From positions 480,001 to 544,000 of the forward strand of contig CBDFJG010000004.1 in NCBI GenBank assembly GCA_965248445.1: a DNA stretch of 64,000 nucleotides. The letters run 5' to 3'. Both the position numbers and the translations under genes were made by a program. Shown in pieces: positions 1-64,000 of this stretch. This DNA is from Planctomycetota bacterium (GTDB taxonomy: Bacteria > Planctomycetota > JAJSAM01 > JAJVHW01). The notes beneath the pieces are model-generated. The model was not told the DNA's origin, did no database searches, and saw nothing but the letters and a program-made list of their open reading frames with translations. How positions within the stretch are numbered: position 1 is the first letter of the stretch; each line of letters starts with the position of its first letter.

Positions 1-1839
1 GACGGCGACACCAAGATCATCTTCGACAGCGCACCGGCCAGCCTGGCGGTCCTGACCGTGGACTTCCGGCGCAGTATGTTCGCGGGGCTCTCCGTCGAGG
101 AGCGCATGGGGACGCCGTTCGACGCCCCGCTCCGCGGCGCGCACGACATCAAGAACTCGTACCGGATCGAGGAGGAGACCCGGTTCGGGGTCGCGACCAC
201 CTACCAGATGCGGGACGCCGCCGACAACGTCATCTTCGTCTGGGCGTCCGGCGCGAACGGGATGAACCGCCTCAACCTGTTGAAGGGAGGGCGCTCCGGA
301 AGTTACGCGCAACTGACGATCGAGGCGCGCCTGATCGTGTCGAGCGGGACGAGCATCTGGAACACCTGGCAGCGGATCCCGGACCCGCGCGGGAAGCTGA
401 AGCGCCACGGGCACAAGAAGCTCGCAGACGAGTTCGAGCTGATGGGGGACTCGCTCTCCGAGATCTTCTGGGGGCTCAACATCCGGGAGCTCCTGGAGAA
501 GTACCACGACAAGCACCCGAACAACGCCGGCGGCAGGAAGCGGCTCAACGACTTCGTTCGCGGTCGGTACGAATTCCGGGTCCAGCGGAGCTCCCGGAAG
601 GGTGTCACGGACAGCAAGACCGCGTTCACCGACACCATCATCCTCTCGCAGGCCAAGGAGGTGATCGACGAGTTCCTGTCGCAGCCGGGCCGCGCCAAGA
701 TCAAGTTCGAGAACCTCCGGAGTCGGCGCGTCGGCGGACGGGTCCCGGGCGTGAAGGTCGATGTCGTCGGGATCGCGAACTGCGTGCGCTGGGACGACAC
801 CCTGGACGTCCCGGACTGGGTCGAGGACGAAGCCTCCCAGGGGAACCGGGTCTGGGCGATGGTGAACTTCATCACCAACAAGAACTACGGGGGCGGGGAC
901 CACAGCACGCTGGCGGACATCGACACCGCGTCCGCGAAGGTGGTCGCGGACATCCTGGACGAGAACGTCCGGATCTCGGAGGACGACGAGGGCGGGGAGG
1001 TGCGCTGTCAACTCGACGCCGTCCTCGACACCCGGCGGGTACTCCTCGACTGGATGAAGCGGCTCGCGATCCCGGGGCGCGTCTTCGTGTACCAGCAGGG
1101 CAACACCTGGAAGTTCGTCTATGACGGCGACGTGGACCTCCTCGACGCGGACGGCGTAGACCTCGTCCCGGTCATCTACGACTCGACGATCGCCGGCCGC
1201 ACCAAGAAGAAGTCGGCCAAGCTCGGGCGCCCGGAGACGCACACGATCCCGACGTCGTTGGAGATCGACTACCTGCGCCGCGACGACGACTTCCGCCAGA
1301 AGCAGGTCCGGGTGCAGCTTCAGGACTCGCACACCGAGGTCGTCCGTCACGCGCGGGCGGACGGGTTCGGGATCACCCGACAGACTGAGCTGGTCCGGTA
1401 CGCCAACTGGAAGTTCGCGCGGCTGAGGGCGTCCGGGATGAACCTGGCCATCGGGGTCTCCCCGCAGGCGATGCGCCTGGAGGCCGGGGACGTCTTCCGG
1501 TTCATCTCCGCGCGCATCGGGATTGACGGCTGGTGGCGGGTCTTTGAGACCGTCTTCGGGTCGGACACCTTCTACGTCCAGATCGACGGCCGTCAGTACG
1601 ACCCGGAGTCCGCCGCGGAGGACTTCAAGTCGTACCGGGTCATCGAGGTCGGGGCACGTGACCAGCAGTACTCGCGGGCGCGGATCCGGCCGCAGGCGAC
1701 GCCGGTCGTCCCGCCGCGCGCCCCGACGACGTGCACGACCCCGAACCTCCCCCGGAAGCGCACGCAGCCGTTCGACCGCACGCGCGGGGGGTACGGGCGG
1801 CAGCGGCGCGTCAACGTACGAGCGAGGCGGAAGGGATGA
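1..1839 (+). CDS. Phage tail tip / host-specificity protein (5'-partial)
   Basis: Frame is open from base 1. NRVWAMVNFITNKNYGGG, CQLDAVLD and a C-terminal LEIDYL...FGITRQTE...LEAGDVFRF...WRV pattern resemble GpJ-like tail tip proteins. Confidence 0.75.
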   Translation, partial: DGDTKIIFDSAPASLAVLTVDFRRSMFAGLSVEERMGTPFDAPLRGAHDIKNSYRIEEETRFGVATTYQMRDAADNVIFVWASGANGMNRLNLLKGGRSGSYAQLTIEARLIVSSGTSIWNTWQRIPDPRGKLKRHGHKKLADEFELMGDSLSEIFWGLNIRELLEKYHDKHPNNAGGRKRLNDFVRGRYEFRVQRSSRKGVTDSKTAFTDTIILSQAKEVIDEFLSQPGRAKIKFENLRSRRVGGRVPGVKVDVVGIANCVRWDDTLDVPDWVEDEASQGNRVWAMVNFITNKNYGGGDHSTLADIDTASAKVVADILDENVRISEDDEGGEVRCQLDAVLDTRRVLLDWMKRLAIPGRVFVYQQGNTWKFVYDGDVDLLDADGVDLVPVIYDSTIAGRTKKKSAKLGRPETHTIPTSLEIDYLRRDDDFRQKQVRVQLQDSHTEVVRHARADGFGITRQTELVRYANWKFARLRASGMNLAIGVSPQAMRLEAGDVFRFISARIGIDGWWRVFETVFGSDTFYVQIDGRQYDPESAAEDFKSYRVIEVGARDQQYSRARIRPQATPVVPPRAPTTCTTPNLPRKRTQPFDRTRGGYGRQRRVNVRARRKG

Positions 1840-3209
1840 GCGTCGCACTCTGGGAGATCGAGTGGTCCGCCGGGGAGGATGCCGCGGACTCCTACAACGT
1901 CTACGTGGAGGCGGAGCCACCCGGCGTTCGTCGGCTCCACCTGATCGACGCTGAGAGCCCGGTGGACGTCGAACTGGCCGACGTCGATCAACCCGCGTGG
2001 GTCTGGATCGCTCCCGTCATCGGAGGCGCGGAGCTCGAGGAGGGGGACTGGGCGAAGATCATCATCCAGCCGAACGACACGACGGACTTCACGGCCCCGC
2101 CGGACCTCACCAACTTCGTCGTCCGGCAGGTCGGGACCGAACTCGTCGCGACGTTCGATGAGGTCGAGAACCCGCACCTGAAGGGCTACGAGATCCGGCG
2201 CGGCTCCGACTACGCGACCGGCGTCAAGGTCGTGCTCGCCCGCGGCCCCGGTCGCGAAGCAAGCTGGGGCTGGGCGGCCCTCGGCGCGCACGCGTACTAC
2301 GCGAAGGCAATCACGACGCACGGGCTCGAGAGCGACGCGGCGGTCTCGTCCTCACTCACGGTGGCGGGCGTGCCCCTGATGGTGGAGACCGGCAGCGGGA
2401 CCACCGAGGAACCGGGCTTCAGCGGGACCGGGACCGAGATCGACACGAACCGCCTCCAGCCGACCCAGAGGCCGACGGACTGGACGACCGAGACCTCGCC
2501 GGCGGACTGGACCGACAACACGGACGGGCTCTGGTGGTGGGAGTTCTACGGGGACGCGGACTACATCACGACCGCGATCGACAACGGGGCCACGGTCACG
2601 GAGACCCCGCACATCGAGATCGACGTGGAGAGCGTCGAGAAGACCGAGATCACCTGGGACAAGCAGCACGGACCGGACATCAACGGTGAGATCGACATGA
2701 CCGCGGACGACCCGACGGTCTCGGTGCGCGCTCCCTGGGAGGAGGCGGAGCACGACGCGCTCCGCTTCAACGGCAGCAGCTTCGACCTGGCGGACGGGAT
2801 CAAGCTCCGGATCCACATCGAGATGACCGACGAGGTGACCCCGACGACCTGGACCTCCGAGGTCTGGGTGCCGGGCGCTACGTACACCTACCGGCACCTC
2901 CGCTGGCGGATCTACTTCCTCGAGTTGACGCCGCTCTACTACTTCCGGATCACCGGAATCACGTACCGCCGCTACCGCAGAAACCTGAAGGACGAGGGTG
3001 AGGGCGAGGCTCTCTCCAGCGGCACCGCGATCACGTTCGCCCAGCCGTTCTCGGCCATCCCGGTCGTCCAGGGGCTCCGGGTCGCCGGAGCCGGTCACGT
3101 CGAGGCCACCGCCATCACCGCTCTCGGCTGCACACTCACGCCCTACACCAACGCAACACCGCCCGTCGCGGTCACGACCGACGTGACCTGGCAGGCGCAA
3201 GGAGTCTGA
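1836..3209 (+). CDS. Phage tail-associated protein with fibronectin-III-like domains
   Basis: ATG overlaps the upstream TGA. WSAGEDAADSYNVYV, APPDLTNFVV and LKGYEIRRG are Fn3-like. C-terminal ITFAQPFSAIPVV resembles tail-fibre lectin-like ends. Confidence 0.65.
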   Translation: MSVALWEIEWSAGEDAADSYNVYVEAEPPGVRRLHLIDAESPVDVELADVDQPAWVWIAPVIGGAELEEGDWAKIIIQPNDTTDFTAPPDLTNFVVRQVGTELVATFDEVENPHLKGYEIRRGSDYATGVKVVLARGPGREASWGWAALGAHAYYAKAITTHGLESDAAVSSSLTVAGVPLMVETGSGTTEEPGFSGTGTEIDTNRLQPTQRPTDWTTETSPADWTDNTDGLWWWEFYGDADYITTAIDNGATVTETPHIEIDVESVEKTEITWDKQHGPDINGEIDMTADDPTVSVRAPWEEAEHDALRFNGSSFDLADGIKLRIHIEMTDEVTPTTWTSEVWVPGATYTYRHLRWRIYFLELTPLYYFRITGITYRRYRRNLKDEGEGEALSSGTAITFAQPFSAIPVVQGLRVAGAGHVEATAITALGCTLTPYTNATPPVAVTTDVTWQAQGV

Positions 3210-3211
3210 CA

Positions 3212-4141
3212 ATGGCATGGGTCACCCCGCTCACCGGATCTCCGGCCAACGCTCTCGCGCAGGAGCACGCGAACCTCCTCCTGATCGACACCTGCCATAT
3301 CGGCTCCGCGGCCCCGACCACGGACCTCAACGAGGGACGGCTCTGGCTCGACAACTCCTCGGACCCCCACGTCCTGAAAATCTACAGCGACCGGCTGGCC
3401 GGAACGCCCGCGTGGAACATCGTCAACGCGGGCGTCGACGGCGACATGGACTTCCTCCTGAACCAGATCATCAACGGGAGGCTGGAGAACACAGGCTCCG
3501 CCGCGACGCCGGCCAGCGGCAACGTCGGCTACGTCTACCTCCACACGGGCTCGTCCGTCCCGCAGGTCGTCATCAGCGCGACGAAGTTCGCGACGTTCAT
3601 GGTCGGGGACACGTCGCAGTTCTTCGCGGTCCCGATCCCCCCGAACGACTGGATCGACGACGACGGGACTCCGCCGACGAAGGCGGACATCGCGATGACG
3701 ACGAGCGGCAACTTCCGAGGCAAGCAGTTCGACGCAGTCGCCGAGCGCATGAGCGTCCAGGTCGAGATCCCGCCGGCCTGGAACACGACGGCCGACCCGG
3801 TGCTCCGCGTCCGCGTGCTGATCGAAACCGCCGCCGCATCGGCCAACGAGGACATCGATGTCGAGATCGACTGGAACCGCGTCCGCGTGGGGAACGGTGA
3901 TCTCGCGACGAAGGCGAGCGTCACGAAGTTGACCCCGTACGACATCGGCTCCAACAACGCGCAGTACACGCTCCACGAGATCGACTTCGCTCTCGACCGC
4001 GCCGCGAGCGGGAACGAACTCCTCGTGGGCGACTACGTCAACATCGAGTTCGGCCTCACGAACCTCGACGAGGTCGACTCGATCATCTTCGTCGGCGCCA
4101 AGATGCGCTACCCGATGGGCACGACGATCTTCGAGGCGTAA
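3212..4141 (+). CDS. Phage virion structural / tail fibre-like protein
   Basis: GSAAPTTDLNEGRLWLDNS tail-fibre-like motif and a beta-rich C-terminus; follows the tail genes. Confidence 0.55.
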   Translation: MAWVTPLTGSPANALAQEHANLLLIDTCHIGSAAPTTDLNEGRLWLDNSSDPHVLKIYSDRLAGTPAWNIVNAGVDGDMDFLLNQIINGRLENTGSAATPASGNVGYVYLHTGSSVPQVVISATKFATFMVGDTSQFFAVPIPPNDWIDDDGTPPTKADIAMTTSGNFRGKQFDAVAERMSVQVEIPPAWNTTADPVLRVRVLIETAAASANEDIDVEIDWNRVRVGNGDLATKASVTKLTPYDIGSNNAQYTLHEIDFALDRAASGNELLVGDYVNIEFGLTNLDEVDSIIFVGAKMRYPMGTTIFEA

Positions 4142-4153
4142 CCGGAGGAAACC

Positions 4154-4378
4154 ATGAACCAGATCCAGCCCGGAGCACTGTGGGTGGGGCGCTCGTCCGA
4201 CTTCAAAGCAATGGTCGTGGGCGGCGACTACCAGCAGCAGCCGGGCGCCACGGTCGTCGTGCTGTCGAACGCTGCGTCGGACAAGGACATCGAGCGCGTG
4301 GCGGTGCGGCTCAGCGGCGGGGACCCGGCAGAGGTCGCGCCGTCGCCGGCGCGGCCGCGCACGCTCGGGGGCGGGTGA
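4154..4378 (+). CDS. Small hypothetical phage protein
   Basis: Strong GGAGGA RBS before the ATG. Confidence 0.6.
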   Translation: MNQIQPGALWVGRSSDFKAMVVGGDYQQQPGATVVVLSNAASDKDIERVAVRLSGGDPAEVAPSPARPRTLGGG

Positions 4379-4379
4379 G

Positions 4380-4875
4380 TCAATACGGCACGCGACGGAA
4401 TACAGCGGATTGCCCGCGCGCGTTCTCCACGACCGCCTTGCTCAGGCCCAGGTGTCGCAAGGGCCACACGTAGTTGCCGAACGCCATCCCTGCGATCCAC
4501 TCGAGGTTTCCGAGCACGTGGCGGTCGGTTGACACGATGAGGTTGGATCCCTCGACTCTGAAGCCCGTGACCCAGTGATACCAGGTCGTCCGCCACTTCG
4601 GCGCCCCCGAAGTTGACGTCGTAGTGGGCGCGAATCGCCTCGGCAAGCCCACTCTCCCAAGCTGCGATCCCGACATCGTCCGTGGTGCCTGGCCGGGCGG
4701 GGTAGTCCGCAAGCCGCGTGGGTGCCCCCGGCGGATCCTCCCGCCTATCGAACGTCAGTGCCGGCGCGGCGGCGACCTCGTCGGTCTTCTGCGATGACGG
4801 CGCCGGAGTGGTTCCGGCGCACGACGCGAGCGAAGCGACCGCGATGAGCGCCGCGATGCCGGTGAGGGTGTTCAC
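4380..4875 (-). pseudogene. Predicted lipoprotein with a frameshift near 4605
   Basis: GTG overlaps the upstream TGA. Signal NTLTGIAALIAVASLASC with lipobox. Reading YDVNFG continues as APKWRTTWYHW in another frame at a G5 run. Confidence 0.55.
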
Positions 4876-5234
4876 GCGCCAGCCGGAGCGAGGGCGTCCG
4901 ACGCCTCGACGACCTTGCGGCAGACGACGTCCATGAACTCGACGACGTCGCACTCGGCGCGTTGGTTGACGCCAGCGGGTGTGCCGTCGCGGTTCAGGAC
5001 GAGGTCGTGAATGATGTTGATCACCAGGTAGCAGCTGACGCTGCCAAGGATCTTCAGGCAGACCGGGAGCCCGTGCTCGTCCACAGATAGGTAGACGGGC
5101 AGGGTCGGATTGGGCTGGATGACGCGCTTCCCCTTCCGCTTCTGGAAGTGAATCAGCACGCCGTCCTTCTCCCCGTTCTCGTCGGTGTAGTACTTCACCT
5201 CAGGATCGGGAAGGAGGTTGCCCCACAACGTCAT
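4872..5234 (-). CDS. DUF2283-like protein, putative antitoxin
   Basis: VKYYTDENGEKDGVLIHF...VYLSVDEHGLPVCLKIL fits the DUF2283 pattern; has an RBS. Confidence 0.5.
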   Translation of the reverse strand: MTLWGNLLPDPEVKYYTDENGEKDGVLIHFQKRKGKRVIQPNPTLPVYLSVDEHGLPVCLKILGSVSCYLVINIIHDLVLNRDGTPAGVNQRAECDVVEFMDVVCRKVVEASDALAPAGA

Positions 5235-5251
5235 GTCTTCTCTCCTTCTTC

Positions 5252-5539
5252 CTAGAGGGGCTGGATGGACCGCACGTGGAACACGTCGGGATCCCTGGCG
5301 GCCACACTGGAGGGATCCCTGTATTCGTACCGGCCGATGAGGCGGAACTCTCGTCCCGCAACCTCGGCCTCCATGATCTGGAACTTGATGACCGGGATGA
5401 TCATCTCGGACCGCTTTACACGCTCGGGCGGCAGGTCGAGGATCATGCGAACGACCTCCTCGGGGTCAGCTTCGCACTCGACCGTGTCCCAGAAGTCTCG
5501 CGAAATATCGCTGAGAACGACTTCGAGCCGTTCCACCAT
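5252..5539 (-). CDS. Small protein, putative toxin partner (DUF4258/RelE-like fold?)
   Basis: 95 aa, directly upstream of the DUF2283-like gene; C-terminal FRLIGRY...FHVRSI strands. Confidence 0.4.
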   Translation of the reverse strand: MVERLEVVLSDISRDFWDTVECEADPEEVVRMILDLPPERVKRSEMIIPVIKFQIMEAEVAGREFRLIGRYEYRDPSSVAARDPDVFHVRSIQPL

Positions 5540-5741
5540 AGCGTCCCCTGGGGGTTTTGTAAGGCTCTCTACGGTAGCTACGAGTGCCCCCAGTGATCTG
5601 CGAAATCAGACTTCCGGCGCACCAGCGCCGCTGGCCCGAGGCCGCTGTGACGGCGTGACAAGCTAGCAGAGCAGGCGCGCGCCGTGCTTCGGTTGAACCG
5701 CCCTGACCGCCCGGGGGTTTGCCCCCAATCGTCCCGGAAAC

Positions 5742-5758
5742 GTCATACAATGTATGAC
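5742..5758. promoter_or_regulatory. Palindromic operator-like site overlapping a TACAAT -10-like hexamer
   Basis: GTCATACA-A-TGTATGAC, perfect 8-bp arms, AT-rich, in a divergent intergenic region. Confidence 0.55.
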
Positions 5759-5787
5759 ACACACGCATTCCGAGGAGGACGACCGCG

Positions 5788-6489
5788 ATGCAGGACAGCT
5801 TCAAGAACCCCCTTCAGTCGATGACAGTCTGGGGCGCCGTACTGATGCTCTTTGCCTGGCTGAAGACGAAGTACGGGTGGGACGCGACCGAGAGTCAGCT
5901 CGAGTCCTACGCGACGATCGGCTTGCCGATCGTGCTGACGGTGATCGGTCGGTTCCGCGCGACGTCGCGCGTGACGATGACCGGTGCACCGGCAGCACTG
6001 CTCGTCTGCACGCTGGTGGTCGCCGGCTGCGGCGTATTCGACGGGAAGCAGGCGAAGACGACCACCGCCGCCCCAGTGACGGCTCAGGCGGCAGAGACCG
6101 TCGGCCGAACGCAGGGCCAGAGCGTCGCGTTCGTGTTCGCGGATCAACAGCTGCTCTGGGACATCCGGTTCCCCGAGGACGTCCTCGACGACCTGACGGA
6201 CGAGCAGAAGCAGAACCGCGACGCGCGCGGCGAGAAGGCCCTTCTGCTGATCGAGACGGCGATGGACAAGTTCGCGCTGGACGACACGGCGACGAACGCC
6301 GAGCGGTTGAAGATGATGATCGCGATGCAGGAGTTCGCGAAGGGCGTCGGTACTGCGACCGGCTCGCTCGTGACGGTGTCGCTGGATCACGCCCAGATTT
6401 CCAACAACGGCGACGCAGCGGGCCTCGGGGGTGAGGGCGGGACGCCGGCCGAAGATGACCCGGAGAAGCCGGACGCTGACGGTCTGTGA
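5788..6489 (+). CDS. Holin-like N-terminus fused to a lipoprotein-like domain
   Basis: KNPLQSMTVWG...two TM segments...GRFRATSRV resembles small phage holin-like proteins, followed by ALLVCTLVVAGC. GAGGAGG RBS. Confidence 0.55.
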   Translation: MQDSFKNPLQSMTVWGAVLMLFAWLKTKYGWDATESQLESYATIGLPIVLTVIGRFRATSRVTMTGAPAALLVCTLVVAGCGVFDGKQAKTTTAAPVTAQAAETVGRTQGQSVAFVFADQQLLWDIRFPEDVLDDLTDEQKQNRDARGEKALLLIETAMDKFALDDTATNAERLKMMIAMQEFAKGVGTATGSLVTVSLDHAQISNNGDAAGLGGEGGTPAEDDPEKPDADGL

Positions 6490-6677
6490 GTTGGTGGGAC
6501 GGGCTGAGAGACCGCCTGCGCAAGCGCTGGCGCACGAACGTCCTCGGCGTGTTCTCCAAGTCGATCGCGAACGGCGTGCGGGACGACTGGAAGCCGTTCC
6601 GGCAGCAGTTCCTCGCAAGCATCGAGAACGGGGAAGACCCGGCCACAGCGTTTGACCGGGTCTTTCTCGGGAGCTGA
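6486..6677 (+). CDS. Small hypothetical phage protein
   Basis: GTGA overlap with the upstream stop. Confidence 0.5.
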   Translation: MSWWDGLRDRLRKRWRTNVLGVFSKSIANGVRDDWKPFRQQFLASIENGEDPATAFDRVFLGS

Positions 6678-6710
6678 CACAACGGGGCATCCGACCACGA
6701 GGAGGCTCAC

Positions 6711-6995
6711 ATGGCCGGGACGAAAGCACAGGCACCCGTCATCCGCTGGAAGGAAGTGCTGCCGTGGGTCCTCGCGGGCGCCGCGGCGATCGGCACGTTC
6801 TTCTCGTTCAAGTCTGAGTTCGAGGCACACGTGAAGAAGCCTGCGCACGCCGCGGCTGACCGGCGCCTCTACTCGATCGAGCAGTTCCATGCCGCCCAGG
6901 GCGTGCGGTGGGATCGCCAGGACGAGCGGTGGACAGAGCAGAAGGACGTGAACGCCAAGGTGCTGAACGGGATCGAAGACCTGAAGGAGCGATAG
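6711..6995 (+). CDS. Small membrane-anchored phage protein
   Basis: GAGGAGG RBS; one TM segment followed by a helical tail. Confidence 0.6.
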   Translation: MAGTKAQAPVIRWKEVLPWVLAGAAAIGTFFSFKSEFEAHVKKPAHAAADRRLYSIEQFHAAQGVRWDRQDERWTEQKDVNAKVLNGIEDLKER

Positions 6996-6996
6996 C

Positions 6997-7086
6997 GTGC
7001 TGACTCTCTGCTTCATCGCCCTGGGCGTCGGAGTCGTGGTCTACGTCGTGGCAGACTTGGCGCTGCACCCGCGCGCTACGACGTAG
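6997..7086 (+). CDS. 29-aa single-TM peptide
   Basis: AAGGAG upstream of GTG; LTLCFIALGVGVVVYVVA. Below the ORF track cut-off. Confidence 0.35.
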   Translation: MLTLCFIALGVGVVVYVVADLALHPRATT

Positions 7087-7196
7087 CTGCTGTTCCTGGG
7101 CGCATCTCGCGCGACGGGACCTACACACGAGCGTCGCGGCGAACCGCAGCGTGTCGAAGTCTCGCCCGCCGGAAGTCAGAGGCTAAGAAGCGCGCG

Positions 7197-7625
7197 TCAC
7201 CACGTGACGCCGACGTTGCAGCCGGACTCGGTCTGCGCCCACTGCCGGCGGACCCTCAGGTCGTTCACCAGCTTGTCGTCGTCCCAGAACTGCAGCTCCG
7301 TGAGCGCGTCCAGGACCGCCTTCGCGAGGTTGTCGATGTCCGGCTTCTTCTCGTGCACCGCTGGCGCAGAAGGCTTCAGCTTCCCGGCGTTGCGGCCGGT
7401 TCCGAAGTGCGCCTTCGGGCGGCGTAGGTAGAAGGTCAGCGAGACCGTGATCGCGGACGAGACGGGCGCCTCAGGGCGGTGCTGCTCGGACGCGACGGCG
7501 ATCTGGGACTTCCACCACTCCGCAGTCGCGGGGTCGTACACGCGTGCATGGCCGCCGCGTGAGAACGCCTTGGGACGGGGCTGGCCCTTCGGGTCGCCTC
7601 GCACGAAGAACTGCACGTACGGCAT
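7197..7625 (-). CDS. rusA: RusA family Holliday junction resolvase
   Basis: GDPKGQPRP, KPDIDNLAKAVLDAL, WDDD motifs. Confidence 0.92.
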   Translation of the reverse strand: MPYVQFFVRGDPKGQPRPKAFSRGGHARVYDPATAEWWKSQIAVASEQHRPEAPVSSAITVSLTFYLRRPKAHFGTGRNAGKLKPSAPAVHEKKPDIDNLAKAVLDALTELQFWDDDKLVNDLRVRRQWAQTESGCNVGVTW

Positions 7626-7715
7626 TGGGGATCTCCTCGCACTCCCGGGCGTTGCCAGGCCCCCGAAACGGGAGTCATCCCGCCGGGGGCCTGTGAGAGT
7701 CGATTGCGAGGACGA

Positions 7716-8462
7716 TCACCCGTAGACCGGGATGTCGGACACGTTCTTGACGAGCCACTCCTTGATCCCGTCGATCGCCTCGAGTCGCCAGAGGCCGCCG
7801 TCCGCGGGGAAGAGAGCGACGGTCGGGAGACGCGCGTCACCACCACCACGCAGGCGCAGGATGAACTCGGAGGCCGGCTGAGAGACCTCCGCGAACGTGC
7901 GCCACGGCACGAGGACCACCGGGTTCGGCACCGTGACGTTGATGCTACCGACGACGCCCTTGCGTGCCGTCGCCGTCTGCGTGACGCCGTCGTCTTCGAG
8001 CGTGCGAACGGCTTCTTCGCGGACGGTGCCGATGAGCGCGAGCACCTTGGACCGGTCGCCGCGATCCTCGAAGCAGGACTGCATCTCGATCGTGAACGTC
8101 TCGGGGTCCTTCCATTCCTTGAAGCGGACGTTCGGCAGGAGCGGCTCGGCGGTGGCGAGGCTCGTGCTCTGATGGCGATCGCCGAAGACACCGGTGCGCA
8201 GAAGCACCTCCGTGGGCCCCACGACGTGCACGAAGACGCCGCCTCGGGGCGCGGAAAACGGCTGGTGGAACGCGGATTGCGCGAACTCGGCGAAGCTCTG
8301 CAGCGTCGTGAGGTTCAGCGCCTTCGGCGTGGGCTCGGGCTTGCGTGGGTCGTGCAGCTCGACCGTCGAATACTCGCGGCCGTCCACGGACAGGATGCGG
8401 CCGGCTTTGTCGGCCAGCGCCGCCACGGCGTCGACAGCGCCGACGTCCAGGAGCTCTTCCAT
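7716..8462 (-). CDS. Conserved phage protein (possibly DUF2303/YfdQ-like)
   Basis: DDGVTQTATARKG, VPNPVVLVPWRTFAEVSQPASEFILR, LFPADGGLWRLEA are motifs of a common phage early protein. Confidence 0.6.
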   Translation of the reverse strand: MEELLDVGAVDAVAALADKAGRILSVDGREYSTVELHDPRKPEPTPKALNLTTLQSFAEFAQSAFHQPFSAPRGGVFVHVVGPTEVLLRTGVFGDRHQSTSLATAEPLLPNVRFKEWKDPETFTIEMQSCFEDRGDRSKVLALIGTVREEAVRTLEDDGVTQTATARKGVVGSINVTVPNPVVLVPWRTFAEVSQPASEFILRLRGGGDARLPTVALFPADGGLWRLEAIDGIKEWLVKNVSDIPVYG

Positions 8463-8515
8463 GTGATCCTCTATCTCCGCGCAGCGCGCGGCGTGGGGTG
8501 TGCGGGTGACGGGTG

Positions 8516-8902
8516 TCAGACGGCCTTGGCGGCCGAGTCCTCCGCGCTGCCGGCGTCACCGACGGTGCGGATCTGGTCATCTCTGTCGAACTTGATCTGA
8601 AGCTGATTCGGGTCGTTCACGACCACGACGGGGCCGCCTCTCAGTCGCCCCATGTGGACGATGCCGCCAGCGCCCTTGGCAGGAGCGGGCTTCGTCTTCA
8701 CGTCGGTCGTGACGATCGAGGCGTCTCGATCCTCGTTGGGGGCGAACGTCACCGTCAGGGTGATCGTGCGCTTCGTGTTCCACTTCGTGTTCGGGTCGAA
8801 GATGTTCTCGGCCACCTCGGCGAGCGCGGCCTGGAACATCTCCTCGGCGGCGCCCTTGCAGAGCGTCTGGAGGGTCAGGGGTGTCGGGTCGTCGGTGTTC
8901 AT
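8516..8902 (-). CDS. Conserved phage protein (often labelled replication terminator protein)
   Basis: GAAEEMFQ...ENIFDPNT...KRTITLT...DVKTK; usually paired with the downstream gene. ATG overlaps the upstream TGA. Confidence 0.6.
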   Translation of the reverse strand: MNTDDPTPLTLQTLCKGAAEEMFQAALAEVAENIFDPNTKWNTKRTITLTVTFAPNEDRDASIVTTDVKTKPAPAKGAGGIVHMGRLRGGPVVVVNDPNQLQIKFDRDDQIRTVGDAGSAEDSAAKAV

Positions 8903-9183
8903 GCGGTCGTCCCTTCCTCTTGGGGTTCGTTCGCCGCGGCCGCGAGCGCGACCTGGCGCAGCGTTCCGCGCTGTTCGTCCGACACCTTGCCGAACGTCGC
9001 GCGCAGCTTGGCGATGAGCGTGTGACGTTCGGGCGTCGTCGGGTCCAGGGCCTCGTCGATCAGCGACGTACGCTGCGCCGCGGTCCTGCCCTGCAGGGCA
9101 ACGCACACGTTCGCCATGTGCGTCTCGAACTTCACGGGGCCGCGCTTGCGCTTCGGCTTCGTGACTGGGGTTTCCTCTGACAC
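8899..9183 (-). CDS. Hypothetical phage protein
   Basis: GAGGAGG RBS; coupled to the downstream gene. Confidence 0.5.
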   Translation of the reverse strand: MSEETPVTKPKRKRGPVKFETHMANVCVALQGRTAAQRTSLIDEALDPTTPERHTLIAKLRATFGKVSDEQRGTLRQVALAAAANEPQEEGTTA

Positions 9184-10397
9184 TTCTTGTCCTCCTCCTC
9201 AGGAGCTGGCGCGTACGCCGAAAACGTGGCACTCGGGACTCTCCCGATCAGCGGTTCGGTCACGGTCTCTGGTACGAGACCGGTCCGAATCGCGAGCGAG
9301 TCGGCGAGGTCGCGAATGCCCTCAGCCGTGATGCTGGCGCCGGGGAATGCCTCAGCGAGTTGCTGGTCACTCGCGCCGTCGGAGCGCAGCTGCGCGATCG
9401 TGCGCATGACGCCATGGGTGATCCGCGTGCTCGTCGTGGGGCGATATCCGAGGACCCTCCCGTTGCCGAGGTCGATCGGGCCGTCCTCCGCTGTCGTGCG
9501 CAGTTCCCGCTCGAGCGTTCCGATGCCCGCCTTCGCGGCCAGGAAGTAGAGCGCGCGCTGCTGGTCCGTGCCCTTCTCGGGCACACCCGCCGCCATGGCG
9601 GTCGTCCAGGCATCGCACGGAAAGAGAGCGCATGACGCGCCACACGCCGCCCCGATCGTCTGCGGGAACTCCCCCGCCGCGTGCGCTGCGATCATCCGCT
9701 CGCGACCCGACCGCAGGTAGACACGGGTCGCCTCCTCCCACGGGTCGCCGCGCTTCAGCACAACGGACGCCCGCTGGCCGACGCGTAGGTTCCATATCTC
9801 GAACTTGACCTCGGGCATGCCAGGGAGGGTCGCGAGGGCGGCGAAGCAGTAGATGCGCACCTGCCAGCGTCCGATCAGGCTGTCGTTCGCGATGCGCTGG
9901 AACCCGCTCTTGAGGTCGCGGACCAGGAGTTGCGGATCCTCGACCGTCTTGCCGGGCCAACGGAGGTAGTCGTATCGTCCGGCGTACGCGGCCCCCGGCG
10001 GATGCGGCTCCCCGCGCGCGTCAAGCGCGACGAAGTTCTCGTCCAGCGCCCAGGCCATCTCGACCCCGACGTCGTATCCGCGCGGCCACGACGCCCACGG
10101 GAACCCGTCCAGCGACGTCATATTGGTGACGACCTCAATGGCGGACATGAGCCCGTCGTCGCTCATCGGTTCCGGGCCGCGCTGCCACTGCTCCAGCGCC
10201 TCGATGCCAACCGCGCGCGCGTCTGCGTCTCGGTCCACCGCGAGCCGTTCCATGATGCGCTGCGCGGCCTCGTGGATCGCGGAGCCGCGCCGGAAGGGCT
10301 CGTAGCGCACGCGCATGTCGTGGACGTACTGCGCTTCGTAGGAAGCTGGACAGTCCATGTAGACAGCGACGCTCGACTGGTGGGCGACGACGGTCAC
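9132..10397 (-). CDS. PD-(D/E)XK (RecB/Cas4-like) exonuclease
   Basis: YMDCP, GSAIHEAA, VEM, AGRYD, VRDLKSG, QVRIY and a C-terminal CGASC...C. Confidence 0.8.
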   Translation of the reverse strand: MTVVAHQSSVAVYMDCPASYEAQYVHDMRVRYEPFRRGSAIHEAAQRIMERLAVDRDADARAVGIEALEQWQRGPEPMSDDGLMSAIEVVTNMTSLDGFPWASWPRGYDVGVEMAWALDENFVALDARGEPHPPGAAYAGRYDYLRWPGKTVEDPQLLVRDLKSGFQRIANDSLIGRWQVRIYCFAALATLPGMPEVKFEIWNLRVGQRASVVLKRGDPWEEATRVYLRSGRERMIAAHAAGEFPQTIGAACGASCALFPCDAWTTAMAAGVPEKGTDQQRALYFLAAKAGIGTLERELRTTAEDGPIDLGNGRVLGYRPTTSTRITHGVMRTIAQLRSDGASDQQLAEAFPGASITAEGIRDLADSLAIRTGLVPETVTEPLIGRVPSATFSAYAPAPEEEDKKCQRKPQSRSRSASAAP

Positions 10398-10852
10398 GGG
10401 AGGGCGGGCTCCATGCGCGCCGCCTTGGCGATTCGGTCGTAGGCCACGATGCTCCCCGCCGTCGCCACGTTCAGGCAGTACTCGCCCGGAAGCACGACCA
10501 GGTGGTGGCAACGCGCGAGGATCGACGGCGGGAGGCCGTGGTCCTCGGCGCCCAGGAGGTACGCGGCGCGCTCGGGGTGCTCGAACCTGCCGAGAGGCGT
10601 CGCCGCGTCGTGCAGTTCCACACCGACCAGCGGGCACGAGTACGGGAGCCCGTCAACGAGCGCGTCGATGTCGGGGTACTCGATGAGCGGGACGTGTCGC
10701 CACGCCTTCGTCGTGTCGCTCGACTGGCGGTCGTACCGCGCCCCCACCGTGAACAGGAGCGCCGCGCCGAAGGCATGCGCGGTACGCCAGAGCGTCCCGA
10801 TGTTCACGGCGTGCTTCGGGTGGTAGACGCCGACGGCGAAGAACCCCCGCAT
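10394..10852 (-). CDS. SpoU/TrmH family RNA 2'-O-methyltransferase
   Basis: NIGTLWRTAHAFG, LLGAEDHGL, CLNVATAGSI SPOUT motifs. Confidence 0.9.
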   Translation of the reverse strand: MRGFFAVGVYHPKHAVNIGTLWRTAHAFGAALLFTVGARYDRQSSDTTKAWRHVPLIEYPDIDALVDGLPYSCPLVGVELHDAATPLGRFEHPERAAYLLGAEDHGLPPSILARCHHLVVLPGEYCLNVATAGSIVAYDRIAKAARMEPALP

Positions 10853-11721
10853 CAGTACGCAGGCGCGTCCGGGTCGAAGTCGAGGTCGAGTGGAGCGCCG
10901 AGCTCCTGGGCCGCCTCCCCTGGATCTGGCGCGGCTGGAGGCGGCAGGCTCTCGCCGCTCTCCGCGACTCCGGGCGCAAGTGGACCCGTTGGCGCCGCAC
11001 CCGGCTCCTCGTCGGCAGACGCGACGTGTTCCTGCGTGGAAGACCTGTCAGCCTCCTCGCTCGCTGTCGGGTTGACAGCCGCCTCGTCCGCCGACGCGAT
11101 GCCAGACATCTCGATCACGGGCGTGACGTCCACGGGGACGGTCTTCACGTCCGGCTCCGCGGGCACTCCGTCGCGCGATCCGATGCCGCGCGCCTCGTCC
11201 TCGTCCATGACGTAGATTCCGAAACACCGGCGGATGCCCTGGGACGCCGCCTTGTGCGCGAGCATCCGGGCGGGGTGCGAGTTCCACGGTCCGGTGTCGA
11301 GGTAGCACTCGGAGTACCACTCGCGCCACACGAACGGGCCGAGACCGGCCGCCGTCCGCTTGTGCGTGTGAATGCGGATCTCCGCCCACTTCCCGCGCGT
11401 CTCGTGTTCGCCGTCCGCCTCGTCGTGCGCGATGTAGTCCGGGTTGGCGTGCATGAGATGGAGCCAGCCGTCCACCGGGATCACGATCTGCACGCCCTTC
11501 TTCGTGGGCATGGTGTAAATCTGACGAAGGATCGGGTTCAGCCCGTGCTCCTTCGCGACCATCAGCAGGCCCATGAAGTGTGCGTTGTCGGCACCCTTGC
11601 AGCCGCACATCGACTTGATCGCGGAGAGGTACGCGCCGGGCTCCATGTCGTGCGCCGCCGCCATCGAGACGACGAGTGAGAGCTTCTCGGGGGTCTTCGC
11701 CTTGGCGAGTTCGGTGGTCAT
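10852..11721 (-). CDS. Bet/RecT family single-strand annealing recombinase
   Basis: EHGLNPILRQIY, IPVDGW, ECY, PWNSHPARMLAHKAASQGIRRCFG, DEDEA. Confidence 0.88.
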   Translation of the reverse strand: MTTELAKAKTPEKLSLVVSMAAAHDMEPGAYLSAIKSMCGCKGADNAHFMGLLMVAKEHGLNPILRQIYTMPTKKGVQIVIPVDGWLHLMHANPDYIAHDEADGEHETRGKWAEIRIHTHKRTAAGLGPFVWREWYSECYLDTGPWNSHPARMLAHKAASQGIRRCFGIYVMDEDEARGIGSRDGVPAEPDVKTVPVDVTPVIEMSGIASADEAAVNPTASEEADRSSTQEHVASADEEPGAAPTGPLAPGVAESGESLPPPAAPDPGEAAQELGAPLDLDFDPDAPAY

Positions 11722-13007
11722 GCGCTCACCGCTTCCCGAACCGCGCCTTCCACGATCTCGACGCACCCGGGCACGTCCGTCGCCACGCGCTCGACCCAGA
11801 GCTGCAGGCCCTCCTCACGCGCGAACGCGAGGATCTCCGCCATCGACGCCGGATCCAGCGCGTTGCCGTCACGCACCAGGACAACACGCAGCCGGCCGGC
11901 CATCGCCGCCGCGACGCGGACCGACGCGCGGATCTGCTCTGACGTCGAAGCCGCCGCGAAGGGGCGTCCGTTGAGCAACACCCCGTCCTCGTCGATCGCG
12001 AGCCCCTCCGCGGGCAGCGCGACGGACGCGAGCACTTCGGCCTTCTTGGCGTCGAGCGACGCGATCGTGTCCGTGAGTGACCTCACCGAGGCGCTGAGTC
12101 GCCCGTGACGCTCTTGGTTGTCCACGAGGACCCGGTTGTCGGACTCCGCCTGGGCCGCGCCCTCGTTCGCGGACGAGGCCGACGAGATGCTCTCGCGGAG
12201 CGCGTCGACGTCGAGCGCCTCGCCGTTCTCGGCCAAGTACGCCTCTGCTCGAGCGATCCGGTCCTCCTGCTCCTGCGCCTTGTCCTGCAGGCGCTCGATC
12301 TGGCTCTCGATCTCGGTGATCGTCTCGCGGGCGTTGGTGATCGCTTTCTCCGCCTCGGCGCGACGCGATGTCACGTGCTCGGCGGACTGCAGCGCCGCAA
12401 TCTGGGCGTCGACGTCCACGCGCGCCGGCACCTCGACGGGGACGCGCCCGTCGGTGAGCGCGCTCGCTTCCTTGAGCGCCCGCGAGACGTTCGTCCGCTC
12501 CGCGAACACCTCGTCGCGCTCGCGCTTCCACGCCTCGAGGTCGATCGGCAGAGGAGCGATCTCAGCCAGCATCCGCAGGCGTTCCTTATCCGCAGCCGCA
12601 GCGGTCTTCGCGCCCGGCGGCTGAGCGAATTCGACCGGATCGATGCACGCACCGAGGAGCTGGTCGATCACGCGCTGCGGCTTCCCCTGCCGAACCCCGT
12701 CCGCGTTCTTGACGAACAGCTTCTCGCGGCCATCGACGAACAGCTTCTCGATCACGAGCTCCGGTCCGTCGGGGCCACCGAGCGTCAACGTGAACGCACC
12801 GTTCTTCGCGCCGTCCCTGATCGGACGAGCTGGCGCCGCGCTGGATCCACCAAGCGCCGAGTCGATGGCTCGTATCACGCTGGTCTTCCCCTGACCGTTG
12901 CTGCCGCTCAGGACAACGGAGTCACCGCTCGGCTCCAGCTGCACGGCCGTCAGCCGACAGAAGTCGCGGGCCGTCAGTTCCAGGATCGTCATGGGTTGCT
13001 CGCTCAC
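11718..13007 (-). CDS. Phage SMC/SbcC-like AAA ATPase
   Basis: Walker A GSNGQGKT, central coiled coil, ASTSEQ signature, VLVRDGNALD. Confidence 0.85.
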   Translation of the reverse strand: MSEQPMTILELTARDFCRLTAVQLEPSGDSVVLSGSNGQGKTSVIRAIDSALGGSSAAPARPIRDGAKNGAFTLTLGGPDGPELVIEKLFVDGREKLFVKNADGVRQGKPQRVIDQLLGACIDPVEFAQPPGAKTAAAADKERLRMLAEIAPLPIDLEAWKRERDEVFAERTNVSRALKEASALTDGRVPVEVPARVDVDAQIAALQSAEHVTSRRAEAEKAITNARETITEIESQIERLQDKAQEQEDRIARAEAYLAENGEALDVDALRESISSASSANEGAAQAESDNRVLVDNQERHGRLSASVRSLTDTIASLDAKKAEVLASVALPAEGLAIDEDGVLLNGRPFAAASTSEQIRASVRVAAAMAGRLRVVLVRDGNALDPASMAEILAFAREEGLQLWVERVATDVPGCVEIVEGAVREAVSA

Positions 13008-13321
13008 GGTGTCTCTCCCGGTTTCCAAGTCATTGCCTTCGACTTCATCACCCGGCACTCGCGCACCGGACCGTTCACGACGAGCCCCAGTTCCCGCAGC
13101 TCCGGCAGGCGGCGCGACGGCGCGTGTCGTTCCATCTCGACGCCCTTCGCGATCTCCGCCGCTGTGCGTCCCGGGTGCGCGGTCACCCACGCGAGGATGG
13201 TCTCCCGCTGACGTGCTGCGCGTCCGCGCGCCTTGTTGGCGGCGAGGTGGCTCGTGAGATTGTCTGTCGCTCGTGCCCGTGGAGACGGGGGCGTGTCGAA
13301 GAGGGACCGCTGACGGATCAC
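13004..13321 (-). CDS. Winged-helix DNA-binding phage protein
   Basis: RARATDNLTSHLAA...TAAEIA...RRLPELRELGLV. Confidence 0.7.
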   Translation of the reverse strand: MIRQRSLFDTPPSPRARATDNLTSHLAANKARGRAARQRETILAWVTAHPGRTAAEIAKGVEMERHAPSRRLPELRELGLVVNGPVRECRVMKSKAMTWKPGETP

Positions 13322-13938
13322 GCGATGTGCTCCCATCGCTTCCGCAGGACGATCTTGCTAATCGCTCCGTGCCACACCCCGTACCTCTCCGCAAGGCGCT
13401 GCTGCGTGCCCCTGGGAGCGCCCGGCCCGCACACGCGGCGGATGTAGCGAACATTGTCAGCGGTGAACTTCGCGTGGCAATGCCGCTCTCCGCGCTGTGA
13501 CCGACCACGCTCCACCATGCCGCGGAGGTTGTCGGCTGGCGTACCGACGACGAGGTGCGCTGGGTTCACGCAGGGCGGGTTGTCGCATTGGTGACACACG
13601 AAGAAGCCCGGCACGACTGTCGCGCGATGATGCAGCTCCCACGAGACAACATGGGCACCCGCATTCGTTCGGCAGTTGCGGCGAGACGATGCGTTGATCC
13701 GTCCGTACCCTGCGGGCTGCCGCGAGCCCGTCCACAGCCAGCACTCGTCGGGGGCGGCGCGCTCAACCTTGTCCCAGAAGCGTTCCTCGAACGTCGGCCG
13801 CGCGCGTCGGGGGCAAGCGCACATCCATCGGTACTGACGTTGCCCCTGCCGGACGCCACTGGACCGCTGCGACACTCCGCAATGGGGGCACGCAGCCGGT
13901 CCGTTGTCGATCTTGGACGGGACGCGGGGCCTGCTCAT
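13318..13938 (-). CDS. HNH endonuclease
   Basis: ERFWDKV, CWLWTG, GYG, AHVVSW, VCHQCDNPPCVNPAHL...N; C-terminal HTH. Confidence 0.9.
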   Translation of the reverse strand: MSRPRVPSKIDNGPAACPHCGVSQRSSGVRQGQRQYRWMCACPRRARPTFEERFWDKVERAAPDECWLWTGSRQPAGYGRINASSRRNCRTNAGAHVVSWELHHRATVVPGFFVCHQCDNPPCVNPAHLVVGTPADNLRGMVERGRSQRGERHCHAKFTADNVRYIRRVCGPGAPRGTQQRLAERYGVWHGAISKIVLRKRWEHIA

Positions 13939-14177
13939 GCGCCACACCCGCACGGCGTCCCGCATGGCGGCTCGCCCGTCTGCTGACTCATCCTGATCTC
14001 GTCTGCGGTCGGCGGGACCTCGCCCGTGCCCCGGCACGCCTCGCAGTAGCCGTGCGCCGCTGCGATCTCGGGGTGCGCGTCCTTGCAGGCGTCGAGCACG
14101 TCGACTAGGACGCGCCGGTTCTTGACCGTCCCGTCAGCCAGCGTGAGGCGAGCGGCGATGAACTCGCGGTGGTTCAC
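13935..14177 (-). CDS. Small Cys-rich hypothetical phage protein
   Basis: CEACRGTG and CGTPCGC; overlapping start and stop codons. Confidence 0.45.
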   Translation of the reverse strand: MNHREFIAARLTLADGTVKNRRVLVDVLDACKDAHPEIAAAHGYCEACRGTGEVPPTADEIRMSQQTGEPPCGTPCGCGA

Positions 14178-14331
14178 GACTCGCCTCGGCGCGCGTACTC
14201 CTCGCGCAGAATGACCCCGGCGACAAGATCCAGCCCTGCGCTTGGGTCTCCGGCCCCGTGTCCGACGCGGCACGACACTTCCGACTTGAGGCGAAGCGCC
14301 GCCCGCGCGATCCACTCACGAACTCGACGAG

Positions 14332-15624
14332 ATGCGCGACCGGCTCGACAAGATGACGGACGAGTCCGAGCGCCTGCGCGACAACGTCATCGAGGCTGTC
14401 GTCGACCGCCTCGTCAAGACGCGCGCAAAAGCGGACGAGGGCATCGTCGAGCGCATCGAGTCGCGGATCGAGGACCTCGGCGAGCGCCTCACGGATCTCG
14501 CCAAGCAGGCCGCGAAGCGCGAGAGCGCGGGCGGCACGGCCCTCGACGACCACATGCGTGACATCGACGAGCGGTTCGCCGCGGTCGAGCGCGCCTCCGA
14601 GAAGGTGAAGGAAGACGCGGTCGCAACGCTCATCGACCGGATGGCGGACCGCGACGCGGGCGTCGAGAAGATCTTCGCGGAGAACCTGGTCACGCAGCTC
14701 GACACGGTGACGTCAAAGATCGAGTCGCTCGAGGAGCGTCTCTCCGCAGCAGGTGGCGACGAGCAGGAGAAGGTGCGCGTCGCGATTGAGGAGCTGACCT
14801 CGGCCGCGAAGGAGAGCGACGAGTCCGTGCAGAGCTTCGTCTCGGCACAGCTGGAAGAGACGCACGCCGAACTCCTCACGGAGCTGAACGAGCGGTTCAA
14901 CAAGCGCGACACGGATCTCTCCGCGTCGTTCCGCGACAACTTCGACGAAGTCCGCAGTTCGGTGGACGAGTTGGCGTCGCGGACGTCTGCGCAGCTCGCC
15001 GCCATGCAGGTGAGCCTCGCATCGGGTGTCGACTCGCTTCGTGACGAGAAGGGCTCGGGCGTGAACGTCGACCTCGTCGAGGCCCTCGAGTCGCGCGTCT
15101 TCACGCCGCTGAACGAGAAGGTCTCGGATCTCCGAGAGCAGGTCGACTCGCGGCACGAGGACGCGCTCAGCGCCGTGGCCGCCGCGGACGAGCGCGGCAA
15201 CGCGCTCGCCGAACGGCTCGAACAACTCGCCGAGTCCTTCGCCGGTCTCGCTAACCGCGTGGACGAGAACGCGGCAGCGCAGACACGCGCACTGGAGACG
15301 CTCGGCGAGCGTCTCACCGCCAGTTCGAGCGACGCTGCGGAGGCGCAACAGGCGCAGTTCTCCGCCGCGCTCGAACAGGCCCTCGACAAGATCGAGAAGA
15401 CAATGCACTCGGCGACAGCCAAGCCCATCGAGATCTCGGCCGAAGCCACCGACGTGCTGCTGAACAAGATCTTCGACGCCGGCGACGTGGAGCTGAGGAG
15501 CAACCTCGATCAGCTCGACGTCGACACGAGCAAGACAACCAGCGTGAAGAAGAACCTCGGACGTCTCCGGAACCTGCGCAACGCCAAGGCCGCGCAGAAC
15601 AACGGAACCGACGACGAGTCCTAA
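14332..15624 (+). CDS. Acidic coiled-coil protein, probably 5'-truncated
   Basis: All-helical and E/D/A/L-rich. No RBS. Coding-like codons begin at ~14317 and there is an in-frame stop at 14287. Confidence 0.75.
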   Translation: MRDRLDKMTDESERLRDNVIEAVVDRLVKTRAKADEGIVERIESRIEDLGERLTDLAKQAAKRESAGGTALDDHMRDIDERFAAVERASEKVKEDAVATLIDRMADRDAGVEKIFAENLVTQLDTVTSKIESLEERLSAAGGDEQEKVRVAIEELTSAAKESDESVQSFVSAQLEETHAELLTELNERFNKRDTDLSASFRDNFDEVRSSVDELASRTSAQLAAMQVSLASGVDSLRDEKGSGVNVDLVEALESRVFTPLNEKVSDLREQVDSRHEDALSAVAAADERGNALAERLEQLAESFAGLANRVDENAAAQTRALETLGERLTASSSDAAEAQQAQFSAALEQALDKIEKTMHSATAKPIEISAEATDVLLNKIFDAGDVELRSNLDQLDVDTSKTTSVKKNLGRLRNLRNAKAAQNNGTDDES

Positions 15625-15683
15625 CTAGCCCAAAACTGCTGCGGTTTGCCGGACGATGAAGCCGGCTGGGAGGAGCGAGCAAG

Positions 15684-16895
15684 ATGACACCTGACCCCAA
15701 CACTCACCGATATGAGGAACCCGGAACCGCGACGACCACGCCGCGGGCCGCCGTGGCTCCGCCGGCGCCGCCGCCGGAGGCGACGACCGTACCGATCGCG
15801 TCCAACGGACAGCCGCCTGCCGTGGCGGCCGCGCCGCCGGCGCCGAGCCGCGTAACGATCCACCAGGACGCCCACGTCACCGCCGCGCCGAAGGGCGTTG
15901 CACTGGGCCGCGGCCTGGATGTCGGCACCGCGAACCTGCTCGCGTGCCGCGAGGGCAATAAGGGCGAGCTCGTGGTCCAGAGAGAGCGCAACGCGTTCCT
16001 CGAGATCCCGAGTGAGTTCGTCGGCAGCCACGAGATGCTGACCAAGCTGAATGTGCCATACGTCCAGTTCAAGGACCGCCTTTACGTGATCGGCGACGCG
16101 TCGTTCAACCTCGCGAACATGTTCGCCCGCGAAGTGCGCCGCCCCATGGCGGACGGCTTCCTCTCGCCGGCGGAACAGGACGCGATCCCGATGTTGAAGT
16201 TCATCGTGCACCGCCTGCTCGGCGAGCCCAGCACGCCCGGAGAGCACGTGTGCTTCTGCATCCCGGCGGAGTCGATCGACAAGGCGAACGACACCGTCTA
16301 TCACGAGGGCATCGTGTCGGGCATCCTCAGGAAGCTCGGCTACACGCCGCAGCCGATGAACGAAGCGCACGCGATCGTGTACAGCTCGCTCGCGGAGCAG
16401 GACTTCACCGGTATCGGTGTGTCCTGCGGCGGCGGCATGTTCAACGTGTGTGTCTCGTACCGCACGATCCCCGCGCTGACGTTCTCCGTCGCGCGCGGTG
16501 GCGACTGGATCGACACGAGCGTCTCCCGCGTCATGGGCATCCCCAGGACGCGCGCCACGGCGATCAAGGAGAACAACGTCGACCTGCGCGAGCCGAAATC
16601 GCGCGAAGAGGAAGCGGTCGTTCTCTACTACCGCAACCTCATCCAGTACGTCCTCACGAACCTCAAGCAGCGCTTCGCGCTCGCTCGCGACGTGCCGCAG
16701 TTCGAGGCGCCCGTCGAGGTCGTCGTAGCCGGTGGCACCAGCCTGGTCGGAGGCTTCGTAGAGGTCTTCGCCGAGGAGTTGCAGAAGGTGGATCTCCCGA
16801 TCCCCATCGCCGGCGTGCGCCGTGCCGACGACGCCATCTCGGCCGTCGTCCGCGGATGCCTGATCGCCGCGAACCTGAGTTCCGACGAAGACTAG
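15684..16895 (+). CDS. Actin-like ATPase, volactin-like
   Basis: GLDVGT phosphate-1, RNAFLEI, RRPM, NEAHAIVYS, GIGVSCGGGMFNVC, FSVARGGDWID, VVAGGTS, VVRGCLIAA. Pro/Ala-rich N-terminus. Confidence 0.85.
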   Translation: MTPDPNTHRYEEPGTATTTPRAAVAPPAPPPEATTVPIASNGQPPAVAAAPPAPSRVTIHQDAHVTAAPKGVALGRGLDVGTANLLACREGNKGELVVQRERNAFLEIPSEFVGSHEMLTKLNVPYVQFKDRLYVIGDASFNLANMFAREVRRPMADGFLSPAEQDAIPMLKFIVHRLLGEPSTPGEHVCFCIPAESIDKANDTVYHEGIVSGILRKLGYTPQPMNEAHAIVYSSLAEQDFTGIGVSCGGGMFNVCVSYRTIPALTFSVARGGDWIDTSVSRVMGIPRTRATAIKENNVDLREPKSREEEAVVLYYRNLIQYVLTNLKQRFALARDVPQFEAPVEVVVAGGTSLVGGFVEVFAEELQKVDLPIPIAGVRRADDAISAVVRGCLIAANLSSDED

Positions 16896-16915
16896 CCAAG
16901 TCTCGAGAGCGCGAC

Positions 16916-16939
16916 GCCGGCGTCCTTCGGGACGTCGGC
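16916..16939 (+). terminator. Strong hairpin after the actin gene
   Basis: GCCGGCGTCC-TTCG-GGACGTCGGC: 10-bp stem, cUUCGg loop, no U tract. Confidence 0.5.
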
Positions 16940-17023
16940 CCGCGCAGCTCGTTCCACCCGCGGTCCGCCCGTTGAAGCCAAGCGCATCCGCGTTCGGTGG
17001 AGGGCGGGCCGCACCTGATTCCC

Positions 17024-17059
17024 GCCATACCGAGACCGGTACCAATCGGCGCACGGTGT
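17024..17059 (+). repeat. Left 36-bp inverted repeat of the RAYT element
   Basis: GCCATACCGAGACCGGTACCAATCGGCGCACGGTGT, the exact reverse complement of 18140-18175. Confidence 0.95.
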
Positions 17060-17082
17060 CCCCGGACGCCGCGTCCGGGAGT

Positions 17083-18096
17083 TCAGCGGCCCGGCACGTC
17101 CCAGTCGCGGTGGACGCTCTCGGTCACGCACGCCGCCGCGAGCGCCACATAGTCAGGTCTGCATCGCAACGCCAGGCGGTGCGAGTCCAGCAGACCACGG
17201 GCGGTGGATCGCGTCATCCGCAGCAGCGCGGCAATCTCCATGAGCGACAGGCTCGCGAGCGAACGCAGCAATCCGACAGCCAGCAAGTCCGCCGGATCGC
17301 GTGAGCGGGCGCCTGGTGCCGTTCGAATCGCGTCGAGCCCGTGCGCACGCTCCGTCACTACTGCGACAACTGTCCGCGAGTGAGCGACGGGAAGTCCCGG
17401 CTGTGTCCCGTCAGCCAGCGCGGTCTTGCGGCGCATCCACTCGATCGCTCTCCCGTCAGCACCGTCGAGGAGGTCGACGAGCGGATCGTCCTGCCCGTCA
17501 CGAGCCAGAAGGCGTCGATCGACCAGCGCCTCCTGCTCGGGAGTGAGCCGTGCGCCGAACACCGACTCGTAGTCCTGACTGCAGTAACTGGTCGAACCTC
17601 GAGCCCTCATCACGCGCGTCGCGACCTCCCCGTGGCTCAGCCACTTCGGTCGGCCTCCGCAACGGTAGAACCGCGCGCTTCCCCACGGGTAGGCCGACGC
17701 ATCGCTGACGAGCCCCGCGGAGACGGCGTTTCCATCGATGTACCGGATCAGCGTGTGCATGTAGGCGTCGGATTGCACACGCTTGGAACGGAAGCGACCG
17801 CGGAACAGCGGTCCATCGCGGCGCCTCTCTCTGTTGAACCGACGGGCGTACGCGTTCTGAACGCGCCTCATGCCACGCCACATCGAACCAGTGGGGCTCC
17901 GAACCAGCAGGTGGAAGTGCGTTGTCAGGAGGCAGTACGCGTGGATCTCGAGCGATCCGCCACGCACCGCACGCGCCAAGCAGGCGAGGAAGTACCGGCA
18001 GTCGCTGCGTCGTTCGAACAGTGTCCGCTTCGCGACACCGCGGTTGTAGACGTGGTGGAATGCGAAGGGCTCGTCGTGTCGCGCGCGCTGTGCCAT
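17083..18096 (-). CDS. REP-associated tyrosine (Y1/HUH) transposase with C-terminal HTH
   Basis: FHHVYNRG, YCLLTTHFHLL (HUH), RDGPLFRGRF, RYIDGN, YPWGS. Confidence 0.92.
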   Translation of the reverse strand: MAQRARHDEPFAFHHVYNRGVAKRTLFERRSDCRYFLACLARAVRGGSLEIHAYCLLTTHFHLLVRSPTGSMWRGMRRVQNAYARRFNRERRRDGPLFRGRFRSKRVQSDAYMHTLIRYIDGNAVSAGLVSDASAYPWGSARFYRCGGRPKWLSHGEVATRVMRARGSTSYCSQDYESVFGARLTPEQEALVDRRLLARDGQDDPLVDLLDGADGRAIEWMRRKTALADGTQPGLPVAHSRTVVAVVTERAHGLDAIRTAPGARSRDPADLLAVGLLRSLASLSLMEIAALLRMTRSTARGLLDSHRLALRCRPDYVALAAACVTESVHRDWDVPGR

Positions 18097-18139
18097 CGGC
18101 TCCTGCGGTGACGAGGACGCAGGAGTGAGCGCGCGGGTT

Positions 18140-18175
18140 ACACCGTGCGCCGATTGGTACCGGTCTCGGTATGGC
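18140..18175 (-). repeat. Right 36-bp inverted repeat of the RAYT element
   Basis: Exact reverse complement of 17024-17059. Confidence 0.95.
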
Positions 18176-18936
18176 TAGTTGACGCGCTTCCAGACGTTGC
18201 CGTCGCGGCCGAGCACTCCGAACGCGATGTTCCGGCCCCCCATGTTGCGACTGCTTCCGGGGGCGGTGAACGCATAGCCCGCCTCACGCGCCTCGATGCC
18301 GTTCGGTCCGCTACGTGCAGCGCCGTCCTGCTCCGAACCGGTGATGTCACCGGCCTGGTTGATGAAGAACGTGCGCCACCCCGACGAGCCACCCGTGGCA
18401 GGCCACGCGTACGCGCACCAGATCGTCTCCGCCAGCGTGCTGTCGATCAGCCCCGGCGCGGCCGAGACCTCGAGCGTCGTGAGAGTCAGCTCGCCGAGGG
18501 CGTCCCCGTTCGTGTTCGGCAAGAAGACGCGGTAGTGGTAGCCGCTCCGCACGACCTCGCCGTCCGCGTTCAGCGCTCCGAACGACTGCGACAACGCGGT
18601 CGGCCAGAGGACCGTGCCCCCGGCGGCGGTCCCGTCGGCAGCCGTGCGAACCGGAGTGGCGCTCGCGAGCTCCCGGAAGAACCCGAACTCGCCCGTGCCG
18701 TTACGGTCGACGTCTGCCTTGGCCGACGTCTGGAACTGGGCCTGCGCCGAGGAGATGCTCCGCAGGTGTGCGATGGCCGCCGCCTCGTTCGCCTGCAGCC
18801 GGGCCGCCATCATGTTCGGGATCGCCACCGCAGTCAGGATCGCGATCATCGCGACCACGATCATCAGCTCCACCAGTGTGAATCCCCCGGCACGCCGTCC
18901 CGTGCGCGCGCCTCGACCGCTATCGAGCCGGCTCAT
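18175..18936 (-). CDS. Prepilin-type N-terminal cleavage/methylation domain protein
   Basis: GGFTLVELMIVVAMIAILTAVAIP, ANEAAAI, SGYHY, AYAWP, GWRTFFINQAG. Confidence 0.9.
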   Translation of the reverse strand: MSRLDSGRGARTGRRAGGFTLVELMIVVAMIAILTAVAIPNMMAARLQANEAAAIAHLRSISSAQAQFQTSAKADVDRNGTGEFGFFRELASATPVRTAADGTAAGGTVLWPTALSQSFGALNADGEVVRSGYHYRVFLPNTNGDALGELTLTTLEVSAAPGLIDSTLAETIWCAYAWPATGGSSGWRTFFINQAGDITGSEQDGAARSGPNGIEAREAGYAFTAPGSSRNMGGRNIAFGVLGRDGNVWKRVN

Positions 18937-19050
18937 GTGAGTGTCTCTCTCTTTCTCTGCGTTCCCCTTGAAAGCTCTCCAACCCGGCTATCGGCAGGAC
19001 ACCGCAACCGACTTATCCGAGGCCGCCCGGTCGGCTACCGTCAGGCTCTG

Positions 19051-19914
19051 ATGGGCGAGATCGAGGCTGGCAGGGAGGCGCACGCGGGCATCGTCCTCCT
19101 CGACGGCCCCGAACTGCTCCGTCGCGGAGTCCCCACCCCGCTCCCCGGCTGGAGCGCGCACGCGCTGGAGGACGCGCCCGACGTCGTGGCTGCGATCCAC
19201 CGCGACTACGCCGCCGCCGGAGCCACCGTCCACACGACGAACACGTTCCGCACGCGTCGCGCGGTCCTCGGCGAGGACTGGGAGCGATTGGCACGCAGCG
19301 CCGTCCGCATCGCGCGGGACGCCGTCCCCGCTTCGCACCGCATTGCGGGATCGATCGCGCCGCTGCGCGACTGCTATCGCCCGGATCTGTCCCCCGCCGA
19401 CACGGATCGTGCCGCGAGCCGCGCCGAGCACCGCGCCCTCGCGCGCGTACTCGCCGCGGATGGCTGTGACCTCCTGCTCTGCGAGACATTCCCCCACGTC
19501 GGCGAAGCGCTGATCGCCGTCGAAGAGGCGCGCGCCACCGGACTCGAGACGTGGGTGTCGTTCACGCCCGGACCGGCCGCGGACTTGCTCACCCCCGGGG
19601 AGGTCAGCGCTGCGGCGTCCTCTGCCGCCGAACTCGGTGTGCGAGCCGTCCTCGTGAACTGCCTGCCCGTCGCACAAGTGCTCGAGTACGTGCGAGCGCT
19701 CGCGTCAGCCGTCGGGGACCACGTCCTGGTCGGCGCCTACGCCAACGCCGGCAGCCCGAACTCGGAGACCGGCTGGGACTCCGCACCACCGGACCTCGAG
19801 GAGTACGTGCGCGCTGCCGCTTCCTGGGTCGGGGCCGGCGCCACGATCCTCGGCGGATGCTGCGGCACGGGCCTGCGCCACACCGCCGCCGTGGCTGCCC
19901 TCTGCGAGCGCTGA
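19051..19914 (+). CDS. Homocysteine S-methyltransferase family protein
   Basis: LLDG, HRDYAAAGA, TTNTF, GSIAP, LCETF, VNC, YANAG, ILGGCCG. Confidence 0.9.
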   Translation: MGEIEAGREAHAGIVLLDGPELLRRGVPTPLPGWSAHALEDAPDVVAAIHRDYAAAGATVHTTNTFRTRRAVLGEDWERLARSAVRIARDAVPASHRIAGSIAPLRDCYRPDLSPADTDRAASRAEHRALARVLAADGCDLLLCETFPHVGEALIAVEEARATGLETWVSFTPGPAADLLTPGEVSAAASSAAELGVRAVLVNCLPVAQVLEYVRALASAVGDHVLVGAYANAGSPNSETGWDSAPPDLEEYVRAAASWVGAGATILGGCCGTGLRHTAAVAALCER

Positions 19915-19945
19915 AGAAGTTCTCGGAGCCCCTCGTTGCGGTTAG

Positions 19946-22222
<2,277 letters not shown>

Positions 22223-22225
22223 CGC

Positions 22226-22465
22226 TCAGTCTTCATCGGCGGGCCGCATCGAGACGGGCTCGCCCATCACGTGCTCGAGGACGATCCTCTGGCCCGCCCG
22301 CGGCTGACGATGGACCGACTCGTACGGCATCACCGCCAGCCTCTGCATGTCCCCGGCATCACTGTCGAGTCGGTAGATGCAGCGCCAGTTCGGCTGGCCA
22401 TGGACGGCGAACGGTTCGACGCCGAGAAGCACCCCGCGCGCCGGTCCCAACTGCATCGGCGTCAT
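22226..22465 (-). CDS. Hypothetical protein
   Basis: AGG upstream of ATG; plausible composition. Confidence 0.45.
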   Translation of the reverse strand: MTPMQLGPARGVLLGVEPFAVHGQPNWRCIYRLDSDAGDMQRLAVMPYESVHRQPRAGQRIVLEHVMGEPVSMRPADED

Positions 22466-22559
22466 CCTACGGCCTGCGGATGCGGGCCGCGGCGACTCTC
22501 CGACGTCTGCGTGCCCGAGAGCGGCTGGTTCTGTCGCCTGCTCCGGCTAGAAAGTGTGC

Positions 22560-24473
22560 ATGCACCCCGACACCCACGCGCGGGGCGGGCCAGGCTTGCA
22601 CCAGGGCGCGCCGGTCCTCCGTTCGTCCATCGCCGTGTCGGCGATCCTGATCGCGGGTCTCGCCGCAACCGGGGTCACCGCTGCGATGGCGCGGCGCCAG
22701 TTGAGCCTGGACCAACAGCTGGAGACGGAAGTCGAGGCGGCGCGGGCGGCCTCGGCGATCCGACGGCACGTCGACTCCTATCTCGAGGTGCTCTTCGGCC
22801 TGCGAAGCCTGTTCGCGGCAGGCGAGGACGTGACACGGGTCGAATTCGCGCAGTACATCGCGGCCGCCGACATCGATGCCCGATACCCGGGCATCCAGGC
22901 CATGGAGTTCACGCGCCTCGTGCAGGCCGAGGGCATCGCGGGCTTCGAGCGCTCCGTGCAGTCCGACACCACCGTGGTGAGCGCCGGATACCCATCGTTC
23001 ACGGTCCATCCAGACACCGTGCACGGCGACCGCTTCGTGGTCGACTACGTCGAGCCGTTGGCCGGCAATGAAGCCGCGTTCGGCTTCGACCTCGGCACAA
23101 ATCCGGTGCGGCGGCGCTCGGTCGAAGAGAGTCGTGACACCGGTCTTCCCGTCGCGACGTCCGGGATCCGGCTCGTGCAGGAACGCGCCGAGCAAACAGG
23201 GTTCCTGCTGATGCTCGGCGTCTACGGTCCGGGACGTCCTCCAACGGCGACCTCCGACCGACGCGCTCAGTTTCGCGGCGTGGTCAACGTCGTCTGCCGC
23301 ATGGGAGACCTCGTGGCCGGCTCGCTCGGACCACATCATGCAGTGCACATCGCCGTCTGGGACGCCGGGGACCTCGACGAGCCCTTCGACCCGGCAAACG
23401 TCGAGTTGCTCCACGACGACGACGACCGTCCGCCACCGACGCGCGCCACAGCAGGTGAAGGGGAGACACTGACGCACATCGGCGTCGGCGGAAGACGCTG
23501 GACGATCGTCGTGCGGCCCCGCGACGAGGCCGCGTCGTTCGCCTCCACCCTCTTGCCGTGGGTGCTCCTCGTCGGAGGAGTGCTCCTGACACTGGCCGCC
23601 GCCGGGCTGGCACGCTCGCTGCTCCGCGGCGAAGCGCGCGCCCTCGAGCTCGCGCGGGTCATGACCGTCGACCTCGAGCTGAATGCCGAGGCGTTGCGCG
23701 CCGCACGGGACCGCGCCGAAGCTGCCGATCGGGCGAAGAGTGTCTTTCTCGCGAACACGAGTCACGAGATGCGTACGCCGCTACACGGAATCCTCGGCGC
23801 GCAGCAACTCCTCCTGGAGACGCCGCTCGACGACACGCAACGCGAGTACGCTGAGATCACCCGCTCTTCGGCGTCGGCGCTACGCGCGGTGATCAACGAT
23901 GTCCTCGACCTGGCAAAGATCGACGCCGGGACGCTCGAGCTCGTGGCGTCCCCATTCGAGCTGCGAAGACTGCTGCACGAAGTGGTCGCGGAGATCCGGC
24001 TGCACCCCAGCGCCGCGGGACTGGAGATCACGCACGCCGTGACGACGGATGTCCCGGAGTGGCTGACAGCCGACGCTGCGCGGCTGCGCCAGGTTCTCAC
24101 CAACCTGATGGGGAACGCCGTCAAGTTCACGCACGACGGCAGTGTGACGGTGCACGCAGACGTCTGCGAGACGGAGCCGGAACAGCCAACGTTGCACCTG
24201 ACGATCTCGGACACGGGCATCGGCATCCCAGCGGAGAGGCACCGCGACATCTTCGAGCGCTTCACGCAGGTCGACTCCTCGTCCACGAGGAGCTACGGAG
24301 GCACGGGTCTCGGCCTCGCCGTCGTCACGCGCCTCGTCGAGCTCATGGGCGGCGCGATTCGCGTGGAGAGCGAGGCCGGCCGGGGGAGCGCGTTCGGCGT
24401 GTCGATTCCCGCGGTCATCGCGGCCGCACCCTCTCTTGGTCTTGGTAATGGCAACGCCGAGAAAGTCTGCTGA
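22560..24473 (+). CDS. CHASE-domain sensor histidine kinase
   Basis: TM, CHASE (YVEPLAGNEAAFGFDL), TM, FLANTSHEMRTPL, N box, DTGIGI, GGTGLGL. Confidence 0.92.
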   Translation: MHPDTHARGGPGLHQGAPVLRSSIAVSAILIAGLAATGVTAAMARRQLSLDQQLETEVEAARAASAIRRHVDSYLEVLFGLRSLFAAGEDVTRVEFAQYIAAADIDARYPGIQAMEFTRLVQAEGIAGFERSVQSDTTVVSAGYPSFTVHPDTVHGDRFVVDYVEPLAGNEAAFGFDLGTNPVRRRSVEESRDTGLPVATSGIRLVQERAEQTGFLLMLGVYGPGRPPTATSDRRAQFRGVVNVVCRMGDLVAGSLGPHHAVHIAVWDAGDLDEPFDPANVELLHDDDDRPPPTRATAGEGETLTHIGVGGRRWTIVVRPRDEAASFASTLLPWVLLVGGVLLTLAAAGLARSLLRGEARALELARVMTVDLELNAEALRAARDRAEAADRAKSVFLANTSHEMRTPLHGILGAQQLLLETPLDDTQREYAEITRSSASALRAVINDVLDLAKIDAGTLELVASPFELRRLLHEVVAEIRLHPSAAGLEITHAVTTDVPEWLTADAARLRQVLTNLMGNAVKFTHDGSVTVHADVCETEPEQPTLHLTISDTGIGIPAERHRDIFERFTQVDSSSTRSYGGTGLGLAVVTRLVELMGGAIRVESEAGRGSAFGVSIPAVIAAAPSLGLGNGNAEKVC

Positions 24474-24882
24474 TGATCTCCGCTCGTTGAGAATCCTCGT
24501 CGCCGAGGACAGTGCGGTCAACCGGCTGCTCGTCGAGCGCTGGCTCGTCGCGCAGGGAAACGAGGTGGTGACGGTCGAGAACGGTCGCCTCGCCGTCGAA
24601 GCGGTGAACACCGGTCGCTTCGACCTGGTGCTGATGGACATCCAGATGCCGGAGTTGGACGGTGTCGAAGCGACGGCCGAGATCCGTCGCAACGAGGATC
24701 CGGACCGCCGACTCCCGATCATTGCTCTCACGGCGCACGCGATGGGGGGTGACGCCGAACGGTTCCGGAGGGCCGGAATGGACGCTCACCTGCCGAAACC
24801 GTTCGAGGTCGACGAACTGACCGCACTCATCGACAAGTTGCTCGTCCAGCCGCGCGAGGGTGCGCGGCCTCCGCCCGAGTAG
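24448..24882 (+). CDS. Response regulator receiver domain
   Basis: ILVAEDSAVN, DLVLMDIQMPELDG, IIALTA, AGMD...KP; of the hybrid-kinase type. Confidence 0.88.
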   Translation: MATPRKSADDLRSLRILVAEDSAVNRLLVERWLVAQGNEVVTVENGRLAVEAVNTGRFDLVLMDIQMPELDGVEATAEIRRNEDPDRRLPIIALTAHAMGGDAERFRRAGMDAHLPKPFEVDELTALIDKLLVQPREGARPPPE

Positions 24883-24957
24883 GCCGTGCCCGCCCCGCTG
24901 TGCGAAACGCCGTTCGCGGGTACCCTGAGTGGAAGGGGCAGAGTTCGGGAGGCGGCA

Positions 24958-26907
24958 ATGGGGACCCGCGCGAGGACAGTTGCGCTCGCGGTCGCGCTGC
25001 TTGCACTCGGCGTGCCGGCGACTTCGCTCACGGTGCAAGCCGAGCAGTTGCCGGAGCCGCCACCGGGCAACCCGCCGCAGCAGAATCCCCCCGCCGGCAA
25101 CCCGATCATCTTCGTCAAGCACGCGCAAACGAACGCGGTGGCGCTCGTCCCCAACGGCCCGGCTGCAGACCCGCTGGCGTTCTACCGCAACGCGATCGGC
25201 TTCCCGACTCCGGGCTTCCAGAACCTCGGCGGCAACCTGTTCCGCTGGGATCCGGGCGGAGCGGTCACGAACCTGACGAACCGGAACGAGGCCGCCGTCC
25301 GCAACCCGGACATCTCCTTCGACGGCAACTACGTGCTGTTCGCGATGAAGATCGGTCTGCTCGGCAAGTGGCAGATCTACGAGATGGGCGTCGACGGCAC
25401 GCGTGAGCGTCTCGTGAGCCGCGACGCGTCGCACAACGACCTCGACCCCGCGTACCTGCCGGACGGCCGCATCGTGTTCACGTCGGACCGGCAACGGTTC
25501 ATCGACCCGTACACGGAGTGGCCGTCCGCGCAGCTCCACCTCATGGACGCGGACGGAACCAACATCGTCCAGCTCTCCAGCAATCCCGGCGGTGAATTCT
25601 CCCCCACGCTCACCTCCACCGGGCTGGTCAGCTTCACGCGCTGGGACGTGAAGCTCTCCGGCGTGCGGCCGCCAAACCCGGTCGATGTGAGCCGCTTCCA
25701 GCTCTGGACGATGACACCCGACGGCGAGAACGACGGGCACCCGTCATTCGGCGCGCACTCCCGCGCCGACTTCGCAGGCGGCTATCTGCAAGCGCGCGAG
25801 ATGCCCGACGGCTCGGACCGCTTCGTCGCCACGATCTCGAACGACCCGTTCCTGAACGGTGCGGGAGCACTCGTGTTCCTCTCACTGGCCGGCGACCAAG
25901 ACCAGCACGCTCCCGCGTTCATCACCGACGAACTCGCCTTCACCAAGTTCGGCCCCCAGGAACGCTGGCGCGACCCGTTCCCGACGTCGCAGGGTGATCT
26001 GCTCGCCAGCCGCGCCGCGCCGGTCACGATCCAATTCGCTACCGGACTCACCGTCGCGCCCGCCCCGAACTTTGGCATCGTGCGCGTCAACCTCGACGGA
26101 AGCGGCGCGCAGCTCGTCTACGACGACCCGAACTTCTCCGAGTGGGAGCCCGTCGAAGTCGCGCCGCGCACCGCTCCGCCCGTGCTCGGAACGACGCGCG
26201 ACACGTCCGCCGACTCCGGCGTGCTGAACGCGCTCGACGTGATCCTGCGCGGCGCGAACCCGAGTGTCCCCACCCCGGACTTCCAGCAACTGCTCCCCGA
26301 CGAACCCGGATTGAAGGTCCGCGTCTACCAGGCGGCCCGCGTCGCACGGGACCGTGCACGGATCTTCGACGCGTACACCAAAGCGACGCCCGTCGTGCTC
26401 GGAGACGCGCGCGTCCGAGAGGACGGTTCGTTCGCCGCGCGCTTGCGCGCCAACATCCCGATCTCGTGAGAAGTGCGCGACGCCGCCGGTCGCCTGCTCG
26501 TGAAAGAACGCTTCTGGAACCAGGTGCTCCCCGGACAGACGCAGACGTGCGGCGGGTGCCACGCACCGCACTCGGGACTGCAAGGACGCACGTCGAACGT
26601 CGCGATCGCGGCGCCGACCGAGCTGGTGAGTGTGGATCCGCGAATCCAGATGGCCGGCACGGCGATCGACGCCACGACCGACGTGCTCGAAGACGCGCGG
26701 GGACACATCGCGGCGTTGCTGGCCACCGGCCGGCCCGCACGAGGCATGGAGAAACGCCTGGCGCGCGCCGAGCGGCTCGTGCGCCGCGGCGCGCGACGCC
26801 TCGAGCGCGGCCGTCCGAAGAAAGCGATCCGCCTGGCCGAGATCGCCGGCCGGCGCGGCCTCGCGCTGCGCCGCCGGGTGCTGCGCGTCCTCGCACCCGC
26901 CGAGTAG
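24958..26907 (+). pseudogene. HzsA-like beta-propeller / c-type heme protein with in-frame TGA at 26467-26469
   Basis: Signal peptide, DPAYLPDGRIVFTSDR, VREDGSFAARLRANIPIS*EVRD...QVLPGQTQTCGGCH; same frame on both sides of the stop. Confidence 0.8.
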
Positions 26908-26970
26908 CGCGGAGCGCTCCGGCTCAGGAACTGCGTCGCGTAGAATGGCGTCCCACAGGTGGGAGGCTCG

Positions 26971-28899
26971 ATGAAGACACTCGTGCTCGCGGCGGCGCTC
27001 ATTGCAGGGATGCTCGTTCCGGCGATCGCCGACCAGGGCGACGGACCTGTCGCGGTCGCCGTCAAGCGTCTGCTCACGGCGGACGACCCCGCGATCGCCC
27101 GAGCGCTCGCGTCGATGAGCCCATCCGAGCGCCAGGCAGCCGCCATCGTGCTGGGACGACGCAAGGCTGCGACGCCTGCCCAGGTGGACGAACTCGTCCT
27201 CGCGACGGGTGACGATCTGCTCAACGTGCGGATGGCGGCGACGCGTGCCCTCGGCGAACTCGGCGACGCCGCGCTCCCCGGCGCGGCCCGGCTCGAACGG
27301 CTGGCGAGTTGGGCAACGGTCGTCGAGCAGCGCCACGAGGCCGCACTCGCCCTCGCGCGCATCCCGGCCGCTCGGGAGAACCTACTGCGGCTCTTCCTTG
27401 ACGACGGCATGCGCAAGAAGACCACCGCGGGGCTGGCGACACTCGGCACCGAGGGCCGCACGGCTCTAGTCTTGCTGTCGGATACACCGCAGTGGCGCAT
27501 CCGGGTCGAGGCGACCGCGGTCCTCCCCGACACGAAGGACGCGGATACGAACGCGGAGGTCGCTGCCGCACTCGGTCGCCGGTTGCGCGACGAGAGTTCC
27601 GCGGTCCGCGTGGCGGCGCTGATCGCGCTCCCGCGAATCGACGGAAGCGGCATGCTCACGGCGGAAGACGTGGCCCGCGTTTTCACTGCCGAAGTCAGCG
27701 AACACGAGCGCCACGCACTGCTTGCGGCGCTGGCATCGGGCAGTAACCCCGAGGGTTCGGCCGAGCCGGATCTCGTCATCGCCGCCGCCCTTCGTTCGCT
27801 CGAGAGCGGATCCACGCGCGACCGTCTTACCGGTGTTCGCCTCGTATTCGTAGCCGGCACGACCGAGGAACGAGCGCTCCTGGCACTGGCGCGGATCGCG
27901 CTCTCCGACGACGTCGCATCCGCATGTGAGGCAGCTGCCTGCCTGCGGCACCTCGGCGCCAAGCGTTCCCTGCCTGCGGCGGTTGCCGACGCGCTCCGCC
28001 CGGCGACCGGTCACGCACGCGCGCGCGTCGCGTGCGAGGCCGCGGCCGCGCTGGCGCTCGGAGGCCACGACGGGCCGGAACTGGCTCCGGCGCTCGCACG
28101 ACTGGTGTACGCGGAAGACTGGAGCGGCTCAGGGGCAAGGCCTTTCGTGTTCGCGCGGCAACGCAATCTGCGCGCCGGCGGAGGGCGGTTCGCGCTGCCG
28201 GCCGTGCCGCTCCTCCCGTTCGCCGACATCGCACGGCTGCTGCGCCCGCACCCGGATGCCGCGGCGGATGCGCTCACGCCGTACGTCTCCGGTAACTACG
28301 CACCCACACGTGCAAGCGCCGCGTGGCTGGCCGCGGACATCTGCCCGGCCGAGCGAGCGCGAGCGCTCCTGGCTCCGCTTCTCGACGACCCGGACACGTC
28401 TGTTCGCATCGTCGCAGGAGTCCGGCTCGCGCAGCTCGACGCGCACACGGACCGCATCGCACGCATGTTCGTCGAGATCCTGCTAGACGACGGACTCATC
28501 GAGGATCCGGTGATCCGCGCTGACGGATTGACCGACGATCTCGTCTTTGACGACGAGATGATCGCCGCGATTGCACGCGACCTGCACGCAACGGTGCGGG
28601 CGCTGGTCGCGGCTCACGCTGCGAGAGCCACGGTCGCAGGAGTCGGAGCGGACGTGTCCGTCACGTGGCAAACACCGTCCGGCGATCACCACGTGCGCGC
28701 GATTCTGAAGGCTCTCGGTCCACCGTCACACCTTCTGCTCGTCAACGAGATACTCGAGGGCGGAGTCGTCGAGCGTCACGTGGCGCGCAACCTGCTCGGC
28801 GCCATCACTGAACTGAGTACTCAGGCCATCGATCGCCTGGAAGGACTGCGGGATCACCCCGACGTCGGGATCTTCGCACGCCAACTCGTCGGAGACTGA
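26971..28899 (+). CDS. Secreted HEAT-repeat protein
   Basis: Signal peptide; VRMAATRALGELG, VRVAALIAL and LDDPDTSVRI repeats. Confidence 0.8.
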   Translation: MKTLVLAAALIAGMLVPAIADQGDGPVAVAVKRLLTADDPAIARALASMSPSERQAAAIVLGRRKAATPAQVDELVLATGDDLLNVRMAATRALGELGDAALPGAARLERLASWATVVEQRHEAALALARIPAARENLLRLFLDDGMRKKTTAGLATLGTEGRTALVLLSDTPQWRIRVEATAVLPDTKDADTNAEVAAALGRRLRDESSAVRVAALIALPRIDGSGMLTAEDVARVFTAEVSEHERHALLAALASGSNPEGSAEPDLVIAAALRSLESGSTRDRLTGVRLVFVAGTTEERALLALARIALSDDVASACEAAACLRHLGAKRSLPAAVADALRPATGHARARVACEAAAALALGGHDGPELAPALARLVYAEDWSGSGARPFVFARQRNLRAGGGRFALPAVPLLPFADIARLLRPHPDAAADALTPYVSGNYAPTRASAAWLAADICPAERARALLAPLLDDPDTSVRIVAGVRLAQLDAHTDRIARMFVEILLDDGLIEDPVIRADGLTDDLVFDDEMIAAIARDLHATVRALVAAHAARATVAGVGADVSVTWQTPSGDHHVRAILKALGPPSHLLLVNEILEGGVVERHVARNLLGAITELSTQAIDRLEGLRDHPDVGIFARQLVGD

Positions 28900-29023
28900 G
28901 GCGCCGCGCCCGGTATCGTGTGGGTGTGGCCGAGCAACCAACTGAGAACCGGGTGGTCTTCGACGTGAAGCTCCACTTCGAGGTTCAAGAAGGCCAAGGA
29001 CGACCAGGCCGAGTGCTGGGAGT

Positions 29024-29953
29024 TTGAGTAGCCGGGTGAGTCTCCACTGCGTGGCCGTCCTGTTCGCCGTGGCCCTGTCCGGTACCGCGTGCGGACCGAA
29101 GCAGCCACCGGCCGACGGAGCGCCGCCCCCGCATGTCACGGTGGACGAGCCGGCGCCGCAGCCGCCGCCCCGTCGCAAGCGAAGCCTCCGCATCCGCGTC
29201 GTGGATGAAGACGGCTCTCCCACCGGCGAGCGCTACGTGCGCGTGTGGTGGGGAGAGGGCCGTGACGCGAAGCACGGGACGCCCTTGTCGTTCGAGCGGG
29301 GCGAAGACGGCGCGATGTTGCTCGAGGGACTGCCGGCCGTGCCGCTCACGATGTGCGCGATGTCCGGCAGCTTCGTCGTGCCGACCACCGGCATGCCCCG
29401 CGTGGTCGTCGCCGCGGACACCAAGGAGGTTGTGCTGACTCTCGACGAAGGCACGACGCGCACGTTCCGCGTTCTTGGCTGGTCGGCCGGGAGGTCGGGC
29501 GCTGTGTACATGGCAGCTGTAGAGGACCTAGAGCCGTCACAGCACTCGGTCGAGGACGACGGCACCGTGCGCGTCGAAGGACTGCACCCCGGCGCGACGT
29601 ACAACATCTACATCCGCGATCACGAGACCCACGACGCCGTGCTCGTCAGCGGCCTCGAGTTCGCCGCGTCGTGGCCCGACGTCGAACTGGCTCGCGGCAA
29701 GACGGTCACCGGTCGCGTGCTGCTGCCCGTTCGCTGCGAGTCGCCGAGCGTCGCGCTGCTCGTGGACCGGGCCGTCATGATCGAGGGCCGTGTGACGGAC
29801 GACAGCGACGAGTTCACGGTCCCGGCGGTGCCACCGGGGACCTACACGCTCGTGGCCTACGCGGTGCACGACGGCAGCTACCTCTCGGGTACTGCGGAGG
29901 TCACGGCCGGCGGCAGCGCCACGATCGACCTGCGTCCCGAAGACGAGCGATAG
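29024..29953 (+). CDS. Lipoprotein with carboxypeptidase-regulatory-like (SpaA/CnaB-type) domains
   Basis: GTAC lipobox; IRVVDEDGSP, VTGRVLLP, FTVPAVPPGTYTL. Confidence 0.65.
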   Translation: MSSRVSLHCVAVLFAVALSGTACGPKQPPADGAPPPHVTVDEPAPQPPPRRKRSLRIRVVDEDGSPTGERYVRVWWGEGRDAKHGTPLSFERGEDGAMLLEGLPAVPLTMCAMSGSFVVPTTGMPRVVVAADTKEVVLTLDEGTTRTFRVLGWSAGRSGAVYMAAVEDLEPSQHSVEDDGTVRVEGLHPGATYNIYIRDHETHDAVLVSGLEFAASWPDVELARGKTVTGRVLLPVRCESPSVALLVDRAVMIEGRVTDDSDEFTVPAVPPGTYTLVAYAVHDGSYLSGTAEVTAGGSATIDLRPEDER

Positions 29954-29963
29954 ACGGCCTGCA

Positions 29964-31661
29964 CTATCGCGAGAGTTGTTCGAACCTGCTATGCAGCCGG
30001 TCCGCCTCCGCGGTGTCGCCCCGCGCGCGCAGCGTGTCGGACAGCCACAGGTACGGTGGTGCATACCGCGGCTCGAGAGCGATCGCCGCGCGCATCTCGC
30101 TCTCGGCGTCGGCGGCGCGGCCCAGTTGCTGGAAACCGAGGGCCAAGTGATAGCGCGCCTGCCCGTCGTCCTCGAGCACCAGCGAGCGCGCAAGCGAGTC
30201 GACGGATTCGGCAGCACGGCCCGCGGCGCCGTACGCCGTCCCGATCGCCGCGAGGAGTCCTGCGCGCTCGTAGTCGGACACACCGGGACTCCGGTCCGCG
30301 GCGCGGAGCGCCGCGAGCAGGTACGGCAGCGATTCCTCGAATTGGCCCTCCCTCTGCACGGCGGTGCCGAACCCGTGCAGCGCACCGTAGCTCGACGGGA
30401 AGTCCTGGAGCATCGCGCCCCAGAGCGCGCGGTCGTTGCGCCACACACGGTGCCGCCGCCACGTCAGCGTGCCGAGAGCCAGCGCCGTCAGTGCGAGCAA
30501 GACGCCGAGCGCACGCCGGTCTCCGATCCCCGCCCACCGCGCCGCGGCGACCGCTGCAACCGCGATCGCGAGCGCCGCGCCTGGAAGAGCCATGTATGTG
30601 AAGCGTTCGGCCATGAAAACCGGGATCGCGACGAGCCCGATCGTCGGCGCCAGCGCAGCGACGGTCCACGCGAGGCCGACGGAGAGGGTCCGCTCGCGCG
30701 TGCGGCCCCACCACGCAGCGGCAGCAAGTGACAGTAGAACCAAGGCGCCCGCCCAACCACGCAGGACCGACGCGCGTGTGACGGGTTCGATGACTCCGCG
30801 ATAGTCCGCACACAGCGGATCGGGCACGAACGCCAGCCGCGCGTAGTGGAGTAACGCCGCGAGGCCGCTCGCAACGCCCTTGATGCGCGAGCCGCCGGCA
30901 GGCTGCGCATAGTCGTCGATCGCTCCGAACACGCCGAACCGCAGCGCTGCGAACACCACTGCGGCGACGACGAGTGCCATAGCCGCGCCGCGTCGTCTGC
31001 TCACGGCGTCGCGCAGAGAAGCGGACGATGCCGTTACGGCGTCGGTGCCCCACCACGCGAGCGGCGCAAGGGCGAGGAACACGAGCGCCGACTCCTTGGC
31101 GAGCAGCGCCAGCAGGAGCAGCATTCCCGCGGCAACCGCACGTCCGGCACCACGTCCACGGACGGTCAGCACCAGCGCACCCAATCCGAGTGCGGTGCAC
31201 TGCACGTCCTCGCGGAATGCCACCGCGTCCACCGCCTCGGTCGCGAGCGGGTGCAGGCCGAACAACAACGCCGCCGCCCCGGCCACGCGCACGCTGCCGG
31301 ACAGGCACGAGAACAGCCTCACGACGAGAACGCATGCGAGCACGTGCCAGAGCAGATTCTGCAGGTGGAACGCGAGCGGGGCGCCGCCGCCGACCTGCCA
31401 GTCGAACATGTAGCTCGCCGTCACGAACGGGCGCCACGTGGCCTCCCCCGAGAGTGCGAAGTACTCCGCCGAGAACAGGCGCGTGAACAGCGAGGGCTGT
31501 GAGAGCAGGCCGGACGCGCCCTCGATCACGAAGTGGTCGTCGAACGCGAAGCCGTTCCCGAGGGACGGCAGATAGACAACCCCCACGATGGCCGCGACGA
31601 CGCCGGCGGTGATCCGCCAGCGCTCTTGTGTGTCCCCAGTCCGGTCCTGTTCGGTCTGCAT
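29964..31661 (-). CDS. TMTC-like GT-C glycosyltransferase with TPRs
   Basis: FAFDD, WRP, HPLATEAV, LAKES, AERFTY, WRND; C-terminal TPRs. Confidence 0.85.
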   Translation of the reverse strand: MQTEQDRTGDTQERWRITAGVVAAIVGVVYLPSLGNGFAFDDHFVIEGASGLLSQPSLFTRLFSAEYFALSGEATWRPFVTASYMFDWQVGGGAPLAFHLQNLLWHVLACVLVVRLFSCLSGSVRVAGAAALLFGLHPLATEAVDAVAFREDVQCTALGLGALVLTVRGRGAGRAVAAGMLLLLALLAKESALVFLALAPLAWWGTDAVTASSASLRDAVSRRRGAAMALVVAAVVFAALRFGVFGAIDDYAQPAGGSRIKGVASGLAALLHYARLAFVPDPLCADYRGVIEPVTRASVLRGWAGALVLLSLAAAAWWGRTRERTLSVGLAWTVAALAPTIGLVAIPVFMAERFTYMALPGAALAIAVAAVAAARWAGIGDRRALGVLLALTALALGTLTWRRHRVWRNDRALWGAMLQDFPSSYGALHGFGTAVQREGQFEESLPYLLAALRAADRSPGVSDYERAGLLAAIGTAYGAAGRAAESVDSLARSLVLEDDGQARYHLALGFQQLGRAADAESEMRAAIALEPRYAPPYLWLSDTLRARGDTAEADRLHSRFEQLSR

Positions 31662-31714
31662 TCCGGCGCACGACCCTACCGTCGTTCGGGTTGTCGCCGG
31701 CAACTGAGCAGCAC

Positions 31715-32998
31715 CTACTCGGGCGGGTCCTCCGGGCTCTGTGGAACCACTCGGAGTTCCCGCACTGCCGGACGCAGGGTGAACAGCGTTGCGGCCGAGA
31801 CTCCGACCACCGCGAGGAACAGAGCCGGACGCAGGCCGAGGACATCGCCGAGGTACCCACCCGCGAGCGCACCGAACGGAGTCACTCCCCACATCAGGAA
31901 GCGCACCGTGGCGTTCATGCGGCCCTGCAGGTGCAGAGGCGCAATCGCCTGGCGGAGCGACACCGCGTTGACGTTGAACAACGGGCGTGCCACACCGAGT
32001 GCGAAACTGCTCACCACGAGCAGCGCCACCGACGCCGACCCCGGCACCGCCGCAAGCGGGATCAACAGACGAGCCAGACCTGTCGCCACCTGCGCGACCG
32101 AGATCGATGGCCCCACGCCGATGCGACGTGACAGTCCCGGTGCGAGCGTTGCGCCGAGCATCGCACCCGGTCCACCGGCCGCCACGATCAAGCCGAGCAG
32201 GAACGGCGACACGTCGAGCTCCTTCGTGGCGTACAGCACGAACACCGCCACGATCATCGTGCTGCAGAAGTTGTGCAGCGCACCGCAACTGACGAGCGCA
32301 CGCAAGACACGGTTACCGAGCACGAGTTCGAGTCCGGTCCGCATGGATGCGGTCGTGGATTGATGCGCACGGCTGGCAACGTCCGCCGCGTCGGGACGTC
32401 GAATCGTGGCGAGTGACACCGCCGACAATCCAAACGACAATGCGTCGGCGGCAACTGCAAGCGGCGCCCCGAGCCACTGAACGAGCAGGCCGGCGAGGCC
32501 CGGTCCACCGGACTGCGCGACGGAGTAGCTGATCGTCAGCTTCGCATTGCCCTCGATCAACCCATCGCGTCCCACGAGATCCGGCAGATACGCCATGCCG
32601 GCGACGCTCGCGACGACTGAGATGGACGCCGCCGCGAAAGCGACGGCGCAGAGCTGCACGAACGTGAGCACGCCGAAGTACGCCGCCACCGGAATCGTCC
32701 CCAGCAGGAGCGCCGAGAGCATGTGCGAGGTGATCAGCAGGCGCCGCTTGCTACGAGCGCGGTCGACCAACACTCCGGCGAGGAGCCCGAACAGCAGGTA
32801 CGGGAGCTTCTCGGCCGCGCCCAGATAGCCCATCTGCGTCGCGCCGGCATCGAGGACGAGGACGGCCGTGAGCGGCAACGCCAGGTGCGAGACCTGATCT
32901 CCGACGTACGAGACCGTCTCCCCGAACCACAGGCGCCGAAAGTCCGGCACGCGGAAGAGCGATTCGCGGGGCGGCGGAGGGTCACTCGTGGGCTCCAA
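31715..32998 (-). CDS. MFS transporter
   Basis: FRRLWFGETVS, AGVLVDR, RQAIAP...QGRMNA; about 12 TM segments. Confidence 0.93.
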   Translation of the reverse strand: MEPTSDPPPPRESLFRVPDFRRLWFGETVSYVGDQVSHLALPLTAVLVLDAGATQMGYLGAAEKLPYLLFGLLAGVLVDRARSKRRLLITSHMLSALLLGTIPVAAYFGVLTFVQLCAVAFAAASISVVASVAGMAYLPDLVGRDGLIEGNAKLTISYSVAQSGGPGLAGLLVQWLGAPLAVAADALSFGLSAVSLATIRRPDAADVASRAHQSTTASMRTGLELVLGNRVLRALVSCGALHNFCSTMIVAVFVLYATKELDVSPFLLGLIVAAGGPGAMLGATLAPGLSRRIGVGPSISVAQVATGLARLLIPLAAVPGSASVALLVVSSFALGVARPLFNVNAVSLRQAIAPLHLQGRMNATVRFLMWGVTPFGALAGGYLGDVLGLRPALFLAVVGVSAATLFTLRPAVRELRVVPQSPEDPPE

Positions 32999-33117
32999 TT
33001 CGAGCTTCTTGTAGCAGGCCCCATGCTGCCGCGGAGGTCGGTGGCGGCCTGCTCTCCGCCGGACCGAGACGCCGCAACCAGCGCTCCGCTATCCTGCGGC
33101 ACCGAGGAGGAGCGCGC

Positions 33118-34566
33118 ATGCGGTGGATCACCCGGCTGACTCTCGCGTTGATCTCTCTGATCCTGATCTCGCCGGTCGCGGCACAAGAGCAGGGCGGCGC
33201 GATCGCGTGGAGCAAGGACCTGCCTACGGCCATGGAGGCCGCCAAGAAGGCGGAGCGTCTTCTCATGGTCTGCATCAACGCGAAGAGCGTGGACGGAGAG
33301 ATGGAGGAGCCCGCCGCGAAGGGGCTCCGCGACGTCGTCTACAAGGACAAGCGCGTCGTCGAGCGGTCGCGGGACTTCGTCTGCGTCTTCCTCACGGCCA
33401 AAGGCTCGTCCAAGGAGTACGACGTACTCCGGAAGCTCGGCATCGACGGCGACATCACGTCGCCGCAGCACGTCTTCGTCAGCGCGGACGGCACGCGCAT
33501 CGTGCACCGCCGCGCCTACTGGGTGTTCGGCAAGGGAGAGCGCGCCGTCGAGGTACTCCTCGAGATGATGACGAAGGCCGAAGCGGCGGCAAAGATCATG
33601 CCCGCGCCCGAACCCGAACCCGAGGGTGACGGTCCGCCGAAGAGCGACAGTGAGCGGGCCACGTGGATCGCGGGACTGATCGAACAAGTCGCGGATCTCG
33701 ACAAGCGTTACGCAGCGGCCAGGCAGCTCGTCGCCGCTGACAACGACGGCGACTGCACAGGCCCGTTGATCGCGCTGCTCCCCGAGTACAAGAAGGACAA
33801 GAGCGCATTGCGCGCCATCGTCCGCGCGCTGGGCCGGGATGGGCTCGAAGCGGCGGCACTGCCGATCGCCGACCTCCTCAAGCACAAGGAGGACACGGTC
33901 CGTGCGAACGCCGCCGTCAGCCTCGAGTACATCGGCAGCCACGACAAGAAGGTCGTCGCAGCGCTCAAGAGGCTCGCGGACAAGGAGAAGGACGCCGCGA
34001 TCGCGAACCACGCGTTCCGCGCCCTCGGCCGCTGCGGCACGGACGACTCCAAGATCCGTACGTTCCTGCTCAAGAAGGCAACGAGCGGCAAGAGTGAGTA
34101 CGCCACATACGGCCCGTGCATCGCCCTCGCGTACTTCGAGGAGGACGAGAAGGCGATGCGCGGGGTCGAGAAGATGCTGAAGCAGATCGGCGTGCCCGGC
34201 GGCCGCAGCGGGACGAACGTGGTGAAGCGCGGCCTCGTCTCCTGGACGCTGGCCTCCATCGGCGACGTGGACAGCGGCGACTTCGTCCGCGAGGAACTGA
34301 TCGCCGGCCTGGAGCACGTGACGGCGTTCTGGGTGGAGGGACTCCGTGGCTTCTGGGACCTGGTCGCGAAGGTCTGCGAGGGCGAAAGGGAGTCACTGCC
34401 GGCCGTCGTGGCGGGCGTGGGCGGTTTCGTCCGGTTCGCCAAGGGCGCCAACATGGAGCGGTACGGCGGCGAGGAGGCACACCTCATGGACGAGGCACGC
34501 AAGAACCGGGATGCGACAGACTTCAAGCCCAAGGGCGAGGACATCCTGAACGTCGACGACGAGTAG
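33118..34566 (+). CDS. Secreted thioredoxin-like + HEAT-repeat protein
   Basis: Signal peptide; IAWSKDLPTAMEAAK; VRANAAVSLE. Confidence 0.75.
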   Translation: MRWITRLTLALISLILISPVAAQEQGGAIAWSKDLPTAMEAAKKAERLLMVCINAKSVDGEMEEPAAKGLRDVVYKDKRVVERSRDFVCVFLTAKGSSKEYDVLRKLGIDGDITSPQHVFVSADGTRIVHRRAYWVFGKGERAVEVLLEMMTKAEAAAKIMPAPEPEPEGDGPPKSDSERATWIAGLIEQVADLDKRYAAARQLVAADNDGDCTGPLIALLPEYKKDKSALRAIVRALGRDGLEAAALPIADLLKHKEDTVRANAAVSLEYIGSHDKKVVAALKRLADKEKDAAIANHAFRALGRCGTDDSKIRTFLLKKATSGKSEYATYGPCIALAYFEEDEKAMRGVEKMLKQIGVPGGRSGTNVVKRGLVSWTLASIGDVDSGDFVREELIAGLEHVTAFWVEGLRGFWDLVAKVCEGERESLPAVVAGVGGFVRFAKGANMERYGGEEAHLMDEARKNRDATDFKPKGEDILNVDDE

Positions 34567-34612
34567 ACTGAGCGGACGCGATCGGCACTCGGTGGGACAC
34601 GAAGGGGCAGGC

Positions 34613-36499
34613 ATGCTGACGAGAACACAGCGACGGGCGGCGACAGGGATCGGATTGGCCGGGTTGGCCGCAGTCGGCCTGGCCGGAAGCCTCATGTGCG
34701 CCGTAGAGATCGGATACGCGATCTGCGCGGGCTACGCACCTCCTCCACCCCCGCCCCCGCCCGTGGAGCCCGCGGGCACGGTCCCCGACGACAGCCGCGA
34801 GCCGACGGACCCCTCGCCGCCCGACAAGCCCGGCGGCCCGACTACCGGCGGCGGCGACGAACTCGGCGGCCCGACGACAGGTGGCGGCGACGACGGCGGC
34901 CCCATCACCGGCGGCGGCGGCGACGGACCGCTCCGTGGCGCGAGAACGGGCGCACGCCCGCGCAGCGGCGGCGTGGATCCGGGACACTGGACACACTGGT
35001 GGTACGCCAACCGGGCGTTCCTGCTCGCGGAGGGCTCGCGCGTCGGTGCACGCGCCGCCGCGACGCCGAGTGCACGCGACAAGCAAGGCGCCGAACTCTG
35101 GCGCGCGGACGCGCGGCGCGCTCTCGCCGAGACGCTCTCCGATGACGACGACGAAGTCGTCGCTGCAGCGGTCCTCGCGCTCGGCAAGGGCGGCGACCCC
35201 GCCGACATCCCGTTCGTGATCCGAATCGCCGAGGACACCGACCGCGGACAGGCATCTCGCGAAGCCGCCGCGATGGCGCTCGGGATCCTCGGTGGAGAGA
35301 CAGCCGGCGACCGCACCTCCGCGCGCACAACGCTCCAGGCCATGGCCGTGGAGAAGGGCGCACCGGAGCGCCAGCGGGCCATCGCGATCCTCGCGCTCGG
35401 ACTGCGGCAAGAGGAAGCGAGCCTGCCGTTCCTGATGGACCAGGCGCGCAGCGGCGGACGCAGCTGGGACGTTCCCGCCGCAGCCCTCACCGCGCTCGGG
35501 CTCAGCGGTTCCGAAGCGGCGCGCGACGAACTCGTGCGGCTACTGACACCCCCCAAGCGGGGCAACGAGCGCATGCGTCAGATCTACGCCGCCCACGGCC
35601 TGGCGAAGCTCGGTGACGTGTCAGCGCTCCCGGCGCTCTTCGATGCTCTGTCGGACAAGTCCGACGACGTCCGGCGTGCGGCCGCTCTGTCGATCGGTGC
35701 CATCGCGCCGGCGGCGCACAAGCCGTCGGTGGACGCTCTCGAGCGTGCCCTCCGAAAGGACGACGACCGCGGCGTGCGCGCCACCTCTGCCGTCTCTCTC
35801 GGACTCATCGGCGGCGACGACGCCCTCGCGGCGCTGCGCCGCAGCTACGACAAGGACGACACCGTGCTGCGACCGTTCGCCGCCGTAGCGATCGGAGTGC
35901 TGGCGCGTCGCGCAGAGCGACCGCGCATCGCGGCTCCGCTGCTGAAGGATCTGAAGCGCGGCACGCGTAAGGAACTGCTGGGTGCAACGTGCGTAGCGGT
36001 CGGGTTGGCCGGTCTGTCCGACGCCACACCGTCGCTGCGAGAACTGCTGAGCGAGAGTCATGACCCGGCCGTGCGCGCGCAGGCCGCGGTGTCGCTCGGA
36101 CTCCTCGGTGATCGCGTCGCGACTCCACCGATCCTGCGCGACATCCTCGAGGACTCGAACGACCCCATCCTGCGCGGCGAGTGCACGCGCGCGCTCGGCA
36201 TGCTGGGCGACGTTCGCACGCTGGTTGCGCTCGACGAGATGGCAACGAACGGCGGCGCGGAGCACGAGCGCATCACGGGAATCCTGGCGCTCGGCCGCAT
36301 CGGCGGCCACGAGTCGTCGAGCCTCCTGACCGGCGTACTCGGCGACATCAAACGCTCACAACTCGAGCGCCACATGGCAGGGAACGCCCTCGGACTCCTG
36401 CTCGACACGAGCGAGGGCCGCCGCGTCGGCCGCATCGCCGCCGACGTCAACTGGTACGCGCTCACGCAGGCCGTGTTCGAGGTGATGGCGGAGATGTAG
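34613..36499 (+). CDS. HEAT-repeat protein
   Basis: Pro/Gly linker with three GGPTTGGG-like repeats, WTHWWYANR, many HEAT repeats. Confidence 0.8.
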   Translation: MLTRTQRRAATGIGLAGLAAVGLAGSLMCAVEIGYAICAGYAPPPPPPPPVEPAGTVPDDSREPTDPSPPDKPGGPTTGGGDELGGPTTGGGDDGGPITGGGGDGPLRGARTGARPRSGGVDPGHWTHWWYANRAFLLAEGSRVGARAAATPSARDKQGAELWRADARRALAETLSDDDDEVVAAAVLALGKGGDPADIPFVIRIAEDTDRGQASREAAAMALGILGGETAGDRTSARTTLQAMAVEKGAPERQRAIAILALGLRQEEASLPFLMDQARSGGRSWDVPAAALTALGLSGSEAARDELVRLLTPPKRGNERMRQIYAAHGLAKLGDVSALPALFDALSDKSDDVRRAAALSIGAIAPAAHKPSVDALERALRKDDDRGVRATSAVSLGLIGGDDALAALRRSYDKDDTVLRPFAAVAIGVLARRAERPRIAAPLLKDLKRGTRKELLGATCVAVGLAGLSDATPSLRELLSESHDPAVRAQAAVSLGLLGDRVATPPILRDILEDSNDPILRGECTRALGMLGDVRTLVALDEMATNGGAEHERITGILALGRIGGHESSSLLTGVLGDIKRSQLERHMAGNALGLLLDTSEGRRVGRIAADVNWYALTQAVFEVMAEM

Positions 36500-36548
36500 C
36501 CGGCCCGTGGCGGCGGTGGTACCGCGACCGGTGAGCGGAGGTGACGCC

Positions 36549-37040
36549 GTGCGATTTCTAGTGCTTCTCGCGGTCCTCCTGCTCGCCGCGTGCGGAGAGC
36601 CCGTGTCCCCCGCCACGGCGCCGGCGAGGGCGCCGTCCCCCGCCCCCGTCGTCGCCCCGGCGACGACGCCGACTCCCGCGGAGGATCGCGAAGCGCTTCT
36701 CGCGCGCATCGATCAGTTCAACAGCACCATCCGCGAGGGCGACAAGGACGGGTACGCGGACGTGTTCGTCGACGACTTCGTCTTCACCTGGTCGCGCAAC
36801 GGTCAGATCTACGACCGCGAGTCGATCCTGCCGAACGTGGTGCCCACGCCGGACTACAACCCGCTCGTGGACGAGCACATCGTGCGCATCTACGGCGACA
36901 GCGCGATCGTCAACTATCGCGTGCGCAAGGAAGAGGGCGAGGACGGCGCGCGCGTCACGTTCAGCTACGCGCGCATCGACGGCGGGTGGAAGGTCGTCGC
37001 CAGCCACAGCACACCGATCGTCGTCGACGAAGAGGAGTGA
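36549..37040 (+). CDS. NTF2-like (DUF4440) lipoprotein
   Basis: LAAC lipobox; VRIYGDSAIV, DGGWKVVASHST. Confidence 0.8.
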   Translation: MRFLVLLAVLLLAACGEPVSPATAPARAPSPAPVVAPATTPTPAEDREALLARIDQFNSTIREGDKDGYADVFVDDFVFTWSRNGQIYDRESILPNVVPTPDYNPLVDEHIVRIYGDSAIVNYRVRKEEGEDGARVTFSYARIDGGWKVVASHSTPIVVDEEE

Positions 37041-37074
37041 GGGTCAGTCCGGGATTCCGGGCGCATCTCGGCGT

Positions 37075-37977
37075 TCATCGGCGCTTACGACGCCACTTTC
37101 GGGCTTTCGGAGGCGGTGAGACGTCGCGGCCCGCGAGCACCGCTTCCAGATCGGCGACCATCTCCGACGGCGTCGCGTACCGCTTCTCACGGTCCTTCTG
37201 AAGCGCCTTCGCAAGGACGTTCGCGAGCGAGTCCGTGAGGTCCTTGCACAGTTCGCGCGGATCCGGAACCGGCGCGTTCGCGTGTCGCTCGAGGATCACA
37301 ACAGCGCTGGTCTCCGCGAACGGCGGACGACCCGTGAGCATCTCGTAGAGGATGCACCCGAGTGAGTAGATGTCAGCGCGGGCGTCGAGTTGGTCGTGGG
37401 CAATCGAGTCCGGCGACCGATAGTGCGCTCCGTAGTGCGCGGTGGAGTCGTCCAGATCGAAGTGTGTCTCGCCGGCGCGCTCACGGCGCGGCCGGGCGAA
37501 CGAGAATCCGCGCAGCTTCGGAATGCCGCTCCGGTCCATCAGGATGCAGCGCGGGTTCACACTGCGATGCAGCATCCCCGCGGCCTCCACGTGCTCGAGT
37601 GCCCGGGCGAGCCCGAGCGCGATCGTCGTCGCCCGCCGTACCGAAAACCACTCCCCTTCCTCGAGCATCGCGGCCAGGCGCACACCGCCCACGTGTTCGA
37701 ATGCGATGTACTGGTGCCCCGCAATCGAGCCGGCGTCCAGCGCCGACAAGATGTTCGGGTGCCGCAGCTTCGAGGCCGCCGCGAGCTGCCGCTCGAACCG
37801 CATACGGAACGCGGGCTTCTCGCTCTCCTGACGCGGGAGGACCTTGAGCGTGACGAGCCGGTCCACCGTCTCCTGATGCGCCCGGTAGATCCGCGTCCCG
37901 CCGACCTGCCCCAGCAACGCGAGGACCCGGTAGTTACCGAAGCGCCGTTGCACGGCCGGTTCCTTTTCATCTCCCAT
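37075..37977 (-). CDS. Ser/Thr kinase-fold protein, probable pseudokinase
   Basis: VTLKVL, HPNI, DIYSLGCILYEMLTGRPPF present; HRD is HRS and DFG is GFS. Confidence 0.85.
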   Translation of the reverse strand: MGDEKEPAVQRRFGNYRVLALLGQVGGTRIYRAHQETVDRLVTLKVLPRQESEKPAFRMRFERQLAAASKLRHPNILSALDAGSIAGHQYIAFEHVGGVRLAAMLEEGEWFSVRRATTIALGLARALEHVEAAGMLHRSVNPRCILMDRSGIPKLRGFSFARPRRERAGETHFDLDDSTAHYGAHYRSPDSIAHDQLDARADIYSLGCILYEMLTGRPPFAETSAVVILERHANAPVPDPRELCKDLTDSLANVLAKALQKDREKRYATPSEMVADLEAVLAGRDVSPPPKARKWRRKRR

Positions 37978-37985
37978 TGTCAGCG

Positions 37986-38402
37986 CTAGACGGCTACGCG
38001 AGCGCGGCGCTTGCGTTCGACGTTCCCTGCGAACCAGCTCGCGGCGATGATCAGCGGCACGTCGATCCACATCCAGGCCGGTCCTCCCGTTCCGATCTGG
38101 GCGAACACCGCGCCAACAACCGTCAGGGCGCCGACCACGCCAGACAGCAACATCGGTCGTGACTTGCCGAGGCGCGCGGCGATCCAGCCTCCGATGCCGA
38201 CCTGACCCACATGGGCGGCGAGGACCGTCAGAAACGCCTGCGGAGGCAGCGTCGCGACGTACGCCTTCATCTGCTCCGGGTCCTGCATGCTCTGCCCCTC
38301 GCCCATCGGGAAGAGCATCGTGGTGTTCAGCAGGATCAGGGCGATGTTCCAGAGGTTTCCCGCAATGAGTCCGACGATCACGGCTCCGATGTTCCGCAGC
38401 AT
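37986..38402 (-). CDS. Membrane protein
   Basis: Four TM segments; MLRNIGAVIVG...PAWMW. Confidence 0.7.
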   Translation of the reverse strand: MLRNIGAVIVGLIAGNLWNIALILLNTTMLFPMGEGQSMQDPEQMKAYVATLPPQAFLTVLAAHVGQVGIGGWIAARLGKSRPMLLSGVVGALTVVGAVFAQIGTGGPAWMWIDVPLIIAASWFAGNVERKRRARVAV

Positions 38403-38459
38403 GGGCGACGACTCCCTTCGGTCGTGATCGTACGCGCCGATCGCAGTAGAATCACGTCC

Positions 38460-39125
38460 ATGACTCTCGCAGAGACACTCACGCAGCTCGAAGCGCTCGG
38501 CGACGAGAAGGTCCGCGCGCGAAACGCCAAACGCGGTGCCGGCGACAATCAGTTCGGCGTCAATCTCGGCGACATCCGGAAGGTGGCGAAGAAGGCGAAG
38601 ACCGACCACGAGTTGGCCCTGGCTCTATGGGACACCGGGAACATCGACGCCCGGTTCCTGGCGACCCTCGTGATCAAGCCGAAGGCCCTGTCGAACGACG
38701 AACTGGATCGGCTGGTGCGGTCAGTCACCTTCGATCGAGTGGCGGACTGGCTGAACTCCTACGTCGTCAAGAATCACCCCGACAAGGAGACGCTGCGCCA
38801 AGAGTGGATGGCCACTGACGACGCCATGGCGGCCCGCACGGGATGGAACCTCACCGCCCAGCGGATCGTGAATAGTCCTGGCGGGCTTGACCTCTCAGCG
38901 CTTCTCGATCGCATCGAGTCCGAGATGGGGAGTGCCCCACGCGTGGCGCAGTGGACGATGAACTTCGCTCTCACCGAGATCGGCGTCCACTTCCCCGAGC
39001 ACCGCGAGCGCTCACTCGCCATCGGAGAGACGTTGGGCGTCTTCCGCGACTACCCCGTCTCGAAGGGCTGCACCTCACCGTTCGCGCCGATCTGGATCAA
39101 CGCCATGGTGAACCGGCAGGGCTGA
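38460..39125 (+). CDS. DNA alkylation repair protein (AlkD-like)
   Basis: FGVNLGDIRKVAK, LALALWDTGNIDAR, QWTMN, GCTSPFAPIWI. Confidence 0.88.
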   Translation: MTLAETLTQLEALGDEKVRARNAKRGAGDNQFGVNLGDIRKVAKKAKTDHELALALWDTGNIDARFLATLVIKPKALSNDELDRLVRSVTFDRVADWLNSYVVKNHPDKETLRQEWMATDDAMAARTGWNLTAQRIVNSPGGLDLSALLDRIESEMGSAPRVAQWTMNFALTEIGVHFPEHRERSLAIGETLGVFRDYPVSKGCTSPFAPIWINAMVNRQG

Positions 39126-39137
39126 GTTCTCCGGAGG

Positions 39138-39776
39138 GTGGCCACCAAAGGAGCGCGGCGCCGCACAGCAACCAGCACAGGGACCAACGTCGTGACGAAG
39201 CAGAGTCTCCAGAGTCTCCTACGCGATGTTCGCGCGTGCCGCATCTGTGAGCCTCACCTGGCAGCCGGTGTGCGACCGGTCCTGCAAGCCCACTCTGAGG
39301 CGCGCGTCCTCATCGCGGGTCAGGCGCCGGGCCGACGTGTCCACGAGTCAGGCGTGCCGTTCGACGATCCGAGCGGTGATAGGTTGCGCGACTGGATGGG
39401 CGTGTCGCGCGACACGTTCTACGACGCGACGCAGATCGCGATCCTGCCGATGGGCTTCTGCTACCCGGGGACCGGGACGTCCGGAGATCTCGCGCCACGC
39501 CCCGAGTGCGCAGATGCGTGGAGGCAACCTCTGCTCGAACGCCTCTCCGCAGTGAAGCTGACGCTCGTCATCGGTCAGTACGCCATCAGGTGGCATCTCG
39601 AGCAGCGGCAGAAGACGCTCACGGCGACGGTGCGGGCCTGGAAGGACTACCGGCCGGCTCTCGTCCCGCTGCCTCATCCCAGCCCGCGCAACAACATCTG
39701 GCTGAAGAGGAACCCGTGGTTCGAGGACGAGGTACTGCCCTACCTGCGCCGGCGCATCCGGTCGCTCCTCGGGTAG
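39138..39776 (+). CDS. Uracil-DNA glycosylase family protein
   Basis: GQAPG, FDDPSGDRLRDW, PMGFCYPG, PLPHPSPRN. Confidence 0.92.
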   Translation: MATKGARRRTATSTGTNVVTKQSLQSLLRDVRACRICEPHLAAGVRPVLQAHSEARVLIAGQAPGRRVHESGVPFDDPSGDRLRDWMGVSRDTFYDATQIAILPMGFCYPGTGTSGDLAPRPECADAWRQPLLERLSAVKLTLVIGQYAIRWHLEQRQKTLTATVRAWKDYRPALVPLPHPSPRNNIWLKRNPWFEDEVLPYLRRRIRSLLG

Positions 39777-39856
39777 CGCCTCGGAGCGCAGCGGTGTTCG
39801 CGGCAGGTGATCAGCCCCCGCGCAGGGTGTGCAGATCGGGCACGGGGGTGGATAAC

Positions 39857-40005
39857 TGCCTCCGAGGCACGAGTTGGGTCGCAGTTGAGCAACGGCGCGG
39901 CGAAAGCCCGGGGGCGCGCGGGCCATACCCAGGTGGGGTCCGCCCAACGGGGGAACGCCGGAGCCGTGCACGGAGCGGCCGGGCGATCGAGAAGGGCACC
40001 TCAGG
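39857..40005 (+). ncRNA. Candidate structured RNA (unnamed)
   Basis: Intergenic, with several potential helices including a GAAA tetraloop; see findings. Strand uncertain. Confidence 0.3.
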
Positions 40006-40059
40006 GAGCCAGATGACGGTGCGGCGAGCGCGGGGTATGCTCCGTCTACGTGATCCGGA

Positions 40060-41376
40060 ATGAACTCGACTCAGCCGTCCACCATCGAGCTCCTTGGCCG
40101 CGCGCGCGCGGGGGATGATCGTGCGTTCAGAGACCTCTTCGAGCGCCACGAGCCCGAACTGCGCCGGCGCTTCGAAGAAAGACCGGACGTCGCGGCTCGC
40201 GAGTTCAGCGCCCCCGATGACCTGATCCTCGAGACCTACCTCGTGGCCCTGAGGCGCGTGGAAGAGTTCCGGTCCCGGCGCGAGGACGCGTTCGGTCGTT
40301 GGCTCGCCTACATCGCGGACCTGCGGTTGGCGGAGTCGCTCCATCGCCCGGAGCTGGTCGGGCCGGCTCTCCAGGCGGCGCTCGCCGAGGAAGCGCGCGT
40401 CGCGGACGAAGCACGGCTTGCCGAAGAAGCACGCGCCGCCGAGCAAGCGCAACTCGCCGAGCAAGCGCAACTCGCCGAGCAAGCGCGGCTTGCCGAGGAA
40501 GAGCGGCTTGCCGAGGAAGAGCGCCTCGCCGAGGAAGAGCGCCTCGCCAAGGAAGCGCGCCTCGCCAAGGAAGCGCGCGTCGCCGAAGAAGCGCGCCTCG
40601 CCGAAGAAGCACGCCTCGCCGAGGAAGCGCGCCTCGCCAACGAAGCACGCCTCGCCGAGGAAGCACGCCTCGCCGAGGAAGCACGCCTCGCCGAGGAAGC
40701 GCGCATCGCCGAGGAAGCACGCCTCGCCGAGGAAGCGCGTCTCTCCGAGGAAGCGCGCCTCGCCAAGCAAGCGCACCTCGCCAAGGAAGCGCGCCTCGCC
40801 GAGGAAGCACGCCTCGCCGACGAAGCACGCCTCGCCGAGGAAGCGCGCATCGCCGAGCAAGCGCGCATCGCCGAGCAAGCGCGCCTCGCCGAGGAAGCGC
40901 GTCTCGCCAAGGGAGCGCGCCTCGCCGAGGAAGCGCGCCTCGCCGAGGAAGCGCGTCTCGCCGAGGTTGCACACCTCGCCGCGGAAATCACCCGCGCCAA
41001 GGAAGCGGCCCCCCCCGACGAAGAGGCGCTCTCGGCATCCTGGGAAGCGGCCATGCAAGTGCCCCTCCCGTGGGAGGGATCGCCGCCCGAGCAGGAGGGG
41101 TTCGTGACGGCGTGGCAAGCCGCCATGCACGTCCCGCTCCCTGGCGAGTCGCAGCCGCCGGAGCCGAAGGAGTTCGCTGCAGCGTGGCAGGCTGCGATGC
41201 AAGTGCCCCTGCCGTGGCAGCCGCCGTCCGACGAGGAAGCTGCCGACGCCGAGTTCGATCTCGACGAGATGACCGACGAGTTGATCGAGGAGTTGCTCGA
41301 CGAAGAGCCCGAGGGCCACGTCGCGGCCCGGGTCACCTCGGGCGATCAGTCCGGCCCGCACGGCAGCGACGCGTAG
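40060..41376 (+). CDS. ECF sigma region-2-like domain fused to (LAEEAR)33 helix and acidic tail
   Basis: ELLGRARAGDDRAFRDLFERH, DDLILETYL, AFGRWLAYIA; no region 4 is recognisable. Confidence 0.75.
   Translation: MNSTQPSTIELLGRARAGDDRAFRDLFERHEPELRRRFEERPDVAAREFSAPDDLILETYLVALRRVEEFRSRREDAFGRWLAYIADLRLAESLHRPELVGPALQAALAEEARVADEARLAEEARAAEQAQLAEQAQLAEQARLAEEERLAEEERLAEEERLAKEARLAKEARVAEEARLAEEARLAEEARLANEARLAEEARLAEEARLAEEARIAEEARLAEEARLSEEARLAKQAHLAKEARLAEEARLADEARLAEEARIAEQARIAEQARLAEEARLAKGARLAEEARLAEEARLAEVAHLAAEITRAKEAAPPDEEALSASWEAAMQVPLPWEGSPPEQEGFVTAWQAAMHVPLPGESQPPEPKEFAAAWQAAMQVPLPWQPPSDEEAADAEFDLDEMTDELIEELLDEEPEGHVAARVTSGDQSGPHGSDA
40381..40974 (+). repeat. Coding tandem repeat, 33 x 18 bp
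   Basis: Consensus CTCGCCGAGGAAGCGCGC (LAEEAR). Confidence 0.95.
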
Positions 41377-41409
41377 ACCGAGACGACGAGCAGACCGATG
41401 TGGCCCGGG

Positions 41410-42435
41410 CTACACGCTGCGGGCGCAGCGGAAGCCGATGTCGTTGTCACGCGAGTGCGGCACGTTGCGCATGCGGTACGCACAGCGGAGCCGCGGCATC
41501 TCGTTGACCCACGGTCCTCCGCGGAGCACGCGGAGCTTGGGCGAGTCCTCGTAGCTGGAAGCGGTCCAGTCCCACACGTTCCCGGCCACGTCTCCCACGC
41601 CGTACACCGACACGGCTGACGGAAACGTGGCGACCGGCTCGGGTTGCGGCGGTCCATCGCGGGCGTCGCGGCAGCACGCCAACTCGGGGCTAGCGCTGTC
41701 GCCCCACGGGTATTGCCGTCCGTCCACGCCGCGCGCGGCCTTCTCTCGCTCCTCCTCGGTGGGGAGGCGCCACTCGCGACCTGTGACCTCGCTCTTCCAC
41801 GCGCAGTAGGCCACGGCGTCGTGCCACGACACGCCCATCACGGGAACGGCCGCGGCAAAGCCGTCGCCGCGCTGCGCGATCCAGCTGGAGCGTGCAGACT
41901 CGGCGATCAGGTCCTCGCGGACCTGTGGCCGTCCGAACTCGTCCCAGACCATGAGCGGCCCGTCGGCAGGGGTGCGCGGGATGCAGCCGTCAGCGGCCTC
42001 CCGGCCCCGCGTGGCGTCGAGCGCGACGACGAAGTCCGCATACTCCTGGAACGTCACGGGGAACCGCTGGATCGCGAAGTCCGCGAGTTGGACCTCGGTC
42101 TGTACGCCGCTCTCGCCGTACAGAAACGGGCCGGCGGGCACGTGGACGAAGCCATCGCCGATGTCCTCGCGCGTCAGCAGCCGCACCCGCGCGCGCCACG
42201 TACGATCCGCGTCGATCCGCACGGGGTAGCGCACGTCGCGCAGCCCGGCATGCCGCAGGACGCACAGGTACGATCCGGCCGGCAGACTCACCGCAGCGGT
42301 CGGGGTCTCACCGAGCGAGCGGGGCGTGCCGAGAGCGAGGACGCCGTCGCGCTCCTCGAATGTGTGCAGGAGCACATCGGCACACGCCGGATGGGAAGCC
42401 AGCTTGAGGGTACCGGTGTCGACTGCGAGGCTCAT
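41410..42435 (-). CDS. FGE-sulfatase (SUMF1) domain protein
   Basis: PVMGVSWHDAVAYCAW, RLPTEEEREKAARG, GNVWDW, RVLRGG, IGFRCAR. Confidence 0.92.
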   Translation of the reverse strand: MSLAVDTGTLKLASHPACADVLLHTFEERDGVLALGTPRSLGETPTAAVSLPAGSYLCVLRHAGLRDVRYPVRIDADRTWRARVRLLTREDIGDGFVHVPAGPFLYGESGVQTEVQLADFAIQRFPVTFQEYADFVVALDATRGREAADGCIPRTPADGPLMVWDEFGRPQVREDLIAESARSSWIAQRGDGFAAAVPVMGVSWHDAVAYCAWKSEVTGREWRLPTEEEREKAARGVDGRQYPWGDSASPELACCRDARDGPPQPEPVATFPSAVSVYGVGDVAGNVWDWTASSYEDSPKLRVLRGGPWVNEMPRLRCAYRMRNVPHSRDNDIGFRCARSV

Positions 42436-42458
42436 GACGCGGTAAGACTAGCCCGGGG

Positions 42459-43634
42459 TCACCACACCGGCGCTTGCGGACCACGGGATCCGGCGCGACC
42501 GATCATCCGGGCGAAGAACCGGCGCAACGTACGCCAGACGGGACGCGACGCGGACTGGTCGGCGGCGTCCTCACGTGCCTTGGGCGACTCTTGCACGACG
42601 GCGGCCCTCGTCGACGTGACCGTCGTCCGAGTCCGCGCCGTCATGAGTCGGCGTGAGGCTGCGGCACGTGCCCGCTCTGTCAGGTAGTCCAGGGCCTCGT
42701 CTACGCGCTCGAACTGCCCGGACGCGAGCCGGCGCACAGCTTCAGCGACCGGCACCGACACCCGCGCGCTCGCGAGTGCGCCCTCGTCGATCGGCTCGCC
42801 TGCGCGGGGCACGTTCCCGGTTGCAATCTCGTACAGCGTGCGACCGCACATGATCGCCTGGATCGCGGCATCCGGCTGCACCGGTTCTCCCCGGTCGAGC
42901 GCGTCGAGCACCGCGGGTGGTAGGTACGACGGCACGTGCGGGAAGCGTCCGCTCCCGTCGTGCACGGGCACGAGGCTACCGGCGTCGAGCAGCCTGACGT
43001 GGCGCCTCGGCTGCGGAAGCATGCGCAGGTTGGCGGGGCGCAGGTCCGCGTAGACGAGGCCGCGGTCCAGCAGATCCACGAGCGCGCGCAGCAGTCCCAC
43101 AGCGAGGCGGTCCAGGGCCGGGCGCAGCACGCGCAGGGGCACCTGCGATCGGTGTGCTCGCGCAAGCCAGCGATCGAGGTCCTGGCCGGGCAACTTCTCC
43201 ATCACGACGACGGGGTCGAGTTCCGCGAAGGCACCGCCCCGCGCGGAGTCGATGAGCGGGTTCTGGAAGTCGTAGGTCCCGACGTGCTTCGGAAGGCTCG
43301 GCGCTCCGGAGTGCGCGAGGTACCGCGCCTCGAGCGCGATGATGCGGCGCCGCTCGACGATTCTCGACTGTGTCATGTTGAACGGCTCGTGAAACGGCAT
43401 GAGCGGGACTTTCGCGACGTGCTGTATCTCCTGCGGGTGGATCCTGTCGGTCACGACGAATACGGCGCCCTCGGCCCCGATGTCGTAGAGCGAATCGCAA
43501 CGGTAGCGACTCCCGAAGACCACACCCTTCAGCTCGAGCAGCGCGTCGACGAGGCCTTCGTCTCCACGCGCCGCGACGCGTTGCGCAAGGCGTCTCTCGC
43601 GCAGCGTCATCTCCCTCTGCACGCGAGAACTCAA
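42459..43634 (-). CDS. Divergent protein kinase
   Basis: IGAEGAVF, VAKVP, VVME, VYADLRPAN, LLDAG. Confidence 0.7.
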   Translation of the reverse strand: MSSRVQREMTLRERRLAQRVAARGDEGLVDALLELKGVVFGSRYRCDSLYDIGAEGAVFVVTDRIHPQEIQHVAKVPLMPFHEPFNMTQSRIVERRRIIALEARYLAHSGAPSLPKHVGTYDFQNPLIDSARGGAFAELDPVVVMEKLPGQDLDRWLARAHRSQVPLRVLRPALDRLAVGLLRALVDLLDRGLVYADLRPANLRMLPQPRRHVRLLDAGSLVPVHDGSGRFPHVPSYLPPAVLDALDRGEPVQPDAAIQAIMCGRTLYEIATGNVPRAGEPIDEGALASARVSVPVAEAVRRLASGQFERVDEALDYLTERARAAASRRLMTARTRTTVTSTRAAVVQESPKAREDAADQSASRPVWRTLRRFFARMIGRAGSRGPQAPVW

Positions 43635-44968
43635 GATGCGGGCACCGCTTGACGACCACTGCCGGCCGTAGCGGTGTGTGCAGCGAGAGCCTTGCGCTCG
43701 CTGCGACTGAGCGCGTCGAGGCTGCCCGTCGTCTCGAGCTGGTGCATGGCGTTCTCGATCACGCCGATCAAGAACGGGTCGCGCCGCTCGCGCGTGTAGA
43801 TCTCATGCCGCGCGCCGAGCGCTCGCAGCATCGCTTCGGGGTCGTCGCCACCCTCGGCGGCGAGGATGTAGCGCGCCTGCTGGACCAGCGGGTCGGGTTC
43901 AAGGGTCAGCTCGCCCGCGTGGCGTGGGATGAACAACTTCGTCTCGAACGACACCGGCTCCCCCCACCCGGGGACTCGGAGGCGCACGGTGGCGACGTGG
44001 GTCGTTGGGGTCTCGGTGGCGGGAAGCCGGAGTTCGAACAGCAGCGAGTAGTCGCGGCCCGACTCCAGCGTGCCGAGATCAGCCACGAACACCCGACCGT
44101 GGCGGAACGCGCGCCTGCCGTAGTCGTGGCGCCCCGGACGGAACCTGTACGCCGCGCCCCCCACGACACCCGGCCCGAGCTCTACGTCCACGACCGCGCG
44201 CTTCGCGACGACGGTGCCGACGACCTCGGCGACACGGTCCCAGGCCTGCACGAGCGTCTCCGGACGCACGTGCTTCACCGTCCCGCCGCGGGCGCCGCAG
44301 AAGAGCCGTTTCAACATCTCGACGTCCGCGTCATCGCCGAGCGCGAACACGTCCGCGTCCACCGGGAGGCGACTGAGGAGCTCCATCTGCTTGACAGCTC
44401 GCGGCTCGTCCTGCGGCCGACCGTCGGTCAGGAAGTAGATCCGCTGCGGGAGCGCGCGGTCGAATCGATGGCTGTCGTACGCCAGACGCCCTGCGCGGCC
44501 GATGGCGCCGGCGAGATCGGTGTAGTCGCCGAAGAGGAGATCGCAGCCGTCGAGCGCGCCGAGCAGGCCGTCGCGATCGAGCGTCGCAGCCGGCGCGTAG
44601 CGGAACAGCGTCTGCGATCCGTGCGCGAACGCGACGACGGAGAGGAGCACTTCGGCATCCAAGCCCTGCAGCTTCGTGAGCATGTCGCCGAGCGCCTGGC
44701 GCAGCACCGGGAACTTGTCCGGGCGATTCATGCTCCCGGACACGTCGAGCGCCAGGACGACATGCGCGGAGGGCCCGTCGCGCTCCTTCCACAACGGCAG
44801 TCCTTCGGGCGTGAACGAGACCAGGACGCCCAGCGAGGGATCGCCGTCGGCGGGAGCCGACGACCATTCGTAGCTCGGCTCGATCCGGACGAACAGATCG
44901 GGGGCCTCGTCGTCGTCCTCGAGCGACAGGAACTCGTCGTCGTCTTCGAATCGGATGGGGTTGACCAT
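43631..44968 (-). CDS. vWA domain protein
   Basis: MIDAS motif DVSGS, TD, FLTDG. Confidence 0.85.
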   Translation of the reverse strand: MVNPIRFEDDDEFLSLEDDDEAPDLFVRIEPSYEWSSAPADGDPSLGVLVSFTPEGLPLWKERDGPSAHVVLALDVSGSMNRPDKFPVLRQALGDMLTKLQGLDAEVLLSVVAFAHGSQTLFRYAPAATLDRDGLLGALDGCDLLFGDYTDLAGAIGRAGRLAYDSHRFDRALPQRIYFLTDGRPQDEPRAVKQMELLSRLPVDADVFALGDDADVEMLKRLFCGARGGTVKHVRPETLVQAWDRVAEVVGTVVAKRAVVDVELGPGVVGGAAYRFRPGRHDYGRRAFRHGRVFVADLGTLESGRDYSLLFELRLPATETPTTHVATVRLRVPGWGEPVSFETKLFIPRHAGELTLEPDPLVQQARYILAAEGGDDPEAMLRALGARHEIYTRERRDPFLIGVIENAMHQLETTGSLDALSRSERKALAAHTATAGSGRQAVPAS

Positions 44969-45284
44969 TGTTGCGTGCCCTCACTACGTGGACTGGGGTC
45001 CGGCCAAGGTGGGTTTTCTATCCCCAACGTATGGCTCCCACCGGGGGAGCACTTTTCGACCGACCGGCACCTGGACCGCGCCCTCTCCCTGGGCGAGGCG
45101 CGGCTGCGAGCCTAAGCCACCCCTTGACCCCGTTGCGAGCGCCGAGATCGGTGAATCTCGTCGCCGTGCGTAGATCGCGCGCCGGTCGAGCTCGAAGAGA
45201 CGCTCACGCAGCTCGAGGCGCTCGGCTACGCCAGCGGGCGCGTCCCGCAGGCTCGCAGCCTCTGATCTCAGTTACACTCGCGGT

Positions 45285-46322
45285 GTGGGGACTCTTCGCA
45301 TCGCCGCCTGCCTCCTCGTGCTCGGGTTGCCGATCGCGGCGCCGGCCGAGGATCATCCGTGTCCGGGCACCACGCCTCCCTCAGCGGACCGGGTCCGTTC
45401 GATCAAGGTCGCGTTGCAGCGCCGCATCCTCGAACTCGACGCGAACGGCGAATCGGCGTCGGCGCTCTCGCGCAAGCTCACGCGTGAGTACCACCGGATC
45501 CCCACAGATGGCAACGCTGCTGAACAGATCGCCGTTGCGCACAGAGTCGCCGGCAGTCGGGTGGTGCGCCGGGACGAGGCGCTGATCGGCGTCCTGGAGA
45601 ACGCGGCCGACGATCTGGTCCGCGACGTGAAGGACCGCACGGTCATGTTCGACGTGCACGTGCAAACCGCCGGTGTCGGCAAGATCCGTTCCTTCGAGCG
45701 CGAGCTCATCCGCATCGAACGACGCCTTCGACGCACGGAGAACGCGCGACGGCTGCGTTCGCGGCTGAAGCGGCTGCGGCGGACCGAGCAACGGCTCGCG
45801 TCGGCCGAGTACCAACTGCACCTGATGGCACCGGAGGTGGTCTGCCCGCAGTCGCCTGAACCCCTGCCCCCGGATCCGGATCCCGCACCGCCGCCGTGCA
45901 CCGGCGCGCCGTTCGCTGACAGCGACACCGCGACTCTGAACTTCATCAGCTTCGGAAGCGGATGGGGCTTGGACTTCGATTGCTTCGAGACGGAGTGGCT
46001 CGACCCGCTGGGAGACGAGGTCTCGCGGTTCGCGATCCGCCTGAAGGACATCGACACGGGACGCGTGGTTCGCATCGAGCTCGGGGATCCGACCGTCGGT
46101 GAGATCCCGTACACGGTCTACGGCCCCAGCTTCAAGTCGGATCTCTACTTCGTGTACGAGGGCGAGTTTCAAGAGGCCGGCCACTTCGCGAGCGCCGACG
46201 TCACGGCGTTCGACCCCGAGACAGGCCGCATCGCGCTGACGTACTACATCGCGCACGGGCACTGGATAATCAGTTCGGGCGCGATCGACATCGCCGACTT
46301 CCGGACCGGGCTACCCGAGTAG
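45285..46322 (+). CDS. Secreted hypothetical protein
   Basis: Signal peptide, basic helical half, Pro linker, acidic beta half. Confidence 0.6.
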   Translation: MGTLRIAACLLVLGLPIAAPAEDHPCPGTTPPSADRVRSIKVALQRRILELDANGESASALSRKLTREYHRIPTDGNAAEQIAVAHRVAGSRVVRRDEALIGVLENAADDLVRDVKDRTVMFDVHVQTAGVGKIRSFERELIRIERRLRRTENARRLRSRLKRLRRTEQRLASAEYQLHLMAPEVVCPQSPEPLPPDPDPAPPPCTGAPFADSDTATLNFISFGSGWGLDFDCFETEWLDPLGDEVSRFAIRLKDIDTGRVVRIELGDPTVGEIPYTVYGPSFKSDLYFVYEGEFQEAGHFASADVTAFDPETGRIALTYYIAHGHWIISSGAIDIADFRTGLPE

Positions 46323-46434
46323 CGCAGGCTGCCGTCGCTCAGCGACCGCGCAAGCTGGACACTGCCAACTACGTCAACTAACTCGCTGCGGCGCATGTGA
46401 CCGGACTCGGTGCCGGCGTGTCCTCTCGGGGACC

Positions 46435-46742
46435 ATGCCTCGTGGTCCTCGCCTCCAAGAAGTCGGTCTTCCTCTGCACGCGATCGCCCAGGGCATCCCA
46501 CGAACCTGGATCTTCGGCGACGACTACGACCGCACCGCGCTGGTGCTGCGGACAATCCGCGTGTTCGCCGAGATGGGAGTCGATGTGCTGGCCTGGGCGC
46601 GGATGGACAACCGCGTCCACCTCTTGCGGCGTGCAACCGAAGGGCAGATCAGCAAGGCAGTTCCGGGACCGGTTCTGGTCCCGTCCCACGAAGGACCAGG
46701 ACGACCTGCTCGGTCTCGTGGGCTACGTCATCCTGAACCCCC
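46435..46742 (+). pseudogene. Degenerate RAYT/Y1 transposase remnant
   Basis: MPRGPR...HAIAQG...IFGDDYDR...LAWARMDNRVHLL (HUH degenerate), then an internal deletion/frameshift to FRDRFWSRP...YVILNP. Confidence 0.75.
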
Positions 46743-46812
46743 GTGGTCGAATCGTGGGTTCGCTTCGGTACGACCGGTTGAGCCGGCGGCGGGTTCCTGC
46801 CACCCTGGAGCG

Positions 46813-47721
46813 ATGCATCGAACACACCTCTCCCTCCTCGCCGCTGCAGGATTGGCGGCGGCGACCCTGCTCTCCTGCGTGACGGTCGAGGATCGGCCGG
46901 AACCGGACCGCGCCGACGGCTGGAGTTTGCGCGTGCTGGGTGTCGCGCAGGACGGCGGCTTGCCACACCTGGGTTGCATCAAGGAGCACTGCGAGGCGGC
47001 GAGGCGGGGCGAGCGGCGCGCGGAACGGGTTACGTGCCTGGGTCTCACGGACGGCGAGCGCACCTACCTGTTCGACGCAACGCCCGACTTCCCCGCGCAG
47101 GTGCACGCGATGGGTGCGCGCAAGCCGGACGGAGTCTTCCTGACACACGCGCACATCGGCCACTACACGGGCCTCATCCACCTCGGCAAGGAGGTGCTCG
47201 GCGCGCGGGATGTGCCGGTGTTCTGCACACCGCGCATGGCGAGCTTTCTCTCAGGTAACGGTCCTTGGGACGCTCTCGTCCAGAACGGGCACATCGCGCT
47301 GCGTGACAACGAACGCGTGGACCTCGGAGGCGTTGTTGTCACGGCGTTCCAGGTGCCCCACCGAGCGGAGTACACCGACACGGTCGGCTACCGCATCGAG
47401 GGTCCGCGGCGCACGGCGCTCTTCCTGCCCGACATCGACCGGTGGAGCGACTGGGAGCGAGACATCCGCACCGTTGTCGAGGGCGTCGACCTAGCGTTCC
47501 TCGACGCGACGTTCTACTCCCTCGACGAGCTCCCGCACCGCGACATCGAGAAGGTGCGCCACCCGCTCGTCACCGAGAGCATGCAGCGCCTCACGGGCCT
47601 CGGAGACCGCGTGTTCTTCATCCACCTGAATCACAGCAATCCGGTCCTCGGGGACCCATCGCTGGTGGAGGACGACGGCTTCCACCTCGCGAGTGAGAGC
47701 GACGCAGCGTTCGACCTCTGA
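46813..47721 (+). CDS. PqqB-like metallo-beta-lactamase fold lipoprotein
   Basis: LLSC lipobox; VLGVAQDGGLPH, FDATPD, LTHAHIGHYTG, PHR, IHLNHSN. Confidence 0.88.
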   Translation: MHRTHLSLLAAAGLAAATLLSCVTVEDRPEPDRADGWSLRVLGVAQDGGLPHLGCIKEHCEAARRGERRAERVTCLGLTDGERTYLFDATPDFPAQVHAMGARKPDGVFLTHAHIGHYTGLIHLGKEVLGARDVPVFCTPRMASFLSGNGPWDALVQNGHIALRDNERVDLGGVVVTAFQVPHRAEYTDTVGYRIEGPRRTALFLPDIDRWSDWERDIRTVVEGVDLAFLDATFYSLDELPHRDIEKVRHPLVTESMQRLTGLGDRVFFIHLNHSNPVLGDPSLVEDDGFHLASESDAAFDL

Positions 47722-47802
47722 GCCGTGCGCCGCACTTCCCCGCGGCAGACGCGGTGGGAGTACGCCCCGCGCAGACGGCTCCGTGCTGGCTATAGTGCGT
47801 CC

Positions 47803-50442
47803 GTGGGGCTTGCGAAGGGGCAGTCGATCTCCGGCTACACGATCCTCGGATCGTTGGGTGTCGGAGGCATGGGCGAGGTCTACCGCGCGCGGGACACGCG
47901 GCTCGGCCGCGAGGTGGCGATCAAGGTGCTCCCGTCCGACTGGCGGGCGGACGAGCAGCACGCGGCACGCTTCGAGCGCGAGGCGCGGACACTCGCGTCG
48001 CTCAACCACCCGAACGTCGCACAGGTGTACGCGTTCGAGGAAGTGGACGGTGTGCGGCTGCTGGTGCTCGAACTCGTCGAGGGCGAGGACCTGGCCGAGC
48101 GCATCGCCCGTGGACCGTTGTCGCTGCGCGAGACCGTGGAGCTGTGCACGCAGGTCGCGAAGGGTCTCGAGGCGGCGCACGAGCTGGGCGTCGTGCATCG
48201 CGACCTCAAGCCCGCGAACGTGCGCGTGACGCCCGGCGACCGCGCGAAAGTGCTCGACTTCGGACTCGCGAAGGCGACGACGACAGCCTACGACTCAGCG
48301 GAGGCCCGCACGCGCGCGCGTGGCAGTTCGTTCGAGACCCAGGACGGGACGCTCCTCGGCACGCCCGCGTACATGAGCCCCGAGCAGGTGCGCGCGCGGC
48401 GCGTGGATCGGCGCGCCGACATCTGGGCATTCGGGTGCGTGCTCTACGAGTGCTTGACCGGGAAGCCGCCGTTCGCGGCCGAGTCGCTGGCGGACACGCT
48501 GGCAGCGATCGTGAAGAGCGAGCCGGATCTGTCGAAGCTCCCGCGGGACACGCCGCAGCACCTGCGGACTCTCATCTCGCGCTGCCTCGACAAGGACTCC
48601 CGAACGCGCCTCCGCGACATCGGCGAGGCGCGTATCACCCTGTCGGGCGACATGCCCGAGACGCCGCTGCCCACGCCAACGGCTGCGGTGCCGCGCCGGA
48701 CCGCTGGTACCGGCGTGCTGCTGGTCGCGCTGGCCGCTGTGATCGGCGCAGTGATCATCGCGCGCGAGGCTCTCGCTCCGGGCGTGCCGACGAATCCGCT
48801 GGACGGCGCGAAGATCACGAAGATCACCGACTCCCGCTGGACGGAGTTCGCCGCGACGATCTCTCGGAAGGGCGACTTCGTGGCGTTCGCATCGGATCGC
48901 GACGGACCGTTCGACCTCTGGGTGCACCACATCGGTGAGTGGACCGACCGCAATCTCACGCAAGGGAGCAAGGAGACGTGGGGGTTGCGGGTCCAGGACC
49001 TCGTGTTCCATCCGGACGGGACGCGCGCCGTGATCACGGCCGCTATGACCCGGAGCCCCAGGTCCTTCTCCCTCATGAGCGACGATGAAAAGGAGATCTT
49101 CAGTGCGGGTGCGCACGAACAGCGCTGGTCACCCGACGGCTCACGGGTCGTCTACCACACACACGAAGACGGCGATCCGATGTACGTCGCCGACGCGGAC
49201 GGCTCGAATCCGATCGACCTCGTCACGCACGACTCCGGGCTGCATCAGCACTTCCCCATCTGGTCGCCAGATGGGAAGTGGATCTACATGGTGCGCGGGC
49301 GTCCAGCGACGCGCCAAATGGACCTCTGGCGCGTTCAACCCAGTGCGGGCGGCAAGCAAGAGCAACTCACATCCGACCAAGTCGGCGTCATGTTCCCCGC
49401 ACCCATCGACGAGACCACAGTGCTCTTCGTCGCCCACGACCCGAACGGTGCCGGCCCGTGGTTGTGGTCACTGGACGTTGAGAGCGGGTTTCCGCCGCAG
49501 CGCCTGCACTGGGGTGTGGAGCAGTACACGTCGCTCGCCGCGAGCAAGGACGGCCGCCGAGTCGTCGCAACCGTCGCTAACCGCCGCGCCAGCCTGTGGC
49601 GTGTACCGATCGCTGAGCCGGGGGCGACCGCGCGCGAGCGCGACATCGAGCGCGTGCAGGGCCTCGAGGCGGTGCCGGCTCTCGGGCCGCGCTTTGCCGG
49701 TGACAGCCTCTACTTCGTCTCGTCGCGCGGCACCGGGGATGGTCTTTGGTGTCGCCGCGGCCTCAGAGTGATCGAGGTTCTGGCGGGTGACGAGACCGCG
49801 GTGCTGGCCCCGCCGGCCGTCTCGCCGGACGGCGAGTCTCTCGCGGTCGTCCTGCGCACGAAGGGGCGCGTGCGTTTATGGCTCGTCGGCGCCGACGGTC
49901 AGCAGCCCGAAGCCCTATCTGACGAGACGAACGTCTACGGGTCGCCCGCGTGGTCGCCCGACGGGACGCAGATCGCAGTCGGCGGCGTCGACGCAAGCGG
50001 CCCCGGCCTGTTCGTGTTCCCGCGCGCAGGCGGTGCGCCGAAGCGGCTCGTGGACGGCTTCGCCAGTAACCCCGTGTGGTCGCCCACCGACGACTTGATC
50101 GTCTATCTCGGCAAGTCCCTGATGGCATTCCATCACCTGCGCGGCGTACGTCCTTCAGACGGCTCCCCATTCGACTTGCCGGAGATCAGGGTGATCGTGG
50201 CCGGAGAGCGCCACCGCTTCCTCCCCGACGGCAGCCGGCTCGTCTACATGAAGGGCTTCCAACTGGGTCTGGACTTCTGGCAGCTGGATCTCGCGACGAA
50301 GGAAGAGCACCGGCTGACACAACTCGACGCCCCCTCCGAGATGCAGTCGTTCGACATCGACCCGACCGGCGAGTACATCGTGTTCGATCGCATGGAGCAG
50401 AATTCGGACGTCGTGCTGATCGAGTTGCCCGAGCGCGACTAG
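47803..50442 (+). CDS. Ser/Thr kinase with TM and TolB/PD40 beta-propellers
   Basis: GVGGMGEVY, VAIK, HRDLKPAN, DFG, YMSPE; WSPDG repeats. Confidence 0.93.
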   Translation: MGLAKGQSISGYTILGSLGVGGMGEVYRARDTRLGREVAIKVLPSDWRADEQHAARFEREARTLASLNHPNVAQVYAFEEVDGVRLLVLELVEGEDLAERIARGPLSLRETVELCTQVAKGLEAAHELGVVHRDLKPANVRVTPGDRAKVLDFGLAKATTTAYDSAEARTRARGSSFETQDGTLLGTPAYMSPEQVRARRVDRRADIWAFGCVLYECLTGKPPFAAESLADTLAAIVKSEPDLSKLPRDTPQHLRTLISRCLDKDSRTRLRDIGEARITLSGDMPETPLPTPTAAVPRRTAGTGVLLVALAAVIGAVIIAREALAPGVPTNPLDGAKITKITDSRWTEFAATISRKGDFVAFASDRDGPFDLWVHHIGEWTDRNLTQGSKETWGLRVQDLVFHPDGTRAVITAAMTRSPRSFSLMSDDEKEIFSAGAHEQRWSPDGSRVVYHTHEDGDPMYVADADGSNPIDLVTHDSGLHQHFPIWSPDGKWIYMVRGRPATRQMDLWRVQPSAGGKQEQLTSDQVGVMFPAPIDETTVLFVAHDPNGAGPWLWSLDVESGFPPQRLHWGVEQYTSLAASKDGRRVVATVANRRASLWRVPIAEPGATARERDIERVQGLEAVPALGPRFAGDSLYFVSSRGTGDGLWCRRGLRVIEVLAGDETAVLAPPAVSPDGESLAVVLRTKGRVRLWLVGADGQQPEALSDETNVYGSPAWSPDGTQIAVGGVDASGPGLFVFPRAGGAPKRLVDGFASNPVWSPTDDLIVYLGKSLMAFHHLRGVRPSDGSPFDLPEIRVIVAGERHRFLPDGSRLVYMKGFQLGLDFWQLDLATKEEHRLTQLDAPSEMQSFDIDPTGEYIVFDRMEQNSDVVLIELPERD

Positions 50443-50720
50443 CGCGGAGCGATCGTCCCGAGACGTCCGGCTCGAGGACCCACTCCGAGGTGCTGTGCGC
50501 GGTCGGGGGGCACTTCAATCGTCCTCGTCGAGGCCTTCGATCGTCACCGTCTCTCCGCGTAGCCGCACGAGCAGGGAACGACCCGGCTCGAAGCGAAGAG
50601 TCACTTCGACGCTCGCCGCTCCGCCGTTGATTCGCACGGTCCGCTCTGTGGCCTCGGCCTGACGGGCGTCGCCGACTTCCATGGAATAACGGATGTGCCT
50701 CAGACTCCGGCCACACGTCG

Positions 50721-50763
50721 TCCGTCGCGTTCAGGCTGCGCCGCGCGTACCTCGCTCCGCAAG
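50721..50763 (+). repeat. 43-bp direct repeat shared with 61524-61566
   Basis: TCCGTCGCGTTCAGGCTGCGCCGCGCGT[A/G]CCTCGCTCCG[C/T]AAG, 41/43 identical. Confidence 0.9.
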
Positions 50764-51002
50764 CATCGCGCGGTGCGCGCGGCGGGATAACATGCCCTCG
50801 CGACTCTGACGGGTAGTGGGAAGCCTCGCGGGACCCGCGGACAAGGAGGGCATGTGGTCACCACGAAGCCGAGCGTCGAGCTCCATCTTGACGATTCCAT
50901 TCCGGCGGTCGTCGTGACGGCGGTCATCGACTGGCTCAGGGACCGCGGCGTGCTCTGCTGTGCGGAACAGAGCAATGCCCACGGCCGTAGGAGCGGAGGA
51001 TC

Positions 51003-51920
51003 ATGCCGGTAGTCTTCGGACAGGGCATGCGACGCAGCGGGACCACGATCTTGTTCGACCTGTTCTGGGGCGACGGGCGTTGGACATGCTGGTACGAGCC
51101 GCTCAATCGCCCCACGGCCAAGAAGGGCGGCGGCTCCCGAGCACGCGACGAGGACTACTCCGCCGCGGTGCGCGAACTGCAGGACCGACTGGTGGGCGAG
51201 ATCGACGGGCTCGACGACCCCCAAGCGTTCAACTGGGGCGCTCCCGACCACGCAGAGAAGGAACTGGTTGCCGGTTGGCCACCCCACGTCGCCCGCTACG
51301 TCCGCACAATGGCACAGAGTTCACACGACGTGTTCGTGAAGTTCACACGGGCGTCCCACAAGGCCCCGCTCCTGGCCGAGGCAAGCCCCGGCTCGTACTT
51401 CGTACACTTGGTCCGCGACCCGCGGTCGCTGGCGACCTCGCACCTCTTCCGCAGCCACCCCAAGTTCAAGGAGCGCATCCTCGCTGAGGGCTGCTTCTTC
51501 ACCATGACGACGGATTTCAACCAGTGGAAGACCGAGGTGATGGCCGAGCACCTCGTTCGGACGCGTCCCGAGTACGCGCACCTGGCGGACGAGCCGGCCC
51601 ACGTGAAGATCATGCTCGTCTGGAAGGAGCTCTACACCCGCACGCGCGACGACGCGCTGCAGCACTTCGCGGGGCGCACAGCGGTGGTCTGGCACGACGA
51701 TCTCTGCATCGACCCGTGGAGCACCCTGAAGGGCATCTACGCCACCTGGGGGTGGAAACCTCGCATCCGTCAACGGTGGTGGGCTCGCAAAAACATCCGT
51801 CCGGCACGGCCCTGGCACGAACCCGAAAACCCCGCTTGGACGCGGGCGATGGACCTGCTCGAGCTCGGCCCACTGGTTGAGGAGATCCGTGCGGCGTCGG
51901 CCCTGCGGATCGGTGCCTGA
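51003..51920 (+). CDS. Sulfotransferase family protein
   Basis: GMRRSGTT PAPS loop, YEP, HLVRDPRSLATS. Confidence 0.85.
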   Translation: MPVVFGQGMRRSGTTILFDLFWGDGRWTCWYEPLNRPTAKKGGGSRARDEDYSAAVRELQDRLVGEIDGLDDPQAFNWGAPDHAEKELVAGWPPHVARYVRTMAQSSHDVFVKFTRASHKAPLLAEASPGSYFVHLVRDPRSLATSHLFRSHPKFKERILAEGCFFTMTTDFNQWKTEVMAEHLVRTRPEYAHLADEPAHVKIMLVWKELYTRTRDDALQHFAGRTAVVWHDDLCIDPWSTLKGIYATWGWKPRIRQRWWARKNIRPARPWHEPENPAWTRAMDLLELGPLVEEIRAASALRIGA

Positions 51921-52000
51921 GGCACGGCGGCCGTCCTCCAGCCAGGTGTGCCTGCACTTCGTTGTGACCGCCGCCCCGAGTCTAGAGATAGGCTCGCAGC

Positions 52001-52872
52001 ATGTCCGCGTTCGACAGCTCGGAGCAGTCCAAGTCCCGGTCCTCGCAGCCGGTTCGACAGCCCCTCGTCGGAGTCGATGTTCCCCGTGTGGACTTCCAGA
52101 TCGTCGGGGCGATGAAGTGCGGCACCACCACGCTCCGCCGCGCGCTGACGGCTCACCCCGATGTGTATCTGCCGCCCGGCGAGCAGCACTTCTTCGGCAA
52201 CCACCGCCGCTACCTCTCCGCATGGCAGGACGGCGTGCTCGACGCAGAGCGCTTCGAAGAGGTGTACGCCGCCCAGTTCCGGTCCCAAGCCCGGGTGGTG
52301 GGAGGCAAGACGCCCAGCTACATCATGTCGATGGTGTCTCTCGAGCGCATGCAGCGGTTCCACCCGGACACGAAGGTGATCGTGATCTTGCGCTGCCCCA
52401 TCGACCGCGCGCAGTCCCACTGGAACCACTTGGTTCGTAGACGGGCACGCGGCCAGGGTCCGGCCACGCTCGTCGGAGAGAGCTTCGAGGCCCACATCGA
52501 ACGAGATGTCGCGGAGCTGGATCGCGCTCGCGACCCGGCCGTCGAGATGCGCGGCACGAACATCGTCTGGCGCGGCATGTACGCACCGCAACTCCACAAC
52601 GTTCGGCGCTTCTTCCCGGAGGAGCGCACCTTCGTGGGCGTCTTGGAGGATCTCAAGTCCGCACCCGAGACCTTCTTGCAACGGCTGTGCACGTTCCTCG
52701 ACATCGAGTACATGCCCGAACTCGTACGCGCCGCGGCAGACAGCGGGAGCCGCGCGCCAGGGCACACCGAGCAGCTGACCTCGGATGCGCGGACGCGCTT
52801 GCGCGAGGTGTACGCGGACAGCGTCCATGCGCTCGAGCAGATGCTGGGCCGCGATCTCCGCGGTTGGTTGCG

Positions 52873-52876
<4 letters not shown>
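52001..52876 (+). CDS. Sulfotransferase family protein
   Basis: IVGAMKCGTT, KTPSY, ILRCPIDRAQSHW. Confidence 0.9.
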
Positions 52877-54329
<1,453 letters not shown>

Positions 54330-54336
<7 letters not shown>

Positions 54337-54587
54337 CGCGCAAGCCCGACGAACACCCGAACGACCCGCTCTTCGGCATCACGCTCAAGGTCATGCTGGA
54401 GGAACTGGTCAAGCGCCAGGGCTGGGAGCAACTGGCCGAGCAGATCAACATCCGCTGCTTCTACTCCGACCCCAGCATCTCCTCGAGTCTCAAGTTCCTG
54501 CGCCGGACACCCTGGGCGCGCAAGAAGGTGGAGCAGGTCTACCTCGCCGACCTGTGGGCACGGAAGCGACGCGAGCGCCGCGAGTGA
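54330..54587 (+). CDS. VF530 (DUF2132) family protein
   Basis: [33 protein letters not shown]. Confidence 0.9.
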
Positions 54588-54680
54588 CGCGGACGCCAGA
54601 GACGCCTCGCGGGTGCGGCATCCACACATCTTGGGGAACAGCGCACGAAAGGGAACTGACGCCGATTCGGTGGCGTGTGA

Positions 54681-55031
54681 TCAGAGAGTCGGTCTCCGTG
54701 TGCGTCGCGCGAACTGTCGGCCTGCGAGCAGGAGCAGGAGCGGGAAAACGACGACCACTCCCAGGTTGAACTCGGTCGCACGCTCGAACTCCCCGTGCAA
54801 GCACCAGCTCACGGCGCGCGTGATGCCGCAGCCAGGGCACTCCCTGCCGCTCAGCGCAAGGACGGGGCAGAGATCCGGACCGGACTCCACGAGGTGGACC
54901 GGCGACACGGCAAGCACGCCCAGCCCCGCGGCGATCCCCCACCGTCCACCGAGCAGCCACAACGCATCCGCCCATCGACGGACACCGCCCGTCTCTGGTT
55001 GCACCGCTCCGGCACGACCGGTTGATCCCAT
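54681..55031 (-). CDS. DUF2752 membrane protein
   Basis: LCP...GRECPGCGITRA...N; start uncertain. Confidence 0.8.
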   Translation of the reverse strand: MGSTGRAGAVQPETGGVRRWADALWLLGGRWGIAAGLGVLAVSPVHLVESGPDLCPVLALSGRECPGCGITRAVSWCLHGEFERATEFNLGVVVVFPLLLLLAGRQFARRTRRPTL

Positions 55032-55048
55032 TCGACGCACGTGCGCCT

Positions 55049-55279
55049 TCAGGTGACCCTGAGAGTCCGGCCGTGGATGTCCCGGTAGGTGCCGTTGGCG
55101 ATCGCCACCAGGTCGACGATCGTCCCGATGAGGCAGAGCCCGCCGGTGAACAGATAGACGACTCCGAGCAGTATGTGCCCGGAGAGGAAGCGGTGGATCC
55201 CCGCTGCGGCAACGAATCCCACACAGCAGAGGATCAGCATCGTCGTGCGGTCCATCGGAGGGCTCAAGGGCTCGGACAT
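55049..55279 (-). CDS. TM2 domain protein
   Basis: GIHRF...GVVYLFTGGLCLIGTIVDL. Confidence 0.88.
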   Translation of the reverse strand: MSEPLSPPMDRTTMLILCCVGFVAAAGIHRFLSGHILLGVVYLFTGGLCLIGTIVDLVAIANGTYRDIHGRTLRVT

Positions 55280-55465
55280 GACAGTCGGCTCCGGATGTGA
55301 GTGAAATGCTCCGCGTCACGCGTGTGGAGACGTAGGAGGAATGCTATCCATCGCGTCGCGCGCCTGGAACTGCGCTGTTCGCGACGGCCGCGGTGACGCT
55401 GCCGGCCGCTCGCGGCCGCGGCCAACCCGAGCGTCCCGGCAACGCGCGCTCGGCGTCCCCTCCGC

Positions 55466-55713
55466 AAGGCAAACATGAGGCACGCAACGCGAGACCGCGG
55501 TCTCATCATCGCGGCGCAACGACTGCCGTAAACCACCACCCCGACTGCATCTCCGGTTCGAGGTCGACCCCCAGCCCATCCGCGATTCTATTGATGTAGT
55601 TGGTGCGCCGCGAGCCACACTGCATCCAACACGATCCAACGCGCTCCAGCCTGGACCCCTCCGCAGCCGACTCCATGTGCGTTTCCTTAAGGCACACGTA
55701 GGGCACACACGGC
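55466..55713 (-). repeat. att-like site 1: arm + gene 3' fragment + arm
   Basis: Arm-like 55686-55713; NYINRIADGLGVDLEPEM coding segment 55548-55601; degenerate arm 55466-55486. Confidence 0.75.
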
Positions 55714-55886
55714 GTTAGCGCAGATAGGGCGTTGCGCGCCCCGCTCCGGAGCGTTCACTGAGTGCGCATGGCGTCGAATCGTACCGACGGTGACGAGCCT
55801 TGCGCACTCGGAGGTCTAGCCGTTGATCCGCGGCATCCGGGAGCGGATACTCGCGCTTGAGGTTTCCGTGCGAAAGGGGAATGCAC

Positions 55887-56978
55887 ATGACGATGCGAAC
55901 AACCGTGACCGCCGCCTTGGTGGTGCTTCTGACGGCACCGGCGCTGGCCGACACGATCCGCGTGCCGGGCGACCACGCCACGATTCAGGCGGCCGTGGAT
56001 GCCGCCGGCAACGGCGACGAGATCCAGATCAGGGGCGGCACGTACGCGGAGGCCATCGTCGTGATGGACACGGCCGACCTCACGATCATCGGCAAGCGCG
56101 GCGCGACCATCGAACCGCCTGGCAGCGACGAAGGGATCACCGCGCAGAACTGCGTCGGTCTCGTCATCAAGGGACTGCGGTTCGAGGGCGGAGGACGCGG
56201 GATCTTGGTGTCGGGGTGCGACAACGCGCGCATCGAGAAGTGCCGATCGAGCGACAACCAGAACGGGGGGTTCGAGATCCGAGCCTCGCAGAACGTGACC
56301 GTCACGAAGTGCAGGGTCGAGGGGGGCCAGGGCGAGGGAATCAAGTTCGGTGACGGCAACCCGGACCAACAGGTCACTGGCGGTGAGGTCTCGAAGTGCC
56401 GCGTGCGCGACGTCAGCGGGGATGGATTCCGCATCAATGCCAACGGTTCCACGATCTCGAAGTGCAGGTGCGACGGTGCCGAGAGCGGATTCGATGTCGA
56501 GGATGCGAGCCAGGGAGTCACGGTCGAGAAGTGCCGCTCGTTCGACGTGTCCGACGAGGCGTTCAAGACCAACGCCCCCGGGACCAACTTCGTCAAGTGC
56601 CTCGCGAAAGACGCCGACGAGGAGGGCTACGACGTCGAGGCCGACATGTGCGAAGTCGAGAAGTGCAAGGCGATCGACTGTCGCCGCGGAATAGAGTTCG
56701 AGGGAGTGACGAGCGGCATGGCCGCGAACTGCAAGCTGATCAAGTGCCGGGAGGTCGGCGTCGCCCTGTTCGGAGCAACCGGGGTCACGGTCGAGGGCTG
56801 CCTCTCGAAGAAGGCCGGTGACTTCGGGTTCCACGTGCGCGACGACTCGAACACCAACACCCTTACGAAGAACAAGGGCGTCAAGAACGGCGAGGCGGAT
56901 CTGCGAGACGAGAACGGCGAAGGATCGAACACGTACACGGACAACAAGTTCAAGGTCGAGGACTTCTCGAGTCCCTAA
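55887..56978 (+). CDS. Secreted right-handed parallel beta-helix protein
   Basis: Signal peptide; IRVPGDHATIQAAVDAA; periodic ..KC.. repeats. Confidence 0.88.
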   Translation: MTMRTTVTAALVVLLTAPALADTIRVPGDHATIQAAVDAAGNGDEIQIRGGTYAEAIVVMDTADLTIIGKRGATIEPPGSDEGITAQNCVGLVIKGLRFEGGGRGILVSGCDNARIEKCRSSDNQNGGFEIRASQNVTVTKCRVEGGQGEGIKFGDGNPDQQVTGGEVSKCRVRDVSGDGFRINANGSTISKCRCDGAESGFDVEDASQGVTVEKCRSFDVSDEAFKTNAPGTNFVKCLAKDADEEGYDVEADMCEVEKCKAIDCRRGIEFEGVTSGMAANCKLIKCREVGVALFGATGVTVEGCLSKKAGDFGFHVRDDSNTNTLTKNKGVKNGEADLRDENGEGSNTYTDNKFKVEDFSSP

Positions 56979-57054
56979 CAAGGGCGAGTGAGCTCCGGGC
57001 GCTCCTCCGGGTCGCTACTCAGCGCGGCTCGTCCCCCTCACGAGAGGAGCCTCC

Positions 57055-57296
57055 ATGCCCCGTTCCCACGGCAGACCTGCTGCGAACCGCCATCGGCGCG
57101 CGAGCAGCGCAACGACTGACCCGCAGGGACATCTCCTTGCGCGATCTCGGCCGCTGCAGCGTCGCGGAACTGACAAGCACGTACGGCCTCAGTGAGCGGG
57201 CCGCCGAGAGGGCAGTCGCCGTCTGCGAGCTCGCCCGCCGACACGCTCAGGAACCGCTTCGACGGGGAATGCCATTCCGGTCAAGCGGCGACGTCT
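57055..57296 (+). pseudogene. radC: RadC N-terminal fragment
   Basis: RBS and ATG, frameshift in a C run, then SLRDLGRCSVAEL...GLSERAAERAVAVCELARR...FRSSGDV; truncated before the JAB domain. Confidence 0.65.
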
Positions 57297-57318
57297 CCGG
57301 GCGGCCCGTCGAGACTAA

Positions 57319-57499
57319 CTACTGGTCCTGCAACATCTCCGGCTCGAGGTCGACGCCCAATCCGTCGGCGATGCGGTTGATGTAGTTGGTGCGCCCCGAG
57401 CCCCACTGCATCCCACACGACCCAACACCAGCGAGCCTGGCCCCCACTGGAGCCAACGCGAAGTGCGTTCTCTTAAGGCACACATAGGGCACACACGGC
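57319..57499 (-). repeat. att-like site 2: arm + gene 3' fragment
   Basis: 57334-57499 aligns without length difference to 55548-55713; arm at 57472-57499. Confidence 0.8.
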
Positions 57500-57635
57500 C
57501 GCGGCATCGACGCGGCGGATGGAGCAGGCCGCGACTCGCCCGGGGGACGGCCCACGTGCTTTGCGGCGGCGGGGTGACGCGGAGGGGCGGACGCGATTGG
57601 AGTGCGCCGCGCGGCGGCTGTCGGCGGGCGACGGG

Positions 57636-57727
57636 CGTACGGGGTCAGGACAAGGTCGGGAGCGTTCGTGGCGGTACCGCTCCGCACTCGGCGGTCCGAA
57701 CCCCCGAACTCTGTCCTGACTCCGTAC
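57636..57727. repeat. REPIN/MITE-like imperfect inverted repeat
   Basis: CGTACGGGGTCAGGACA...TGTCCTGACTCCGTACG, with an internal GCGGTACCGC palindrome. Confidence 0.65.
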
Positions 57728-58099
57728 GACCGGACCGCGCAACGGCTACATCTTGCCCCCGGGTCCTCGTCGACGTTCACGCACCTAACTCCCCCCCTCG
57801 TTGCCGCCTCCATCGAGACGCCTCATCTCTTGTTCTTGCCGCCCTTCCGGTTGCCGAAGTTGACGGCCGATGCCCATGGATGGCGTCAACGTCACCGTTG
57901 CGATCGACGGGATCGGCGAGGCCACGCCCGTCAACGTAGAGCTACGGCGCGCCGGTGTACCCTGGGCGCCGAAGGCCAACGCCGACACGGAAAGGGCAGC
58001 CTGATGCGGACGACTCAATCTTCAGAAGTCCGTATTCACACCGCCCGGAGGCGTTCTCGCGGCGGGATCGTACCCTCAGGGGGGGGATAGACTCCCCCC

Positions 58100-59224
58100 A
58101 TGAGTCAGCGTCCGCCCGCCCCCGAGTTCTCATCCGCCGGCGTGCTCGGGCTCGGGACGGCGTTGCCGGCGTTCCTGGTCGACCAGAGCGCGGCGGCGCG
58201 AGCCGTGGGGCGCCTGACAGGGCGACCGCGTCGTGTCGCCCGCACGTTCGCGCTGGCCGGCGTCGCCACCCGCTACGCCTGTGTCGCCGACTTCGACCCT
58301 GATCGGCCGGGGCCGCTCGCGCGCCTCCCGGCGCCCTCCACCGCCGAGCGCATGACGATCTTCGCGCGCGAAGCGCCCCTCCTCGCGGCTGTTGCCGCGC
58401 GGAGGGCCCTTGACTCCGCGGGACTGTCCGGCGACGCCATCGGGCACCTCGTCGTCGTCACCTGCACCGGCTTCTCCGCACCCGGCGTCGACCTCGCGCT
58501 GGTCGATGCGCTCGGGCTGCCGCCGGATGTGGACCGCACCGTGGTCGGATTCATGGGCTGCCACGGTGCGTTCAACGGGCTCCGCGCCGCGCGGGGTGCG
58601 GTAGCCGCCACAGGCCGCGCAGCCCTCGTCGTCTGCGTCGAGCTCGGAAGCCTGCACGTGCAGCCGGCATCGTCGCGCGAGGCGCTCGTGTCCGCGTCGT
58701 TGTTCGGCGACGGGGCGGCAGCGGTCGTCGTGGGAGCCGACGCCGGTCGCGGCGCCCTGCTGCGGCTGACGGGCGGAGCGAGCCACCTGGCCGAGGGCAC
58801 GCGCGACGCGATGTCCTGGTCGATCGGCCCGAACGGATTCGTCATGTCGCTCGCTCCCACGCTGCCGGCCGCCGTGGCGAGCGCCGTGCGTCTGCTCGCC
58901 GACCGGCTCGGTATCGACGGCGTCGATCCGGCCGGGCTCTGCGTGCACCCCGGCGGCCCAGCCGTCCTGGATCGCGTCGAGGATGCGCTCGGTCTGCAAC
59001 CCGGCGCGCTCGACGTGTCGCGCGACGCGCTGCGGGAGCACGGCAACCTCTCCAGCGCCACGATCCTGTTCGTGCTCGCCCGCGTGCTGCCGGAGCTCAC
59101 CGCAGGTGCCCCCGGGCTCCTTCTCGGCTTCGGTCCCGGGCTGACCGTCGAAGGGTTGGGATTCGTACGGGGCACGCGTCCGTTCGTCCACCGGCGCGTC
59201 GCGATCCCCGTTGCGATCGGATGA
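58100..59224 (+). CDS. Type III polyketide synthase
   Basis: TCTG, FMGCHG (Cys), LFGDGAAA, HPGG (His), GNLSS (Asn), FGPG. Confidence 0.95.
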   Translation: MSQRPPAPEFSSAGVLGLGTALPAFLVDQSAAARAVGRLTGRPRRVARTFALAGVATRYACVADFDPDRPGPLARLPAPSTAERMTIFAREAPLLAAVAARRALDSAGLSGDAIGHLVVVTCTGFSAPGVDLALVDALGLPPDVDRTVVGFMGCHGAFNGLRAARGAVAATGRAALVVCVELGSLHVQPASSREALVSASLFGDGAAAVVVGADAGRGALLRLTGGASHLAEGTRDAMSWSIGPNGFVMSLAPTLPAAVASAVRLLADRLGIDGVDPAGLCVHPGGPAVLDRVEDALGLQPGALDVSRDALREHGNLSSATILFVLARVLPELTAGAPGLLLGFGPGLTVEGLGFVRGTRPFVHRRVAIPVAIG

Positions 59225-59949
59225 TCGCGCGCCTGCTGCCGCCCCCGCTCGCTACGCGAAGCGCGGGGCCCGAGCTCATGGACGACCTCGACGGCATCGG
59301 GGGCGCGGAACTCGCGGTTACCCTCCGCGAGCTGGAGCAGATCAACCGCTGGCTCGGCGGGCACGGCACCACGCGCCGCGCGCTCGATCTCCTTGCCGCG
59401 CGCGTGGACCTCGACACACGACGCCCTCTCCGCGCACTCGACGTCGGTGGCGGGTCGGGCGACGCGGTTCCCGTGATCATCGACTGGGCTACTCGACGGG
59501 GTCTCTCGCTCGAGGTCGTCACCGTCGACCTGCATCCGGAGACGACGCGTGCCGCCGCGGAGAGACTTGCCAACGTCGCCGTGGCGCGGGCCATCTGCGG
59601 CGACGCGTTCGCGTACGAAGACGCCTCATTCGACATTGTGCATGCTTCCCTGTTCCTGCACCACTTCGACGGCGACGACGCGGCACGCGCACTCTCGGAG
59701 ATGCGCCGCATCGCGCGACTCGGCGTCGTCCTGAACGACCTGCGGCGCGAGGCGCTTCCGTGGCTGCTGGTGCGGGCGCTCACGGCGGGCTTCTCGCAGA
59801 ACCGGCTCATCCGCGCGGATGCGCCGCACTCCGTCGCGCGCGGATTCCGTCGCGCGGACTGGGACGCCCTCGGCCCCGCCGCGGGGCTCGAGTTGACGCT
59901 GCAACGGACGTGGGCGTTCCGCTGGGCAATCGCGGGTGTGTGCACATGA
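59221..59949 (+). CDS. SAM-dependent methyltransferase
   Basis: ELMDD, INRWLGG, LDVGGGSGD, SLFLHHF, NDLRR. Confidence 0.9.
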   Translation: MIARLLPPPLATRSAGPELMDDLDGIGGAELAVTLRELEQINRWLGGHGTTRRALDLLAARVDLDTRRPLRALDVGGGSGDAVPVIIDWATRRGLSLEVVTVDLHPETTRAAAERLANVAVARAICGDAFAYEDASFDIVHASLFLHHFDGDDAARALSEMRRIARLGVVLNDLRREALPWLLVRALTAGFSQNRLIRADAPHSVARGFRRADWDALGPAAGLELTLQRTWAFRWAIAGVCT

Positions 59950-61115
59950 GCACGCAGCGGGCTCCACGCGTGGTCGTGATCGGCGGCGGGCCGGGCGGCT
60001 TGTCGGCGGCGACGACACTCGCGCGCGGCGGCGCGGACGTCACGGTCCTTGAGGCCGGGAACTTCCCGCGACACCGCGTGTGCGGTGAGTTCCTCTCTCC
60101 CGAAGCGCTTCCGCTGCTACGCGATCTCGGCGTCGCCGCAGATGTCCTCGCACCCGCGCCGGTGCTGTCGCATGTGCGAGTGTCCGTCGCGCGCGACGGA
60201 CGAGAGAGCGCACGTCTCGAGGCGGCGCTCCCGGTCGCCGGACGTGGCGTGTCGCGACACGAGCTCGACGCCGCGCTCGCGGCCGCGGCGCGACGCGCGG
60301 GTGCTGTGGTGCGCGAAGGCTCGCGCGTCCACGCGATCGAGGCGGTGGGCCCGTTGCTCCACGTGCACGCCGCACGAGGTGACATCGAGGCCGAGGCCGC
60401 GGTGCTCGCGACAGGGAGGCTCCGACGCCCCCCGGGCGCGCGCACACCCCGTAACGCGAACGCGCTCCGTCACCTGGGCGTGAAGGTCCACGTGCGGGGA
60501 CTCGCGCTCGGCGACGGGACGCAGCTGCACTTCGTGGAGGGAGCCTACGTGGGCCTGAACGACGTCGTCTCCGGCGGAGAGCGGTTGACGAACGTGTGCG
60601 CACTCTTGACGCACCGCGCCCTCGCGGAAGCGCCGCGCGACCCGCTCGCGGTGCTTGAGTGGCTGGCGGCAGCGAGCCCGGGCTTCGCACGCCACTGGCG
60701 CGCGGCGCGCGTGGACGCAACGACTCTTGCCACGGCCGCACACTTCGGATTCGACGCACGCGGAGCGGTCTCGCGGATCGGCGACGCGCCCGTCGTCGCG
60801 GTCGGTGACGCCGCCGTCGCCGTCACGCCGTTGATCGGCGACGGGCAGGCCGCCGCGCTGGCCAACGGACGCGACGCGGCGCAGGCGCTGTTGGCCGGCA
60901 CGGAAGAGGCTCCGACCGTCGCCTACCGCCGTCGTCATGCGCTCTCCATGGGTCTGCGGCTGCGGGCCGGGCGCGCGCTCCAGAGCGTTCTGGTGCGACC
61001 CCGGGCTGCCGGCCTGCTGGTCGGGACCGCAGCGCGCCTGACACCGTTGGTGCGGTCGCTCTTCGTGGTGACGCGCGGACCGCTTCCGCTCCCCGTAGCT
61101 CCAAACGCTCGGTAG
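59946..61115 (+). CDS. FAD-dependent oxidoreductase
   Basis: VIGGGPGG, FPRHRVCGEFLS, ATGR, VGDAA...PLIGDG. Confidence 0.9.
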   Translation: MSTQRAPRVVVIGGGPGGLSAATTLARGGADVTVLEAGNFPRHRVCGEFLSPEALPLLRDLGVAADVLAPAPVLSHVRVSVARDGRESARLEAALPVAGRGVSRHELDAALAAAARRAGAVVREGSRVHAIEAVGPLLHVHAARGDIEAEAAVLATGRLRRPPGARTPRNANALRHLGVKVHVRGLALGDGTQLHFVEGAYVGLNDVVSGGERLTNVCALLTHRALAEAPRDPLAVLEWLAAASPGFARHWRAARVDATTLATAAHFGFDARGAVSRIGDAPVVAVGDAAVAVTPLIGDGQAAALANGRDAAQALLAGTEEAPTVAYRRRHALSMGLRLRAGRALQSVLVRPRAAGLLVGTAARLTPLVRSLFVVTRGPLPLPVAPNAR

Positions 61116-61233
61116 TACCCCTGGCCGCGCGGCGTCCCTGGCAGCCGGACGACACACACCGCGTCGGCGGCATTCGGGCGTTGTGCTGCGTTCGCGAGCC
61201 TCGCTACGGTGCGTCCGAGAGAGGTACACGCAC

Positions 61234-61443
61234 ATGAGCGATCAGCCGGACGAGCACACAGAGGACCCCGCCGGCGACGACGCGCCCACGAGCCCGCCGC
61301 ACCGCCACGAGGCCGAGACGGTCATGGGGTCGATCCGCGCGCTGCATGGCGCGGACGCCGGGATGCGGATCGATCTCGAGGGCGCGGACGAAGCCGGCGT
61401 CAGTCCGCAGCGCGAGGCGCCGACAGGCGAGCGCTATGCCTAG
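61234..61443 (+). CDS. Short acidic ORF, possibly a truncated gene
   Basis: GAGG RBS; ends GERYA* about 80 bp before the repeat. Confidence 0.35.
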   Translation: MSDQPDEHTEDPAGDDAPTSPPHRHEAETVMGSIRALHGADAGMRIDLEGADEAGVSPQREAPTGERYA

Positions 61444-61523
61444 GAAGCGACTCTCCTGCACGGCGAACGCAACCTGCCCACCGTTCTGCGCGACTCCTGA
61501 ACGACAGAGTTCGCCGTACATCA

Positions 61524-61699
61524 TCCGTCGCGTTCAGGCTGCGCCGCGCGTGCCTCGCTCCGTAAGGCACACATAGGGCACACAAGACGGGTCTCGAGTC
61601 GCACTGCCCGGAGCCGGCCGAGGACGTAACTCGTTACTCCGCCTTCATCTCCGGCTCGAGGTCGACTCCGAGTCCGTCCGCTATTCTGTTAATGTACTC
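61524..61699 (-). repeat. att-like site 3: gene 3' fragment + arm
   Basis: YINRIADGLGVDLEPEMKAE* at 61634-61696; arm at 61564-61584. Confidence 0.8.
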
Positions 61700-61791
61700 C
61701 GCTCCCGAGATGATGGCCCTCCTCGGCGTGCGCGACTTCGTGGCTGGACAAGGTCATGAATCTCGATCGCTTCGACCTTGCCTGATCCAGG

Positions 61792-62322
61792 CTACTCCGC
61801 GAGCGCGGCGAGGATCGCCTTGAGGAAGTTCGGCAGATCGTCCGGGACGCGCGCCGTGATGATCGGCCCGTCCACGGTGCACGACTGATCCGGCACGTAG
61901 ATGCCGCCCGCGTTGATCACGTCGTCCTTGACCGCGAAGTAACACCCGACGCGTCGACCGCGGATGCTCTCGGGCACGCTGCACAGCATCCACGGGCCGT
62001 GGCAGATCGCCGCGAGCACGCGGCCGGCCGCGTGCGCGTCGCGGACGAGCTGGATCATCTCCGGGCAACGGCGCATGTGGTCGGGCGCGTAGCCGCCCGG
62101 GATGACCACACAGTCGTAGTCCGCCCCGCTCACCTCCGCGGCCGCGTGCGTGCTCTTGGCCGGGTAGCCCTTCTTGCTCTCGTATGTCTCGCCGACCGCA
62201 GGGCCGACCACGTGCACCTCCGCACCCGCTTCGATGAGGCGTAGGCGCGGGTAGTGGAGCTCCAGGTCCTCGTAGAACCTCTCGACGAGGATGGCGACCT
62301 TCTTGCCCTCGAGATTGCTCAT
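61792..62322 (-). CDS. PfpI/DJ-1 family protein
   Basis: YEDLELHYP, IPGGYAPD, AICHGPW, ARVPDDLP. Confidence 0.93.
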   Translation of the reverse strand: MSNLEGKKVAILVERFYEDLELHYPRLRLIEAGAEVHVVGPAVGETYESKKGYPAKSTHAAAEVSGADYDCVVIPGGYAPDHMRRCPEMIQLVRDAHAAGRVLAAICHGPWMLCSVPESIRGRRVGCYFAVKDDVINAGGIYVPDQSCTVDGPIITARVPDDLPNFLKAILAALAE

Positions 62323-62390
62323 GGGGCCGTCACGGTACCGCAGACCCGGCGCGGTCTGCGTCGCTATCCTGCGTGCGCGGGAGGTGAGCG

Positions 62391-62746
62391 GTGTCGATCC
62401 AGAGCGTGAGTGCCGTGACCTTCGCGGTGTCCGACATGGCGCGCTCGGTGCGCTTCTACGGCAGGCTCGGCCTGACGTTGGCCTACGGAGGAGAACAGGC
62501 GTCCTTCACCAGCTTCCACGCAGGCGAATCGTTCGTGAATCTCATCGAGGCGAAGGATTACGAGGGACGCTGGTGGGGACGGACCATCTTCCGGGTCGAC
62601 GACGCGGATGCGCACTACCGGTTGCAGCTCGAAGCCGGTCTGCGCCCAGACGCGCCCCGCGACGCCCCCTGGGGCGACGCTACTTTCACATCAGCGACCC
62701 CGACGGCCACGAGCTCAGCTTCGCCGAACTGCTGCCCCGCGGCTGA
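62391..62746 (+). pseudogene. VOC/glyoxalase protein with a frameshift near 62676
   Basis: VSDMARSVRFY...PRDAPWG continues as RYFHISDPDGHELSFA in another frame. Confidence 0.8.
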
Positions 62747-62811
62747 CGCGCGCATGGGCAACGAGCCGGGTTCATGCACGAACGCCGCGCTGCGAGCACC
62801 ATACTCGTGGC

Positions 62812-63450
62812 ATGCCGGCCCACTCGGAACGGGAGCTCGCGGCGGTGCAGGCCGCGCTCCAGCGCTGGGACATGCTGCTCGTGACCGATCGGCAGCTGCC
62901 CGCGGTGACGACGATCGTGGCCGGAGAACCCGTGCGCGGCTCGTGGTGGGGTCACGCCAAGGGTCACGCGATCTACGACCTCCTGCGCGTGCTGTACGAC
63001 GATCCGGACGTATTCCCGGTGAAGCTCGTGCACGGCAAGATCACCCTCGTGCGGCGGCCGCTGTTCGCCGCGCTCCGGGCAGTCGCCGAGGCGGACGACC
63101 CCTGGCAGACTGACGGGCTCTCACCGCTCGCACTCTGGATGCGTGACGCGGTCGCGCGGGAAGGGCGCGTTCGCGTCGACGCGCTCTCCCCACCGGCGCG
63201 GCTCGAGGGCGACACGAAGAAGGCCGCGCGGGAACTCGAGCAGCGTCTCCTCGTCGCCGCCGGACAGATCCACACGGAGTCGGGCCACCACGTGCGCGTG
63301 CTCGAGCCGCTCGCCGACGCGTTCGATCGCGCCGGTGCACCGCGCGGGGCAATGACGCCGCAGCAGGGGCGCCTGCGCTCCGTGGGCGCAGAGTGGGCGA
63401 TCGAGACAGGCGCGGCCACCCGCTTCCCCTGGATGAGCCGACGAGCCTGA
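62812..63450 (+). CDS. Hypothetical protein (possibly AlkZ-like winged helix)
   Basis: GSWWGH, KLVHGKITLV, ELEQRLLV, HTESGHH. Confidence 0.55.
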   Translation: MPAHSERELAAVQAALQRWDMLLVTDRQLPAVTTIVAGEPVRGSWWGHAKGHAIYDLLRVLYDDPDVFPVKLVHGKITLVRRPLFAALRAVAEADDPWQTDGLSPLALWMRDAVAREGRVRVDALSPPARLEGDTKKAARELEQRLLVAAGQIHTESGHHVRVLEPLADAFDRAGAPRGAMTPQQGRLRSVGAEWAIETGAATRFPWMSRRA

Positions 63451-63495
63451 CCGACCAACGGCGGACGTTGTGGGCGTTGGGCCATGACCCGGAGA

Positions 63496-63999
63496 CTACA
63501 CCTCTCGGCGCCGGTAGATGATCCGAGCCGTGCGACCGAACGTGACGTAGTTCCATGCCCATTGGAAGAGCACCAGGACGCGGTTGGAGAAGGTGACCAG
63601 CCAGATCAGGTGGACGAAGAGCCAGGCGAGCCATGCGGGAAAGCCGCGTAGACGGATCCACCTCAGGTCGGCGACGCCAGCCATGCGACCGATCGCGGCC
63701 ATGTCGCCCAGGTCGCGGTACCGGAAGCTCGGTGCTGGCAGGGCGCGCAGGCGCCTGCGCATCACACGCGCCGCGTGTCTCCCCTGCTGGATCGCGACGG
63801 GCGCCACTCCCGGGAGAGGTGTTCCGTCTGCACCGACGCAGCGCGCCAGGTCTCCGAGTACGAACACCTCGGGGTGACTCGCGAGCGTCAGATCGGGCTC
63901 GACGGGGACACGGCCGAGTGGATCGACGTCAGCGCCTGCTGCGGCAGCGAGGGCGGCCCCGAGCGGCGACGCGCAGACGCCCGCGGCCCAGAGAACGGT
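63496..63999 (-). CDS. ndh: Type II NADH dehydrogenase family protein (5'-partial)
   Basis: VLWAAGV, VFVLGDLA, PGVAPVAIQQG, FRYRDLGDMAAIGR, AWLAWLFVHL. Confidence 0.88.
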   Translation of the reverse strand, partial: TVLWAAGVCASPLGAALAAAAGADVDPLGRVPVEPDLTLASHPEVFVLGDLARCVGADGTPLPGVAPVAIQQGRHAARVMRRRLRALPAPSFRYRDLGDMAAIGRMAGVADLRWIRLRGFPAWLAWLFVHLIWLVTFSNRVLVLFQWAWNYVTFGRTARIIYRRREV

Positions 64000-64000
64000 G

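Follow-up and report, generated by a model that had tools for sequence, protein, structure and literature searches.

A volactin-family actin in a planctomycete and the predicted actin-binding tail of its broken coiled-coil partner

The planctomycete DNA examined here, a window of 64,000 nucleotides, encodes an intact actin of the volactin/Mad28 family directly behind the remainder of a gene for a coiled-coil partner, and the conserved C-terminal tail of the partner is predicted to bind the actin. With moderate confidence, we favor a two-gene cytoskeletal unit in which the partner is an adaptor whose tail captures or caps a filament end, with a role in positioning or shape, and in which the copy present in this host is probably impaired or a recent relic.

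Both open reading frames lie on the forward strand where an earlier note on this DNA had placed them (14332-15624 and 15684-16895), and the ribosome-binding site of the actin gene, a purine-rich stretch (15668-15675, + strand), lies within the 59 bp between them. The downstream gene encodes a 403-aa protein with a Pro/Ala-rich leader of ~70 aa followed by an intact actin fold, and is an intact volactin-family actin, matching PF25216 at 274.9 bits against a cut-off of 35 over model positions 3-321 of 321. The AlphaFold model is confident (pLDDT 95, pTM 0.92), with MreB, MamK, and actin as the Foldseek matches, and identity to three named haloarchaeal volactins is 40-42%. Key residues are present (D79, T82, E227, S247-x-G249, and G350-G351), the nucleotide-binding D, T, E, S, and G positions agree with the volactin family, and the catalytic positions are intact. 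All eight motifs quoted previously were located in the protein, starting at residues 77 (GLDVGT), 102 (RNAFLEI), 152 (RRPM), 206 (YHE), 226 (NEAHAIVYS), 241 (FTGIGVSCGGG), 267 (FSVARGGDWID), and 315 (YYRNL).

An identity as MreB, FtsA, PilM, or MamK was rejected, with scores below the family cut-offs (MreB_Mbl, 18.7 of 27; FtsA, 15.7 of 31.8; TIGR ftsA, 17.3 of 175.9; pilM, 12.3 of 133) and no MamK family match in the profile-search list. The proposal in the earlier note that the protein is closer to volactin than to these families is upheld by the PF25216 score (275 bits versus 19 for MreB), the identities, and the phylogeny. In a FastTree phylogeny of 224 rows, from which FtsA, PilM, EutJ, and salactin were left out and in which 10 of the 80 loci from metagenomes and roughly half of those from viruses were kept, MreB and nine MamK-like rows branch apart from the whole set of 214 family rows (support 92, on long branches). 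Taxon names are available for three of 20 cluster representatives (Omnitrophota, Planctomycetota, and Patescibacteria) and most rows therefore carry no taxonomy; we make no claim on the direction of transfer. The planctomycete actin lies outside the haloarchaeal clade (13 rows, support 100) and the partner lacks both DUF7139 and a transmembrane segment, ruling out volactin proper (a VolA ortholog).

The pair nevertheless resembles the Haloferax volcanii pair of VolA (HVO_2015) and the CdpA-like HVO_2016 in its Pfam family (PF25216), the order of partner then actin, the same Ser at phosphate-2, and a related helix motif in the tail of the partner, as judged from other haloarchaeal homologs rather than from the HVO_2015 and HVO_2016 sequences. 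It differs in that the actin occupies a separate branch of the tree and bears the ~70-aa leader, while the planctomycete partners have a coiled coil and their own N-terminal domain in place of a membrane segment. The phosphate-1, connect-1, and phosphate-2 motifs of Mad28 from deep-branching magnetotactic bacteria (taken from the text of PMC10653835 and Fig. S9 of PMC12713370) match the family consensus, and the host actin shares the ATP-site motifs of connect 1 (x-E-x-x) and phosphate 2 (S-x-G-x-G). Two proteins with the Mad28 phosphate-2 motif (P0259 and P0260, neither named Mad28) match PF25216 at 266 and 277 bits and are 33-34% identical to the host actin. Mad28 also works with coiled-coil proteins, as the planctomycete actin does, but has an N-terminal amphipathic helix, and the Mad28-motif rows form a separate clade (support 99); membership of the host actin in the Mad28 clade was rejected on that clade and the 33-34% identity, and no magnetosome genes were seen among the neighbors of the locus. 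By these shared motifs the host actin is not the first bacterial member of the volactin family, and the description of the module as uncharacterized does not hold, as Mad28 has the same motifs and forms filaments. MamK, saltatorellin (Saltatorellus; bioRxiv 10.1101/817700), and MreB share the actin fold and all occur in planctomycetes (TM-scores of the host actin to MamK and MreB about 0.6-0.73), but MamK and MreB are ≤20% identical to the host actin, give no significant BLAST match, form a far outgroup in the tree, and have Asp at phosphate 2 where the host actin has Ser. Saltatorellin is counted among the MamK sequences in the literature; its exclusion follows published descriptions, with a primer-derived pattern matching 0 of 401 genomes.

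The partner is conserved, whereas its lack of conservation would have counted against the earlier proposal, and its conserved tail (residues 364-420; 15421-15591, + strand) is the predicted actin-binding element based on an alignment (A2), co-occurrence, cross-domain profiles, and the complex model. The tail has a helix ending in F and an S-N-L element, followed by a beta-strand and then by a basic amphipathic helix. Across the same 41 genomes, it is present in 18 of the 20 with an actin over the cut-off and in none of the 21 without (0/21), and each of the 20 tail matches sits immediately upstream of a gene for the actin; of 47 planctomycete matches, 44 belonged to the profile training set. 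Seven divergent planctomycete members of the actin family have no tail-scoring partner. In the host, a tail profile matches one of 3120 coding-like ORFs at ≥6 bits, the partner itself, and none of 283 collected proteins is a partner-actin fusion with the tail.

This profile, built from planctomycetes only, indicates that the tail recurs, weakly but specifically, in the membrane-bound CdpA-like partners of haloarchaeal volactins and in phage partners. At ≥6 bits it matches ORFs upstream of the actin in 34 of 80 haloarchaeal-type loci versus 0 of 3653 other ORFs, and 11 of 32 viral loci versus 1 of 1799 other ORFs, leaving 46/80 and 21/32 loci below 6 bits. These sets contain 58 and 27 distinct actin sequences, respectively, and the viral loci, gathered by single-protein queries, lean toward two clades. 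Individual tails from archaea or phages reach only 4-14 bits, none significant alone, while profile-profile comparisons score 28.4 and 28.3 versus shuffled maxima of 14.0 and 10.0.

The suggestion that the basic C-terminal peptide may bind the actin agrees with the model predicted for the planctomycete pair, where the actin-tail complex reaches an ipSAE of 0.73 versus 0.00 for the best control, a mark also reached by 116 of 157 solved pairs and 2 of 215 mismatched pairs; the complex model used author-made alignments, for which this calibration holds only roughly. Contacts agree at ≥93% across runs and partner pLDDT is ≥73. No solved structure related to the actin family or to the tail was found from which the arrangement could be copied, and a BFVD fold search returned no close viral structure. 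In the model, the tail adds beta-strands to the first half of the actin. The most likely site of the basic amphipathic helix of the tail is the groove that separates subdomains IA and IIA, which is the face at the filament end that ParR occupies on ParM; the mapping onto this groove uses actin residue equivalents, and the groove positions are mostly not strongly conserved across the family. The predicted interface would include groove positions, as for ParM-ParR and WH2 binders, with no sequence relationship to either found. In the tail the strand comes before the helix; WH2 binders have the two the other way round.

The ATP-binding actin would polymerize into dynamic cytoplasmic filaments, if Mad28 and the volactin of H. 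volcanii are a guide, and the adaptor would comprise a conserved helical domain at the N-terminus, a coiled-coil spacer that varies, and the ~55-residue tail. In plasmid R1, ParR is likewise an adaptor encoded upstream of its actin, and its C-terminal peptide binds ParM at the barbed end only (PMC9178275); by this analogy the planctomycete tail may capture the ends of filaments in the manner of ParR on ParM. An adaptor that captures or caps the end would therefore tie that end to whatever its N-terminus holds, which in haloarchaea would be the membrane, through a four-transmembrane CdpA-like domain. Volactin filaments attach to the membrane through their tips (PMC10869688), and end capture by the tail would explain such anchoring. 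Against this reading, Mad28 polymerizes and localizes in Escherichia coli with no partner present, apparently by means of its own N-terminal helix (PMC12713370).

As the model contains one actin monomer and one tail, a setting in which capture and sequestration look alike, the tail could instead act as a monomer-sequestering, nucleating, or depolymerizing regulator rather than as an end anchor. The helix is carried twice in haloarchaeal partners and in four planctomycete partners (L006, L008, L009, and L037), a feature that would suit such a regulator, as tandem WH2 nucleators likewise carry a repeated helix. We consider this somewhat unlikely, as the tail invariably comes joined to a localizing or scaffold part (the four-transmembrane DUF7139 in haloarchaea, the conserved N-terminal domain and coiled coil in planctomycetes) and volactin tips are anchored to the membrane (PMC10869688).

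Alternatively, the pair could be a machine that segregates DNA or an organelle, similar to ParMR or MamK/MamJ, with the cargo held by the adaptor N-terminus. Homologs on phage records of 485 and 595 kb and in the 32 viral loci, a homolog (P0128) fused to a ParB-type HTH, the positioning of magnetosome chains by Mad28 (PMC12748827), and the ParM-like instability of volactin (PMC10869688) all point in this direction. A ParMRC-type system has a DNA-binding adaptor and centromere repeats. None of the partners scanned has a DNA-binding Pfam domain over its cut-off, the planctomycete N-terminal domain models as a helix-helix-long helix (low confidence, pTM 0.33), and the reported volactin phenotype is one of cell shape (PMC10869688), making segregation an improbable function. 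Matches of the N-terminal domain in the Atlas, crescentin among them, score under 0.9 and serve as leads only. The planctomycete partners have hydropathy maxima of 0.9-1.3 versus 2.4-2.5 in the haloarchaeal partners, consistent with the absence of a membrane segment. On the favored reading, the role of the unit would be positioning or shape and not core division.

In this host the two-component module does not stand as an intact unit, a break overlooked in the earlier note. The gene described there as long, acidic, and coiled-coil is indeed acidic (21.6% D+E) and ends as quoted (residues 390-416), but it is merely the 3′ part of the family gene: a 430-aa remnant (14332-15624, + strand; frame open from 14290), recognized by homology to intact partners, whose ATG aligns at about residue 185 of four close homologs and which lacks the N-terminal domain conserved in 12 of 12 close relatives. 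The first 32 codons, with a ribosome-binding site, occur on another contig (G000:C3:1678690-1678785), a short match (E = 9e-5) that ends exactly where an element end is seen in other copies. No copy of codons about 33-175 (about 145 codons) turned up in the assembly, a broad N-domain profile (A3) had no match in the host genome at E ≤ 0.001, not even to the C3 fragment, and the synteny of the genes upstream of that fragment with the loci of 15 relatives gave noise only. Immediately upstream of the remnant, in the opposite direction, are the genes at the right part of a tailed prophage (1-14310, − strand), in which tail genes on the + strand are followed by RusA, exonuclease, RecT-like, and HNH genes on the − strand (PHROG hits; Pfam RecT, PDDEXK_1, and HNH_3); the approximate right boundary is the point where homology to intact partners starts. 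The prophage extends left to about G000:C4:456800, with a terminase small subunit, portal, major head, and tape measure.

The partner gene is split by prophage DNA and severed from its own start and promoter, so the unit is probably impaired or a recent relic. The assembly is rich in repeats, with 201 high-copy segments and overlapping contig ends, and the actin has a pN of about 0.10-0.14 versus a pS of about 0.39-0.49 against four relatives; as pN is well below pS, the actin was under selection until at least recently, and both would fit living cells that hold an intact module misrepresented by an assembly artefact. Such an artefact is very unlikely given the missing codons, the exact coincidence of the end of the C3 fragment with the element end, and a separately assembled contig of 37,939 bp that covers window positions 12500-17052 without a difference in four of four runs, all from one sample. 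As the partner is broken, the host copy is a poor experimental subject, and intact relatives (L002-L013) are suited instead.

A strong hairpin, noted previously behind the pair, was borne out: a GC-rich, single-copy structure after the actin stop (about 16904-16951, + strand) folds at −37.2 kcal/mol (z = −4.2; 0 of 200 shuffles equally stable). It lacks a U-tract, a terminator scan did not call it, and it may be a transcript 3′ end or stabilizer. Most of the 12 relatives folded have strong hairpins 3′ of the actin with unrelated sequences. A sigma-70 promoter scan of 13900-17300 found none, which is uninformative with 0.1 expected by chance. The locus is neighbored by the prophage, a Y1 transposase, a pilin-like gene, and isocitrate dehydrogenase, and no tRNA was found in the window as an integration target.

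The 12 loci closest to that of the host belong to the Planctomycetota, and the host has a separate true MreB and no MamK-like gene. The earlier interest in a planctomycete without FtsZ stands as far as the host is concerned, with no tubulin/FtsZ found, but the link to FtsZ is weak. The lack of tubulin/FtsZ in this genome and in five of five family members tested, together with the homology of the archaeal partner to the division anchor CdpA (PMC12126565), could suggest that the module replaces FtsZ in planctomycete division. This is extremely unlikely: the actin family is patchy, occurring in 113 of 301 genomes of the phylum and 8 of 17 of the host's class, which argues against a substitute, the partner is broken in the host, volactin filaments do not depend on the FtsZ ring (PMC10869688), and haloarchaea carry both systems.

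More broadly, and tentatively, as a reading that falls somewhat short of an even chance, volactin and Mad28 could form one cross-domain family with hundreds of actins from planctomycetes and large phages, mostly served by a portable end-binding peptide undescribed so far, a strand and amphipathic helix that would be a prokaryotic counterpart of WH2/ParR. The N-terminal modules that carry the peptide would be interchangeable: haloarchaea would use a CdpA-like membrane domain, planctomycetes a coiled coil, and phages a small domain. No paper naming both ‘Mad28’ and ‘volactin’ was found in the literature searched, and two literatures are joined here. What is new is a strand-and-helix partner tail found only beside volactin-family actins and recurring weakly but specifically in archaeal and phage partners; known binding motifs of prokaryotic actins are few, and a shared short element bears on volactin tip anchoring in the tractable H. 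volcanii. The FtsZ-less planctomycetes gain a third common actin system besides MreB and MamK-like proteins. If the cross-domain reading is true, HVO_2016 would supply the membrane anchor that volactin tips are missing, and large phages would come with an actin-adaptor cytoskeleton of their own.

Both open reading frames, the 59-bp gap, the eight actin motifs and the partner ending described in an earlier note were re-found in the window: a partner (adaptor) remnant (14332..15624, + strand, 430 aa) followed by the actin gene (15684..16895, + strand, 403 aa). The assignment of the latter as volactin-type, and not MreB or FtsA, holds, with Pfam Volactin (PF25216) matching residues 76-396 at 274.9 bits (cut-off 35) while none of the MreB, FtsA and PilM models passed its own cut-off on this protein. 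An AlphaFold model (pLDDT 95, pTM 0.92) returned MreB, MamK, BeeR and actin as fold matches at 12-20% identity, and no close relative was found among the solved structures searched. The protein is 40-42% identical to volactin homologs from Halogeometricum, Natrinema and Haloarcula and 33-41% identical to two large uncultured phage records, with no significant identity to MreB or MamK-like proteins. In a FastTree phylogeny of 224 rows it falls inside a group of 19 planctomycete rows (support 98) nested in the PF25216 family. The haloarchaeal rows, those with the Mad28 motif and most of the phage rows group separately, and the MreB and MamK-like sequences are placed outside the family on long branches. 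Several planctomycete homologs already carry the NCBI label 'volactin'; the window's actin adds one more member to a family already described.

The same note had inferred an uncharacterised two-component cytoskeletal module; bacterial actins of this family are, in Mad28, already characterised. Motifs given for Mad28 in two papers (PMC12713370, Fig. S9; PMC10653835) agree with the PF25216 consensus and the window's actin, and PF25216 scores of 266 and 277 bits were obtained for two database proteins that bear the phosphate-2 motif of Mad28, the comparison being made through published motifs and motif-bearing proteins and not through a named full-length Mad28. Mad28 filaments were seen in E. coli and in vitro (PMC10653835), Mad28 positions magnetosome chains and, in a two-hybrid test, its sole interaction was with Mad25, a coiled-coil protein (PMC12748827). 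Filament formation by bacterial family members is thus established and would not be a first. Saltatorellin, described as MamK-like in 10.1101/817700 and used elsewhere as a MamK sequence, is therefore a different protein.

The host genome (G000, 92% complete) encodes a single PF25216 protein and a single true MreB, and gave no match to tubulin/FtsZ or to a MamK-like gene. Across the phylum, PF25216 exceeds its cut-off in 113 of 301 genomes (8 of 17 in the class), a common but patchy distribution unlike that of a universal division protein. In 32 of 121 planctomycete genomes, MamK-type genes (L191-L202) score above their curated cut-off, often alongside PF25216. Several variants were observed within the family. 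A divergent subfamily (L031, L055, L064; 22-25% identical) occurs in all 16 genomes of one planctomycete family (f6), lacks the tail partner and often the catalytic Glu. A second planctomycete subfamily (L038-L040) is closer to the haloarchaeal branch, its upstream gene ending in a different, possibly related N-F-E strand-helix motif. Volactin-family actins also occur on large phage or viral contigs (up to 595 kb; L052, L053, L054, L159-L190), often amid virion-like genes, and in one viral clade a ferritin-like gene sits between partner and actin. Tandem actin pairs and double-actin fusions occur, as do fusions of the actin with ParB-type HTH, Wzz/tyrosine-kinase-like or zinc-ribbon modules (L016, L037, L073; P0122, P0128, P0148, P0259), and many representatives of ~700 aa (P0122-P0271) match in two pieces on either side of a large insertion at about residues 175-200, a pattern expected of an intein. 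On Halogeometricum pHBOR01 (L049), two other shape determinants, rdfA and an SMC-like (Sph3-type) gene, are found ~3-5 kb from a volactin homolog.

Intact planctomycete partners consist of a conserved N-terminal domain, for which no Pfam family was found, a coiled coil of variable length and a conserved C-terminal strand and helix (the tail, residues 364-420 in the window's copy) with an invariant Asn; no membrane segment was detected in them. Conservation of the partner, on which the earlier note's reading depended, is evident in non-redundant planctomycete loci, where the gene upstream of 47 of 58 actin genes bears the tail (the profile had been trained on 44 of these 47; the three held out score 28-61 bits). 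The remaining 11 comprise three second members of tandem pairs, one cut by the locus end and seven divergent members. In a less circular comparison by genome (n = 41, kin genomes not being independent), the tail occurs in 18/20 with the actin and 0/21 without, and all 20 tail matches sit directly upstream of an actin gene.

The partner gene in the window is broken. All 12 close relatives possess the N-terminal domain, and the window copy begins near homolog residue 185, directly downstream of a tailed prophage with early genes oriented away from it. The first 32 codons and ribosome-binding site lie on another host contig (G000:C3:1678690; close N-domain profile, E = 9e-5), with 9-15 of 32 ungapped identities to 15 homologs; this fragment ends exactly where a phage-like segment, also present on contig C2, starts. 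Codons ~33-175 were not found in G000, and the junction in the window is bridged with zero differences by a 37.9-kb contig of the same sample. An element may have inserted near codon 32, with a later rearrangement taking out the middle of the gene, which would have cut off the remnant and the actin from their native promoter; the tail remains intact, as does the reading frame of the actin. The host genome is rich in repeats: of its 5.40 Mb, 572 kb lie in repeats with at least 95% identity, 347 kb of this with five or more further copies. It has 201 high-copy segments the size of an IS, of which the one checked is an rve-type transposase, and its contig ends have a ~7-13 kb stretch in common. 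Three related phage-like element ends (G000:C3:1678775, C2:348715, C3:125044) have in common a short purine-rich junction core but differ in their flanks, which suggests an integrase of relaxed specificity. The strong hairpin noted earlier behind the actin is real (z = -4.2; 0/200 shuffles) but has no U-tract. Further downstream, inverted copies of a ~35-bp repeat (~10 occurrences in G000) flank a Y1/IS200-like transposase (17083-18096, - strand) like a REP/RAYT unit (17024-18175); sample contigs include a joint skipping 1086 bp, and depth over the unit is lower.

Tail-like endings extend beyond the planctomycetes. Three named haloarchaeal volactins are preceded by a gene for a DUF7139 four-TM protein, whose C-terminus carries a short helix twice, resembling the planctomycete tail end, and many phage partners end likewise. 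Individually weak matches (at least 6 bits) to a planctomycete-only tail profile were found in upstream ORFs at 34/80 haloarchaeal-type loci (other ORFs, 0/3653) and 11/32 viral loci (1/1799), both sets containing near-duplicates; among 3120 coding-like G000 ORFs only one reached this score, the partner itself. One viral locus has a complete partner with N-domain and tail (38.9 bits). Profile comparisons scored 28.4 between planctomycete and archaeal tails (shuffled maximum 14.0), 28.3 between planctomycete and phage (10.0) and 24.0 between archaea and phage (18.1). Given the weak single scores and duplicated loci, the likeness would point, short of proof, to shared descent or to convergence on a single binding site. 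In the volactin paper (PMC10869688), the CdpA-like neighbour HVO_2016 moved with the Haloferax volcanii volactin HVO_2015 in three significant proteomic comparisons of one data set but not in a fourth, and in a second data set it was not significant; volactin was weakly enriched in a CdpA pull-down (p = 0.06; PMC12126565). Neither the adaptor family nor the tail common to the domains was found in the open literature searched, though the bioRxiv supplements to the Saltatorellota paper (Table S4, Fig. S6) may list these actins; 'Mad28' and 'volactin' had no joint mention in the literature searched, and PMC10746226 (salactin) and 10.64898/2026.10.26.761892 do not mention volactin.

The suggestion that the C-terminal peptide may bind the actin gains from a predicted complex of actin core and tail (ipSAE 0.73, against 0.00 for the best of three controls), a mark reached by 116/157 solved and 2/215 mismatched pairs, counts that are approximate for the alignments used here. 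Contact agreement between runs was at least 93% and partner pLDDT at least 73. The best model pairs form by antiparallel strand addition of tail 389-392, which holds the invariant Asn, on actin 125-128, with a second pairing of tail 397-401 on actin 97-101; the interface also includes actin 233-241, 260-261 and 390-398 and tail helix 405-416. Placed by motif register, the actin residues listed map to the groove that separates subdomains IA and IIA, which in eukaryotic actin is the binding site of WH2 helices, and the interface residues would seat the tail helix there. Groove positions F241 and L393 are well conserved in most groups; most others are not. The ParR C-terminal peptide, according to PMC9178275, binds the ParM polymerisation interface and so occupies only the barbed end. 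For the planctomycete pair, we infer that the actin would polymerise and that its partner may capture filament ends, with a role in anchoring or positioning.

Follow-up and report, generated by a model that had tools for sequence, protein, structure and literature searches.

Tandem att-like sites at the 3' end of a TIGR01926 gene in a Planctomycetota bacterium: a probable case of element accretion and decay

Described island systems and the present array

In integrons, copies of a recombination site separate small cargo units arranged in a row, and a case of tandem accretion related to ICESt1 reportedly occurs at the 3' end of fda. CIMEs, as defined in PMC5704250, are att-bounded units that lie in tandem at a gene 3' end, mostly lack genes for integration or transfer, and are shaped by accretion and deletion. 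The portion of the Dehalococcoides report devoted to ssrA describes several tandem islands lying 3' of one single-copy gene and bounded by copies of its end, 15 of them without integration modules (PMC3146451); the target there is a tmRNA, recombination is by DsiB, a serine recombinase, the repeat spans 20 bp and the module is kept in many islands. As regards tyrosine-integrase islands, the signature used by Islander, as set out in its description, is an intact gene together with a displaced 3' fragment at the element ends, the attP restoring the gene (PMC4383910), and the protein genes named as 3' targets in the relevant part of PMC4701971 include rplL, rpsI, lysS, rpmG and guaA. Also, the tycheposon-seeded islands of Prochlorococcus carry, in the account given there, transient elements proximally and degenerate elements with host DNA distally, with tRNA targets and hallmark integration and replication modules (bioRxiv 10.1101/2020.12.28.424599).

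Here we analysed a window of 64,000 nucleotides from a Planctomycetota genome (G000; contig CBDFJG010000004.1, here C4, positions 480,001 to 544,000), in which displaced copies of a protein-gene end delimit an array of units. The array is closest to CIME-type accretion and decay and shares the CIME traits listed above. It differs from the CIME cases in its TIGR01926 target, in its phylum, in lacking a nearby conjugation module, in that none of 8 genomes has an intact autonomous element here, and in a coding tail of about 60 nt that lies past the crossover and differs synonymously between units. With the ssrA islands it has in common the tandem islands delimited by end copies of a single-copy gene, although the target is a protein gene and the arms are of tyrosine-integrase type; with tyrosine-integrase islands it shares the intact gene, the displaced 3' fragment and the restored target. 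Since Islander, as described, considers only tRNA and tmRNA targets and accepts an island only with an integrase of its own, it would miss the present array. The initial annotation had likened the locus to an integron or a tycheposon island. Tandem accretion at a gene 3' end stands, in CIME-like form, and both likenesses have to be given up. Small cargo units between repeated sites do recall integrons, but there is no adjacent intI or other intact integrase and no attC-like covarying hairpin, the cargo lies in both orientations and is often multi-gene, and the sites have arms of double-stranded type. The proximal-to-distal order recalls the tycheposon-seeded islands, whereas no tRNA is present in the window or the next 36 kb and no tycheposon integration or replication module in the array units scanned. 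Accretion of islands is already known; in the literature searched we did not find a description of a TIGR01926 gene as insertion target.

The parent gene and its displaced tails

Three minus-strand segments had been noticed to encode one peptide with synonymous differences only, and the peptide had been likened to the C-terminus of an AhpD/CMD peroxidase-related protein whose intact gene was expected elsewhere. We confirmed each of these points. The intact parent gene lies at C4:548567-549154, 4.6 kb past the window end, and is a TIGR01926 AhpD-like gene (122.9 bits against a cut-off of 81.8). It probably encodes a selenoprotein, to judge from a CxxU motif with an in-frame TGA. The TGA occurs at this motif in 16 of 20 loci, the remaining 4 having been missed by the search pattern, and a table of PMC13188914 enters the TIGR01926 family as CxxU. 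The Sec machinery gene selA was found in the genome; in a SECIS search, the post-TGA hairpin begins 5 nt in and has a z-score of -0.26 over 92 nt.

The minus strand encodes the 17-residue peptide in full (17/17) at 55548-55598, 57334-57384 and 61646-61696, and these copies differ pairwise at 8, 8 and 9 nt with no amino-acid-changing codon. Copy 1 (site D, 55548-55602, minus strand) is made of a CAACTAC junction (55596-55602) and 17 codons of the parent 3' end. Copy 2 (site C, 57334-57388, minus strand) has CAACTAC intact, lacks a P' arm and carries a tail nearly identical to that of the parent gene in the relative G005. In copy 3 (site B, 61646-61696, minus strand) the left (P) side is deleted along with the 4 leading bases of the 7-bp junction, GGAGTAC replacing CAACTAC. 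A fourth displaced copy lies at C4:545706, between the window end and the parent gene, and G000 has five sites overall; a 49-bp copy (92%) of the sequence past the copy 3 P' arm, at 50715-50763 on the minus strand, is probably what is left of a decayed unit farther from the gene. Across 8 genomes 21 sites were aligned, some of them partly deleted. Displaced copies occur in 7 of the 8 family genomes (relatives include G002-G006), and at least two tail-pattern copies in 7/8 family genomes against 1/31 matching genomes outside the family. A pattern search of the genome collection gave 9 loci, namely 5 true sites in Planctomycetota records and 4 chance matches in other genes.

It is next to impossible that repeats or strain mixing created this array during assembly. 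Unitigs do break within copy 1 and the fourth copy, which lie at unitig overlaps; however, in two sequencing runs of a single sample, which is possibly the source, the unitigs show 0 differences from the region, copy 2, copy 3 and the parent junction each lie within a single unitig, the tail copies differ at 4-10 of 51 nt, and the same layout recurs in 6 other genomes. We also consider it most improbable that ordinary gene duplication produced the copies or that they terminate expressed small ORFs, as the purely synonymous differences in the window and the open frames of 66 and 164 aa around copies 1 and 2 might suggest. These frames have no Pfam match and no codon periodicity in their upstream part, the displaced copies of relatives do contain amino-acid changes, with a pN/pS of 0.16 where parent genes have 0.07, and every copy breaks at one base. 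Differences among displaced tails fall at codon positions 1, 2 and 3 in the numbers 142, 75 and 439; the P side is unbiased in every frame.

Junction, arms and units

Similarity to the parent gene ends sharply at the 7-bp CAACTAC, a breakpoint common to several genera, which bears out the first interpretation of the copies as att-type scars carrying a replacement 3' end. The heptamer is exact in 7 of 8 parent genes and in 11 of 13 displaced copies (18/21 sites overall), and to its left xxTACTT stands in 8/8 parent genes and 0/13 displaced copies. This gene-side TACTT is also the core repeat at rho, and the right-hand core-type site matches the left one weakly and in inverted orientation. A direct-repeat TGTGCC arm with identical spacing is present in 9 of the 13 aligned displaced copies; 9 P sides from 5 genomes align without gaps over 167 columns, and the P' arm is found at +63 in 5 sites. 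In the window, the arms stand at the distances originally read from the sequence. The P-side att arm of copy 1 (55603-55713, minus strand; profile E 5e-27) comprises the direct-repeat arm 55688-55708 and a conserved non-coding spacer, and that of copy 2 (57389-57498, minus strand; profile E 1e-27) has its arm at 57474-57494, at an equal offset (85-88 bp by counting convention). On the other side, the P' region of copy 3 (61526-61645, minus strand) brings a new stop codon, a (C/T)AANNNNTTACG motif and a perfect arm (61563-61583) 62 bp from the copy, and that of copy 1 (55426-55547, minus strand; 87% identity over 150 nt to a stretch in G005) has a degenerate arm (55466-55485), again at 62 bp. 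With up to 3 mismatches the arm motif occurs 5 times in the 5.4-Mb genome, always within the array, and its reversed control 0 times, so arm placement is not due to chance. On this layout, the sites are putative att sites of lambda-type architecture, accreted in tandem at the parent 3' end.

Direct-repeat arms at such distances from a core are the layout of arm-binding integrases. With arms placed 62 and 88 bp away from the core, it is very unlikely that host XerC/XerD or a hairpin mechanism of integron type acts on these sites, although an integrase is absent in cis and the two top PF00589 matches in G000 resemble what we take to be XerC and XerD. The core is weakly dif-like, by inspection against a dif consensus. 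An attC-like hairpin was rejected on the covariation term of +0.09 kcal/mol in a consensus fold of the 9 P sides (one strand tested).

Between copies 2 and 1, a 1.8-kb unit carries a single beta-helix protein gene as cargo (55857-56978, plus strand; PF13229, E 3e-31). The initial proposal that every interval is a discrete cassette finds no support on either side of copy 3. The interval between copies 3 and 2 consists of a deletion relic of another unit and a type III PKS cluster. The relic (61149-61443, plus strand) retains a P-arm remnant and the first codons of a gene (82% nucleotide identity over 259 nt, 63% amino-acid identity over 86 aa), and its counterpart in G006 is a 1266-aa WD40-repeat kinase that fills the whole unit. 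The cluster (58100-61115, plus strand; type III PKS, methyltransferase and FAD oxidoreductase by Pfam) is enclosed in the array and is native chromosomal DNA in relatives: 5 of 7 relatives have it in single copy, with 52-57% identity, on other contigs, and two of these five share its native context. On these grounds we rejected it as a shared mobile cassette. Beyond copy 3 the P side is gone, and a 3'-end scrap of a catalase-peroxidase-like gene, presumably katG by its C-terminal sequence, marks the deletion junction (61727-61785, plus strand; 83-84% identical to the ends of genes in G000:C2 and G003:C4). The interval toward the fourth copy (61792-64000) then holds pfpI, a frameshifted glyoxalase gene, an unknown ORF and an NDH-2-like gene, and past the window hicA, the fourth copy, a kinase/FGE gene and the parent gene follow in this order. 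pfpI was found in 0/7 relatives at E 1e-25, and no recombinase, relaxase or T4SS family among the array ORFs scanned.

A possible though rather unlikely explanation keeps the same att system and takes the units for purpose-built integrase-less cassettes (arm-cargo-arm), excised, circulated and integrated by a helper integrase in trans, an integron-like economy on lambda-type sites in a protein gene. In its favour, the gene-proximal unit has no integrase in 6 of the 6 genomes with both ends on one contig; three of these units are compact, spanning 2.1-2.9 kb and having one main gene each, and both arms are near-perfect in G000 and G006. The same kinase/FGE gene also lies 3' of the P' arm in two genera with 85% amino-acid identity, against 68-79% for four core genes, and P' similarity in G002 and G004 stops where related integrases would be expected to start. 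However, at four-fold sites the shared kinase gene has diverged as much as core genes have (0.40 against 0.35-0.43), which lends no support to a recent horizontal transfer of this unit. Moreover, an integrase relic and the deletion relics demonstrate that decay occurs, a sister array at rho appears to decay stepwise with similar arms, and none of the 15 read joints listed, out of 94, is an excision or circle joint from this strain; rare variants are dropped by contigs. One joint with the spacing of copies 1 and 2 was discarded: it occurs in one contig with 10 other letters and a depth of 39, against about 10 for this genome, and is attributed to the corresponding gene of another organism. Runs X1 and X2 yielded short pieces only. 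Simple decay, for its part, predicts some intact newest elements, against the integrase-less gene-proximal unit of all six genomes.

Candidate integrase and proposed mechanism

The suspected link to an integrase holds in part: the arm type does occur beside tyrosine integrases, but no intact integrase was found in any array, 14 scanned array stretches included. None of the 22 PF00589 and 7 PF00239 matches in G000 lies in or near the array, the nearest PF00589 match being about 146 kb away; PF00589 matches are present in 8/8 family genomes and on none of the relatives' array-bearing contigs. The sole integrase relic in the 14 stretches is a frameshifted N-terminus (E 7e-15) in the array of G004; it lies about 950 bp into its unit and away from the arm. 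This relic could derive from another element. It has full-length metagenomic relatives at 64-81% identity, and no close intact relative in 17 genomes of the class, which also counts against cassettes moved in trans; the candidate integrase family comprises P0002-P0027. Three full-length relatives have N-terminal extensions that agree with the translation of the P' arm at the G002 and G004 sites in 5/7 and 6/10 residues, scores reached by 0 of 5000 random windows for a match noticed post hoc. The full-length relatives apparently begin within an arm of the same type, in the G002/G004 variant and not in the exact arm of the window; related arms serve other targets.

Wider searches extend this picture. 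The phage collection gave distant integrases only (top about 27% identity), and the viral contigs gave 0 matches to the arm pattern, 0 to the back-translated tail and none confirmed for the integrase queries; one viral-contig match to the arm-plus-core pattern was judged to be chance. A metagenome scan for the arm gave at least 123 stretches and at least 122 loci, mostly elements of other bacteria, with the parent gene or P side in none among the matches listed. Next to a near-identical arm motif, a tyrosine recombinase ORF ends within 300 bp in 38 of 79 metagenome loci, among the matches listed. The sister array at rho in G005 runs from the gene end through a TGTGCC arm to an intact integrase and Rep_trans, and further rho units there hold a partial Rep copy and no integrase, a gene order that shows what looks like stepwise decay.

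We consider it probable that a family of tyrosine-integrase elements uses the TIGR01926 3' end as attB, with CIME-like accretion followed by decay. The crossover would fall at or inside CAACTAC, the likely strand-exchange overlap, and the element attP would have direct-repeat arms TGTGCC-N5-TGTGCC on both sides together with about 60 nt that rebuild the last 17 conserved codons and add a short variable tail and a stop. A new insertion at the restored gene would then drive the previous tail outward. As each insertion displaces the older tail, the array would be ordered from the newest, gene-adjacent unit to the oldest, and displaced tails would look protein-constrained because each once was, or was built as, a working gene end. 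Integrase-bearing elements would be transient or would have decayed, losing integrase and replication genes, and deletions may have fused or trimmed units into att-bounded, integrase-less, CIME-like ones. Any present mobility of such units would come only through the integrase of a visiting element. Since no intact integrase is linked to this target in the DNA searched, we infer the cognate enzyme from the relatives of the G004 relic.

A further proposal, which we judge unlikely, is a cassette system without resident integrase, in which compact arm-bounded units (kinases, beta-helix proteins, toxin-antitoxin, defence-like genes) would cross genera and be integrated in trans by a visiting integrase clade retargeted from tRNAs to several protein-gene 3' ends. 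Each insertion would rewrite the C-terminal tail and codons of the selenoprotein, and the array would be a dated record of its former ends.

Under the preferred reading of accretion and decay, a precise attB with its putative 7-bp overlap, an arm layout and a candidate integrase family are mapped for an uncultured class of Planctomycetota, one integrase clade being placed at rho and at two other protein-gene ends. Island-finding tools that rely on a tRNA fragment or on an integrase in every island overlook arrays of this kind. Should the units be decayed elements, they provide a clean further example of accretion; should they move in trans, they would offer a natural test case for the spread of integrase-less islands.

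Anatomy of the array at the parent gene

The initial annotation read three repeats in the window as att scars built from the 3' end of a protein gene, and this reading proved correct. The window covers positions 480001-544000 of contig CBDFJG010000004.1 (here C4) in G000, and the intact parent lies 4.6 kb past its end (C4:548567-549154). It encodes a single 195-aa protein with a CMD domain when its TGA is read as selenocysteine, and scores 122.9 bits for TIGR01926 (AhpD/CMD peroxidase-related) against a cut-off of 81.8. A CxxU motif falls at the TGA in 16 of 20 homologous loci, the other four being unmatched by the search pattern, and selA was found in the genome. TIGR01926 is tabulated as a CxxU selenoprotein family in PMC13188914. 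A SECIS hairpin search after the parent's TGA gave no separation from shuffles (z -0.26). The genes upstream of the parent are common to the genome under study (G000) and relatives G003, G005 and G006.

Exact copies of the 17-residue tail peptide lie on the minus strand at window positions 55548-55598, 57334-57384 and 61646-61696 (copies 1 to 3). Their pairwise differences, 8, 8 and 9 of 51 nt, change no amino acid in any codon, as had been claimed. A fourth displaced copy (C4:545706) keeps 16 of 17 residues, and the array intervals measure 2923, 4010, 4312 and 1786 bp from the gene outward. The arm motif occupies 55689-55708, 57475-57494 and 61564-61583, with a degenerate copy at 55466-55485, in agreement with the offsets first described; a genome-wide search tolerating at most 3 mismatches gave five occurrences, all within the array, and none for the reversed control. 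In two runs of one sample, unitigs match a 20-kb region with zero differences, a match that is not independent, since the sample is possibly the source of the assembly. Copies 2 and 3 and the parent junction are each spanned by single unitigs, while the remaining two copies lie at unitig overlaps.

Recurrence, breakpoint and constraint in relatives

The tail pattern was matched in 39 of 401 genomes of the phylum. Of the 8 family genomes, 7 have at least two copies, against 1 of the 31 matching genomes outside the family, where the single copy checked is a full gene. The alignment comprised 21 sites, 8 of them parent genes and the other 13 displaced copies; a 14th displaced copy, in G002, lies outside it. 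Left of the breakpoint, xxTACTT is present in 8/8 parents and 0/13 displaced copies, and the exact junction CAACTAC, the probable overlap, in 7/8 and 11/13. The P side, arm included, is gap-free over 167 columns in 9 of the 13 displaced copies; two others carry internal deletions, and window copy 3 has lost it. In G003 the P side has a variant arm common to the G002 copy, at an equal 84-bp spacing. On the P' side an arm stands at +63 in five sites, and a (C/T)AANNNNTTA motif, which we take to resemble an IHF site, at +15 in four; the motif also occurs 3' of a tRNA-Thr adjoining a related integrase, and the genome holds two HU/IHF-family genes. For comparison we used the att layout of phage lambda and the features of integrons.

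Differences among displaced tails fall on codon positions 1, 2 and 3 in the proportion 142/75/439, and the P side lacks codon periodicity in all frames. The pN/pS ratio is 0.07 for parent genes vs 0.16 for displaced copies, as expected if tails are constrained during use and decay later. An incoming circle that brings CAACTAC and a replacement tail between its P and P' arms would recombine with the gene end. The gene so rebuilt would have different synonymous codons and end in a new tail of 3-7 residues, the old tail becoming the far boundary of the inserted unit. Repeated at the restored end, such events would produce a row of units that later deletions would trim. Among the 15 of 94 joints listed, none was a circle or skip joint from this strain; these joints come from contigs, in which rare variants are dropped.

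Content of the intervals

Two of the intervals are clean units: one holds a kinase/FGE gene adjoining the parent, and the other, bounded by copies 2 and 1, a beta-helix gene. The rest are mosaics. The kinase/FGE gene also lies 3' of a P' arm in G005, with 85% amino-acid identity vs 68-79% for four core genes; its four-fold-site divergence equals that of the core genes (0.40 vs 0.35-0.43) and therefore does not demonstrate recent transfer. Window 61149-61401 shares 82% identity with the P end of a 4.1-kb unit of G006 that holds a kinase-WD40 gene, of which only the start is left here. Directly beside copy 3 is a scrap from the end of a catalase-peroxidase-like gene. Five of 7 relatives have one copy of the PKS cluster (52-57% identity), located on other contigs and with neighbours common to two of these relatives; it is thus host-type DNA enclosed by the array. 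pfpI was found in 0/7 relatives, whose cargo includes kinases, Schlafen/AlbA regulators, toxin-antitoxin genes, a TOTE primase-helicase and NAD-salvage genes.

Window 57600-58040 is a mosaic of non-coding DNA that contains a long, imperfect palindrome; 80 bp of it match (78%) a stretch past a tRNA-fragment/integrase site (G006:C45). A glyoxalase-family ORF at 62391-62746 has an apparent frameshift close to its 3' end. The variable region may end distally at the HEAT-repeat gene at 33118-34563, whose G006 homologue is located ~17 kb downstream of the parent gene. In G008 (L048:16049-19978), a kinase/FGE-like kinase gene adjoins a reverse-transcriptase-like ORF, possibly a diversity-generating retroelement judging from sequence.

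Candidate integrase, the rho array and known systems

Profile searches of G000 (22 matches to PF00589, 7 to PF00239) placed none inside the array, the nearest tyrosine recombinase being ~146 kb off; PF00589 matched none of the relatives' array contigs, and the gene-proximal unit has no integrase in 6/6 genomes with both ends on one contig (2.1-10.5 kb). A clade-specific profile run over 14 array stretches gave one match, a frameshifted N-terminal relic in the G004 array (E 7e-15). Full-length metagenome relatives of this relic share 64-81% identity with it. In three of these relatives the N-terminal extension agrees with the translation of the P' arm found at the G002 and G004 sites (5/7 and 6/10 residues); in a post hoc test, none of 5000 random genome windows scored as high. 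This agreement suggests that the integrase of the contigs concerned begins at the arm, like that at rho. Three indirect lines of evidence, namely the rho array described below, the relic and its relatives, point to one clade of ~380-aa tyrosine integrases as the candidate cognate enzyme; it stays a candidate since ~950 bp separate the relic from its arm and arms of related type are used at other targets. Clade members also sit 3' of rho in G004, at two other protein-gene ends and at several tRNAs. Among the metagenome matches listed, a tyrosine recombinase ORF ends within 300 bp of a near-identical arm motif at 38 of 79 loci, which belong to other bacteria and indicate only the kind of motif. 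Also among the matches listed, TGTGCC-N5-TGTGCCTTA arms flank both ends of 8-9-kb integrase elements on unrelated, mostly gut-titled contigs (L120-L241).

A second array of the same build occupies the rho 3' end (L112:5089-17200 in G005; L114:1793-7455 in G006; G000:C3:252186-257450 and C4:1441650), with TGTGCC arms ~10 bp farther from the core than at the parent gene. In G005 such an arm is followed by an intact integrase and a Rep_trans gene and, further out, by arm-and-core sites bounding integrase-less units (a partial Rep copy or small genes). We consider it rather probable that decay produces the integrase-less units and that a visiting element carries them along in cis. That they are dedicated cassettes moved in trans, a reading to which the integrase-less gene-proximal units would also be open, seems unlikely beside the G004 relic and the G005 rho array.

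In G000, rho carries GTGTCCCA-type arms with both the partner site and the integrase on a different contig, either a split element or a rearrangement. Two further protein genes have a same-clade integrase right after the stop codon (G000:C1:213500-214107; L247 in G004); the former integrase, preceded by TGTGCC-type arms, has been cut short by an IS-like insertion, and a second copy of the adjoining gene end did not turn up in G000. Distant near-identical integrase pairs lie at C4:388552-389610 and 1949479-1950537, within a 3.07-kb repeat of 99.9% identity, and at C3:1085966-1087018 and 1205454-1206506. A dispersed ~30-bp repeat family ending in CCGGTCTCGGTATG, some copies as inverted pairs, occurs on C4 at 497039, 498160, 721818, 862047, 862139, 1185844, 1187080 and 1190787, among others, and also on C3, where copies separate units of the rho-type array.

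Accretion at a gene's 3' end has reportedly been seen at fda. CIMEs are defined in PMC5704250, which also sets out how elements integrate, decay and accrete at the ends of target genes. Other published accounts describe tandem ssrA islands, 15 without integration modules (PMC3146451), a restored gene plus fragment as signature, with an integrase required per island (PMC4383910), protein-gene 3' targets in streptococci (PMC4701971) and the tycheposon island model (10.1101/2020.12.28.424599). Neither this target gene nor such Planctomycetota arrays appeared in the titles and opening lines of abstracts listed by searches of openly accessible literature; subscription papers, supplements or the TIGER/Islander database may already record the site. 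The array belongs to a known kind of structure, the tandem accretion of units without an integrase at the 3' end of a protein gene, and its new content is the target gene, the mapped overlap and arms, and a candidate integrase family.

Follow-up and report, generated by a model that had tools for sequence, protein, structure and literature searches.

The original work on cis-mobilizable elements (CIMEs) was reportedly done in S. thermophilus, by Pavlovic in 2004 and Bellanger in 2011. CIMEs and tandem accretion are both defined in PMC5704250, and what is described there resembles the present locus in several respects: the units lack an integrase, keep their att sites, are stacked at the 3' end of one gene and have chimeric internal junctions. 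The tandem islands at ssrA in Dehalococcoides, as presented in PMC3146451, are alike in that many gene-end repeats lie downstream of a single gene, the cargo is metabolic and some islands have no integration module. The Planctomycetota operons of PMC10896814 and the cyanobacterial hidABC share with this locus the combination of a polyketide synthase (PKS), a methyltransferase (MT) and an FAD oxidoreductase in one operon. Operons of this triad type occur at 58 of 96 PKS genes, with neighbours conserved only among close relatives, and the word "mobile" is absent from the main text of that paper.

The window, i.e. the whole 64,000-nt stretch analysed from a Planctomycetota bacterium (assembly GCA_965248445.1, contig CBDFJG010000004.1, positions 480,001 to 544,000), contains such a triad in a 4.3-kb unit between repeats. 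This PKS unit and its edges comprise the following features:

57054..57313, plus strand: probable 5' remnant of radC, truncated at the att site; a weak call (NF000642 at E=0.004, under the cut-off)
57316..57333, minus strand: stub of the next unit's P' end, cut before its arm; it matches the L089 site and the tail that follows the G005 gene
57334..57387, minus strand: att core copy, 54 nt, encoding NYINRIADGLGVDLEPEM, with intact CAACTACAT; right end of the PKS unit
57388..57495, minus strand: P segment, 108 nt, with its arm at 57477-57494, 107 nt before the core
58100..59224, plus strand: type III polyketide synthase (PF00195/PF02797)
59221..59949, plus strand: class I SAM methyltransferase (PF08241; PRK06202-like, below cut-off)
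59946..61115, plus strand: FAD-dependent oxidoreductase (PF01494)
61149..61233, plus strand: distal half of another P arm (decayed), with the kinase leader
61234..61443, plus strand: 69-codon stub of a Ser/Thr kinase-WD40 cargo gene, which a G006 unit has at full length (1249 aa)
61566..61645, minus strand: P' segment with a replacement stop codon, then an arm (61566-61583) 116 nt after the core start
61646..61699, minus strand: damaged att core, GGAGTACAT against CAACTACAT in the other four copies; no P arm ahead
61697..61790, plus strand: 3' remnant of what we take, from its translation, to be a katG-like catalase-peroxidase, internally deleted and fused with the core; 83% to C2:257590-257660

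Read on the minus strand, the order is core (61646-61696), arm (61566-61583), cargo, arm (57477-57494) and core (57334-57387), as a first-pass annotation of the sequence had described it, and the two arms lie inside the cores, in direct repeat on one strand. The arm motif, TGTGCC-n5-TGTGCC, lies either 107 nt ahead of a core or 116 nt past the core start; in the source genome, the former distance is found at all three P ends and the latter at all three type-1 P' ends. The 21-nt motif has three matches with up to three mismatches in the window, where 0.00 are expected (100 shuffles). Genome-wide, six matches with up to five mismatches fall within the array, and four scattered five-mismatch matches lie outside it. 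(Further arm-like motifs, at C2:696570 and C3:489261, stand without a core.) The 54-nt core is a copy of the 3' end of an AhpD-like gene and encodes its C-terminus, NYINRIADGLGVDLEPEM. These repeats are real att-type core and arm sites.

Could they instead have arisen by chance or by local duplication of genes, or be small peptide genes? This is barely credible. The cores are under coding constraint, with 62, 24 and 214 differences at codon positions 1, 2 and 3, and the P segment is in register at nine sites (five genomes and one metagenome contig), all nine of which read open through P segment and core, as peptide genes would. The substitutions in the P segment, however, are spread evenly over the codon positions (371, 412 and 397), and its reading as a peptide was rejected. 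(This test used nine of the 14 listed P-type sites, leaving out G006_R2 and G005_C15b, whose P segments are shortened, the decayed site G005_C15a, and G003_R1 and G002_C174, which have a second arm type.) Shuffling predicts no chance matches, and the site boundary is sharp, at the identical base in all genomes compared. At 20 of the 23 listed sites AACTACAT is read, the exceptions being the core at 61646, one decayed site in G005 and the gene in G004. Judging from this invariance, the crossover presumably takes place at or near CAACTACAT.

The tandem array consists of five cores, counting the target gene's own end, and two of the five lie outside the window. The remaining units and the target are:

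55468-55485: degenerate P' arm past the core 55548-55601
55548..55708, minus strand: next junction, with P arm 55691-55708 and core 55548-55601
55881..56978, plus strand: the neighbouring unit's cargo, coding for a right-handed beta-helix protein
61792..64000, continuing past the window end to a HicA pair: neighbouring unit with PfpI, glyoxalase-like, unknown and NDH-2-like genes
C4 545656-545816: junction beyond the window, P arm and core
C4 545908-548169: kinase-PEGA-FGE-sulfatase unit beyond the window
C4 548499-548516: P' arm beyond the window
C4 548567-549154, minus strand: target AhpD-like CxxU gene, its 3' end being the core 548579-548632

The target gene is intact and lies past the window end, 7 kb beyond the PKS unit. 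It scores 118.3 bits against TIGR01926 (cut-off 81.8) and has the CxxU motif, in both of which it resembles the AhpD-like CxxU selenoprotein family described in PMC1088965. One in-frame TGA is found in 29 of the 30 loci returned, its own included, the source genome has a tRNA-Sec, and a hairpin follows the UGA; Sec is presumably inserted into the protein. Extra core copies occur in six of seven family relatives, with varied, island-type cargo (TA pairs, TOTE, Schlafen/RecG and kinases). The 3' end of this AhpD-like selenoprotein gene is an integration hotspot (attB) in the source's family. Unlike in the account of PMC1088965, then, the 3' end serves here as an integration site, a use not found in the literature searched, although TIGER, Islander or ProBord tables may list the gene. 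Nor was the gene found as a target in one supplementary file of PMC12884075, and AhpD is absent from the passages of PMC13626063 consulted.

What, then, is the PKS unit? The first-pass annotation saw an attL-cargo-attR arrangement. The att-type sites are indeed genuine, but the left one is damaged and the unit looks fused from two. The core at 61646 has lost part of CAACTACAT at its 5' end and, whichever 7-nt window of the conserved block is taken, does not match it; since this core is damaged, the PKS unit alone should excise poorly. With GGAGTACAT set against CAACTACAT, and the crossover placed where sequence suggests it, 61646 and 57334 do not appear to be a pair of recombination-competent sites. 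The half arm and kinase stub at 61149-61443 point to a fusion of two decayed units; the stretch 61149-61233 opens an 82% nucleotide match to a unit in the G006 array, and the fusion is suggested by this one 259-nt match, with its short, degenerate arm part. The 600 nt at 57500-58100 have only short genomic matches among those listed, and no match in the loci compared. The 4.3-kb stretch is probably a damaged patchwork rather than a clean element, and probably cannot move on its own. (The gene-end origin of the cores, the two outside cores, the damage at 61646 and the half arm with its kinase stub had all escaped the first-pass annotation.)

That annotation proposed a single intact, non-autonomous 4.3-kb element, to be excised and moved by an integrase acting in trans. 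Both arms are perfect and canonically spaced, all three genes are open, and the genome encodes four integrases of the same broad clade as the candidate (32-36% identical to it). Yet this proposal is improbable, given a left core that departs from the conserved block and is fused to the remnant of katG, the presence inside the unit of a half arm and a stub of the kinase gene, no close cognate integrase found in the source genome (best match 36%) or, the G004 remnant aside, in 401 genomes, and PKS homologues that are at best 55-61% identical among 8000 candidates scored and so give no sign of recent spread.

The reading judged likely is that of a hotspot at the end of the selenoprotein gene, with stacked, decayed units, two remnants of which would make up the PKS unit. 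Elements with a tyrosine integrase would enter at or near CAACTACAT of the AhpD-like gene and supply a replacement 3' end, so that the AhpD-like protein is restored. Repeated entry would stack the units in tandem, and later deletions would have removed the integrases and some of the ends, leaving CIME-like remnants, two of which would be fused in the 4.3-kb stretch: one with a unit's P' end and the kinase stub, the other with the PKS triad and another unit's P end. The triad itself would have come from the family's own gene pool, its ancestral locus having been emptied by departure or loss. A composite from the intact sites at 68632 or 65709 to 57387 (window numbering extended), of 11.2 or 8.3 kb, respectively, could still be excised should a cognate integrase come in.

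An assembly artefact is excluded for the PKS stretch by one 6196-nt short-read contig that spans 55580-61775 with 0 differences, in two of four runs (from one sample, possibly the assembly's source); in run X5 (share 0.07) only short pieces matched. The 57387/61696 joint expected of excision was not among the 15 of 62 joints listed, which is no evidence either way, as assembled contigs drop rare variants. A listed joint at 55568-57365 (10 foreign letters, 22-nt side) is taken for a further copy of the target gene. No dataset listed with the PKS stretch was of RNA.

The cargo is PKS, methyltransferase and FAD oxidoreductase, the Pfam matches agreeing with the first assignment; the PKS has the Cys-His-Asn motifs. 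The first-pass annotation held that inheritance of the triad at this same locus in relatives, without flanking repeats, would speak against a mobile unit. In part the annotation is borne out: the triad is downstream of the target gene in none of seven family relatives (in the DNA fetched there), and inside an att unit in none of the relatives examined. However, four relatives (G001, G006 and, at contig ends, G004 and G007) carry it, in the same PKS-MT-oxidoreductase order and with no att-type repeats, at a gpsA/HEAT-sulfatase-sigma locus. The triad is a family-resident operon, not native at the array locus. At the source genome's own gpsA/HEAT-sulfatase-sigma locus it is absent, so it must have been relocated or re-acquired. 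The source's PKS nests with those of G001, G006 and G007 (91/93), in trees that omit G005 and G003, where no PKS was found, and the concatenated tree covers eight of 14 PKS rows; because the branch is long and support moderate, the trees fit relocation and re-acquisition equally. Composition (triad GC 72-74%, genome 69%; codon scores in the 2nd-17th percentile) is uninformative, because the orthologues that sit at the ancestral locus show just as much variation.

A different route for the triad, and the only point at which this account departs from the preferred one, would be an illegitimate or IS-driven rearrangement within the chromosome that put a never element-borne triad inside a P end. 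The single PKS copy of the genome, the empty ancestral locus and the family-level phylogeny are what it would predict, and one IS end has 72 matches in the genome, but no copy of that IS end is in the array (nearest C4:594161). Moreover, a complete P arm and core lie beyond the triad besides the half arm, for which two units are simpler; G005, which at the ancestral locus has a neighbouring ORF in common with the source genome, is without the triad there too, so that loss may predate re-acquisition; and the G002 copy groups with another family (70-72%), so that the triad moves between lineages. On balance this route is unlikely, though it deserves serious weight.

The PKS unit has no recombinase, as first claimed: the genome has 22 matches to PF00589 and one to PF07508, all of them away from the unit and outside the array, and neither the gene list nor Pfam shows transfer genes in the array. 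No intact integrase was found in any array unit examined in seven genomes, and no autonomous parent element at the AhpD-like gene. One G004 unit does contain a broken 5' piece of a tyrosine-integrase gene, 64-81% identical to nine longer proteins (seven of them PF00589); the position of the piece suggests that it served the AhpD-like site. A complete element at the rho 3' end in G005 has the same integrase clade and arm type. The best match to the candidate cognate integrase, P0002, in the source genome (92% complete) is 36%; among 401 genomes (four candidates scored in each), nothing but the G004 remnant exceeded 38%, and none was found in viral loci. The arm-and-core pattern gave 0 matches in viral contigs, five in metagenome contigs (one true site, L089) and seven in genome contigs (two true sites).

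Integrase-less units could, on the other hand, be the normal circulating form, shuffled like integron cassettes by a stand-alone chromosomal recombinase. The lack of any intact integrase in the units examined in seven genomes, unit sizes of mostly 2-10 kb, ends conserved across genera and core copies that bear each host's own amino-acid variant would all suit such a system. It is nevertheless of low probability: arm sites and gene-end replacement are phage-integrase features, one unit holds an integrase remnant, autonomy is seen in the related elements at rho, deletion or degeneration has affected many ends, and the shared kinase unit, at 76% against 67-74% for core genes of the same genomes, may be inherited. 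Instead of an adjacent IntI and attC hairpins, there is no integrase nearby, and the sites are gene-end cores with arm repeats. Also doubtful is the broader idea that integrase-less units are kept recombination-ready by selection throughout the family, shuffled by a trans-acting tyrosine integrase and capturing chromosomal operons; if true, captured operons, here the family's PKS triad, would become transferable.

How does the locus compare with known systems? The lipid product, called established at first, is more cautiously a possible alkylresorcinol, by analogy: the gene content (PKS with Cys-His-Asn, MT and FAD oxidoreductase) is of the alkylresorcinol/hierridin type, but alkylresorcinols have been shown, according to PMC10896814, for planctomycete PKSs with the operon order MT-oxidoreductase-PKS, not PKS-MT-oxidoreductase as here, and the operons are likened by gene content. 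The Dehalococcoides islands, in the account of PMC3146451, have a tmRNA target and a serine recombinase, and 16 of them keep the module, as opposed to the protein-coding target, arm-type sites and lack of an intact module here. The nearest likeness is to CIMEs. The array has no integration or transfer genes and is in tandem at one gene end; the PKS unit has an intact right end and a damaged left core, whereas the composite to 57387 has both ends; and possible traces of decay from an autonomous element are the G004 integrase remnant and the radC-like and kinase stubs here, with the parent not seen. The PKS unit is judged to be a CIME-like unit that has decayed within a hotspot of tandem accretion and that could at best be mobilised as part of a larger composite. 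The differences from the CIMEs of PMC5704250 are that an adjacent ICE or transfer module was not seen, and that the PKS unit has a damaged left site and appears chimeric. Tandem accretion and decay are already known as a class of mechanism; the host group and target gene are new. The locus adds, for a Planctomycetota family of which little is known, a mapped integration hotspot with a protein-coding selenoprotein target and sharp core and arm sites, a candidate integrase clade for which rho 3' ends also serve as targets and which gives a testable integrase/att pair, and a snapshot of one way in which a patchily distributed planctomycete PKS operon may enter mobile DNA.

Read on the minus strand, the 4.3-kb stretch between the cores at 57334 and 61646 has the order core, arm, cargo, arm, core proposed by the first-pass annotation, and all five parts are present at 57334-61696:

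61646-61696, core (copy of the 3' end of an AhpD-like CxxU gene), first in minus-strand order
61566-61583, arm (TGTGCC-n5-TGTGCC), following that core in minus-strand order
58100-61115, cargo, the triad of type III PKS, methyltransferase (MT) and FAD oxidoreductase, between the two arms
57477-57494, arm, following the cargo in minus-strand order
57334-57387, core, last in minus-strand order

The arm motif has three matches in the window, against 0.00 expected. Profile searches of the genome found neither a tyrosine nor a large serine recombinase in the region, in agreement with the claim that the unit lacks one. A single 6196-nt short-read contig spans 55580-61775 with no differences in two of the four runs compared, all from one sample that is possibly the source of the assembly itself. 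The non-coding stretch before the PKS holds an inverted repeat (57632-57732; 29-30-nt arms, 87%). Elsewhere in the window, a long 18-nt tandem repeat (40256-41100) lies within a 438-aa ORF (40060-41376) whose N-terminus resembles sigma-70 region 2.

The genome under study (G000) has five cores, all on one strand and inside 13 kb: 55548, 57334 and 61646 in the window, and 65656 and 68579 outside it, in window numbering extended along contig C4, of which the window covers 480001-544000. Each encodes (N)YINRIADGLG(V/G)DLEPEM on the minus strand, and that at 68579 is the genuine 3' end of a gene (68567-69154) that passes TIGR01926. An in-frame TGA falls within the CxxU motif of this gene, as in 29 of 30 loci among those listed, and the genome has a tRNA-Sec; the gene agrees with the AhpD-like selenoproteins described in PMC1088965. 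Compared in pairs, the five cores show 74 differences in codons that are synonymous and 4 in codons that are not; the pairs are not independent, and the 4 are a single change counted four times. In nine selected P-type sites (arm before the core), core variation is mostly at third codon positions (62/24/214); the 108-nt P segment preceding the core varies evenly (371/412/397) and keeps its register, and it is shortened in two further P-type sites. Arms lie either 107 nt before the core or 116 nt after it. An attP bringing in a replacement gene end, as in integrase islands, shows this pattern.

Extra cores were found in six of the seven same-family genomes (G001, G003, G004, G005, G006 and, on a separate contig, G002), and none in G007. 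Long P-segment matches were confined to this family among 401 genomes searched, with the best two candidates per genome scored. The same sites are present in two records from Planctomycetota, which is therefore the likely host phylum. Most units measure 2-10 kb, and their cargo is diverse (HigBA, HicAB, ParE, TOTE, Schlafen/RecG, NAD-related genes, kinases). Core copies mostly carry their own host's residues, genome by genome (IADG, VADC, IADC, VADA), which, together with the synonymous differences, points to the replacement end being under selection, or else to gene conversion. In G000-G006 the synonymous differences are often towards AT-rich codons, with amino acids mostly the host's own variant. 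A second arm type, with CATGGCTA repeats, occurs at the same target-gene boundary in G002 (C73 and C174), G003 (C36) and G004 (C4). Window 50715-50763 is a 92% copy of 61518-61566, just inside the P' arm, and has no arm or core; it is probably one more unit-end remnant, so that the array may reach about 50.7 kb. One IS end has 72 near-identical copies genome-wide and none in the array.

Which enzyme acts at these sites? A profile built from the 22 integrases of G000 (control recovery 22/22) gave no match at the array loci. One G004 unit holds a frameshifted and truncated 5' piece of an integrase, with 64-81% identity to nine proteins of 313-396 aa, seven of them with PF00589; for one of the nine, P0002, the best G000 match is 36%. 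In G005 and G004, integrases of the same clade (33-38%) immediately follow rho, within elements at the rho 3' end that have a rho-end copy at the far side (G005:C97, L148:8023-14800; G004:C434, L147:7150-13618). Since the G005 element is complete and has the same arms (rho end, TGTGCC arm, integrase, HTH_17 gene, cargo, TGTGCC-n5-TGTGCC arm, rho-end copy), it supports the TGTGCC motifs serving as arm sites for this clade. Proof that a given integrase acts at the AhpD site does not follow from it, and P0002 is a candidate only. A second small tandem array in G000 (C3:252186-257600, L140) repeats a rho-like gene end three times in similar copies and has two TGTGCC arms, with an intact integrase and HTH_17 gene adjoining; rho genes away from it lie at C4:1441650-1442726 and C3:1256846.

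The PKS is single-copy in G000 and occurs in five of the seven relatives (52-57% identity), where the three genes always keep the PKS-MT-oxidoreductase order. Vertical inheritance of the triad at the present locus in relatives without flanking repeats, the refuting condition of the first-pass annotation, was not seen; in G001, G006, G004 and G007 the triad is at another locus, where neither cores nor arms were found. In G001 and G006 a sulfatase-ECF sigma pair flanks it on one side and gpsA or the HEAT gene on the other, and in G004 and G007 it has the same neighbors on whichever side the contigs reach. In G000, gpsA, HEAT and sigma genes are together at C3:1.328-1.333 Mb without the triad, and G005 has the sulfatase and sigma genes and no triad. 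The G002 copy is in a different place and groups with another family; its PKS and MT (C31) have 70-74% identity to their counterparts in a second family of the same order, which suggests a separate transfer of the triad. The G000 PKS clusters with those of G001/G006/G007 (support 91/93) on a longer branch, with best database matches of 55-61%. The triad is an operon resident in this family, either moved to its present site or gained anew from a relative. As to the lipid product that had been proposed, PMC10896814 shows that type III PKSs of planctomycetes make alkylresorcinols; because the operon there has a gene order unlike that of the G000 triad, such a product can here only be inferred.

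The stretch does not hold up as a clean single element. Where the gene joins the P sequence, the other four G000 cores all have CAACTACAT, and variation sets in as early as position 10, so the crossover is inferred to fall inside these 9 nt. At 61646 the site has GGAGTACAT instead and abuts a katG-like 3' remnant where the P arm would be. Further in, 61149-61401 matches the beginning of a G006 unit at 82% identity; the match takes in the outer half of that unit's P arm, then the leader and the opening codons of a kinase-WD40 gene of 1249 aa, of which 69 codons are left in G000. Having a half P arm besides the complete one, together with this kinase stub, the 4.3 kb are best read, from sequence comparison, as two units joined by deletion. 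In the neighboring unit the P' end is broken off after 18 nt, with the arm gone, and is followed by a weak radC-like remnant. The array is in decay.

Could the triad still move? Excision of the 4.3 kb by itself is unlikely, with one end site altered and the stretch probably chimeric. Excision inside a larger composite between intact sites could still occur, should a cognate integrase arrive; the triad may once have traveled on an element. No report of an AhpD-like gene as an integration target was found in the literature searched, the coverage of which was limited. Stacking of units in tandem, with deletion afterwards, would give the observed anatomy, and we consider this a rather likely explanation. 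Tandem accretion followed by deletion is described for the cis-mobilizable elements (CIMEs; PMC5704250) and for the ssrA islands of Dehalococcoides (PMC3146451), to both of which the G000 array may be likened.
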